Shown: positions 1 to 46,551, counted from the stretch's first letter. The stretch is 46,551 bases of DNA from Candidatus Fermentibacteraceae bacterium (GCA_041686025.1 JAWLEP010000022.1:1-46551), one strand, 5' to 3'. A program made the numbers and translations. The notes: a model not told the origin generated them from the sequence alone.

Positions 1-24
1 CCCACCACCACTACGCCCATGCTC

Positions 25-1314
25 CTACTTCCCCACGCACAGCCTCTGCAGCGCCCTCTCCACGGCGGCATCCATCCGTCTTCCCTCGCCGTCCAGCAGG
101 GCCGCCAGGCCCCTTTCCGCCTCGGTCAGCTCCGCCGCCGCCATTCCGTACTCGCCGCCGGCCACCATCTCCATTGCTCTTCGCGCCCTCTCCGCCAGCC
201 CCGCTACCTCCGCGGCCAGACTGCCCGCCGACGCCCATTCGGCCAGATCCTCCACCGTACTCTCCCATCCCTCGCCGCTAACCAGGGACAGCCTTCTCTT
301 CCCGCCGGGGTAGAGGTCGGCCCGCGAGGAGACCTCCATTACAGATGCGGCCCTCCGGCGCAGCTCCTCCGGTGCCTGCGGCTCCGGGCCGGTCTCCATC
401 CAGACCACCAGGGTCTCGTCGTCCACCGATTCCGCCGCCATGCGATAGGCCCTGGCATCCATGCCACTATCTCCGGCTCCGGCGGAGTCCGTTACCAGTA
501 CGGGGCTTCCCCTCATCTCCACCACCGCTCCGGCTCCATCCCTGGTGGTCCCCGGTGCGCTGTGCACCAGAGCCAATTCCCTGCCGACCAGGCGATTCAG
601 GAAGGTCGACTTGCCGGAGTTCGGGGGACCCATCACCATTATCCGTCTCTTCCCCTCCGCCCTGCCCACCGTGGAAGCAGCCCTCTCCAGCCTCTCCGCC
701 AGCATCCCCAGCGCACCCTCGACGTCCGCCTCCGCATCCGGGTGCTCCCCGCCGAACTCGATCTCGCCCTCCAGCTCCTCCAGGGCCCCCGAGGCGGCCT
801 CCAGGGCCTCACGCACCCCTTCGGCCAGCGCGCCCGCCGGCGAAGCCGCTTCCTTCCCCTGCATCGCCGCCAGCTCCATTACCTCCAGCGGGCTCATTCT
901 GCCGCTCAGCAGCGCCCTCCTGGTGAACTCCCCGGCCTCGGCCCGCCGCGCTCCCGCTTCCAGAAGAGCCTCCAGCACGGCATCGACGCGGTCGGGTACC
1001 CCGTGACAGCAGATCTCCACCATCTCCTCGCCGGTGTAGCTGGCCCCCTCCTCCCAGAGGAAGGCCACCACCCGGTCCACCCTGCCGTCAGGTCCGTACA
1101 GGTGGCCCACGCGCCGCATCCTTCCCCGGGACAGCGCCCCCTCCGGCAGGCGCATGAGGCCCTCCGCCAGCCGGCCGCATCCCCTGCCGCTGAGCCTGAC
1201 CATGGCCAGCGCGGACCTTCCCCGGGGGGTGGCCGGCGCCGCGATTATCTCCTGTCTCGAGAGGTCCCCGCCGCCGGGGCCGGCGGCGGGCTTCTGCGGG
1301 TCTGTGCGGGACAT
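25..1314 (-). CDS. mnmE: tRNA modification GTPase MnmE (TrmE)
   Basis: N-terminal IAAPATPRGRSALAMVRLSG, SYTGEEMVEICCHG, AEAGEFTRRA, P-loop GPPNSGKS, GTTRD and C-terminal LCVGK; canonical position downstream of yidC. Confidence 0.93.
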   Translation of the reverse strand: MSRTDPQKPAAGPGGGDLSRQEIIAAPATPRGRSALAMVRLSGRGCGRLAEGLMRLPEGALSRGRMRRVGHLYGPDGRVDRVVAFLWEEGASYTGEEMVEICCHGVPDRVDAVLEALLEAGARRAEAGEFTRRALLSGRMSPLEVMELAAMQGKEAASPAGALAEGVREALEAASGALEELEGEIEFGGEHPDAEADVEGALGMLAERLERAASTVGRAEGKRRIMVMGPPNSGKSTFLNRLVGRELALVHSAPGTTRDGAGAVVEMRGSPVLVTDSAGAGDSGMDARAYRMAAESVDDETLVVWMETGPEPQAPEELRRRAASVMEVSSRADLYPGGKRRLSLVSGEGWESTVEDLAEWASAGSLAAEVAGLAERARRAMEMVAGGEYGMAAAELTEAERGLAALLDGEGRRMDAAVERALQRLCVGK

Positions 1315-1347
1315 CCTGCGTTCCTTCCGGCGGCCGAGGGCCCGGCC

Positions 1348-2928
1348 CTATCCGGAAGCCTTCTCCAGCCGCTTCTTTATAAGCTCCTGCTGCCCGATGG
1401 TGAGCAGGTTGTTCACGAACCAGTAGAGGGTGAGGCCTGCCGGGAAGCGCATGAAGAGCCACGTCATGAAAATGGGCATCACGTAGACCATGGTCTTCTG
1501 GCTGGGGTCGCTTACGCTCATCTTCTGCTGTATGAACATGGAAACGCCCATCAGCAGCGCCAGAAGGCCGATTCCCTCCAGCCCCAGCACGCTTTCCCCG
1601 AAGGGCAGGATTATCTCGGGCCTGGAGAGGTCGTCTATCCAGAGGATGAAGTCCGCACCCCTGAGCTCCACCATGTTGTACAGCACCCTGTACATGGCGA
1701 AGAAGAAGGGCATCTGCAGCAGCAGGGGGAAGCAGCCTCCCAGGGGGTTTACCCCCTCCTCCTTGTAGAGCTTCTGCATCTCAGTCTGCTGCCTCTTGGG
1801 GTCGCTCTTGTACTTCTCCTGCAGCTGCTTCAGCTTGGGCTGCACCTCCTTCATCTTCTGCATGGAGGTGAAGCTCTTCGTGGTCAGCGGCCACAGCAGG
1901 GTCTTGAGGACCGCGGTGAGGATGATTATCCGTACCCCCCAGTTGCCGATGAAGGAGAGGGGGACGCTTATGAACCAGAAGATGATCCTGCCGATCCATC
2001 TTATTATCGGCCAGCCGAAGTCCACCATGTGCTCCGCCCCGATGCCCAGAGACTGCAGCCTCTCGTAGCCCAGCGGCCCGGCGTACACCCTGGCCCGGTC
2101 CACTGTCATGGTGGCCGCCGGGGACAGTCCCTCGGCAGGGTCGAAGATTATGTCGTCCATTTCTTCCGTATTAATTATTAATATTGCAAAGTATTTGGTC
2201 TTTACTCCCCCCCAGTCCACCTCGTCGTGCTCGGTGGCCTCCTCCAGGTCCCCGGACTTCTCGTCCTCCAGGTCTCCCGCCCGTCTCCATACCGCCCGGA
2301 AGTAGTCCCCGGGGTTCACGCCCTCCTCGGAGACGGGGACGGCCCCGGCCGGAATCCGCAGCCCCGACGGGATGCCCTCCTGCTCCACATCGAAGGCGTA
2401 GCTGCCGGCGTGGAACGTGTACTCCCGATAGCCGCCTCCCGGGCCCTCCAGGCGCAGCGATTCGCTGCCGGCGCCCACCATCAGAGTGTCGGGGCCCGTG
2501 CAGGCAAAGGGAACCATCTCCCCGTCCCGCACCACCGGCAGCATGCCCCGTGAGCCCAGGTCTATCCTCGGGCCCCTGCCGTTGGTGAGGTTGTGGAAAC
2601 GGTGCAGCTCCCAGCGGCCTATTCCTCCCCCCAGCATGTCCAGCCTGGCGGAGACCAGGGTGTCGACGCCGGCGGAGTCCATCACCATCACCGTCACCGA
2701 GCCCTCCCCGGCCCCCTCGGGGATGGTGTCCCGTACCGCCATGGCGGTGTCCGGCGATGAGGCCGGGACGGTTATCGTGGTGTCCGCAGGCGGCTGCTCC
2801 GCCCCAGGCTGCCGGGCCGGGGGCGCGCCGCGGCCCTCATCGCCTCCCCGGTCGGTGAGGGTCCAGCTTACGAACAGGACAACGGCCATGAGCACCGCCG
2901 CCAGTAGCATCCTCTGCTGATCGCTCAT
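1348..2928 (-). CDS. yidC: Membrane protein insertase YidC
   Basis: N-terminal TM, periplasmic domain, [43 protein letters not shown]. Start placed at ATG 2928, which overlaps the yidD stop (ATGA) and follows GGAAGG. Confidence 0.95.
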
Positions 2929-3185
2929 CTGCCCTTCCTGTCTTTCCACCTCTTTGGTACCGGGTCATGCCCCCCCCGGCACAGCGGGTTGCACCTCACC
3001 AGCCTGGCGAGTCCCAGGTACAGCCCCCGGAGCACTCCGAACCTCTCCACCGCCTCCAGCGTGTACCTGCTGCATGTGGGTGTGAACCTGCAGCTGGAAG
3101 GAGTGATGGGGGAGATGAACCTGATGTAGCCCCGGATCAGGCCCTCAACCGTCCTCCTGGGCCATCTCCCGTATCTCCGCGCCAA
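2925..3185 (-). CDS. yidD: Membrane protein insertion efficiency factor YidD
   Basis: [10 protein letters not shown]...RLVRCNP..GGHDPVP motif, between rnpA and yidC; TTG start uncertain. Confidence 0.92.
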
Positions 3186-3513
3186 TTCTTCCCATCTCCG
3201 ACTTCAGCATCCCCAGGCTCATCCGCTCCAGCCGCACGGCCGGCCAGACTACTATATCCACAGAGGCCCGTGGCCAGTAATCCCCGGCCATTCCCCTTAT
3301 CCGCCGCCTGAGCCGGTTCCTCCGTACGGCGTTTCCCATCCTGGCGGAAACAGAAAACCCCAGGCGCATAACGCCCAGGGAATTCCAGGCGATCGCCGCC
3401 TTGAGCGTGTCGCCTCTGTAGCGCCGGCCCTTCCGGAACGCTCTGAGGAAGTCGGCCGACCTTCTCAGCCGCTCAGGGTGCCAGGCGCTTCCTGCCCTTC
3501 CTCCTGCGGGCAT
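3145..3513 (-). CDS. rnpA: Ribonuclease P protein component
   Basis: RL...DF, RLGFSVS and [14 protein letters not shown] (RNR motif); synteny with rpmH. Confidence 0.92.
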
Positions 3514-3607
3514 TTATCACGTTCCTTCCGCTCCGTGTCCGCATCCTGGCCCGGAAGCCGTGCTTTCTCGCCTTCTTCACCTTGCTCGGCTGGTACGTGC
3601 GCTTCAT
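3473..3607 (-). CDS. rpmH: 50S ribosomal protein L34 (44 aa)
   Basis: [22 protein letters not shown]...[12 protein letters not shown] at 3607 preceded by GGAGG. Confidence 0.97.
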
Positions 3608-3696
3608 GCTTCCTCCGCACCCTCCCGGCCCGGTCTTGACGGAGTCGGGAGATTGATTTTCTATTAGCCACTGTCTCCGCCTGAATTCGGAGGCCA

Positions 3697-3725
3697 AAGC
3701 TAGCCAAGGCAAGTCTATGTGTCAA
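3697..3725 (-). promoter_or_regulatory. Sigma70-type promoter of the rpmH operon
   Basis: Minus strand TTGACA (3725-3720), 17-nt spacer, TAGCTT (3702-3697), about 90 nt upstream of rpmH. Confidence 0.6.
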
Positions 3726-3954
3726 CCTGTTTTTCACTCCCGGCACCCTGACGCTGCGGCTCTTGACCCCGACAGCCGTGGAGGGCCGCCGCCTGCGCAG
3801 GCGCTCCGATAGAGGGTGGGGCGCCGGTTGTCCGCACCTTCGGCCTGCCGCCTCAGAAGCGCATGGGAGGGAGCCGACTCCATGAGACATGGCCGTTGCA
3901 GTTACCCCTGTCCGGGAAATGCACAAAATCCCCCGACGCATTTCCTTGGTTTCT

Positions 3955-4015
3955 ACAACTCGTTTTCATTCAATGAGTTGTGCCTCTGCATCGGTGTGGA
4001 AAACGTTGTTGACAA
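3955..4015. promoter_or_regulatory. DnaA box(es) and IHF-like inverted repeat upstream of dnaA
   Basis: TGTGGAAAA 3995-4003 (matches TTWTNCACA on the reverse strand); degenerate TGTTGACAA 4007-4015; inverted repeat ACAACTC-N13-GAGTTGT 3955-3981 containing ATTCAATGAGTTG (1 mismatch to IHF WATCAANNNNTTR). Confidence 0.6.
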
Positions 4016-4069
4016 CTCCCTCTACTCCGCTGTTGTCACTGTCTTAGCCCCTTTCCGGGACGGTTGGGC

Positions 4070-5407
4070 ATGAACGATCCGGCATCCGTATGGGAGGAGG
4101 TCCTGTCCCTGGCTTCCCGCGACATGAACGACACCACCTTCCGCACCTGGCTGTCCGACTCCAGGTTCGAGTCCCTGGACGACCATGCCTCCCGCTACCT
4201 GGTCCGCTTTCCCACCGAGTTCATGGCCAAGTGGGCCAAGAGCCATTTCGGCGACCTGCTGGAGTCGCTGTTCCAGAGCATCTCCTCCCGCCGGGACCTG
4301 GCCCTGGTGTTCGTGGGCGACCCGGCCTCCCCCCAGTCCCTCCGCCGGCCGCCGGCGCAGCGGCTGAAGAACGGCCACCAGAGCTATCTCCATCCCAGCT
4401 ACACCTTCGACCGCTTCGTCTCCGGCTCCTCCAACGAGCTGGCCTACGCCGGGGCCATGGCGGTAGCCCAGGAGCTGGGAAGCCCCAGCTACAACCCGCT
4501 GTTCATCTACGGCGGCGTGGGCCTGGGCAAGACGCACCTGATACAGGCCATCGCCCACTACCTGGTGGAGAATTACCCTGACAAGACCTTCAAGTACATC
4601 TCCTCCGAGCAGTTCACCCAGCGCTACATCTCCGCGGTGCCCAACGGGTCGGCGGCGGTGGCCGCCTTTCGCAGGGAGTTCATGGACCTGGACCTGCTGC
4701 TGATGGATGACATCCAGTTCCTGGCCGGCAAGGAGGGTACCCAGGAGGAGCTCTTCCACCGCTTCAACGACCTCTACCACAGCGGCCGACAGATCGTCTT
4801 CACCTCCGACCGTCCCCCCAACGAGATCGAGCCGCTGGAGGAGCGCCTCATCTCCAGGTTCGAGTCGGGCCTGGTGGCGGACATACAGCCGCCGGAGTAC
4901 GAGACCAGGCTGGCCATCCTCCAGGTAAAGGCCCGCACCGAGGGCGAGAGCTTCCCCTCCGAGGTGCTGGCCTACATAGCCAACACCATCAAGAGCAACG
5001 TCCGGCAGCTGGAGGGTGCCATTCACCGCCTGGCCGCCACCTCCCGCCTCACAGGGGCCCCGGTGGACATGGAGATGGCCGAGAGGGTGGTATCCGACTA
5101 CCTGGGCAACCGCAAGCGCTCCCTCACCGCCGGCTCCATCACCTCAGCCGTTGCCGAGGAGTTCTCCGTCTCTCCCAGCCAGCTGAAGGGAAAGGCAAGG
5201 AAGCGCGATGTCCTGGTCCCCCGCCAGATCGCCATGTACCTGATTCGCGACCTCACCTCCAGCTCGCTCTCCTCCATAGGCGAGTTCTTCTCCGGCCGCG
5301 ACCACTCCACCGTCCTCAACGCCATAGACCGGGTGGACTACCTCTGCGACAGCGACTCCGCCCTCAGGCGCAGGGTGGAGGAGCTGCGAAACCGCCTCAC
5401 CAGCTGA
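4070..5407 (+). CDS. dnaA: Chromosomal replication initiator DnaA
   Basis: YTFDRFVSG, YNPLFIYGGVGLGKTHL, LLMDDIQF, SRFESGL, NVRQLEG, domain IV RQIAMYL...GRDHSTV. Confidence 0.98.
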   Translation: MNDPASVWEEVLSLASRDMNDTTFRTWLSDSRFESLDDHASRYLVRFPTEFMAKWAKSHFGDLLESLFQSISSRRDLALVFVGDPASPQSLRRPPAQRLKNGHQSYLHPSYTFDRFVSGSSNELAYAGAMAVAQELGSPSYNPLFIYGGVGLGKTHLIQAIAHYLVENYPDKTFKYISSEQFTQRYISAVPNGSAAVAAFRREFMDLDLLLMDDIQFLAGKEGTQEELFHRFNDLYHSGRQIVFTSDRPPNEIEPLEERLISRFESGLVADIQPPEYETRLAILQVKARTEGESFPSEVLAYIANTIKSNVRQLEGAIHRLAATSRLTGAPVDMEMAERVVSDYLGNRKRSLTAGSITSAVAEEFSVSPSQLKGKARKRDVLVPRQIAMYLIRDLTSSSLSSIGEFFSGRDHSTVLNAIDRVDYLCDSDSALRRRVEELRNRLTS

Positions 5408-5618
5408 TCGTTTTCCACATCTTCGGTTGAAATCCCGTGTCCCCGCAGGCCCATGTGGAAAACTGCCCGTTCACTGTTCGGATATCCACTTTTTTTCCAC
5501 ACTCCTACCGCTGTGCCGGGCACGCAATAGAGGTGGCTTTCCGGCATGTCCACATGTATAATTTCAATAACCGTTCCTCTTTTGTTTTGGAACTACTCTA
5601 TGCCGGAGGGTTGAGGTC
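5408..5618. other. oriC: Replication origin oriC (dnaA-dnaN intergenic)
   Basis: Consensus DnaA boxes TTTTCCACA 5411-5419, TGTGGAAAA 5454-5462, TTTTCCACA 5493-5501; degenerate ATATCCACT 5482-5490 and ATGTCCACA 5546-5554; then an AT-rich tract about 5555-5600 (candidate DUE). Confidence 0.8.
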
Positions 5619-6734
5619 ATGATCAAGCTTCTCGTTTCCCACTCCGATCTGCTGGAAGGGCTGAATACCGTAGCTACCGCGCTCCCCCCCAGAACAAGTC
5701 TCCCCTCGCTCACCAACGTGCTTCTGGAGGCGGAGGACGATCTTCTCAGGCTGTCGGCCACGGACCTGGACACTACCGTCATCACATCCGTACCGGCTAC
5801 CATAACCAACTCCGGCTCGCTGGCCCTTCCGGGCAAGAGGCTGCACGAGATAGCCCGGGAGCTTCCGGGCGGGGACGTTCACCTGTCCGGAACGGGCAAC
5901 AGGGTGACCATCACCTGCGACCGCAGCGAGTTCACCCTCAGCGGCAGCTCCACAGATTCCTTCCCGGCCCTTCCCAAGCTGGAGGACGGCAGCCCCATAA
6001 CCCTTCCGGTGCAGGTCCTGTCGGAGGCCATCACCAAGACCTCCTACGCGGTGGCCCGCGACGACTACCGTCCCGCCCTGAACGGGGCGCTGTGGAAGCT
6101 GGGAAACGAGGGCTTCGAGATGGTGGCCACCGACGGCCACCGCCTGGCCAGGATACGCATGCCGGGCATCACCGCCCCGGAGGCTCTGGAGGCCATAGTT
6201 GCCCCCAAGGCCCTCAACCTGCTGACCAAGCTGGCCGACGGAGACAGCGTCAGCATAAGGTTCGGCGGAAACCAGATCTCCTTCCAGCTGGACTCCACCG
6301 TCATCTTCAGCCGCACCATTGAGGGCCCCTATCCCCCCTACGAGAAGGTGATACCCTCCGGAAACGACATGGAGCTGACCATGGAGCGGGAGGACCTGGT
6401 GGCCGCCCTCCGGCGCATGCGCATCATCGCCAATCCCGCCACCCACCAGGTGAAGTTCAGCCTGGAGCCGGACAACGTGCTGGTGGAGGCCGAGTACTCC
6501 GATGCGGGCCAGGCCCACGAGAAGCTGGAGGCGGAGTACGGCGGGGACCCCATGCGGATAGGCTTCAACGGCGACTTCCTGCGCGACATACTCCGGAACA
6601 TGGACTGCCAGCGGGTCCGGGTTCTGGTGAAGGACAGCACCACGGCCGTCATAATTCGCCAGGAGAACGCCACGGAGGACGTGGACTACCTGGCCCTCCT
6701 CATGCCGGTCAAGCTGCCGGGCGAGGGGGAGTGA
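5619..6734 (+). CDS. dnaN: DNA polymerase III beta sliding clamp
   Basis: LSATDLD, MVATDGHRLA, GPYPPYEKVIP, IGFNGDFL, LLMPVKL; 371 aa, follows dnaA. Confidence 0.97.
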   Translation: MIKLLVSHSDLLEGLNTVATALPPRTSLPSLTNVLLEAEDDLLRLSATDLDTTVITSVPATITNSGSLALPGKRLHEIARELPGGDVHLSGTGNRVTITCDRSEFTLSGSSTDSFPALPKLEDGSPITLPVQVLSEAITKTSYAVARDDYRPALNGALWKLGNEGFEMVATDGHRLARIRMPGITAPEALEAIVAPKALNLLTKLADGDSVSIRFGGNQISFQLDSTVIFSRTIEGPYPPYEKVIPSGNDMELTMEREDLVAALRRMRIIANPATHQVKFSLEPDNVLVEAEYSDAGQAHEKLEAEYGGDPMRIGFNGDFLRDILRNMDCQRVRVLVKDSTTAVIIRQENATEDVDYLALLMPVKLPGEGE

Positions 6735-6764
6735 TACCGGCTTGGTCCCCCGGCAGACGCACCG

Positions 6765-7076
6765 ATGAAGGCCCTCTCGGAGCTCGTCCGGAGCTTCAGG
6801 GAGCACAGCGGGATAGACCTCTACCAGCTGAGGCGAAGTACCGCTGAGCACTGGGCGGAGGCCGCGGGGGAGCGCATAGCCGCCTACTCCGGAGTGATGG
6901 GATTCGTCCGGGGCGAGCTGCGGGTGGCCGTATACCATCCGGCGGCGGGCATGGAGATACGCTCCAGGCAGGACGAGATACTGCAGGCGCTGAACACGGA
7001 GGCGGGCAAGCCCGTATTCGATCGGATAGTGGTGGTCCGCCGCCGGCGCGGCCCGGAACGGCACGAACAAGTCTAG
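6765..7076 (+). CDS. dciA: DUF721/DciA helicase-loader family protein
   Basis: W.E.AG..IA....V.....GELRVAV......MEI.....EIL..LN pattern; typical position before gyrB. Confidence 0.75.
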   Translation: MKALSELVRSFREHSGIDLYQLRRSTAEHWAEAAGERIAAYSGVMGFVRGELRVAVYHPAAGMEIRSRQDEILQALNTEAGKPVFDRIVVVRRRRGPERHEQV

Positions 7077-7086
7077 GAAGGCGTAA

Positions 7087-11491
<4,405 letters not shown>

Positions 11492-11529
11492 CTGCGCCGA
11501 CCCGCAGCCTCCGACGGCGGGGGGATGAG

Positions 11530-14500
11530 ATGAGCGACACCACAGAGCGTCTCAGCAAGCAGCTGAAGCTGTGGTACAGGGTCAACGAGCCCAGGCCGTC
11601 GCCGGTGCCCGAGGTGGGAGCGCCCTCCACCCTTCCCCGGGAGAGGATAGACCCCTCCTCCCTGGACAGGAGCATCGCCTCGGGACTCTGCAACCTCCGG
11701 GTCTTCGAGGGCGGCCAGTGGGAGACCAGCTGCCTCCGCCTCTCCGCCATCCTCTCCGAGCTCAACGAGTCCTCCCGGCGCCGGCTTCTGGACAGCCTGG
11801 GAGTGATATCCTCCCCTCCGCCGGTGGAGCCCGAGCTCCTGGAGAGATGGGTAGCGGCCATTTCCGCGCTGCCGGCCTCCAGCAGGCCCACCGCCATAAT
11901 GGAGTTCTTCCAGATCTCCTGGATGTGGGGCCAGATCGGGCCCGTGGTGAACATGGAGCTGGAGAACGTGCTGGCCCTCTTCTACGAGGCAATGAAGCGG
12001 ATCGGGGAGGGTTCCAGGTCCAGCGCCATGGCCCACTTCCTGGTAAAGCTGGCGGGACGCTGGCCCGAGCGCTTCTGCTACTGGCTGGAGTGCACGGCCG
12101 AGCACGGGGAGAGGGTGATACAGGCCCTCAAGAGGGCCGAGGAGCTGCTGGACGGGGCCAGACCGTTCGCCCGCGAGTCCCTGCTGGACTTCGCCGCCGA
12201 GATGGGCTGGAAGCTGCTGGACGGGGAGAGCCTCCCCATATGGCGGGCCATCGCCCGGAACGGGGAGACTCTCTACCGCCGGCTCCGGGGCTTTGCCGTG
12301 CCCGAGAGCTCGGTGCGGCTCCTCTCGGGGGTCCTGGGCAGGCTGGAGGAGACCAGGGGCCTGGAGAAGCTGCTCACCCGGGCCGCCGCCAGAACCGTGA
12401 GCGACAAGTTCTCCGGCATCGACCCGGAGGACGCCATGGAGGCCCTGGCCGAGCTTCCGGAGGTGCGGGACGCCCTGGTCAGCTCGGTGGAGGTGGAGAT
12501 CGCCGTGGAGGTTCTCTCGCTGCGCGGCTTCCTCTCCTCCCCGGAGGAGACCGGCAGGGCGATGGTTGCCATGGCCGCCCTGCCCGGCACCGGCACAACC
12601 CTGGAGAACCTCCGGACGCTGGTGGACGGCATGGGCGGAACCGTCAGCGAGACCAGGATGGCGGCCTCCGCCTCCCTGGCCGAGTACCTGGAGGCCAGGG
12701 GCCAGAGCCTGGACCTGGACTCCCTGCGGCGGGCGGGGTCGGTATCCGAGACAGTGGCGGCGGGACCGGAGGGCCCCGCCATGCGCAACGCCTTCCAGAA
12801 GCTCATGGGGCGGATAGCGGCCCTGGAGGATCCCCGGGAGGGGCTGGACCTGCTGGAGAGCTCCTGGGAGCAGGCGGCCTGCACCCCGGGTGACGCGGTG
12901 GCCTCCGCCTCCTTCCTCCTGCGCAGCCAGGCGGGCCTTTCCGACCCGCAGCTTCTGCGTCTGGTGCCGGTGGTGTCGGAGATCATGTTCCTTCTCGACC
13001 CCGAGGACCGCAAGAAGCTGCTGGGCGGTCTGCCCCCCGAGTGGTTCAACGAGCTGGCCCGCACCGGCGAGGAAGCCCTCTCGGTGGTGCTGGACGCCCT
13101 GAAGAACATATCCGAGGAGGAGCGGCGGGGACGGTTCCTGGAGATGATAGTCTCCCCCCTGCTGGAGGAGATCAGCGCCGACGAGGAGACCTTCGCCGAG
13201 TACCTGACCCTGGCCACCGCCGACTACAACAAGCCGGTGAGCGTGGACAGCCTGCGGGAGGTGGAGCTGAACCTGCTTTCCAGGCTCTTCCGGGCCGGGG
13301 ACCGCAGCCGCGTGGTGGAGGACTGCATCGCCAGGCTCCTGAGGCTTCCCGGCATGGAGGGCCACCGGGCGAACGATCTGCTGAACAGGGCCAAGCTGCT
13401 CTCGGAGGCCTTCAGCACCCAGGCGGTGTGGGAGAAGCAGTACAGCTCCGCCTTCAGCCGGTTCGTGAACGTGGGCCTGCAGAACCTGGTCCGGGTCATG
13501 GTGGGCCACCCCAGCGCCATAGACGAGCTGACGGAGGACCACCTCAGCACCCTGATAGACAGGATAATGCCCAGCGGGGCGGAGGAGCCGGATACCCAGA
13601 TCGCCAGCTGGCAGATAGACGCCGGAGCCGTCTTCTTCGGACAGGCCCTGCCGCTGGCGGTGGAGCTCACCGCCCGCACCCCGGGCAAGCTCATGCCCTT
13701 CCTCGACCGCCTCTCCAGGACCGCGGTGCGGAGCAGCCACGGCGTACCTGCGGGAGAGGACTACCTGTCCGAGGTGGTGATAAGGCTGGAGCAGCACCTC
13801 ATCGAGGAGTACAACATCCGCATCCAGTCCGAGCTCACCGGAAAGCCGGCCATACCCACCAGGCTCTCCGAGGAGTGGGCGTCAGAGCTGTTCGAGGTCT
13901 GGGAGGTGAGCCGGCGCAAGGAGAACACGCTGATGCAGGAGGCCCGCCGGGTCGCCCAGGTCCTTACCACCGACCAGAGGCAGAGGAGCTTCTTCCTCCG
14001 GGGCTGCCGCCGGCTGGCCATCGGCCTCTCCAGGGCCGGCCTGCTGGAGACCACCTCCTTCGTCAGGGAGGGCAAGGGCAGCGAGCTGGCCGGGCTTCGC
14101 AGGAACGTGGGGGGCGCCGACCTGATAGACGTGTTCCGCAGCTACGAGCACGGCGGCGAGATACTCCAGCTGGAACAGCTGGTGGGCGCCGAGCGGTTCT
14201 TCGACGCCCTGAAGGACACCGGCGGCGAGAACCCCTGCCGCTACTGGAGGAAGAGGGTCTTCAGCACCTTCTGCAACTGCGTCATCGACCTGATGCTGGT
14301 GGCGGCGGGCAAGCCCGAGCAGGCGGAGGACCTGATAGAGAGCTTCCTGGAAGTGGCGGAGTTCCTGGGCACCGAGAGCGGGGGCGAGAACCTGCTGCTG
14401 GCCCTGGAGCGGTCGCTGGCTGTGAAGCAGGGAAGGGAGCCGGTGAAGAACGTCCCCGCCGCCGCCCGGAACCTGGAGAAGCAGCTTTTCCGGCCGCTGT

Positions 14501-15129
14501 GGCGGCGCAGGGCCATGAGCAGGCTGGAGCTGCTGATAGCGGGCATGGAGAACCGCGACCAGCTGGTGGACCGGCTGCTGGACAGGCTCTCCTACGAGCG
14601 CGGCATCGCCTCCCAGGTCAACTTCCTTCGCAGGTTCGGCCTGCTCTACCTGGCCATAGAGGAGGCGGTCCTCAGCGAGGACAGCAAGCGCCTGGACATG
14701 CACGTCCACGAGGCCCTGGAGGAGACCTGGCTGATCAACCCCAAGGCCCAGAGGCAGGACTCGGCGGTGGAGACCGCCCGGGAGGCCTTCGAGACCACCA
14801 TGGAGGTATTCCGCCGGATCCGCGTGCGGCGGGGCGTGGTCTCCGCGGCCGAGGCGGAGGAGATCAGCTCGGAGATGCGCCGCCGCTACCGCGACAACGC
14901 CGACTCCGTAGCCATCCTCCTGCGGTGGACCATGGACCCCGAGAAGCAGGACATGCTGCATATGCTGGAGCAGTACCCCGAGCTTCTGGAGGCGGCCAGC
15001 ACGGACACCGAGCTGCTGCTGGCCATGGACGCCGCCGCGGCCTCCGAGGACCTGGGCCGGGTCCTGGAGGAGACCATGGACGACCCCGAGAAGATGAAGG
15101 CCCGCCTGCGCGAGCTGGCCTCGGACTGA
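11530..15129 (+). CDS. Large hypothetical protein (1199 aa, predicted mostly alpha-helical)
   Basis: Long ORF with host-like GC3 codon usage, Leu/Glu/Ala/Arg-rich, co-oriented between gyrA and the asparaginase gene; no recognisable motif. Confidence 0.85.
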   Translation: MSDTTERLSKQLKLWYRVNEPRPSPVPEVGAPSTLPRERIDPSSLDRSIASGLCNLRVFEGGQWETSCLRLSAILSELNESSRRRLLDSLGVISSPPPVEPELLERWVAAISALPASSRPTAIMEFFQISWMWGQIGPVVNMELENVLALFYEAMKRIGEGSRSSAMAHFLVKLAGRWPERFCYWLECTAEHGERVIQALKRAEELLDGARPFARESLLDFAAEMGWKLLDGESLPIWRAIARNGETLYRRLRGFAVPESSVRLLSGVLGRLEETRGLEKLLTRAAARTVSDKFSGIDPEDAMEALAELPEVRDALVSSVEVEIAVEVLSLRGFLSSPEETGRAMVAMAALPGTGTTLENLRTLVDGMGGTVSETRMAASASLAEYLEARGQSLDLDSLRRAGSVSETVAAGPEGPAMRNAFQKLMGRIAALEDPREGLDLLESSWEQAACTPGDAVASASFLLRSQAGLSDPQLLRLVPVVSEIMFLLDPEDRKKLLGGLPPEWFNELARTGEEALSVVLDALKNISEEERRGRFLEMIVSPLLEEISADEETFAEYLTLATADYNKPVSVDSLREVELNLLSRLFRAGDRSRVVEDCIARLLRLPGMEGHRANDLLNRAKLLSEAFSTQAVWEKQYSSAFSRFVNVGLQNLVRVMVGHPSAIDELTEDHLSTLIDRIMPSGAEEPDTQIASWQIDAGAVFFGQALPLAVELTARTPGKLMPFLDRLSRTAVRSSHGVPAGEDYLSEVVIRLEQHLIEEYNIRIQSELTGKPAIPTRLSEEWASELFEVWEVSRRKENTLMQEARRVAQVLTTDQRQRSFFLRGCRRLAIGLSRAGLLETTSFVREGKGSELAGLRRNVGGADLIDVFRSYEHGGEILQLEQLVGAERFFDALKDTGGENPCRYWRKRVFSTFCNCVIDLMLVAAGKPEQAEDLIESFLEVAEFLGTESGGENLLLALERSLAVKQGREPVKNVPAAARNLEKQLFRPLWRRRAMSRLELLIAGMENRDQLVDRLLDRLSYERGIASQVNFLRRFGLLYLAIEEAVLSEDSKRLDMHVHEALEETWLINPKAQRQDSAVETAREAFETTMEVFRRIRVRRGVVSAAEAEEISSEMRRRYRDNADSVAILLRWTMDPEKQDMLHMLEQYPELLEAASTDTELLLAMDAAAASEDLGRVLEETMDDPEKMKARLRELASD

Positions 15130-15154
15130 GACCCTGACACGGGAGAGGCTCCCC

Positions 15155-16138
15155 ATGGGAAGCGGAAGGGTGGTCCTCCTTTCCACCGGAGGGACCATCG
15201 AGATGGTGAGCACCGACTCCGGACTGGACATCGGGTCCGGCGCCTCCGCGCCGCCGGCGGGGGGAAGCCTGGTCCCCGAAGGGGTGGACCTGGAGCACAG
15301 GGCCCTGTTCAGCCTTCCCAGCCCCCACGTATCCCCGGCCATGATGCGGTCCCTGGCCGGGGAGGTCGCAGGAGAGCTGTCCCGGGAGGAGGTGCGGGGG
15401 GTGGTGGTCACCCACGGCACCGACACGCTGGAGGAGAGCGCCTTCCTGGCCGACCTCCTGGTCCCTCCCGGCAAGCCCGTGGCCTTCACCGCCGCCATGC
15501 GCAGCCCCAGCGAGCTGGGCGTGGACGGCCCCAGAAACGTCATGGGCGCCATCAGGACGGTCTGTACCAACGAACTTCATAACTTAGGAGTTACAGTAGT
15601 TCTGAACGATGAGATACACTCCGCCCTGCGGGTCACCAAGACCTACACCAGCAACGTCAGCAGCTTCGCCTCCCCGGGCTACGGTCCGGTGGGCTATGTG
15701 GACGATGACCGCGTCCTTCTCCGCCGCAGGCCGGCGCTACACCTCGACCTCTCGGGCCGCGCGGACGGCCTGGAGGAGCGGGTGGGGCTGGTGAAGCTGG
15801 CCGCCGGGTACGGGGCGGGTCAGCTGGAGGCGGCGGTGGAATCGGGATGCCGGGGCGTGGTGGTGGAGGCCTTCGGCAGGGGCAACGCGCCTCCGGAGGT
15901 GGCCGAACAGCTGGAGAGGGCCGCCCGCCGCGGGGTGCTGGTGGCCGTCTGCAGCAGGTGCTACATGGGCCGGGTCCTGGGCGTCTACGGCTACCCCGGG
16001 GGCGGGGCCGACCTGCGCCGCCGGGGTGCGGTGATGGCCGGCGACCTGCCTGGGCACAAGGTGCGGCTGCTGCTCATGGTCTGCCTGGGCGCCGGCATGG
16101 GGCGCGGCGAGGTGGAGGATCTGCTGTCCGCCTTCTGA
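15155..16138 (+). CDS. L-asparaginase (type I-like, cytoplasmic)
   Basis: LLSTGGTI and VVTHGTDTLEESA catalytic motifs, DGPRN, FASPG, GRGN; no signal peptide. Confidence 0.9.
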   Translation: MGSGRVVLLSTGGTIEMVSTDSGLDIGSGASAPPAGGSLVPEGVDLEHRALFSLPSPHVSPAMMRSLAGEVAGELSREEVRGVVVTHGTDTLEESAFLADLLVPPGKPVAFTAAMRSPSELGVDGPRNVMGAIRTVCTNELHNLGVTVVLNDEIHSALRVTKTYTSNVSSFASPGYGPVGYVDDDRVLLRRRPALHLDLSGRADGLEERVGLVKLAAGYGAGQLEAAVESGCRGVVVEAFGRGNAPPEVAEQLERAARRGVLVAVCSRCYMGRVLGVYGYPGGGADLRRRGAVMAGDLPGHKVRLLLMVCLGAGMGRGEVEDLLSAF

Positions 16139-16162
16139 CGGAGGTGCGGGCCTACGTAATTG

Positions 16163-16191
16163 TTGACCTTGGCAGGATTTCGGGGTAGGAT
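16163..16191 (+). promoter_or_regulatory. Sigma70-type promoter for the TM-protein/bactofilin pair
   Basis: TTGACC (16163-16168), 17-nt spacer, TAGGAT (16186-16191); GGAGG RBS before ATG 16234. Confidence 0.55.
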
Positions 16192-16233
16192 ACCGACCCG
16201 AACGAACCGGCGCAGACAGCCACTGGAGGCTCG

Positions 16234-16581
16234 ATGACGGACAGGGGCTACACCCTCACCCTCACTCCCCACGGCGGGGGCAGAAGGCGCATATGGAGCC
16301 TGCGGGGATGGCGCCTGGGCCTCCTCCGCGCAGGCCTGGTGCTGGCGGCGCTCCTCGTGGCGGCCGCCGTGGTGGTCCTGGCGCTGGGGATGGGAAGCAC
16401 GGCCCGGGCCGGAAGGCTGCAGCGGCGGGTGGAGACCCTCCGGGACTCGCTGGCTCTGTACTCCGAGCTGGAGGCCCGGCTGGACTCGATAGAGAGCGAG
16501 CTCGCGCGGATCAGGGAGATACGCGGAAGGATAGAGAACCTGTCCGGAGTGGCGACGCCCCCGGGCGCCGACACCCTCTGA
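16234..16581 (+). CDS. Single-pass membrane protein with coiled coil (resembles the N-terminal half of bactofilin-associated M23 peptidases)
   Basis: Basic N-terminus YTLTLTPHGG..., hydrophobic helix AGLVLAALLVAAAVVVLAL, heptad-rich C-terminus; GGAGG RBS. Confidence 0.7.
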   Translation: MTDRGYTLTLTPHGGGRRRIWSLRGWRLGLLRAGLVLAALLVAAAVVVLALGMGSTARAGRLQRRVETLRDSLALYSELEARLDSIESELARIREIRGRIENLSGVATPPGADTL

Positions 16582-16591
16582 GGGGGAAGAC

Positions 16592-16945
16592 ATGAGCAAG
16601 GATACCTCGCCTACCTCGATGAACTCGATTCTCGGCGAAGGAAGCGTCTACACGGGCACCCTGAAGGTGGAGGGCGGCCTGCGGGTGGACGGCACCGTCG
16701 AGGGAGAGCTGGACGTGCAGGGAACACTCACCGTGGGCAACGACGGGGTGGTCAAGGGTGAGGTCCGCGTCCAGCAGGGAATCGTGGGAGGCACGGTGGT
16801 GGGCACCATTCACGCCTCCAACCAGCTCGAGCTGCAGAACGGCTCGCGGGTGGAGGGCGACATATACACCCGCTCGCTGATCATCGAGGAGGGCGTGTTC
16901 TTCGAGGGCAACTGCAGGATGCGCGAGAGGTCGGCGGATGATTGA
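16592..16945 (+). CDS. Bactofilin (polymer-forming cytoskeletal protein, DUF583)
   Basis: SILGEGSVYTGTL, LRVDGTVEGEL, beta-helix G-x-V-x-G repeats, IIEEGVFFEGNCRM. Confidence 0.92.
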   Translation: MSKDTSPTSMNSILGEGSVYTGTLKVEGGLRVDGTVEGELDVQGTLTVGNDGVVKGEVRVQQGIVGGTVVGTIHASNQLELQNGSRVEGDIYTRSLIIEEGVFFEGNCRMRERSADD

Positions 16946-16978
16946 GAATCTCCTGCGCTGTACGCACTTCCGTCCCGA

Positions 16979-17085
16979 TGTGGATAATGTGGAAAACTCG
17001 GGCGGTTAGTGGAAAACCCCGTAAACCATTACCGATGGGATAGATGCAGGCATCACTTAAAGCTGTTTCGCAGGTGATTTCCACA
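16979..17085. promoter_or_regulatory. Second DnaA-box cluster (intergenic, upstream of V-ATPase operon)
   Basis: TGTGGATAA 16979-16987 and directly abutting TGTGGAAAA 16988-16996 (both consensus); AGTGGAAAA 17008-17016 and ATTTCCACA 17077-17085 (1 mismatch each). Confidence 0.7.
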
Positions 17086-17158
17086 ACTGGGGCTTCTGCC
17101 CACGGGCGGCTGGGGGCGGAAGACCCGTATGTCATTCCGGGAAGGGCTGGTTCACCCA

Positions 17159-17473
17159 ATGTCGTCTAGTCTGGAGAGACTGAGAAAGGCGGAGGAGGAG
17201 GCGAGGCAGGACGTGGAGGCCGCCCGCCGCAGGGCCCGGGAGATACGGATGGGCATTCCCGGCGCGGTGGACAAGCTGCAGGCCCGGGGCAGGGAGAAGC
17301 TCGAGCAGAGCCGCAGGGAGCTGGAGGAGGATATCCAGCGGGAGGTGTCCGAGTTGCACTCCCGCCTCGACGGAGAGGTGGAGAAGCGCCTGGAGGAGCT
17401 GGAGTCCCGCCGCGGGGACCTTGCCGAAAAGGCCACCCGGAAGCTGGCAGAGGTAATCGGGAGCGGGTCCTGA
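17159..17473 (+). CDS. V/A-type ATPase peripheral stalk subunit G/H
   Basis: Charged coiled coil LERLRKAEEEARQDVEAARRRA; first gene of the operon, stop overlaps atpI start; alternative start 17129. Confidence 0.75.
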   Translation: MSSSLERLRKAEEEARQDVEAARRRAREIRMGIPGAVDKLQARGREKLEQSRRELEEDIQREVSELHSRLDGEVEKRLEELESRRGDLAEKATRKLAEVIGSGS

Positions 17474-19506
17474 TGGCCCTGGACCAGGTATCCAAGATCG
17501 AGGTCATCTGCCACAGCGGCAGGAGGAGCCAGGTCCTCTCCGAGCTGGAGAGGTCCGGGGGCTTCCATCCCATAGACCTGGGCGATGAGGATGGCCTTCT
17601 GGGCGCTCCGGAGGTGTCGGTGGAGGATCTGGAGGACGACATCGACGTCCTGGACAGGACCATCTCCTTCCTGGAGGAGGAGACGGGGGAGTCGCCGGGA
17701 GGGCTTACCTACGCCCCCCCGTCCATGACAGAGGAGGAGCTGGACCGGCTGATAGACGAGGCCGGCCTGCTGGAAACCGCCCGCCGCTCCTGGCGCCATG
17801 CCAGGGAGCTGGCCGAGCTGGACAGCGACTACCGGGAGGTCCGGCAGGAGCTCTCATTCCTGGAGGACTGGAAGGAGCTTTCCGTCCCCCTGGAGGAGAT
17901 CGGCTCGGAGGCCGGAAGCCACTGGGCGGTGGCGGGAACGGTCTCCGCAGACGGCCTCTCGGAGATCAGGGACTGGATGGTCACCGAGCCCCTGGCTCAC
18001 CTGGAGGTGCTCTCCACCGTCCGCAGCGAGCAGCGGGTGCTCCTGGTGGCCCACCGGTCGGTGCGGGAGGAGCTGGCCGAGCAGCTCTCCCGGGCCGGAT
18101 TCAGCCGCCAGGACTTCGGGGACCGGACGGGCAGGGTCTCCGGCCTGCTGGAGAGCGCCAGGGACCGGCTGTGGAAGATAGAGCGCCAGGAGGACGCCCT
18201 GCGGGAGCAGGCCGCCCGCGAGGCGGGGGAGCTGGATCGTCTCCGCTCCCTCCGTGACGCCCTGGGCCTGCTGCACACCCGCATGGGGGCCGCCACCTCG
18301 GGCCGGGCCAGCGAGAGGTTCGTGCTGTTCCGGGGATGGGTGAGGAGCCGCGAGCTCCCCGCCCTGACCGAAAGGCTGGAGGAGCTGGGACCGGTGAGCG
18401 TCAGCGAGCTGGAGCCCGAGGAGGGCGAGACCGTCCCCTCCCCCCTCACCGAGCCCGAGCCGGTGGACCCCTACATATCCCTCACCGACATGTTCGGCCG
18501 GCCCAGCAGGAAGGACCTGGACCCCACGCCCTTCCTGGCACCGTTCTTCGCCTTCTTCCTGGGTATCTGCATAGGCGACGGAGGGTACGGCCTGGCCCTG
18601 GCGGCGGGGGCCGCCATCGGCTGGAGGATGGTCCGCCGCCGCGGGGGCAACCCGCGGCTGTTCGGAGTGCTCTTCCAGGGAGGCATCGCCAGCATGGTGG
18701 TGGGCCTGTTTCTGGGCAGCTGGTTCGGCGCCCCGCAGGACAGCCTGCCCGGGTTCCTGCAGGCCCCGGCCGATCTCCTCAACTCCATCGTGCCCGCCTC
18801 GCAGGACGTGGAGTTCGCCCTCTCCAAGCAGTTCCTGTACGTGACGCTGGGCCTGGGTCTGATACAGCTCACCTTCGGAGTGATACTGGACATGGCCAAG
18901 AGGCTGCGGGCCGGCGAGGGCGTCTCCGCCGTGGTGGACCAGACCGGCTGGCTGCTGGCCATAGCCGGACTCTTCCCCTGGCTGTTCAACCGCTACCTGC
19001 TGGGAGAGTCCCTCTTCCCCGCCGACAGCGCCACCAGCACCTTCTTCCTCTACCTGCTGGCCGCCGGAGCGGTGCTGATATTCATCATGGGGGGACGGGA
19101 GGCCAGGGGCCTGGGCGGAAGGATAGGCCTGGGAGCCTACGCCGCCTACGGGATCATCAACCTTCTCGGCGACGTCCTCTCCTACTCCCGGCTGTTCGCC
19201 CTGGCCCTGTCCAGCGCCATAATCGGCCGGGTGGTGAACCAGATGGGCGGCATGCTGGCCGGCATCGGCATTCCCGTCCTGGGAGTGATCCTGGCGGTGC
19301 TGGTGGTGGTGGCCGGCCACCTCTTCAACCTGTTCATGGCGGTACTCAGCGGTTACATCCACACCGCGCGGCTGCAGTTCGTGGAGTTCTTCAGCAAGTT
19401 CTTCGACGGCACCGGGGTGCCCTTCGTTCCCCTCAGGTACCAGCCCCGGTTCGTACTGATAGATCACGAGGGCGGACAAGCCCACAGCACACAGGGAAGG
19501 GAGTAA
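17473..19506 (+). CDS. atpI: V/A-type ATPase subunit I (a)
   Basis: DPTPFLAPFFAFFLG..IGDGGYG, GDVLSYSRLFAL, HTARLQFVEFFSKFF. Confidence 0.95.
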   Translation: MALDQVSKIEVICHSGRRSQVLSELERSGGFHPIDLGDEDGLLGAPEVSVEDLEDDIDVLDRTISFLEEETGESPGGLTYAPPSMTEEELDRLIDEAGLLETARRSWRHARELAELDSDYREVRQELSFLEDWKELSVPLEEIGSEAGSHWAVAGTVSADGLSEIRDWMVTEPLAHLEVLSTVRSEQRVLLVAHRSVREELAEQLSRAGFSRQDFGDRTGRVSGLLESARDRLWKIERQEDALREQAAREAGELDRLRSLRDALGLLHTRMGAATSGRASERFVLFRGWVRSRELPALTERLEELGPVSVSELEPEEGETVPSPLTEPEPVDPYISLTDMFGRPSRKDLDPTPFLAPFFAFFLGICIGDGGYGLALAAGAAIGWRMVRRRGGNPRLFGVLFQGGIASMVVGLFLGSWFGAPQDSLPGFLQAPADLLNSIVPASQDVEFALSKQFLYVTLGLGLIQLTFGVILDMAKRLRAGEGVSAVVDQTGWLLAIAGLFPWLFNRYLLGESLFPADSATSTFFLYLLAAGAVLIFIMGGREARGLGGRIGLGAYAAYGIINLLGDVLSYSRLFALALSSAIIGRVVNQMGGMLAGIGIPVLGVILAVLVVVAGHLFNLFMAVLSGYIHTARLQFVEFFSKFFDGTGVPFVPLRYQPRFVLIDHEGGQAHSTQGRE

Positions 19507-19509
19507 CAC

Positions 19510-19956
19510 GTGAACCAGCTTATCGCCTACATGGGAGTGGCCCTGTCCGTGGCACTGGCGGGCATTGGAAGCGCAATTGGCATCGGGGCCGCCGCCCAGG
19601 CCAGCGCGGGGGTCATGAGCGTGGACCCCAAGAAGTTCGGAAAGCTGCTTCTGCTCTCGGCGCTGCCGGGGACCCAGGGCATATACGGATTCGTCGTAGC
19701 CTTCCTGCTCCTGGGAAGGATCACCGGAGTGGAGCTGGACAGCGCCCTGGCCTGGCACGCCTTCGTGGCCGGCCTGCCCATCGCCCTCTCCGGGCTGCTG
19801 TCGGGCATACACCAGGGCAAGGTCTGCGCCGCCGGCGCCATGATGACGGCCAAGCAGCCGGATGACTCCGCCAAGTCGCTGATCCTGGCGGTGTTCGTGG
19901 AGTTCTACGCCATCCTCGGCTTCCTGGTGTCATTCCTGATGCTTCCCTCCGCGTAG
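19510..19956 (+). CDS. atpK: V/A-type ATPase rotor subunit K (c), 4-TM, Na+-type signature
   Basis: ALAGIGSAIG, LPGTQGIYGF, SGIHQGK, VEFYAILG; GTG start. Confidence 0.95.
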   Translation: MNQLIAYMGVALSVALAGIGSAIGIGAAAQASAGVMSVDPKKFGKLLLLSALPGTQGIYGFVVAFLLLGRITGVELDSALAWHAFVAGLPIALSGLLSGIHQGKVCAAGAMMTAKQPDDSAKSLILAVFVEFYAILGFLVSFLMLPSA

Positions 19957-19964
19957 CCTGCGCC

Positions 19965-20552
19965 ATGTCACTGGAGGCCATAGAGAAGAAGATCCGCGAG
20001 GACGGAAAGGCCGAGGCGGAGCGCATAGAGGCCGAGGCCGAGGCGGAGCGCCGCAAGAGGCTGGAGGAGGAGAAGCAGAAGCTCGAGTCGCAGCTGGCCG
20101 GCCGGCAGAAGCGGCTGAAGAAGCGCATGGAGGACCGGCGGCAGCGGCTGGCGGCCCACGAGAGGCGCGGGGCCGAGCAGCGGATCCAGAACGCCAGGCG
20201 GGACCTCATTGACGGGGCCATAGATGCCGCCGTGGACCGGCTGGCGTCCCTGGGTGACGGGGAGTACCGAAAGCTGCTGGGCCATCTGCTGGACACCTGC
20301 ACCCTCTCAGGAGAGGTGGAGGTGCTGGTCGCCGAGGCGGACCGGGAGCGGGTGACGGCCGATTTCCTGAAGGAGCACTCCACCGACGAGAGGAGTTTCG
20401 TCCTGGCCGACGAGAGCCACTCGGGCCGTGGCGGCCTGGTATTCCGTTCGGGCAAGATCAGCCAGAACGCCACCTTCGACATGATCGCCGGACTGGCCCA
20501 CGACGAGCTGGTGATGCAGCTCTCGGCGGAGGTCCCCCTGGAGAGCGGGTAG
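19965..20552 (+). CDS. atpE: V/A-type ATPase subunit E
   Basis: MSLEAIEKKI..., coiled coil, GGLVF...NATF; operon position. Confidence 0.88.
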   Translation: MSLEAIEKKIREDGKAEAERIEAEAEAERRKRLEEEKQKLESQLAGRQKRLKKRMEDRRQRLAAHERRGAEQRIQNARRDLIDGAIDAAVDRLASLGDGEYRKLLGHLLDTCTLSGEVEVLVAEADRERVTADFLKEHSTDERSFVLADESHSGRGGLVFRSGKISQNATFDMIAGLAHDELVMQLSAEVPLESG

Positions 20553-20555
20553 GGA

Positions 20556-21530
20556 ATGGCCAGAAGGCTCTTCATATACCCCAACGGCCGGGTCAGCGCC
20601 CTGGAGCTGCAGCTGCTGGACAGTCGCATGTGGCAGATGATGCTCTCCGCCGACCACCGGGAGGAGGCCCTGAGGCTGCTGGGCGACACCTGGTACTCGC
20701 AGTTCATGGAGCACCGGAGCATCCGGGGCACCTTCGAGCGGGCCATGAGGGCCACCGAGGAGGAGCTGCTGGAGCTCTCCGAGGACCCCAGGCTGGTCCG
20801 GGGCATCATGCACCGCCGCGACGTGCGCAACGCCCGGTACCTGTGGAAGGCGCAGCTGCTGGAGGCCGACCCCGACGAGATCGCCGTTGAGGACTCCGGT
20901 CTGGTGGGTCTGGACCTGCTGCGGCGAGCCCTCACCTCCGGGGAGGCCCGGGAGGAGCTGCCGGATATATTCGCAGAGGCCGCCGAGGAGCTTCTGGAGC
21001 TCTCCGCCCCGAAGGCCTACGAGGTGGACGCGGTGCTGGACCGGCTGGCGGCCAGGGTGGAGACCGAGGAACTTCCCGAGCTGGGGGATTCCTTCGCCGT
21101 CTTCGTCCGCACGCACATCGAGACGCAGAACTTCCTCACCGCCGGCAGGGCCAGCGTGCGGGAGGTCCCGCCGGAGAGGGTAGAGGGAATGCTGGCTCCC
21201 GGAGGGTACCACGAGCCGGGGGAGATAGCCGGGGCCTACCGGCGGGGGAGGCTGGCCGAGGCGCTGGCCACCACCACCGGCCTGGAGGAGCTGGCCGGGG
21301 TCCTGGAGGAATGCCTGGAGAAGGGCTCCTTCCAGGCCTACGAGAAGCAGATGGAGGCGGAGATGCTGGAGATGCTGGACCGCACCTCCTACGCCGCCTT
21401 CGGGCCGGAGTCACTGGCGGCTTTCGTGGTGAAGCGCGAGCTGGAGATAAGGCACCTGCGGATACTGATAGCCGGAAAGACCGCGGGGATGGACCGCCGC
21501 AGGCTCCTTCGGCGAATTCCCAGGAGCTAG
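20556..21530 (+). CDS. atpC: V/A-type ATPase subunit C (d)
   Basis: Y.NGRVSALE..LL at the N-terminus, FGPE...AF...RE.EIRHLRIL..GK at the C-terminus. Confidence 0.88.
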   Translation: MARRLFIYPNGRVSALELQLLDSRMWQMMLSADHREEALRLLGDTWYSQFMEHRSIRGTFERAMRATEEELLELSEDPRLVRGIMHRRDVRNARYLWKAQLLEADPDEIAVEDSGLVGLDLLRRALTSGEAREELPDIFAEAAEELLELSAPKAYEVDAVLDRLAARVETEELPELGDSFAVFVRTHIETQNFLTAGRASVREVPPERVEGMLAPGGYHEPGEIAGAYRRGRLAEALATTTGLEELAGVLEECLEKGSFQAYEKQMEAEMLEMLDRTSYAAFGPESLAAFVVKRELEIRHLRILIAGKTAGMDRRRLLRRIPRS

Positions 21531-21554
21531 TCGTGCCAACGGATTGGAACAGCG

Positions 21555-21935
21555 ATGGCTAGAGACGTCCCGGAGCACGATGGAAAGATAGCCTTCATCG
21601 GCGACATGGATACCGTCCTGGGGTTCGGGGCGCTGGGAGTGGACACCGTGGTGCCCGGGGACGACGCCGAAGCCTCCAGGGAGTTCGCAAGGCTGGTGGC
21701 GGAGGGCTACTCGGTGATCATGGTCACCGAGGACCTGGTGGACGGGCTGGCCGAACAGATAGAGGAGACGGCACACCGGGCCCTGCCCGCCGTGGTGGTC
21801 CTTCCGGGGATCGCAGGCAGGCAGAGGCGGGGTGAGGAGACCATACGCCGGCTCATAACCCGCGCCGTCGGGGTGGATCTGATGGCGGAGGACGACAGCG
21901 GGCCGGGACCTTCGACGAATCTGCGGAGGACGTGA
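21555..21935 (+). CDS. atpF: V/A-type ATPase subunit F
   Basis: [19 protein letters not shown]...RAVGVD. Confidence 0.92.
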
Positions 21936-23722
21936 TGATAGAGGGAAAGATAGACAAGATCGCAGGCCCGCTTGTGGTGGCAGGCGGGATGGAGGACGCG
22001 CGGATGTACGACGTGGTCTTCGTGTCCGAAGACCGCCTGATAGGCGAGATCATCGAGCTGAAGGGCGACCGGGCCTCCATACAGGTCTACGAGGAGACCG
22101 GCGGCCTCAAGCCCGGCCAGCCGGTGTACGGCACCGGCAAGCCCCTCTCCCTGGAGCTGGGGCCCGGCCTGCTCACCGCCATCTACGACGGCATACAGAG
22201 GCCGCTGGACAAGGTGCGCGAGCAGGCGGGGGACTGGATCACCCGCGGGGTGAACATCCCCGGCCTGGACCACGAGAAGGAGTGGGAGTTCACCGCGGTC
22301 CTGGAGAAGGGCGCGGAGGTCTCCGGCGGCGAGGTGATCGGCACCGTTCCCGAGACCGAGCTCATCGAGCACAAGGTGATGGTGCCCCCCAATGTGGAGG
22401 GGAAGGTCACCTGGGTAATAGACAGCGGCAGCTACAACATCGACACCGTGGTGGCCAGGGTGGAGACCGGGGACGGCGAGGTCGAGCTGCAGATGTACCA
22501 GACCTGGCCGGTGCGACAGCCCCGCCCCCGGGCGGAGAAGCAGGCGCCGGACGAGCCCCTGGTCACGGGCCAGCGGGTGATAGACACCTTCTTCCCCGTG
22601 GGCAAGGGCGGCACCGCCTGCGTCCCCGGCCCCTTCGGCAGCGGCAAGACCGTGATCCAGCACCAGCTGGCCAAGTGGGCCGACGCCGAGATCGTGGTCT
22701 ACGTGGGCTGCGGCGAGCGGGGCAACGAGATGACCGACGTGCTGCAGGAGTTCCCCGAGCTGGAGGACCCCAAGAGCGGCCAGCCCCTGATGCTGCGCAC
22801 CGTCCTGGTGGCCAACACCTCCAACATGCCGGTGGCGGCCCGGGAGGCCAGCGTCTACACCGGCATAACCATGGGCGAGTACTTCCGGGACATGGGCTAC
22901 TCGGTGGCCCTGATGGCCGACTCCACCAGCCGGTGGGCCGAGGCCATGCGCGAGATGTCCGGCCGCCTGGAGGAGATGCCGGGGGAGGAGGGCTATCCCG
23001 CCTACCTGGGCACCCGGATCGCCGACTTCTACGAGCGGGCGGGCAAGGTGCTGTGCATAGGCGGCGACGACCGACAGGGCGCGCTGAGCGTGGTGGGGGC
23101 GGTGAGCCCCGCCGGCGGAGACCTCTCCGACCCGGTGGTGCAGGCCACCCTGCGGGTGGTGAAGGTCTTCTGGAGCCTGAAGGCCGAGCTGGCCTACCAG
23201 CGCCACTTCCCCGCCATCGACTGGCTGGACAGCTACAGCCTCTACACCGACAACCTCCAGGAGTACTACCAGGAGGAGGAGGGCGAGCAGTGGATCGCCG
23301 ACCGCGACCACGCCATCGCCCTGCTGCAGGAGGAGTCCAACCTGCAGGAGATCGCCAAGCTGGTGGGCGCTGAGTCCCTCTCCCCCGAGGACCAGCTGGT
23401 GCTGGAGACCTCCAAGTCCCTGCGGGAGGACTTCCTGCACCAGAACGCCTTCCACGAGGTGGACACCTACACCTCCATGGACAAGCAGAGGCGTATGCTG
23501 GCGGTGATAATGCGGGTCCACGAGAAGATGTCGGAAGCCGTCCGCCGGGAGGTCCCGCCGAAGAAGCTGTTCGAGATCCCGGTGCGTGAGGAGATCGCCA
23601 GGATGAGGTACACGCCGGAGGACAGCCTGGAGGAGATAGATGCCCTGGTGGAGAAGGCCGGGAAGCAGATAGAGCAGCTGGCCTCCGCCGGGGACAGCGA
23701 GAGCAGGGGGGTGGCGGGATGA
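21932..23722 (+). CDS. atpA: V/A-type ATPase catalytic subunit A
   Basis: [46 protein letters not shown]. Confidence 0.98.
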
Positions 23723-25179
23723 TCAAGGAGTACAGGACCACCGTCGAGATATCCGGTCCCCTTATGCTGGTGGACAAGGTGGAGGACGTAGCCTACGAGG
23801 AGCTGGTGGAGATAGAGCTGGCCGACGGGGAGGTCCGCCACGGCAAGGTCCTGGAGGTGGACAGCGACACCGCGCTGGTGCAGCTGTTCGAGGGCTCCAG
23901 CGGCACCGACATAGTGCAGAGCCGGGTGCGCTTCCTGGGCAAGGGCCAGGAGCTGGGGGTCTCCGAGGAGATGCTGGGCCGGGTCTTCGACGGCCAGGGC
24001 AGGCCCCGGGCCCCCTTCGACACAGCGCCCCCCATCGTCCCCGACCGGATGATGGACATCAACGGCGCACCAATAAACCCCTACGCCCGGGACTACCCCG
24101 CGGAGTTCATACAGACCGGCCTCAGCTCCATCGACGGCATCAACACACTGGTCCGCGGCCAGAAGCTGCCGGTCTTCAGCGGCAACGGCCTTCCCCACTC
24201 CCGGGTGGCGGCCCAGATCACCAGGCAGGCCAGGGTGCTGGGCGAGGGGGAGAGCTTCGCGGTGGTGTTCGCCGCCATGGGAATAACCTTCGAGGAGGCC
24301 GACTACTTCATCCGCGACTTCCGGCGCACCGGGGCCATGGACCGGGCGGTGGTCTTTCTCAACCTGGCCAGCGACCCGGCCATCGAGAGGATCTCCACCC
24401 CCAGGATGGCCCTCACCGCCGCCGAGTACCTGGCCTACGAGAAGGACATGCAGGTGCTGGTGATCCTCACCGACATGACCAACTACTGCGACGCCCTTCG
24501 CGAGATCTCCGCCGCCCGGCGGGAGGTCCCCGGCCGGCGCGGCTACCCCGGCTACCTCTACACCGACCTCTCCACCATCTACGAGCGCGCCGGCAGGATC
24601 AAGAACCGCAAGGGCTCCATCACCCAGATCCCCATCCTGTCCATGCCCGAGGACGACAAGACCCACCCCATCCCCGACCTCACCGGCTACATCACCGAGG
24701 GGCAGCTGATACTCAGCCGCGAGCTGCACAAGAAGGGCATCTACCCGCCCATGGACGTGATGGAGTCGCTGTCGCGGCTGAAGGACAAGGGCATCGGCGA
24801 GGGCAAGACCCGGAAGGACCACTCCGCCCTATTCAACCAGCTGATGGCCGCCTACTCACGGGGCAAGGATGCCCGGGAGCTGGCGGTGATACTGGGAACC
24901 GCCGCCCTCAGCGACCTCGACCGGCAGTACATGGACTTCGCCGAGGAGTACGAGAAGCGCTACATATCCCAGGGCGAGGACGAGAACCGGAGCATCGAGG
25001 AGACGCTGGACCTGGGCTGGGAGCTTCTGAAGATGCTGCCGCGGGCCGAGATGAAGAGGGTGAGCCCGGAGATCCTGGACGAGTACTGGCCCGGGGATGA
25101 GGCCGAAGAGGTGGAGGAGGAGCTGGACGAGGCCGACGCCGAGCCGGTGGAGGAGGCCGCCGAGGAAGAGGAGGACTGA
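23719..25179 (+). CDS. atpB: V/A-type ATPase subunit B
   Basis: [41 protein letters not shown]; acidic C-terminal tail. Confidence 0.98.
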
Positions 25180-25835
25180 TGGCCACCCAGACCCGCGCCA
25201 CCAGGATGGAGCTGCTGCGGCTTCGCAAGAAGCTCAGCCTGGCCAGACGGGGCCACAAGCTCCTCAAGGACAAGCTGGACGAGCTGATGAGGCAGTTCAA
25301 GATCCTCATCGGCGAGTACATGGGCCAGCGGCAGGACCTGGAGGAGGAGCTCATGCGGGCCTACGGCGAGTTCCTCTTCGCCAGGGCGGGAATGGAGCGG
25401 GCTGGGATACTGGACGCCCTGCGCTACCCGGGGGCCGAGGCCCGGCTCTCCGTGTCCACCCGCCGGGTGATGAACCTCCAGCTGCCGGTGCTGGAGGTGG
25501 GTCTGGAGGGCGACGTTCGCAACTACGGCATGTTCGACACCCCCGCCGAGCTGGACGAGGCCCTGGAGGTCTACAAGGAGGTCCTTCCCCGGATCATACA
25601 GCTGGCCCAGCAGGAGAAGGCCATCAGCCTGCTGGCCGACGAGATCGACACCACCCGCCGCCGGGTGAACGCCCTGGAGTACAAGATGATCCCCGAGCAG
25701 GAGGAGGCCATCCGCTACATCCGCCTCCGCCTCGACGAGATGGAGCGGGGCAACCTTACCCGCCTGATGAAGGTCAAGGCCATGATGGAGGAGAAGCGGG
25801 AGCAGAAGCGCCGGGCCCGCGCCGAGTCCCGCTAG
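25179..25835 (+). CDS. atpD: V/A-type ATPase subunit D
   Basis: TRMELL.L...L..ARRGHKLLKDK, TTRRRVNALEY..IP. Confidence 0.96.
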   Translation: MATQTRATRMELLRLRKKLSLARRGHKLLKDKLDELMRQFKILIGEYMGQRQDLEEELMRAYGEFLFARAGMERAGILDALRYPGAEARLSVSTRRVMNLQLPVLEVGLEGDVRNYGMFDTPAELDEALEVYKEVLPRIIQLAQQEKAISLLADEIDTTRRRVNALEYKMIPEQEEAIRYIRLRLDEMERGNLTRLMKVKAMMEEKREQKRRARAESR

Positions 25836-25837
25836 CG

Positions 25838-25931
25838 GGGACGGAGTACAACTTGCACAACTTGCCGTCGGATTATAAGCCAGGAATAGTGGCGATATGG
25901 ACGCGAAGTTGTGCAAGTTGTACTCCGTCCC
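25838..25931. repeat. Perfect 26-bp inverted repeat (94-bp REPIN/MITE-like element)
   Basis: GGGACGGAGTACAACTTGCACAACTT (25838-25863) and AAGTTGTGCAAGTTGTACTCCGTCCC (25906-25931), 42-bp spacer. Confidence 0.9.
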
Positions 25932-25948
25932 TGGCGGGGGTGCTGGCG

Positions 25949-28150
25949 GTGATAGCCCTGGTGGCGGCGCAGGCCTGCTTTGCGGCGGCCGTCACCGGCG
26001 ACTCCCCCATGGCGGTGGCCGAGACCTCCCGCGGGCTGCTGCTGACCAACGGCAGCGGCTCCGGTCTGTGGCTGCATGACGGCGAAGGCACCGGATGCAT
26101 CTCCCCGGACCGCGGCAGCGGGGCGTACGCCGTGGAGCGCGACGGCGCCATCCTCTTTCGGGAGCGCCTGGAGGACTGCCACCGGCTGGTCTCCTGGGCC
26201 CCCGGAGATGGTCTGACCGAGCTCCTCCGCGCCGAGACCGTATACGGCCCCTTCCCGGCACCGGAGGGCCTCCTGGTCTGCCTGCCCCGGCGGATTCTGC
26301 TAATCGACGCCACGGGAGCGGTTCTGCGGGAGTGGGAGACCGAACCCTTCCCCTCCACCGCCTGCCTGCTGGAAGGCCGGCTTCTCTACACCACCGACGA
26401 CGGGCTGCTGCACTCGGGCCGGCATCCGGCGCCGGGGATCGACGGGCATGTACTGGCCGTGAGCGCGGTCCCGGATGCGAACCTGGCCATGGTGGAGACC
26501 GCCGGCGGCAGCCTTCTGTTCATGAACGGGGCCGGCGATATCGCATTTCGAGCGGCAAACGCCCGATTTCCCACTCCCTCCCCCGGAGGGGCGGTATGGG
26601 CCGAGCTGGAGTGCAGAGGCGCCGAGGCCATCGGCGGCAGGGTCATCCGGGCTCAGGCGGCAGAAGGCCGGCTGGACACCCTGCTGCGGGGCGTCCCAGC
26701 CGCCTCGCCCCTGATCGACGGCGACGGTCGTCTGGTCTATACCGACCTGCGCAGCGGCAGGATTTCGGGTACGGACGTGGATAGGCTCCGTCCGTCGCGA
26801 GGGACGGAGAGAACCGACGACCCGGAGGCATGGCTGGACCTGGTGCCCTACATGCATCAACGGTGGGACACCCCGGACTGGTTCGACGGCAGCTGGTCCT
26901 GCGGGCCCACCAGCTGCATGATGGCGGTCCAGTACTACAACCGGCTCACCCCGGACTCCATCTGGTGCTCCTACCCCTCCCCCGGCCACTGGAGCGAGTG
27001 GGGCGAGTACATCCCCGAGCTCTACACGTTTCTGGGCCACACCTACGACGTCTGGGGGGTGAGCCCGGGGAACGTCTGGGTACAGGGGGCCCACGGCTTC
27101 ATCTGCCGCGACGCCGGCGGCGCCTACTGGGACTACATGGTCCTCTGGATGCAGCAGCACGGCCTCTACTCCGCATGGGGCGGGACCGGCTGGGACGCCT
27201 TTACATCCGAGGTGGACCAGGGCTGGCCCATGGTGGCCAGCACCACCAGCGAGTACACCAGCGGGCACATTCTCCTCTTCAACGGCTGGTTTACCGACCA
27301 CTCCTTCGTCTGCAACGACTCCTACGGCGACCAGAACGAGCCCGGCTGGGGCGACTACTACAACGGCGAGGACGTTGTCTACGACTGGTACCCCTACGAC
27401 AACGGCCACGTGCAGATCCACGTGGCCCAGCTCTTCTACGCCCGGGACTCGGTGCTGGCCGCGGCCGACACCCTGGTGGACGACTACAGCTGGGGATTCG
27501 AGAAGCTGGGCCCCTGCCAGTACTGGCACGAGGTGGACGCCGGCTGGCACGGCAACGCCTGGTGGACCTACTCCACCGCAGCTCCCCCGGACACCTGCGT
27601 GGCGCGCTGGAACCCCCAGCTCCCCGAACCGGGAGAGTACGACGTGTACGCCTTCATCCCCTCGCAGCGGGCCACCGCTACCGGGACCTACCACCTGCAG
27701 ACCCCCTCCGGCTGGGAGGAGGCCGTCCTGGACCAGAGCCTCTACAGCGACCAGTGGGCCCATCTGGGCGCCTTCTATGTGGGAACCGAGCCCGTACTCA
27801 GGCTGGGGGACTACACCGGCACCGGCGGGGAGTACATAGCCTTCGACGCCGTCCGCTTCGACCGGCTGCAGTCCTCCGCCGAAGGGGAGGAGGCGGGGCT
27901 CGGTCCCGGCGAGCTGCGGGTCTGGCCCAGCCCCTGCAGGGGGCCGGCGGTGCAGGTGGCGCTGCCCGCGGGAATGTCGGGCGCCCGCATCTGTGTCTTC
28001 GACCTCTCCGGCAGGCTGGTGATGCAGCGGGAGGCGGCCGACGGAGGCCCCGTCGCGCTGGACGTAGCCGGGCTTGCGGCCGGTGTGTACCAGGTGCGGG
28101 GGGAGTCCGCCGGCGCAGCGGCCTCCGCCAGGCTGGTCATCCTCCGCTGA
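25949..28150 (+). CDS. Secreted multidomain C39-like cysteine peptidase with golvesin/Xly-like beta-sandwich and T9SS-CTD-like tail
   Basis: VPYMHQ...WSCGPTSCMMA...GHILL...NDSYG (Q/C/H/D); ARWNP.LP..G.Y.VY...W.HLG.F...FDAVRF; C-terminal VWPSP...VFDLSGRLV...GVY.VR. Start uncertain (GTG 25889, 25940 or 25949). Confidence 0.7.
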   Translation: MIALVAAQACFAAAVTGDSPMAVAETSRGLLLTNGSGSGLWLHDGEGTGCISPDRGSGAYAVERDGAILFRERLEDCHRLVSWAPGDGLTELLRAETVYGPFPAPEGLLVCLPRRILLIDATGAVLREWETEPFPSTACLLEGRLLYTTDDGLLHSGRHPAPGIDGHVLAVSAVPDANLAMVETAGGSLLFMNGAGDIAFRAANARFPTPSPGGAVWAELECRGAEAIGGRVIRAQAAEGRLDTLLRGVPAASPLIDGDGRLVYTDLRSGRISGTDVDRLRPSRGTERTDDPEAWLDLVPYMHQRWDTPDWFDGSWSCGPTSCMMAVQYYNRLTPDSIWCSYPSPGHWSEWGEYIPELYTFLGHTYDVWGVSPGNVWVQGAHGFICRDAGGAYWDYMVLWMQQHGLYSAWGGTGWDAFTSEVDQGWPMVASTTSEYTSGHILLFNGWFTDHSFVCNDSYGDQNEPGWGDYYNGEDVVYDWYPYDNGHVQIHVAQLFYARDSVLAAADTLVDDYSWGFEKLGPCQYWHEVDAGWHGNAWWTYSTAAPPDTCVARWNPQLPEPGEYDVYAFIPSQRATATGTYHLQTPSGWEEAVLDQSLYSDQWAHLGAFYVGTEPVLRLGDYTGTGGEYIAFDAVRFDRLQSSAEGEEAGLGPGELRVWPSPCRGPAVQVALPAGMSGARICVFDLSGRLVMQREAADGGPVALDVAGLAAGVYQVRGESAGAAASARLVILR

Positions 28151-28208
28151 CCCCTCGGCAGGGACGCGGCTGCTTGCCGGCCGGCCTCCCCGAGATTATC
28201 CTGCCCCC

Positions 28209-28703
28209 ATGAGATACGAGCAGCTCTTTGCAGAGCTTCACGATGCCGGCATTCGCTACCTCGTGGCCGGGGGGATGGCGGTGAACCTGCATGGCTACGT
28301 CCGGGCGACCCTCGACCTGGATCTGATCGTATCCTTCGGGGACCGGAACCTGTCCGCCTTCATCGGCCTCGCCGCAGGCCTCGGCCTCTCTCCCACAGCC
28401 CCGGTGGAGCTGGGGGACCTGGCAGCTCCGGACAGGCGCAGGCTGTGGTTCGAGGAGAAGGGCATGAGGGCCTTCTGCCTGCACTCCCCCGACGACCCGC
28501 TGCACAGGGTGGACGTTCTCATCGACCCCGGCATCGATTTCGAAGGCCTCTACTCCCGCCGGCTGGTCCTGGACCTTCGGGGAACCCCGCTGCCTCTGGT
28601 CTCGCTGCGCGATCTGATAGAGATGAAGGAGCGCTCGCCGAGGGCGCGGGACCGCAGCGACGCCCGGGAGCTGCGGGCTCTGGAGGATGAGCTTGAGCGC
28701 TGA
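28209..28703 (+). CDS. Nucleotidyltransferase (AbiEii/DUF6036-like)
   Basis: YLVAGGMAVNLHGYVRATLDLDL (GG...DxD), VDVL, LIEMK...R.RD..D. Confidence 0.8.
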   Translation: MRYEQLFAELHDAGIRYLVAGGMAVNLHGYVRATLDLDLIVSFGDRNLSAFIGLAAGLGLSPTAPVELGDLAAPDRRRLWFEEKGMRAFCLHSPDDPLHRVDVLIDPGIDFEGLYSRRLVLDLRGTPLPLVSLRDLIEMKERSPRARDRSDARELRALEDELER

Positions 28704-28893
28704 CCGGCCCTTTCCCCGCAGGGAGTACCTGAGGAGGTGCCTGTCGCTGTCGACGGAGGAGCGTTTCGACGCCGCCGTGGAGCTTATGGACCTGGTGCTG
28801 GAGGCCATGCCCCGGCGCACCCTGGAGCTGGCCAGAAGGCGCAGGGGAGGAGAGGAGCCTAGCCGAAGCGCTTCCGGCGCTCCTCCTCCATGA
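28687..28893 (+). CDS. Small helical protein, putative partner/antitoxin of the nucleotidyltransferase
   Basis: 68 aa overlapping the NTase stop, LSLSTEERF motif; 3' end overlaps convergent hypB. Confidence 0.5.
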   Translation: MSLSADRPFPRREYLRRCLSLSTEERFDAAVELMDLVLEAMPRRTLELARRRRGGEEPSRSASGAPPP

Positions 28894-29530
28894 GACAGAC
28901 CAGCTCCTCCACCCCGGACCCCTCCAGGGCCGAGACTCCCAGGACGGTGACGTCGGGATTGAGGCTGCGGCACTCCTCCCCGGCCCGGCGGGCGTCGAAG
29001 GGCAGCTTCTCCTCCAGGTCGGTCTTGTTTATCAGCATCAGGTCCACCTTGCTGAACAGGCCCGGGTACTTCAGCACCTTGTCGTCCCCCTCGGGCACCG
29101 ACAGCATTCCGGCGGTGAGGTGCTCGCCCAGGTAGAAGCCGCTGGGGCATATAAGGTTGCCAACGTTCTCGATCACCAGGTACCGCCAGCCGTCCCGAAA
29201 GGGCCTCATCTCCTGCAGCGCCCGGGACACACCTTCGGCATCCAGGTGGCAGGAGCCCCCCGTCTCTATCTGATGGGCGAAGGACCCTGCGGCCTCCACC
29301 CGCTCGGCGTCCCGGCGGGTCTGCACATCGCCCTCTATCACCGCCAGGCTGTCCCCCAGCCGCTCGGCCAGCCGCTCCAGGAGCGTGGTCTTTCCCGCCC
29401 CCGGAGAGCTCATGAGGTTGAGGCACAGCAGACGGGACTCCTCGAAAGCCCTGCTGTTCTCCCCGGCGATGCGGTCGTTCTTCCGCATGACGGCCGAGCG
29501 CAGCTCGACCTTCCTGCCCTTGGCTGCCAT
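28859..29530 (-). CDS. hypB: Hydrogenase nickel incorporation GTPase HypB
   Basis: NLMSSPGAGKTTLL, VIEGD, TGGSCHLDA, IENVGNLICP, EGDDK..KYP, INKTDL; start ATG 29530. Confidence 0.96.
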   Translation of the reverse strand: MAAKGRKVELRSAVMRKNDRIAGENSRAFEESRLLCLNLMSSPGAGKTTLLERLAERLGDSLAVIEGDVQTRRDAERVEAAGSFAHQIETGGSCHLDAEGVSRALQEMRPFRDGWRYLVIENVGNLICPSGFYLGEHLTAGMLSVPEGDDKVLKYPGLFSKVDLMLINKTDLEEKLPFDARRAGEECRSLNPDVTVLGVSALEGSGVEELVCLMEEERRKRFG

Positions 29531-29550
29531 CTCTCTCCCATCGCTTCTGG

Positions 29551-29895
29551 TCAGTCGGGGCTCTCCACCCTGACGTAGTCCACCACCAGGTCCCTGCCCG
29601 AGAGGACCTCCCGGGCCATGGCCCCGCACCCGGGGCAGGGGGTGTACATGTCGTCGGTCTCGAACTCGCTGCCGCACTCCCGGCACCGAAGGCGCGCCGG
29701 GGTGCGGTCAATTACGATCTTCGGGGAGCCCATGCCCGCCTCCTCCATCAGGGCGTCCAGGCAGAACTCCAGGGAGGCGGGATTGACGCAGGACAGCCGG
29801 CCCACCGTCATGCCTATCTCCATCACGGTGTCACCCTCCTCCAGGGACTGTCCGATCCGGTCGATTATGGCCTGTGAGAGGCTCAGCTCGTGCAC
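29551..29895 (-). CDS. hypA: Hydrogenase nickel metallochaperone HypA
   Basis: (M)HELSL N-terminus from GTG 29895, CRECG and CPGCG zinc sites, SGRDL. Confidence 0.95.
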   Translation of the reverse strand: MHELSLSQAIIDRIGQSLEEGDTVMEIGMTVGRLSCVNPASLEFCLDALMEEAGMGSPKIVIDRTPARLRCRECGSEFETDDMYTPCPGCGAMAREVLSGRDLVVDYVRVESPD

Positions 29896-29896
29896 G

Positions 29897-30880
29897 TCAG
29901 CAGATCCTGGGAAGGTGCTCGCCCAGGGGCATGGCCAGCAGCCGCCTGGCCCCGGCCCGGGTGTGCAGCACCACGTCTCCGGGGCCCTCAACCACCCTGC
30001 CGATCACCGCTGCGCCGCGGCAGAGGGGCTGGGAGGCCAGGACCTCCATGGCCCGTCGCTGATGGCCCTTCGGCAGCACCGCCAGAAAGCGGCCCTCGCA
30101 CGCCATCTCCAGAGGGTCGATCCCCACCAGGTCGCAGACCGCCCTGACCCCGGGCCTCACCGGAATGGCGGCCTCGTCCAGCTCGATCCTGCAGCGGCTG
30201 GCGGCGGCCACCTCGTTGAGGGTCTGGGCCAGCCCCCCCCGGGTGGGGTCGCGGAGGGTGTGTATCTCGCAGGAGCGAACAAGGGCCGCCACCGGCTCCA
30301 CCAGGGGCGCGGCGTCGCTCTTCAGGTCCGCATCCAGCCCCAGGCCCTCCCGCAGTGAGAGGATGGTGGCTCCGTGGTCGCCCACCGGTCCGCTTACCAG
30401 CACGGTGTCGCCGGGAGCGGCCAGGGCCGCCGAGATCCTCACGCCCTCCGGGACCACTCCCACCCCGGCGGTGGTGACGAAGGCCCTGTCCGCGGCCCCC
30501 CGCTCCACCACCTTGGTGTCGGCGGCCACCAGCTCGGTGCCGGCCTCCCGGCAGGCATGCCCCATGGAGTCGGCCCACCTGGCCAGGTCGTCCCCCTCCA
30601 GGCCCTCCTCCAGGACGAAGGCCGCGGCCAGGCCCGCCGGCCGCGCCCCCACCATGGCCAGGTCGTTCACCGTCCCGCAGACCGCGAGCCTGCCGATGTC
30701 TCCGCCGGGGAAGTCCTGGGGGGTGACGGTGAAGGAGTCGATGCTGAGGGCCCGGTCCCCCGCCATCCCCGAGTCCTCCCCGGCCCGGAGCTGCTCTGTC
30801 CCCAGCCTGGGCAGGAAGAGGCTCTCCACCAGCTCGGACGTCATGCTGCCTCCGGCGCCGTGACCCAGCTTGAGTATCAA
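29897..30880 (-). CDS. hypE: Carbamoyl dehydratase HypE
   Basis: LGHGAGG, FPGGDIGRLAVCGTVNDLAM, DTKVV, RDPTRGG, C-terminal PRIC; TTG start overlapping hypD stop. Confidence 0.95.
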   Translation of the reverse strand: MILKLGHGAGGSMTSELVESLFLPRLGTEQLRAGEDSGMAGDRALSIDSFTVTPQDFPGGDIGRLAVCGTVNDLAMVGARPAGLAAAFVLEEGLEGDDLARWADSMGHACREAGTELVAADTKVVERGAADRAFVTTAGVGVVPEGVRISAALAAPGDTVLVSGPVGDHGATILSLREGLGLDADLKSDAAPLVEPVAALVRSCEIHTLRDPTRGGLAQTLNEVAAASRCRIELDEAAIPVRPGVRAVCDLVGIDPLEMACEGRFLAVLPKGHQRRAMEVLASQPLCRGAAVIGRVVEGPGDVVLHTRAGARRLLAMPLGEHLPRIC

Positions 30881-31938
30881 TGCAGTCCCCTTCCCCCGTA
30901 CTTGAACCATGCCGCGCAGCTGCCCTCCGAGGACACCATGCACGGGCCCACCGGGCTGCGGGGGGTGCACGCCTCCCCGAACAGGGGACAGTCCGGCGGC
31001 TCGGCCGAACCGGTGAGCACCTCGCCGCAGAGGCAGCCGGGATCGTCCTCGGCGGGCGGAACCTCCACCGGCCACCTCCGGGCGGCGTCCATCTCGGCAA
31101 GCTCATCGGCAAGGCGGAGGCCGCTTTCGGGGATCACTCCCAGTCCCCGCCACTCGGTGTCGCACCGCACCAGCGCCCTGTCCATCATCCGGCGGGCGGC
31201 GGGGTTGCCCCCGGCGGATGCCGCGGGGTAGGCGGACTCCGCTCCCGGCTCCTCCTTCACCAGCATCTGCAGTATCCGCTCCAGGGCCCTGACGATCTCG
31301 GGGGGCTCGAACCCCCCCACCACGCAGGGGACGCCGTACTGCTGCGAGATGCGGCGGAAGGGCGCCAGGCCCGTTATCACCGCCACGTGGCCGGGGCAGA
31401 GGAAGGCGTCCACCCGGGTTCCGGGAGCCTCCAGGACCGCCTCCATGGCCGGGGGGATCAGCTTCATGGCGCAGAGGGCCGTCAGATCGACCCCCTGCTC
31501 GCGGGCCTGCAGCAGCGCGGCGGCAATGGTAGGGGCGGTGGTCTCGAAGCCCACCGCCAGGAAGGCCGACGGCCCGCCCCGGGCCGAGGCCAGCCTCAGG
31601 GCGTCCTCGGGGGAGGCCACCACGTCTACGTCCGCCCCCCCCGCCCGGGCGTCGGCCAGGGAATCTCTCGAGCCGGGGACCTTCAGCAGGTCGCCGAAGG
31701 TGTAGAGCCGGACCCCGTGCCGGAAGGCCATGGCCATGGCCCGGTCGATGTAGCCGGTGGGGGTGACGCACACCGGACAGCCGGGGCCGGAGAGCAGCCG
31801 CACCTCCGGGGGCAGCAGCCGGTCCAGGCCGCTGCGGTGGATGGATACGGTGTGGGTGCCGCAGACCTCCATGACGGTAACCGGACGGCCCAGCTCGGCG
31901 GAGAGCTCTCCCGTCCTGCCCGGGGGGTCAGAGCCCAT
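30877..31938 (-). CDS. hypD: Hydrogenase maturation protein HypD
   Basis: MEVCGTHT, GPGCPVCVTP, GFETTAP, PGHV, GPCMVSSEGSCAA. Confidence 0.97.
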   Translation of the reverse strand: MGSDPPGRTGELSAELGRPVTVMEVCGTHTVSIHRSGLDRLLPPEVRLLSGPGCPVCVTPTGYIDRAMAMAFRHGVRLYTFGDLLKVPGSRDSLADARAGGADVDVVASPEDALRLASARGGPSAFLAVGFETTAPTIAAALLQAREQGVDLTALCAMKLIPPAMEAVLEAPGTRVDAFLCPGHVAVITGLAPFRRISQQYGVPCVVGGFEPPEIVRALERILQMLVKEEPGAESAYPAASAGGNPAARRMMDRALVRCDTEWRGLGVIPESGLRLADELAEMDAARRWPVEVPPAEDDPGCLCGEVLTGSAEPPDCPLFGEACTPRSPVGPCMVSSEGSCAAWFKYGGRGLH

Positions 31939-32146
31939 CGGCCATCTCCCGCAGGTACGAGAGCGTCTCCAGGGCCTCCTCCTCGGGCAGCACGGTGATG
32001 GCGTATCCGGCGTGAATCAGGGCGTAGTCCCCCACCGAGGCGCCCTCCACCAGGTCCATGCGGACCCGCTTGCGGACCCCCGGGAGCTCCACGATGGCCT
32101 CGGGGCCGTCCATCTCCACAATCCTCATGGGCACGGCGAGGCACAT
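31928..32146 (-). CDS. hypC: Hydrogenase chaperone HypC
   Basis: MCLAVP N-terminus, VGDYALIHAGYAI. Confidence 0.97.
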   Translation of the reverse strand: MCLAVPMRIVEMDGPEAIVELPGVRKRVRMDLVEGASVGDYALIHAGYAITVLPEEEALETLSYLREMADGL

Positions 32147-32167
32147 CTCAGACCGCTCCCTTCCCGT

Positions 32168-34414
32168 TCATGAGTTGCGCAGGGTCCGGGCTGCGGCGCA
32201 GGCCGCCTGACCGGCGGCCACTGCGCCGTCCCCGGCGGGCAGCCGCCTGCCCACCAGGGCCCGGACACCCGACTCCTCTAATCTACTCAACGTCCGCCGC
32301 AGCAGAAGGGCGTTGGCGAAGCAGCCGCCACCCAGGGCCACCGCCAGACCCCGGGGCTTCGCCTCGCGCACCGCCGCGGCCGTCATGGCGTCGGCCAGGG
32401 TGTTGTGGAAGCGGGCGGCCCTGACGGCCGCGGCCGCGCCGTCCTGCAGCATCTCCAGAAGGCCCGGACGCAGGTCCACCACGCCGTCGTCGATTATCCA
32501 CGGGTAGGCACCATCCTCGCCGGGGTCCGCCAGCGACTCCAGCAGCATGGCGGCCTCCGCCTCGTAGGTCATGGCCCGGCCGCAGGCACCCAGGAGGAAG
32601 GACACCCCGTCGATGAGGCGGCCGGCGCTGGAGGTCTGCGGCGACAGCCTGCCGGACTCGGCCACCCTGCGCAGCCGCCCGTCCCGGGGCGGAAGGCCGC
32701 AGGCCAGCAGCAGCGACTCCGCCATGCGGGCGGGTTCCCTGGCGGCGGCCTCTCCTCCGGGCATGGGCACCGGCAGCAGGTGAGCGGCCCTTCGGAAGCG
32801 GGCCATGCCCCCCACCAGGACCTCGCCTCCCCAGACGGTGCCGTCGGTCCCCCAGCCGGTGCCGTCCATGATGAGGCCCACCGCCCGGTCCCCGGGCCCC
32901 AGGCCCTCCTCTGCCATCACCGCAGCCAGGTGGGCGTGGTGGTGCTGCACCTCCACGGTGCGGCCGGCGGGAACCAGCTCTGCCGCCAGCCTGCGGGAGT
33001 GGTAGGCGGGGTGCATGTCCACCGCCAGGACGGAGGCCTCCACCCGGTAGGTGGCCAGGGCCCGCCGGAGGTCGCGGGTCCAGACCTCCTGCACGTCCAT
33101 GTCCTCCAGGTCCCCCACCGGACGGCCCGGGAGGATCTCCCGGCCCCGCATGAGGGCGAAGGTGGCCTTCATGTCCCCTCCGGCGGCCACCACGTCCCCC
33201 GGTGCCTCGAAGCGGACCGGGAGGGTTCCCGGGACCCACCCCCGGGCCCGGCGCACCAGCACCGTCAGGTTCCCCCCGGGCGCCTTCACCGTCCTGGCCA
33301 CGGAGTCGTCCAGGGCGGCGGTGATCTCCCGGCGGTGCAGCAGCAGGGCGTCGGCCCCCAGGCTCCGGGCCCGCCCGTCGTCGGCGATTATGGGCATGGA
33401 CGTGGGGTTGCCGGAGGTCATCACCAGAAACCGGGGCGAGTGAGCCATCAGAAGATGGTGGACGGGGGAGGAGGGCAGCATCAGGCCCACGGTGGACATG
33501 CCCGGGGCCACCTGCCGGCACACAGGGCTGTCTTCCCGGGCCTCCAGCAGCATTATGGGGGTCCGGGGGCTCTCCAGCTCCCGCGCCTCACTGGGCCCTA
33601 TATCGGCGGCCTCGGCCGCCGTCTCCAGGTCGGGCACCATCACGGCGAAGGGCTTGGAGGGCCGGCCCTTCATCCCTCGAAGCCGGACCACCGCATCCTT
33701 CCGGGCGGCGTCACAGCAGAGCAGGTAGCCCCCCACCCCCTTCACCGCAAGCACCGACCCGCCGTGGAGCATCCTCCCGGCTGCGCGGTAGGGGTCGCCC
33801 TCCACAGCCCTGCCGTCGGGGGTTTCCAGGACCACCTCCGGCCCGCAGGCGGGGCAGGCCAGGGGCTCGGCGTGGAAGCGGCGGTCGGCGGGGTCCGCGT
33901 ACTCGGCGGCGCAGTCGGGGCACAGCGGGAAGTCGTCCATGGCCGTCCGCTCCCGGTCGTAGGGCAGCCCCCGGGAAATGGTGTACCGCGGCCCGCAGGA
34001 GCTGCAGGAGATAAGGCCGTAGCGGTGCCTGCGGGCTTCGGGGTCCGACATCTCCTCCAGGCAGTCGGGGCAGGGGGAGAGGTCGGGGGTTAGGCCCGAT
34101 AGCCGGGGCCTTGAAGAACGGCTGCGCCGTATGGAGAAGCCGTCCCCGCCCTCGGCCTCGATCCACTGCACGTCCATCTCCCTGACGCTGGCCGCCGCCG
34201 GCCCGCCCTCCCGGACCTCCCGCAGGAAGCCCCGCACCTCTTCGGGGGGCCCCTCCACTTCCAGCAGCACCTCGCCGCCCCGGTTGAGGGCCCAGCCGGA
34301 GAGGCCCCTGGCCGTGGCGGCCCGGTGCAGGAAGGGACGGAAGCCCACTCCCTGGACCACCCCGCGCACCTCCGCCCGGCAGCGCACAGCGGTACGGACC
34401 TTTCCATCGCGCAT
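32168..34414 (-). CDS. hypF: Carbamoyltransferase HypF
   Basis: GVVQGVGFRPF, CxxC zinc fingers with CGPRY and RRFHAE, KGVGG, QHHHAH, DGTGWG.DG..WGGE. Confidence 0.97.
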   Translation of the reverse strand: MRDGKVRTAVRCRAEVRGVVQGVGFRPFLHRAATARGLSGWALNRGGEVLLEVEGPPEEVRGFLREVREGGPAAASVREMDVQWIEAEGGDGFSIRRSRSSRPRLSGLTPDLSPCPDCLEEMSDPEARRHRYGLISCSSCGPRYTISRGLPYDRERTAMDDFPLCPDCAAEYADPADRRFHAEPLACPACGPEVVLETPDGRAVEGDPYRAAGRMLHGGSVLAVKGVGGYLLCCDAARKDAVVRLRGMKGRPSKPFAVMVPDLETAAEAADIGPSEARELESPRTPIMLLEAREDSPVCRQVAPGMSTVGLMLPSSPVHHLLMAHSPRFLVMTSGNPTSMPIIADDGRARSLGADALLLHRREITAALDDSVARTVKAPGGNLTVLVRRARGWVPGTLPVRFEAPGDVVAAGGDMKATFALMRGREILPGRPVGDLEDMDVQEVWTRDLRRALATYRVEASVLAVDMHPAYHSRRLAAELVPAGRTVEVQHHHAHLAAVMAEEGLGPGDRAVGLIMDGTGWGTDGTVWGGEVLVGGMARFRRAAHLLPVPMPGGEAAAREPARMAESLLLACGLPPRDGRLRRVAESGRLSPQTSSAGRLIDGVSFLLGACGRAMTYEAEAAMLLESLADPGEDGAYPWIIDDGVVDLRPGLLEMLQDGAAAAVRAARFHNTLADAMTAAAVREAKPRGLAVALGGGCFANALLLRRTLSRLEESGVRALVGRRLPAGDGAVAAGQAACAAARTLRNS

Positions 34415-34933
34415 CTAGAACCCAATCAGCGCAGGGACCCGGTATCCGTCCACCACCAGGCGCCCTCCTGAAATGAGGCTGCAAAGCTCCTCCACCGCGG
34501 TCTCGGCCGCCCGGCGCACCGGTGGCGACAGCCCCTGCCCCAGGAACTCCGGAGGGTCGATGGTGATCCCCCAGATCTCCCAGGCCGGCATGGGACCCTC
34601 CCGGAGCCGGGACAGGGACTCCATGACGGAGGAGACGTCGGACTGGTGGAAGGATGGGGAGTAGGCGCGGGGCGCGGTCCTGCCCCTTGCCAGCCTCCCG
34701 GGATGGTCGCCGCAGACGGCGTCCAGGAAGAGGATGGAGGCGGTATCCGGCAGCAGGTCCCATACGGCGTACAGGTCACCGGCCATCTCGGCGTAGGCCA
34801 GGCCGGGCCGGGGGCCCAGCCGTTCCCGGAGGGCCTGCAGCATGAAGATGCCCACGCCGTCGTCGCCCGCCAGCGTGTTGCCCACGCCGGCCAGCGTCAG
34901 CTCTACCCCCGTCTGAATACCTTCACCCTGCAC
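34415..34933 (-). CDS. Hydrogenase maturation endopeptidase (HybD/HycI family)
   Basis: LAGVGNTLAGDDGVG, LFLDAV, SFHQ, GLSPPV; nearest in-frame start is GTG 34933 (uncertain). Confidence 0.88.
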   Translation of the reverse strand: MQGEGIQTGVELTLAGVGNTLAGDDGVGIFMLQALRERLGPRPGLAYAEMAGDLYAVWDLLPDTASILFLDAVCGDHPGRLARGRTAPRAYSPSFHQSDVSSVMESLSRLREGPMPAWEIWGITIDPPEFLGQGLSPPVRRAAETAVEELCSLISGGRLVVDGYRVPALIGF

Positions 34934-35628
34934 CTGCAGCCGCTGTCGCCGGGCTGTGACTCCTCCAGCTTCAGCCTGGCCCCGCCCATCCTGCCGATGT
35001 AGCCGGCCAGGTAGTTGTAGAAGAGGACGCACAGGTCTCCCCCCAGCTCGATGCCCTCCTCCCCGCAGAGCTCCCGGATGAAGCAGGTGCCCACGTCTAT
35101 CTCCAGCTTCTCGGCGCCGTCGTAGGAGGGGGAAAGCTCCCAGGCCGGGGCGAACTGCCTCACCGCCAGGTCCAGGGCTTCCTGAAAGTCTTTGGGGACC
35201 TGGTACCGGGGCAGCTGGGTGGCCAGTGTTCTGCCGGCCATGGTTCCCACGGCGGGAAGGCTCCCTCCCAGCGTATGCCTGAAAACGGAGGCTACGGAGA
35301 GCAGCCTGACCCCCAGGTCCTCCAGGGCCGCCTTCCGCCTCTCGGGGTCGTCGGGGACGTGGGGCAGGGGGACGTTTGGGGCCAGCCTGCTGGCCAGCTC
35401 CAGCGTGTAGGGCTCGTGGTAGTGGTCCTCGGACCTCTCCACGCCCCGGTGCTCTATGGCGTCTGAGGGGCAGATCTCCGAGCAGCTCAGGCAGCCGAAG
35501 CACTCCTTATCGTGCTCCACCACCGGGATCGCCTTCTCCTCGTCGAACTCGAACACGTCGGTGGGGCACTCGTCAACGCAGAGCTGGCAGCCCACGCACG
35601 CATCTTCGTCGATCTTTATCTCGATCAC
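34903..35628 (-). CDS. 2[4Fe-4S] ferredoxin fused to a V4R-like domain
   Basis: CVGCQLCVDECP and CFGCLSCSEICP; C-terminal G..AG..LA...TCFIRE...LC.....YLAGY...G...C pattern of V4R-clan domains. Confidence 0.8.
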   Translation of the reverse strand: MIEIKIDEDACVGCQLCVDECPTDVFEFDEEKAIPVVEHDKECFGCLSCSEICPSDAIEHRGVERSEDHYHEPYTLELASRLAPNVPLPHVPDDPERRKAALEDLGVRLLSVASVFRHTLGGSLPAVGTMAGRTLATQLPRYQVPKDFQEALDLAVRQFAPAWELSPSYDGAEKLEIDVGTCFIRELCGEEGIELGGDLCVLFYNYLAGYIGRMGGARLKLEESQPGDSGCRCRVKVFRRG

Positions 35629-37025
35629 TGCTCCGCCCCCCTCTCGAACTTCCTGACCCTCTTGCCGTTACGCCGCACTTCCACGATCATGGGCATCCTG
35701 CCGGCCACGTGGGTGGCGCAGGCCAGACACGGGTCGTAGCAGCGCAGGGCGAACTCCACCCCGTTCATCAGCAGGTTGTCGTCACCGGTATCGGCGAAGA
35801 GGGATGCCAGGGCCGTGATGCTGTGGTCTATGGCGTCGTAGTTGTTCTGGGTGGCCACTATGAGGTTGGCCCCGGTAAGGCTCCCGTCGTCGTCGGTCTC
35901 GTACTCGTGGATCAGTATGCCGCGGGGGGCCTCCACCATGCCCACGAAGCGTCCGGCTCCCGGCTGGGCCTCCGTAAGGAGATCGCCGCTGACGCCGGCG
36001 GAGGCCAGCTCGCCTATCCGCTCGGCGCAGTGAACCATCTCCACCAGGCGAGCCTCTATGAAGTCCAGGGCCGACTTCCGGGGATGGCCCTTCTCCCGAT
36101 ACGCGGCCAGCATCTCGGTGGCCTTGGGGGTGGAGAAGCTCTGGTTTACGTTCAGTCGGGCCATGGGGCCTACGAAGAAGTTGGACTCGGTGTCACCCCG
36201 CAGGCGCACCGACTTCATGTAAGAACCCTCCATGGCGTGCTCCACCAGGTGGCCGGCGTAGTCTGGGGCCTCGAAGGTCCTGGTGACGTTGCCGTCATCG
36301 TCCATGACGACGCAGGGGGCCTGGAAGAAACTTACCTGTCCGTCTTCGGAGAGGCCGGCGGAGCTGAATGGCAGCTCGGCCGCCTCTCTGATCTCGGCCA
36401 TGGCTTCCAGCTTCTCCTCCACCACGGGGATCATCTCGTCCAGTATGTCCAGGGCCTCCTTGCCCCAGTCGGCCATGCCGGACATCTCTTCGTCGGAGGG
36501 GGATGAGGTGATGCCTCCGGGTATGGAGGTCACCGGGTGAACGCCGCGGCCGCCCACGGTTTCCACCACCCGCTGACCGATGCTTCTCAGCCGCAGGACC
36601 TTCTTCACCACTTCGGGCTGCATCTTGAGGAGGTTGAAAACGTTGCGCTGCTCGGGCGGCGCGCTCAGCCCCGCCAGTATGTCCGGCCCCGTAAGCACGA
36701 AGGTGCTCAGGGCGTGGGAGTGCAGTATATGGCCCATGTACATCAGCTCGCGCAGCTTTGCGGCAGCTTCCGGGATCTCGGTGCGCAGACCGTTCTCTAT
36801 GGCGGTCACCGAGGCCATGTGGTGCGCCGCGGGACACACGCCGCAGATACGGGCGGTGATCAGGGGCATCTTGAACAGCTCCATGCCCTCCAGGAGCTTC
36901 TCGAAGCCCCTTATCTCCAGGACCTGCAGGTGTCCGCTGCTTACCGCCCCGGAGTCGTCTGTGTCGAGGATTATCCTGGCATGACCCTCGATTCTTGTTA
37001 CTGGGTTTACCGTAATGCTCGACAT
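35625..37025 (-). CDS. [NiFe]-hydrogenase large subunit, group 3 (MvhA/3c-like)
   Basis: PVTRIEGH, RGFEK, L1 RICGVCPAAH, VEAPRG, L2 YDPCLACATH followed by a cleavable C-terminal extension. Confidence 0.93.
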   Translation of the reverse strand: MSSITVNPVTRIEGHARIILDTDDSGAVSSGHLQVLEIRGFEKLLEGMELFKMPLITARICGVCPAAHHMASVTAIENGLRTEIPEAAAKLRELMYMGHILHSHALSTFVLTGPDILAGLSAPPEQRNVFNLLKMQPEVVKKVLRLRSIGQRVVETVGGRGVHPVTSIPGGITSSPSDEEMSGMADWGKEALDILDEMIPVVEEKLEAMAEIREAAELPFSSAGLSEDGQVSFFQAPCVVMDDDGNVTRTFEAPDYAGHLVEHAMEGSYMKSVRLRGDTESNFFVGPMARLNVNQSFSTPKATEMLAAYREKGHPRKSALDFIEARLVEMVHCAERIGELASAGVSGDLLTEAQPGAGRFVGMVEAPRGILIHEYETDDDGSLTGANLIVATQNNYDAIDHSITALASLFADTGDDNLLMNGVEFALRCYDPCLACATHVAGRMPMIVEVRRNGKRVRKFERGAEQ

Positions 37026-37061
37026 CTCTCTACGCTCTCTTCCGGATGTATGAGAGACGGG

Positions 37062-37976
37062 TCATCGCTTCCCCGCCCATTCCCTGAGCTCGACTGTAGG
37101 CTTGCGGTACATCACCGGCGAGGAGAGAGAGTAGGCGTAGAAGGTCTTGGCCTCCTTCTCCATGTACTCCCGTATCTCCTTCTCCTCTATGTCGGTGAGA
37201 AGGCTCATCCTTCTGGCCACCATGGTCCGTATGTCCAGCTGAGGCTCGGTGATGATGGAGACCGAAGGGCCGGCACAGCCGGCGCAGGCCACGCCCCTGT
37301 TGGGGCACTGGGCCTGGCATCGGTTGAGGGTCACGGAGCCCAGGCAGATTACGCCCTGGCTGAGAAGGCATACGTCCTCCTCCGGTGCCGTGACCGCCCC
37401 CCTCTTCAGGGAGACGCCCTCCCGCTTCTCCATCCTCCTCTCGCAGTCGGCGCACACGGGCCTGGCCACCATCTCGGGGACGTCTCCCCCCAGGATGGTC
37501 CTGATGGCCAGCGCGATGTAGTAGGGATGGGGCGGACATCCGGGGAGCTGGAAGTCCACGTCGACCACCTCGTTGATGGGTATGACGCTCTCCTCCAGCA
37601 CCGGTACCCCCTGGGGCAGGCCCTCCCCCGCCGCGGAGGTGGGCAGACCCCTGTAGGCCTTGTCCAGTATGGTGTCCCGGCCGTAGAGCCATCCGATGCC
37701 GGAGGGCCCTCCGTAGGAGGCGCAGGTGCCGAAGGCCACCAGCTTGTCGCAGCTCTCCCGCATCTTCTCCAGGGCGTGGCGGTCGTGGTCGCTGCGGACC
37801 GCGCCCTCCACTATCCCGATGTAGGCCTTGGGGTAGCCCTTCTCGTCCATCAGGACCGGGATGCGGACGAACTCCACCTCCTCCACCAGGTTGAGAAGCT
37901 TGTCGTGCAGATCTACCATGGCCACGTGGCAGCCGGAGCACCCGGAAAGCCACTCGGTGGATACCTTCGCCCTCAC
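37062..37976 (-). CDS. [NiFe]-hydrogenase small subunit, group 3 (MvhG-like, three Fe-S clusters)
   Basis: WLSGCSGC, GTCASYGG, PGCPP, distal CADC...CLL.QG.ICLG...C.A.CP...C.GC.GP; no Tat signal; GTG 37976 overlaps upstream stop. Confidence 0.92.
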   Translation of the reverse strand: MRAKVSTEWLSGCSGCHVAMVDLHDKLLNLVEEVEFVRIPVLMDEKGYPKAYIGIVEGAVRSDHDRHALEKMRESCDKLVAFGTCASYGGPSGIGWLYGRDTILDKAYRGLPTSAAGEGLPQGVPVLEESVIPINEVVDVDFQLPGCPPHPYYIALAIRTILGGDVPEMVARPVCADCERRMEKREGVSLKRGAVTAPEEDVCLLSQGVICLGSVTLNRCQAQCPNRGVACAGCAGPSVSIITEPQLDIRTMVARRMSLLTDIEEKEIREYMEKEAKTFYAYSLSSPVMYRKPTVELREWAGKR

Positions 37977-38467
37977 TGCTCCACCTCCTCGATCTCCATC
38001 TCCTTCAGGCATGCGTTGGGCCCGGCATGGATGATCTCCAGGTGGACCCTGGTGCCCGGCATCACCTTCTCCATGGCCCCGGCAAAGACGCCGTGGGACA
38101 TGTAGCAGAGGGACTGCTTCTGCTCGTGGCCGTACCGGAACAGGGCGTTGCGAACCATGCAGGTGGTGAAGACCAGGCGCATCACCTTCTTTCCGTCCCG
38201 CTCCTCGATCAGGGAATCATGCTCTCCGAGGAACGGCTCGAACTCCCAGACGATGCCCCTCTTCTCCAGGGCGTCGCTCAGTATCTTCACCGCCTCTTCG
38301 GGGTCGTCAGTCTGCTCGGTTCCCTCAACAGCCTCCATCCCGAACCTCTTGCCTGCCAGCATTCCTATGGAGAGGCTGCTCTGGCCCAGGTTCTTCTCCG
38401 ACGCGTGGGCCAGCGAGCCGAGCAGAAACGCGACGCCGTGCAGCCTGTCCAGCTGCTGCTGCATCAT
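37973..38467 (-). CDS. Stand-alone V4R-clan (ligand-binding) protein
   Basis: G..AGKRFG, FTTCMVR, LCYMSHGVFAG, HAGPNAC three-Cys pattern; AGGAG RBS before ATG 38467. Confidence 0.7.
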   Translation of the reverse strand: MMQQQLDRLHGVAFLLGSLAHASEKNLGQSSLSIGMLAGKRFGMEAVEGTEQTDDPEEAVKILSDALEKRGIVWEFEPFLGEHDSLIEERDGKKVMRLVFTTCMVRNALFRYGHEQKQSLCYMSHGVFAGAMEKVMPGTRVHLEIIHAGPNACLKEMEIEEVEQ

Positions 38468-38519
38468 CGATCTCCTCTCTCGTCGACGGGCATAGGTCAC
38501 GGAGAGGCCGCTGCCCCGG

Positions 38520-39872
38520 CTACTGCCTATCGGCCTTCAGCGCAAGCATGGCGGCTTCCAGCTTGCCCTTTTCCAGGTAATCCAGCGCTACCTGGAGCTT
38601 GCCGATCTCCGCGGGGCTTGTATCCTTGCTCTGCAGTTGCTCTATCCTGTCGGTCAGGGCCATCTTCAGGGCCCCTATCTGCCGTTCCACGGTGTCCGCA
38701 GACTCCACCATCCGCCGGTAGCGTCTGGAGTCCCGGGGGGCGGGCTCGGGCTCCGGCTCGACGCCCTTCTCGGGCTCCGGAAGGGGCTCCTCCTCCGCCT
38801 GGGGCTCGGGAGGGGCGGCCTCTTCGGGGGCCTGCTCCTCCTCTTCCACGTCCACTACGATGTATGGGGAGGGTCCGCCGCCGGCCTGCCCCCTGCTTCC
38901 CGCCGCCGCCTCGGGCTCCACGTCCGTCTTGGATGCCTTCAGCTGCCTGTCGGCGGAGGCGGCGCCGCTGAGGAAGCCCAGGTGCCTCTTCACCGTATCC
39001 AGGTCCACGTCGTGGTCCGGGCCCAGCATGCGGGCCAGGACCATCCTGCCCGCCGCCTTCAGCTGGCGGACGTTCATGCTGAATGTCTCGGCGATGTAGT
39101 CCACCACCTCGTCGCTCGGCGGCTCCAGGCCGGCGTAGCGGAAGAAGTTGTCCAGGATCTTCCTCCGCCCCTCGAAGTCCACTATGTGCAGCTCTATCAC
39201 CAGACCGGAGGTGAGCCGCGAGAAGAAGGCCTCGTCCAGGTCCAGCAGCCTGGAGGGACTCTCGTCGGAGGCGGTCACAAGCCCGTGCCGGTTGCGGGGC
39301 ATGCGGTTCATCACCGACAGCAGGAAGCGCTGGAAGGGCATGTCGCCCTGGGAGAACTGTATGTCGTCCAGCAGCAGGAGCTCCTGGGAGGTGAGCCAGT
39401 CCCTCAGGTGCCGCTCCATTCCCGCCGTGGTGCAGTGCTGGTACTCGATCTGCAGGTCCACCGTGTTCACCAGCGCCGCCTTCCGGGAGGTGGAGTTGGC
39501 TATGGCGGTGAGCAGGTGGGTCTTGCCCTGGCCGGTTGCGGCATGGATCATCACCGGGGTGATGCTCTTCCATATCCGGGGCACCAGGGCCACCGTACGG
39601 GCGATCTCACAGGGGTAGAAGTTCTCGTCGGTGGTGACGTAGTTGGAGAAGGTCATCTCCTCGGGGTACACGGCCAGCAGGGCCTCCCGGAAATCCTCCT
39701 CGCTGTCCAGGCTGGCGGTAGTAAGGTGCGGAAGGCTTCCCACCCCGCCCAGGGCCCGGGCGAAGTTGATTACCCTCTTCGCGGTCTGCTCGTCCAGCAG
39801 GCCGGTGTCGGAGCATATCTCCAGAAACTCCCTGAAATCGAGCCTGCCCGGCTCTCCGCTCTCGTCGCTCAC
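38520..39872 (-). CDS. DnaA/Hda-family AAA+ ATPase paralog lacking DNA-binding domain IV
   Basis: TFSNYV...EN, Walker A ATGQGKTHLL, Walker B LLLLDDIQF, SRLTSGL, NVRQLK; followed by a Pro/Glu-rich linker and a helical tail instead of RDHxTV. Confidence 0.85.
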   Translation of the reverse strand: MSDESGEPGRLDFREFLEICSDTGLLDEQTAKRVINFARALGGVGSLPHLTTASLDSEEDFREALLAVYPEEMTFSNYVTTDENFYPCEIARTVALVPRIWKSITPVMIHAATGQGKTHLLTAIANSTSRKAALVNTVDLQIEYQHCTTAGMERHLRDWLTSQELLLLDDIQFSQGDMPFQRFLLSVMNRMPRNRHGLVTASDESPSRLLDLDEAFFSRLTSGLVIELHIVDFEGRRKILDNFFRYAGLEPPSDEVVDYIAETFSMNVRQLKAAGRMVLARMLGPDHDVDLDTVKRHLGFLSGAASADRQLKASKTDVEPEAAAGSRGQAGGGPSPYIVVDVEEEEQAPEEAAPPEPQAEEEPLPEPEKGVEPEPEPAPRDSRRYRRMVESADTVERQIGALKMALTDRIEQLQSKDTSPAEIGKLQVALDYLEKGKLEAAMLALKADRQ

Positions 39873-39876
39873 CCCT

Positions 39877-40554
39877 TCAGCCCTTCGAATCGAGTCCTTC
39901 CATCAGCCGGGAGAGCGCCAGGGGCAGCATGCCCATCCTGGTGCCCGGGCCGGCGGCGGCCAGGAGGAAGTCCCCCTCGCCGCAGGGGCCCATTACCAGA
40001 CTGAATCTCTCGTCCTCCACCAGCATCCTGCCCGGAGGCCGGTCGCCGTAGCTCTGCAGAAAAGCCGTCGCCGCATCCACGGCCGCAGGCAGCGAGTCCT
40101 CGAAGTCCGGCGGCATGTCCGACCCGGCCTTCCTCTCGCCGCGGGCGGACAGGATGCACGCGTATACAAAGCGCTCCGAGTCCTCCACCAGTTCCCGCAT
40201 GAGCTGGGACATGGAATCCTCCTCGGGCTCGGCGGCCTGGGCCTTGCGGCGCTCGTCCCGCTCCTTCAGAGCCCACATGATCGTCCTGTGCAGGTCCTTC
40301 TCTATGGTCCTCTCCCCGCTCTCCACATCCGGCTCGAAACGGAACTCGCCGTCTGTCCAGTCCACCACCTGGACCAGCACCTCCTCGCCGGCGAGGTCGC
40401 CCATCTCGGCGTGCACGAGCCGGCCGGTGTCGTAGTAGAAGCGCGCCACTGCGCCCTTCGACTCGATGGTGACCCGCCCGCTGCGCCTGCCCGCGTTGGG
40501 GAACTGCAGCAGGGCCACCAGCCCCATGTCCTTCAGCGTGCCGTTGAGTGCCAT
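39877..40554 (-). CDS. DUF4388 (PatA-N-like) domain fused to a roadblock-like domain
   Basis: MALNGTLKDMGLVALLQ...RSGRV...YYDTGRLVHA...W.DGEFRF; C-terminal YACILSARG...LLAAAG.....G pattern. Confidence 0.8.
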   Translation of the reverse strand: MALNGTLKDMGLVALLQFPNAGRRSGRVTIESKGAVARFYYDTGRLVHAEMGDLAGEEVLVQVVDWTDGEFRFEPDVESGERTIEKDLHRTIMWALKERDERRKAQAAEPEEDSMSQLMRELVEDSERFVYACILSARGERKAGSDMPPDFEDSLPAAVDAATAFLQSYGDRPPGRMLVEDERFSLVMGPCGEGDFLLAAAGPGTRMGMLPLALSRLMEGLDSKG

Positions 40555-40571
40555 TGTCCGTGCGGCCCTTC

Positions 40572-41159
40572 TCAATCCAGCCTGAAGTGCCTTATGACCT
40601 CCTTGCTCACTATCTTCAGCGTATTCATCACCCCCCGGCCCCTGGTGGCCACGGATTCGGTCACCGGAAGGCCGGGGTCCAGACCGAGCTCGCTCTCTAT
40701 CGTTCCCGGCGAAAGCAGCGGGCTCATGTCCCTCTTGTTGTACTGCAGAACCATGGGAAAGCCCTCGCTGTCGTAGCCGAAGCTGGCCAGGTTCGCCTGC
40801 ATCATCCGGAAGCTCTCCAGGTTGTCCTCCAGCCGGTCGGTCTGGGAGTCGGCCACGAAGACGATTCCGTCGGCGCCCTGGAGGATGATCCTCCGGCTGG
40901 CCTCGTAGAACACCTGCCCCGGAATGGTGTAGAGGTGGAAGCGCAGCGAGAAGCCCTCCACGTCACCCAGGGAGACCGGGAAGAAGTCGAAGAACAGGGT
41001 CCTCTCCTCCTCGGTGTCCAGCTCCAGCATGTCCCCCCGGTACCGCTCGGCCAGCGTCCTGTGGATGAAGCGGAGGTTGGTGGTCTTGCCCGACAGGCCG
41101 GGGCCGTAGTAGACGATCTTGAAGACGACCTGCCGCTCATCGAGGTCCAGATGGGGCAT
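40572..41159 (-). CDS. mglA: MglA-family small GTPase
   Basis: KIVYYGPGLSGKTTNL, ERTLFFDF, LYTIPGQVFY..SR, GADGIVFVADS, QYNKRD. Confidence 0.93.
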   Translation of the reverse strand: MPHLDLDERQVVFKIVYYGPGLSGKTTNLRFIHRTLAERYRGDMLELDTEEERTLFFDFFPVSLGDVEGFSLRFHLYTIPGQVFYEASRRIILQGADGIVFVADSQTDRLEDNLESFRMMQANLASFGYDSEGFPMVLQYNKRDMSPLLSPGTIESELGLDPGLPVTESVATRGRGVMNTLKIVSKEVIRHFRLD

Positions 41160-41652
41160 CGTCCTCCTTGCCTACGTTGAAGATCTGGTCGACAAGGTTG
41201 AGGGCGTACTCCCGGAAGTCGGGCATGGAGATATCCTCCCTGCCGGAGGCCTCCTTCTTCTCGGGGGGCTTCTCCATGCTGTCCAGGAGCTTTCGGGCCG
41301 CCTTCCTGGTGGCCAGCCGCACCCTTCCGATGCGCCTGTTGTCCTCGAACACCACCACCAGCATGGAGCGCTGGCCGATGAGGGATATGTGGATGTTCCG
41401 CTTCTCTCCCTGCTGGAGGAGTATGGAGAAGTGCTCCTCGCCCACGATGTTCGCCACCTCCCTTGTGGCGGCGAACATCCCGGCCACCAGCGCGGCCAGA
41501 GCGGTAGCGTTGAGAGACTCGGTCTGCCCCGCGCTGCTGATGCAGACGCCCTCCCGGCTTATCAGGAGAGCCGTAACGGCATTGGTCTCCTTCACAATGC
41601 CCTTAAGGACCTCTCCCGTCCTCCTGGTGTTGGAAAAGCTCCTTGTTGCCAT
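41137..41652 (-). CDS. mglB: MglB-family roadblock/LC7 protein (GAP)
   Basis: ALLISREG, LAALVAGMFAAT..VA..VGE..F..L.QQGE, IGRVRL; directly upstream of mglA. Confidence 0.88.
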   Translation of the reverse strand: MATRSFSNTRRTGEVLKGIVKETNAVTALLISREGVCISSAGQTESLNATALAALVAGMFAATREVANIVGEEHFSILLQQGEKRNIHISLIGQRSMLVVVFEDNRRIGRVRLATRKAARKLLDSMEKPPEKKEASGREDISMPDFREYALNLVDQIFNVGKEDDAPSGPR

Positions 41653-41691
41653 GTGACGGGGGCTCCTCTCCGGCCGCTCCGGTGGCTCTCG

Positions 41692-42048
41692 CTACAGAAG
41701 CGCCTTCTCCAGTTCGGGTGCGCGCCTGCGTACCTGAAGGCGGACGTTTCCGAGGTTGGCGTCGTTGGCGGCCACTACCGCCAGAAGGGCCTCTGCTCCC
41801 AGGGCCGTCATCATGACTATGCCGCCCTTGTACTCCATCATCGCCTGGTCGAGGTCCTCCAGGCCGAGCTCCCGGCCCACGCTCTCCGCGGAGCCCATTC
41901 CCGTGGAGACCATGGCGCCGATGGCCTCGGTGTCCGATGACCCGGTGGAAGCGGCGTCTATGACGAAGCCGTCCCTTCCCACGCAGACGGCCACCTCTAT
42001 GCCGCTTACCTCCACAAGCCGGTTCAGTACCTCGTTAAGACCGTTCAT
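41692..42048 (-). CDS. Roadblock/LC7 domain protein
   Basis: L..L..V.GI..AV.VGRDGFVI...E.IGAM...ANLGNVRL; AGGAG RBS. Confidence 0.9.
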   Translation of the reverse strand: MNGLNEVLNRLVEVSGIEVAVCVGRDGFVIDAASTGSSDTEAIGAMVSTGMGSAESVGRELGLEDLDQAMMEYKGGIVMMTALGAEALLAVVAANDANLGNVRLQVRRRAPELEKALL

Positions 42049-42092
42049 TCTCGCTCCTCTCAGGAAATCCCATGAAGACAGAAATGCCCCAG

Positions 42093-42121
42093 AACTTAAT
42101 CACTGTACCTTTTCTTCGCAA
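42093..42121 (-). promoter_or_regulatory. Candidate sigma70-type promoter of the roadblock-hydrogenase operon
   Basis: Minus strand TTGCGA (42121-42116), 17-nt spacer, TAAGTT (42098-42093) in an AT-rich patch about 45 nt upstream of the first gene. Confidence 0.4.
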
Positions 42122-42439
42122 GAACCATTCCTGTATATACTTGAACCTGTGCCGGCCGCTGTCCAGTGGCTGCGGGTCGGACCGGCGGCCTCCCGGCCCG
42201 CCCGCCGGCAGTCGAGCAGAGCGATGATGACGCTTGCCTGAGCCCCAGAACCGCTCGCCGACGAAGCGCTTGCACCCCAGCGGGGCTCCATCCGGCCCCA
42301 TCGTCTTCCGGGCGGACATTCCGGGGGAGTGCGCCGGATAGCCGGTGGTCTGCGGGCTGGGGGCGACACTTGTTAATCCCCGCGGCCGATAGAAGAGTAT
42401 GGTCTCCGTACGTTCGCACCGTTTCGAAGGGAGAAGCAC

Positions 42440-43360
42440 CTGCTCTACCTGGCCCTGGCGGTACTCAGCAGCACGTCCATCGCCCTGATCTTCAAGTTCA
42501 GCGAGTCCCGGGGGATGAACCGGTACGTGGTGACCACGGCCAACTACATGGTGGCCTCCACGGTCTCCCTGGCATTTCTGCTGGGCCGCGGGGTCCTGGG
42601 CCGGCTGGGTCCGGGGGTGGTGGACTCCTTCCTGAAGGAGGCGCCGGAGGCGCTGGCCGGAGGGAGCTTCGGCCCACTGGCCAGCCTGGGCTGGGCCGCC
42701 GCCGTTGGTATTCCGGCGGGCGTGCTCTACTTCCTGGGCTTCATCTACCTGCAGAAGGGGGTCCGCGACAGCGGGGTGAGCCTGGCCGGCAGCTTCAGCA
42801 AGCTGGGGGTACTGGTCCCCATGATGCTGTCCATCCTCTTCTGGCACGAGGTCCCCACGCCGGTGCAGTGGGTGGGCATAGCCCTGGCCCTGGGGTCCAT
42901 ACTGCTGGCCAACCTGGACGTCGGCCACCCCCGCAGGGCCTTCTCCGCCTTCAGCCCCGTGCTGATCATGCTGTTTCTGATCGTGGGCCTGGCGGAGTTC
43001 AGCAACAAGGTCTACCAGAGGTACGGCAGCCTGGAGGCCAAGAGCCTCTTCCTGCTGTTCGTCTTCGGCATGGCCCTTCTGGTGAGCCTGGTCAAGAGCC
43101 TGCGGGCGGGCAGGATAAGGGCCGGCCACTTCGTAACCGGCCTGGCGGTGGGGGTCCCCAACTACTTCGCCTCCCACTTCCTGATACTGTCGCTGTCCGA
43201 GCTGCGCACCGCCGTGGTCTTTCCCATCTACAGCGCCCTGACCATCGTGCTGATCAGCCTGGCCGGCTGGCTGGGCTTCGGCGAGCGGCTGCGGGTCAGG
43301 GAGCGGTGGGCGGTGGCCCTGACAGTCGTGGCCCTGGTTCTGGTGAACCTGCAGCGATGA
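42440..43360 (+). CDS. DMT/EamA-superfamily transporter
   Basis: About 10 hydrophobic helices, LYLALAVLSSTSIALIFK N-terminus, GVPNYF, GFGERL; probable CTG start at 42440 (first ATG 42515). Confidence 0.8.
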   Translation: MLYLALAVLSSTSIALIFKFSESRGMNRYVVTTANYMVASTVSLAFLLGRGVLGRLGPGVVDSFLKEAPEALAGGSFGPLASLGWAAAVGIPAGVLYFLGFIYLQKGVRDSGVSLAGSFSKLGVLVPMMLSILFWHEVPTPVQWVGIALALGSILLANLDVGHPRRAFSAFSPVLIMLFLIVGLAEFSNKVYQRYGSLEAKSLFLLFVFGMALLVSLVKSLRAGRIRAGHFVTGLAVGVPNYFASHFLILSLSELRTAVVFPIYSALTIVLISLAGWLGFGERLRVRERWAVALTVVALVLVNLQR

Positions 43361-44733
43361 GCCCCCTGGACGCCCGCAGGAGGACCGAGCTGCTGGGCAC
43401 CATGCCGGTGGGCCGGCTGCTGGTGCGGCTCTCCGGGCCGGCCATTCTGGGCATGATGGTGAACTCCCTGTACAACCTGGTGGACACCATCTTCATCGGC
43501 CAGGGCCCGGGCACGCTGGCCCTGGCTGCGCTGGCGGTCTGCTTCCCCATACAGATGTTCATACTGGCCGTGGCCCAGACTGTGGGCATAGGCTCGGCCT
43601 CCATCATCTCCCGGGCCCTGGGGGCCGGAGACAGGGCGCGGGCCGAGCGGGTGGCCGGGGGCAGCTTCGCCACCGCCGCCTTCCTGGCAGTGGTAATCGC
43701 CGCTCTGGGGCTGGTCTTCCTGGACCCCCTCCTGCGCGTGTTCGGGGCCACGGACGCGGTGATCCCCTACGCCCGCCGCTACCTCACCGTGATACTGCCG
43801 GGGGGCCTTCTCTTCGCCGTGGCCGTCTCCTCGCACAACCTGATCCGGTCGGAGGGCAACGCCCGTACCGCCATGATCAGCATGATGGTGGGGGCGGGGA
43901 CCAACATCGCCCTGGATCCGGTCTTCATATTCGGACTCGGCCTGGGCATCCAGGGAGCGGCCATAGCCACCATCATCGGCCAGGCCGCGTCCTTCGTCTA
44001 CGTCATAACCCACTTCGGCCGCGGAAAGAGCCACGTGAGGATCCGGGCCAGGTTCCTCAGGCCCCAGCCCCGGCTGGCCCTGGAGTCCATGAAGATCGGC
44101 TCGGCCTCCTTCGCCCGGGTGGTGGCCGGAAGCCTTATGTCCATCGCCCTGAACAACTCCGTAACCGCCTACGGGTCGGACATGCACCTGGGCCTGGTGG
44201 GCGTCATGCAGAGGCTGATGATCTTCATGCTCATGCCCATCTTCGGGCTGGTGCAGGGGCTGCAGCCCATAGTGGGCTACAACTACGGCGGCCGCGACTA
44301 CTGCCGGCTGCGGCGGGCACTGCTGCTGGGCATCGGGGCGGCCACGGCCTACATGATCCTCTGGTTCGGGGCGGTGCAGCTCTTCCCCGGCCAGCTGCTG
44401 TCCGTCTTCTCCTCCGACCCGCAGCTGATCTCCGAGGGTACGGGCATCATGCGCATACTGATGGCCGTGATCCCCGTGATCGGCTTCCAGATAGTGGCCG
44501 CCAGCGTTTTCCAGGCCCTGGGTAGGGCCGGCCCCGCCCTGTTGCTGGCCCTGGCCCGCAGGGTCTTCTTCCTGGTGCCCCTGATACTGCTGCTGCCGCT
44601 TCTGTGGGGTCTGACGGGCATCTGGGTGGCTTATCCCGTGGCGGATATCCTGGCCACGGTTCTTACCGGCGCCCTCTTCTTCCGTGAGATCCGGCTCATG
44701 CGAAAGCACTGCAGCCTGGAAGGCGGGGCATGA
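43357..44733 (+). CDS. MATE family efflux transporter
   Basis: PAILGMMVNSLYNLVDTIFIG, RSEGNA, NIALDPVFIF, GLQPIVGYNYG, FQALG; ATGA overlap with upstream gene. Confidence 0.93.
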   Translation: MSPLDARRRTELLGTMPVGRLLVRLSGPAILGMMVNSLYNLVDTIFIGQGPGTLALAALAVCFPIQMFILAVAQTVGIGSASIISRALGAGDRARAERVAGGSFATAAFLAVVIAALGLVFLDPLLRVFGATDAVIPYARRYLTVILPGGLLFAVAVSSHNLIRSEGNARTAMISMMVGAGTNIALDPVFIFGLGLGIQGAAIATIIGQAASFVYVITHFGRGKSHVRIRARFLRPQPRLALESMKIGSASFARVVAGSLMSIALNNSVTAYGSDMHLGLVGVMQRLMIFMLMPIFGLVQGLQPIVGYNYGGRDYCRLRRALLLGIGAATAYMILWFGAVQLFPGQLLSVFSSDPQLISEGTGIMRILMAVIPVIGFQIVAASVFQALGRAGPALLLALARRVFFLVPLILLLPLLWGLTGIWVAYPVADILATVLTGALFFREIRLMRKHCSLEGGA

Positions 44734-45764
44734 GGGCCGCCTGGTACGTCTCCTCCCACGGCTGGGGCCACGCCGCCCGCCAGCGCGAGCTGATGCGTGC
44801 CTGGCTGGACCGGTATACCGAGGCCGGAGTGACCATCACCACCGAGGTGCCCGAGTGGTTCTGGGACGGCATGGAGCGGGTACGGGTCCGCCGGGGCTCC
44901 GCGGGACCAATGCCGGTGGAGGGAAAGGGCTCCGCCGACCCGCAGGCTACCGCGAAGATCCTGAGGAGCTTCTGCGACCGCGCCGAAGAGGTGGTGGACC
45001 GGGAGCGCCGCTTCCTGGAGGAGGGCGACTTCGGCCTGGTGGTCTCGGATATAGACCCGGCGCCGTTCGCAGCCGCCGACCGCTTGGGGATAACGGCTTG
45101 CGGGGTTGCCAACTTCACCTGGGACTGGATCTACGCCCGCATGCTGCCGGACTTGGAGCGGGAGGTGGATCTGCTGCGGCGGCTGTACCGGACCGGCACC
45201 TACCTGCGGCTGCCCCTGGGCCCCCCGGAGCACCCCTTCGGCGAGTGCCGGGACGCCGGTCTGCTTCCCGGAGGCGTTCCCCGGGACCCGGACGCCGCCC
45301 GGGACCTGCTGGGTCAGGGCCCGACCTGCCTGGTCTCCCTGCGCGACCCCGCCAGGCTGGGCGGCCCCCTGCCTGCGGTCCCCGGCTGGGAGCTGGTCTC
45401 GGCGCTGCCGGAGAACCGCTTCGGCCTGCCCCGCAACCTCACCCCGGCCGACATGCGCCGGGCCGGCGTCTCCTTCGCCGACCTGGCCGCCGCCGCCGAC
45501 GCCGTCCTCTGCAAGCCCGGCTACGGCATGGTCTCGCAGATCCTCTGCGGCGGCCTCCGCGCCGTGGTCCTCCGCCGCACCGACTTCCCCGAGACCCCCT
45601 ACCTCACCGAGCCCCTCCACGGCCGCCCCGGCGTCCTGCTGGCCGCCGCCCCGGCCGTCCGCCGCTCCCTTGGCTCCCTGCTCGCAGATCTGCTTGCCTC
45701 GCCCCGGGCGGCCCCAGAGCCCTCTGCCCTAAATGGGGACGGAGGTATTTTAAACTTATTGTAA
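44730..45764 (+). CDS. GT-B glycosyltransferase-like protein (resembles the L-arabinokinase N-terminal domain)
   Basis: YVSSHGWGHAAR, VVSDI, NFTWDWIY, DAVLCKPGYG, R.DFPE. Confidence 0.7.
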   Translation: MRAAWYVSSHGWGHAARQRELMRAWLDRYTEAGVTITTEVPEWFWDGMERVRVRRGSAGPMPVEGKGSADPQATAKILRSFCDRAEEVVDRERRFLEEGDFGLVVSDIDPAPFAAADRLGITACGVANFTWDWIYARMLPDLEREVDLLRRLYRTGTYLRLPLGPPEHPFGECRDAGLLPGGVPRDPDAARDLLGQGPTCLVSLRDPARLGGPLPAVPGWELVSALPENRFGLPRNLTPADMRRAGVSFADLAAAADAVLCKPGYGMVSQILCGGLRAVVLRRTDFPETPYLTEPLHGRPGVLLAAAPAVRRSLGSLLADLLASPRAAPEPSALNGDGGILNLL

Positions 45765-45771
45765 ATGCGTC

Positions 45772-46443
45772 TTATCCCGTGTTTTTTGAAGGCCTTCCGC
45801 GCCTTCTCAAGAAGACCTCATTGCCGTAATGCTCTGCTAGTCTGTTCAGGAAGGACTCGCGACCGCATGGCTTGCTTGCGAATGTTGTCTTTCGGATTCT
45901 ATCGAGTTCTTCGGCGGCCGTAGGACGGGAGAGATGCTCCTCCCAGTCTCCGACTGATGAATCCAGTTCGGGAGACCATTCAACGATGGGGTCTTTTCCT
46001 CGAATGCCAAGATGAAATCCAGCACTTGACCAGGGATAGTCTTCAGGCCGATCTACTAGGCCTGCACGCACGGGGTTTCGTTCAACGTATCTTACTGCGT
46101 TGTAAAGATAGGCGCGGTCCATGGGGCTGGAGAAATACCTGCTCTGCCAAAGATGCCCGCTTCTGTCCAGGCGTCTGTTGATGTATAGCGAGTATTTTGT
46201 GAACGAGCATCGGAAGAGACCGGCAAGGGAATCGGGTGCATGGGGAACCACAACGAGATGAACGTGGTTATCCATCAGGCAGTAGGAAAGGAAGCTCACG
46301 CCGTAATCCTCGGCGCTATCAGCAAGAATACGAAGCAAAAGGGTTCTGTCTCTTGGCCCGAAGAACACACGATTCCCGTTGTTGCCTCGCTGGACAACAT
46401 GATGCGCCAGATCCGGTACAACGATTCTCGCTCTTCTGCTCAT
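45772..46443 (-). CDS. REP-associated tyrosine transposase (RAYT, Y1 HUH)
   Basis: MSRRAR...HHVVQRGNN, YCLMDNHVHL (HUH), GHLWQSRY, YVERNPVRAGLV...YPWSS, RRRGRP tail. Confidence 0.92.
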   Translation of the reverse strand: MSRRARIVVPDLAHHVVQRGNNGNRVFFGPRDRTLLLRILADSAEDYGVSFLSYCLMDNHVHLVVVPHAPDSLAGLFRCSFTKYSLYINRRLDRSGHLWQSRYFSSPMDRAYLYNAVRYVERNPVRAGLVDRPEDYPWSSAGFHLGIRGKDPIVEWSPELDSSVGDWEEHLSRPTAAEELDRIRKTTFASKPCGRESFLNRLAEHYGNEVFLRRRGRPSKNTG

Positions 46444-46453
46444 ACTATTCATT

Positions 46454-46481
46454 AGTGTAGCAGTTTCTGGTAGCATTTCAA
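46454..46481 (-). promoter_or_regulatory. Candidate promoter of the RAYT gene
   Basis: Minus strand TTGAAA (46481-46476), 16-nt spacer ending in TGC, TACACT (46459-46454), about 10 nt from the ATG (near-leaderless). Confidence 0.45.
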
Positions 46482-46551
46482 GGGGTTGACAAGGCTCAAA
46501 GCAGTATGTGTCTTTTATTCGTCAACTAAAACACCTCCGTCCCCTTTTTTC

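Follow-up and report, generated by a model that had tools for sequence, protein, structure and literature searches.

Background

In HydDB Table 1 the only [NiFe] sensors are group 2b, linked to histidine kinases, and group 2c, putatively linked to diguanylate cyclases; among [FeFe]-hydrogenases, C1-C3 are sensory and C2 is putatively MCP-linked. All four group 3 subgroups are listed there as cofactor-coupled, with no V4R adaptors or Roadblock/GTPase outputs (PMC5037454). The nearest families for both hydrogenase subunits of the locus described here are the group 3c complex MvhAGD-HdrABC (PDB 5odc) and the [NiFe]-hydrogenase 7t2r, with which it has in common a cytoplasmic character, a C-terminal extension and a protease. 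According to the accessible text of PMC4316618, a neighborhood of MglA and MglB with a PATAN protein has already been described. The closest operon in gene order is mvh of G. sulfurreducens (GSU2416-2423), which comprises mvhQ (CheW), mvhR (hypothetical), mvhS, mvhL, mvhF (ferredoxin), mvhU (hypothetical), mvhP (protease) and mvhV (MCP) (PMC7894505 Table S2). As far as the accessible part of the literature goes, Mvh of this species is grouped with hydrogenases not used for uptake. Here these systems are compared with a locus of Candidatus Fermentibacteraceae bacterium (GCA_041686025.1 JAWLEP010000022.1:1-46551); the whole 46,551-nucleotide stretch is termed the window.

Organization and transcription of the locus

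All 16 minus-strand open reading frames reported by the initial annotation at 28859-42048 are present in the order it gave, and they are as tightly packed as it had claimed, with start/stop overlaps and intergenic distances from -23 to +52 nt (in gene order 39, -23, 17, 4, 52, -4, 36, -4, 17, 0, 21, -11, -4, 1 and 20 nt). Pfam recognizes two Roadblock domains, DUF4388, Bac_DnaA, the hydrogenase small and large subunits, Fer4, HycI and HypF/C/D/E/A/B-type domains. Three labels without direct Pfam support (the stand-alone V4R protein and the C-terminal halves of the ferredoxin-V4R and DUF4388 proteins) were tested separately, and all three are upheld by the fold and profile comparisons given below.

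The AT-rich patch 5' of the Roadblock gene is likewise real (G+C 0.49, against 0.68 within the operon). A putative sigma-70-type promoter on the minus strand (42137..42165; -35 TGGACA, 17 nt, -10 AAGTAT) is suggested by the low G+C and by the motif ACTGGACA-N17-AAGAAT, which matches that of the window and precedes the Roadblock gene in 9 of the 15 relatives compared. The single genome-wide match of the promoter pattern is no test of it, because the pattern was drawn from the window site. RNA contigs of runs X1, X2 and X4 terminate at 42069-42101, which hints only weakly at a promoter; a generic sigma-70 scan did not list the site at 42165-42137, and over 28000-43000 it gave neither a promoter nor a terminator on the minus strand. 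An internal promoter in the 52-nt gap 5' of the V4R gene (38467-38520; G+C 0.69) was found neither by scan nor by composition, although one may still be present. The RNA runs consist of contigs only. Record 22 of run X3 bridges 38444-39278, but in this run each of the 30 bins, those of the flanks among them, has coverage, and DNA may be present in it; runs X1, X2 and X4 cover the hydrogenase genes sparsely and are uninformative there.

The hydrogenase and its maturation genes

The small subunit (37062..37976, minus strand; 304 aa, 13 Cys) begins directly at its CxxC motif and is VhuG/MvhG-like, with VhuG (NF045875) as top match at 209 bits, below the cut-off of 450. The large subunit (35625..37025, minus strand; 466 aa) is group-3c-like, its top NCBIfam match being VhuA at 306 bits, below the cut-off of 800. 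Both are nearest to MvhA/MvhG by NCBIfam and PDB matches, 7t2r and 5odc being the closest PDB entries. The features of a catalytic [NiFe] enzyme are complete: the CxxC motifs L1 (RICGVC) and L2 (CYDPCLAC), the RxEGH Glu, the PRG Arg, the small-subunit cluster Cys, a 27-aa C-terminal extension and a hydrogenase maturation protease (34415..34885, minus strand; TIGR00072 over cut-off, HycI by Pfam). The enzyme falls outside the sensory groups 2b and 2c: all matches place it in group 3, and by Pfam the operon encodes neither a kinase nor a cyclase. The group 3 sequence also sets it apart from the HydDB sensory classes at large. Retention of the extension and protease of catalytic hydrogenases speaks against a sensory reading, as does the ferredoxin, an ordinary metabolic partner.

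MvhD, HdrA, HdrB, HoxF and HoxU have no match in any of 168 cassette loci; among 43 control loci for other group-3 enzymes, whose flanks extended only 1.5 kb, 16 have MvhD. Unlike MvhAGD-HdrABC, the cassette has no MvhD, Hdr or flavin module at these 168 loci, and has V4R partners. A conventional MvhD/HdrA/HdrB-linked hydrogenase is encoded elsewhere in the genome (C49), and a partner from that locus may act on the cassette hydrogenase in trans.

In a quick tree, as all trees here were, 27 V4R-linked large subunits lie on one side of a branch (SH-aLRT 99) and 16 others on the other, the latter being bacterial 3c-like and Hox sequences with no archaeal MvhA, 3a or 3b among them. Judged by these sequences, the V4R-linked hydrogenases form one branch apart from the other sampled group-3 enzymes; this separate position among the sampled sequences, and the scores of the window subunits below the VhuA/VhuG cut-offs, are points of difference from MvhAGD-HdrABC.

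The genes hypF, C, D, E, A and B (28859..34414, minus strand; Pfam) are the only such set in the genome by tblastn. They are its general maturation set, appended here and outside the conserved unit.

The V4R domains

The Pfam V4R profile does not match the stand-alone V4R protein (37973..38467, minus strand; 164 aa), and PDB sequences searched with the V4R profile gave nothing below E 0.2. Its assignment comes from a structure model (pLDDT 84) that folds like Bet3/BcsD/PoxR/V4R/H-NOX (best Z 10.2, rmsd 5.0, 147 aligned); the top 17 VIA rows are all TRAPP, BcsD, PoxR/DmpR, V4R, H-NOX-type or YslB. The hallmarks of the V4R/Bet3/H-NOX fold are predicted in the model, namely helices on a four-stranded sheet, paired glycines and a Cys metal site. 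The glycine pairs G39/G43 and G126/G130 are invariant, and C103, H114, C121 and C153, a putative metal site, are invariant across two clades. The ferredoxin-V4R protein (Fd-V4R; 34903..35628, minus strand; 241 aa) joins a 2x[4Fe-4S] ferredoxin domain (Fer4) to a C-terminal half that is a paralogue of the stand-alone V4R (hhalign 83%, 146 columns), with invariant C182, C188, C200 and C231. The fusion is found in two of three cassette clades; in the chemoreceptor clade, separate genes encode its two parts.

The V4R/Bet3 fold, the paired glycines and the Cys metal site are held in common with the TRAPP Bet3/Trs33 core and Asgard TRAPPC3 (PMC2253512, PMC10933270), and the combination of Bet3-fold, Roadblock/longin-like and small GTPase proteins in the window recalls that of TRAPP. 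The likeness is one of fold alone (Z up to 10, 5-17% identity), and Asgard TRAPP-related genes are generally not in shared operons (PMC10933270). A complex prediction for V4R, the V4R domain of Fd-V4R and Roadblock scored 0.19 (mark 0.32), which is no evidence either way.

The Roadblock, MglA and ATPase module

The first gene encodes a Roadblock/LC7 protein (41692..42048, minus strand; 118 aa; PF03259 over the Pfam cut-off). It is followed by an MglB-like Roadblock protein and probable GAP (41137..41652, minus strand; 171 aa; PF03259, and NF052242 at E 1.9e-20, below cut-off) and by a small GTPase (40572..41159, minus strand; 195 aa) in which GPGLSGKT, ERTLFFD, TIPGQ and NKRD are intact. With its G1 motif, an intrinsic Arg beside the G2 Thr, T(V/I)PGQ, NKxD and a coupled MglB, the latter has the attributes of group 1 MglA (PMC4316618). 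The fourth protein (39877..40554, minus strand; 225 aa) fuses DUF4388 (PF14332) to a C-terminal Roadblock domain (hhalign 96.7%). DUF4388 is the PATAN domain, whose partners in Synechocystis are PilB1 and PilC (10.1101/2021.06.11.447907). Common motifs, the coupled MglB, a second Roadblock and a PATAN protein align this module with the group 1 MglA-MglB systems of Myxococcus and Thermus, to which the window adds a DnaA-clade ATPase and a hydrogenase; V4R is not mentioned in the accessible portion of PMC4316618.

The genome holds two pilT genes over cut-off and only 2-3 Roadblock matches in 2.7 Mb. At 94.75% completeness it shows no MCP match, no CheW or MCP by tblastn, and no flagellin match. 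Because all 46 genomes examined from the order have pilT, this gene fails to track the module and is uninformative as a marker.

The fifth protein, an AAA+ ATPase of the DnaA/Hda clade (38520..39872, minus strand; 450 aa), matches PF00308 only. It consists of DnaA domain III (TMt 0.89, covering that domain), a disordered linker and a C-terminal domain, conserved and helical, that belongs to no known family and for which the ESM Atlas gave no usable match; Walker A/B and both arginines are invariant in 17 sequences. Scores of 137 bits against TIGR00362 (DnaA; cut-off 343.9) and 76.9 bits against TIGR03420 (Hda; cut-off 194.8) fall short, and Pfam finds no Bac_DnaA_C, the DNA-binding domain IV. 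A role as replication initiator is ruled out by the missing DNA-binding domain, the score below the TIGR00362 cut-off and a true dnaA elsewhere in the window (4064-5407, 485 bits). The coupling to the cell cycle that had been proposed is unsupported for the same reasons, as only domain III is matched.

Conservation of the locus and its sister clades

The conserved unit is a cassette of five genes (V4R, small subunit, large subunit, Fd-V4R and protease) and not the 16-gene operon put forward by the initial annotation: hyp genes adjoin in 7 of 20 relatives, never in the window order, and at none of the 36 loci from other phyla. At 80 of 80 metagenome loci the gene after V4R is that for the small subunit, and all five genes are present at 60 of 69 loci, where the protease comes after Fd-V4R. 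Loci L116-L122, with the ferredoxin domain as sole match, were dropped, and many of the loci counted are close kin and not independent.

The proposed linkage of cassette and signaling module is borne out. Within the order, Roadblock and ATPase orthologues occur in all 21 genomes having the V4R gene, and the two halves adjoin in 17 of 20 informative genomes; they are unlinked in three (G018, G032, G036) and five genomes have the module only, so that the unlinking named beforehand as refutation is seen in part. In rearranged relatives Roadblock or mglA still lies directly 5' of V4R. Across five other phyla, Roadblock is upstream of V4R at 32 of 33 informative loci and PATAN at 24 of 33, counted without receiver-domain matches. 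Of the signaling genes, the 118-aa Roadblock/LC7 gene thus has the tightest linkage to the cassette. MglA and the ATPase, once placed in the core, adjoin the cassette at only 3 and 0 of these 33 loci. Because of this rarity and because genome G267 has no MglA match at all, a GTPase step is not general. Some relatives have kinase genes beside the cassette, or extra V4R paralogues and an aminotransferase-V gene inserted within the module; cassettes with no signaling neighbor also exist (L191, L272).

Large subunits are about 40-45% identical between the three cassette clades. In the Geobacterales sister clade, to which the window large subunit is about 45% identical, a HAMP+MCP receptor directly follows the protease at 19 of 19 loci and cheW lies upstream at 14 of 19; the receptor begins with HAMP-type repeats and has no sensor domain. 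At 38 of 42 loci of the third clade there is either REC-PATAN upstream with Roadblock downstream, or PATAN, another GTPase and two Roadblock genes; the Roadblock is only about 30% identical and gene order differs. Genome G061 carries both Roadblock-type and MCP-type cassettes. An HMM search for a docking domain common to the MCP N-terminus and Roadblock-type locus proteins found no match. This swapping of outputs lends support to the earlier suggestion that the hydrogenase is a sensor.

By gene order and annotation, mvh of G. sulfurreducens has the Geobacterales cassette order (cheW, V4R, small, large, Fd, V4R, protease, MCP). The window has this order too, without MvhD, save that ferredoxin and second V4R are fused; it differs further in its Roadblock/PATAN/MglA output and in having no MCP or CheW. 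The statement that no characterized system is alike needs a qualifier, because mvh, itself only a putative system of this kind, shares the gene order (PMC7894505 Table S2). A literature search for a sensory or chemotaxis role found no paper, and earlier Mvh work may already discuss one.

Proposed function and alternative explanations

The cassette encodes a group-3c-like heterodimer that is intact and has a dedicated protease. Its sole encoded redox partner is a 2x[4Fe-4S] ferredoxin domain, and two paralogous V4R/Bet3-fold domains with conserved Cys are also present. The hydrogenase probably senses H2 or redox state rather than harvesting energy, because the usual metabolic partners are absent, two sensor-fold proteins are present and the neighbors are almost always signaling proteins. 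We consider it reasonably likely that the cassette is a cytoplasmic sensory [NiFe]-hydrogenase for H2/redox whose outputs can be exchanged, type IV pili being the probable target in the window lineage. The proposed logic resembles that of the 2b, 2c and [FeFe] C sensory hydrogenases, in which the neighbors are signaling proteins and not electron sinks. H2, or the H2/ferredoxin balance, would determine how reduced the Fe-S wire of the hydrogenase and the ferredoxin domain are. Together, both V4R domains may form a Bet3/Trs33-like heterodimer that is tethered to the ferredoxin domain and would shift in shape or metal coordination with redox state. A platform of Roadblock and PATAN-Roadblock, with MglB, would read this pair and, in the window lineage, tune the MglA GTPase cycle; PATAN and MglA could then act on type IV pilus motors to give H2/redox-guided surface motility or attachment. 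The GTPase module would have the DnaA-like ATPase as an accessory peculiar to the lineage, the hyp genes would be passengers, and in Geobacterales the same cassette would feed the sensor-less chemoreceptor and CheW.

The cassette enzyme might alternatively be a metabolic, ferredoxin-coupled H2 valve or uptake hydrogenase that is the target of the signal, with V4R allosteric or structural and Roadblock/MglA localizing or switching the enzyme. Intact catalytic motifs, extension and dedicated protease fit this, as do the ability of MglA modules to position proteins and the relatives in which the cassette is the sole group-3c-type query match (G008, G011, G017, G023, G039, G041, G042, G046), some with hyp genes beside it. 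However, chemoreceptors serve as input devices, and at 19 of 19 loci the sister clade has a sensor-less one; the genome of the window, moreover, already has an Hdr-linked enzyme. On balance this explanation appears unlikely.

It is more doubtful still that the V4R pair senses a cue other than H2 (an oxidant, a small hydrophobic ligand or a thiol/metal switch), the hydrogenase just supplying resetting electrons. Fold relatives do bind phenols, palmitate, haem/NO or Zn (PMC10933270), and the extra V4R paralogues and aminotransferase-V gene in some modules would suit such a role, but the V4R genes found are tied to a hydrogenase (80/80; 19/19), a costly reset device, and one V4R is fused to ferredoxin in two of three clades. 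The unlinked and module-only genomes of the order, and the hyp genes as evidence that passengers join the locus, would agree with two independent units lying under one promoter or in one neighborhood because the same conditions call for both, without physical or functional coupling. This is very improbable given the Roadblock linkage across six phyla, its persistence in the third clade despite about 30% identity and another gene order, and the scarcity of Roadblock matches in the genome of the window.

A bolder form of the sensory reading is offered tentatively and is itself rather unlikely: that these enzymes are an unnamed, distinct group 3 subgroup of dedicated H2/redox sensors whose Bet3-fold heterodimer docks on Roadblock dimers and controls small-GTPase exchange or hydrolysis, as a hydrogen-gated equivalent of TRAPP/Ragulator in bacteria, and that in Geobacter this V4R pair acts on a chemoreceptor.

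Significance

Anaerobic food webs have H2 as their main currency. If the cassette is a sensor, many metagenomic 'group 3c' calls would be misread as electron-bifurcating metabolism, and anaerobes would have a means of linking H2 to motility. A direct test case would then be mvh of G. sulfurreducens, a genetically tractable species in which this operon has long gone unexplained. If true, Bet3-fold, Roadblock and small-GTPase proteins would be joined in one bacterial pathway, which would bear on the origin of TRAPP-like regulators.

The gene run and the conserved unit

The 16 minus-strand genes that the initial annotation read as one operon are all present as ORFs in a single run between 42048 and 28859; the gaps range from -23 to +52 nt, and most of the gene labels have Pfam and NCBIfam backing. 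The promoter-like patch claimed before the first gene is there as TGGACA-N17-AAGTAT at 42165-42137, a motif that recurs in 9 of the 15 relatives compared. Runs X1, X2 and X4, from two studies, gave near-identical RNA contigs that map to the signalling genes, to the V4R and small-subunit genes and to scattered hyp genes; being contigs, they cannot demonstrate a single transcript. The unit that is real and conserved is a five-gene cassette (V4R, the [NiFe]-hydrogenase small and large subunits, the ferredoxin-V4R fusion Fd-V4R and a protease) together with Roadblock/PATAN genes. A 16-gene operon is not that unit. Elsewhere the window carries dnaA, dnaN, gyrB and gyrA, a likely origin region (4064-11491), a V-type ATPase cluster (17473-25835) and, at its end, an IS200-like transposase (45772-46476).

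Among 46 relatives of the order, comprising incomplete genomes and kin, Roadblock and DnaA-like orthologues occur together in 26, and all 21 genomes with a V4R gene fall among these 26. The signalling module (Roadblock, mglB, mglA, PATAN-Roadblock and the DnaA-like ATPase) stands alone, without a cassette-type large subunit, in 5 of the 46, and neither half is found in 20. The halves adjoin in 17 of the 21, are unlinked in 3 (one genus) and are undecidable in 1; in rearranged copies a Roadblock or mglA gene still directly precedes V4R. One relative's locus (L125, G026:C25) has a seemingly decayed module of a Roadblock, an ATPase fragment and a second Roadblock. The inclusion of hyp genes in the unit does not hold: they adjoin the cassette in 7 of 20 relatives' regions, never in the window's gene order, and in none of 36 loci of other phyla.

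Species genomes scanned with an Fd-V4R alignment gave 91 matches, of which the best 80, in 76 loci, were kept; 7 loci that matched only the ferredoxin part were left out. All five core genes are present in 60 of the remaining 69, 8 being cut by contig ends and 1 having no protease match. In 36 loci the records are named Acidobacteriota, Desulfobacterota, Myxococcota, Fibrobacterota or Methylomirabilota, or group with them, and 33 of these have at least 1.1 kb upstream. A Roadblock gene lies within 4.2 kb upstream in 32 of the 33 (within 900 nt of V4R in 29), and in the one exception two Roadblock genes lie downstream; a PATAN gene lies upstream in 24. MglA stands beside the cassette in 3 of the 33 and the DnaA-like ATPase in none. 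The other neighbours (98 scanned) differ between loci: some have REC-PATAN(-Roadblock) and histidine kinases, others a ParA-type ATPase plus a second PATAN, and others again three Roadblocks and a Ser/Thr kinase. Because the neighbours vary, MglA is rare and the ATPase and hyp genes are absent, the conserved link is that of the cassette to Roadblock/PATAN, and MglA, judged from gene content, is one of several outputs.

Sister clades

Within the order to which G061 (a Geobacter record) belongs, the V4R profile matches 55 of 201 genomes, with 5 matches of the Roadblock type and 51 of lower score. All 19 of the latter that were fetched have the order V4R, small, large, ferredoxin, second V4R, protease, chemoreceptor, with cheW directly upstream in 14 (Pfam identified 5 receptors and 4 CheW proteins, similarity the remainder). 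The receptor of these loci lacks a sensor domain and consists of HAMP repeats and a signalling domain. By order and annotation they correspond to mvhQ-R-S-L-F-U-P-V of G. sulfurreducens as listed in Table S2 of PMC7894505. The portions consulted of PMC7894505, PMC8691401, PMC2669807 and PMC4667449 name Mvh without a function, and the words 'hydrogen' and 'mvh' do not occur in the Geobacter chemotaxis survey PMC2577667. Sampling 400 genomes across the phylum yielded only 4 further V4R matches, one of which (L191) has no signalling neighbour.

A third clade came from scanning metagenomes with more distant V4R clusters as seeds: among the best 80 of 152 matches the small subunit follows V4R in all 80, and Roadblock and/or PATAN is present in 38 of the 42 loci with sufficient flank. 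Typically REC-PATAN precedes the cassette, which is followed by Roadblock, OmpA and a coiled-coil protein; 5 loci carry a different small GTPase and two Roadblocks. In L205 (8558-11138) and kin, the coiled-coil protein is 610 aa long and, by eye, Roadblock-like at its C-terminus; together with the OmpA protein it resembles the group 1 Rup neighbourhood described in PMC4316618.

The hydrogenase

Both subunits are nearest VhuA/VhuG in NCBIfam, yet score far under the cut-offs of those families; the nearest solved structures are 7t2r and MvhA 5odc. Its sequence features are intact: L1 and L2, the motifs with the Glu and the Arg, 13 Cys in the small subunit and an extension of 27 residues. MvhD, HdrA, HdrB, HoxF and HoxU have no match in any of 168 cassette loci, against MvhD in 16 of 43 control loci of other group-3 enzymes; Roadblock, PATAN and V4R are all missing from these 43, whose flanks are only 1.5 kb. 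In two quick trees the V4R-linked large subunits fall on one side of a branch (38 versus 21 rows, SH-aLRT 100; and, after 18 rows were removed to thin close relatives, 27 versus 16 rows, two of the latter Hox-type, SH-aLRT 99). As the trees took in no archaeal MvhA, 3a or 3b, monophyly is only suggested. Seven of 43 metagenome large subunits (L243, L256, L260, L262, L263, L265 and L266; e.g. L266:2306-3706) show, in the N-terminal motif L1 (RICGT*P), an in-frame TGA in place of the second Cys, the frame running on to a normal L2; this probably encodes selenocysteine at an unusual position.

The window's own genome has a second, MvhD/HdrA/HdrB-linked hydrogenase on contig C49, and a single hyp set, that of the window's operon. 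On C49 (L188, 1844-15266) two Hdr-type clusters mirror each other; both include a fumarate-reductase-like flavoprotein, and one lies within the MvhD-MvhG-MvhA operon.

Proteins of the two halves

The stand-alone V4R protein has no Pfam match; its model (pLDDT 84) resembles Bet3/TRAPP, BcsD, PoxR/DmpR, the V4R protein MJ1460 and H-NOX, with a best match of Z 10.2 (rmsd 5.0, 147 aligned). The C-terminal half of Fd-V4R is its paralogue, with the same three Cys aligned. The family extends to Methanobacterium and Hydrothermarchaeota proteins (among clusters P0134, P0135 and P0146), and one of these clusters fuses a ferredoxin to a V4R domain nearer the stand-alone type. In one genus (L053:1754-5772, L065:1520-5457, L134) there are two copies of the module, and an insertion that separates the ATPase from the Roadblock/mglA genes brings in three additional V4R proteins, one of them XylR_N-V4R, and a class V aminotransferase gene; an XylR_N-V4R homologue also lies on contig C40 of the window's genome.

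The window's MglA has group 1 motifs and its DUF4388 protein a C-terminal Roadblock domain; PATAN genes near group 1 mglA are already described in PMC4316618. PATAN (= DUF4388) binds PilB1 and PilC in Synechocystis, according to 10.1101/2021.06.11.447907. Five secretion/pilus ATPases are encoded in the window's genome, of which two are pilT over the cut-off, and MCP and flagellin have no match there. Two more mglA genes on contig C8 (L137, G000:C8:42160 and 52347) lack a Roadblock neighbour, one following hslVU-type genes. The DnaA-like protein resembles DnaA domain III (TMt 0.89), and its Walker A/B motifs and both arginines are retained; in distribution this predicted ATPase tracks the GTPase module, not the hydrogenase. 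The cell-cycle output once proposed is unsupported, as the protein has no domain IV and the true dnaA-dnaN-gyrB-gyrA region lies in the same window.

A candidate sensory hydrogenase

H2-derived electrons would reach the ferredoxin domain via the small subunit; the V4R pair may dimerise like Bet3/Trs33 (PMC2253512, PMC10933270) and report the redox state to a Roadblock platform, which here would set MglA activity and pilus polarity. The whole chain from H2 through the V4R pair and Roadblock to MglA we consider somewhat probable. Its observed footing, at the level of sequence, is the composition, the intact motifs, the absent metabolic partners and the repeated linkage to differing signalling outputs. 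Against it count the 3 unlinked and 5 module-only genomes, the orphan cassettes and an MglA linkage that is not general.

The cassette might instead encode a metabolic enzyme under the module's control, a reading we regard as unlikely. That the V4R pair senses some other signal seems improbable, and mere co-location very improbable.

Table 1 of PMC5037454 (HydDB) assigns a sensory role among [NiFe] enzymes to groups 2b and 2c alone, names an MCP link for [FeFe] C2 alone and gives all of group 3 as cofactor-coupled. In the open literature searched, no paper was found that joins V4R, Roadblock/MglA and hydrogenase. The cassette probably represents a new variant of sensory hydrogenase.
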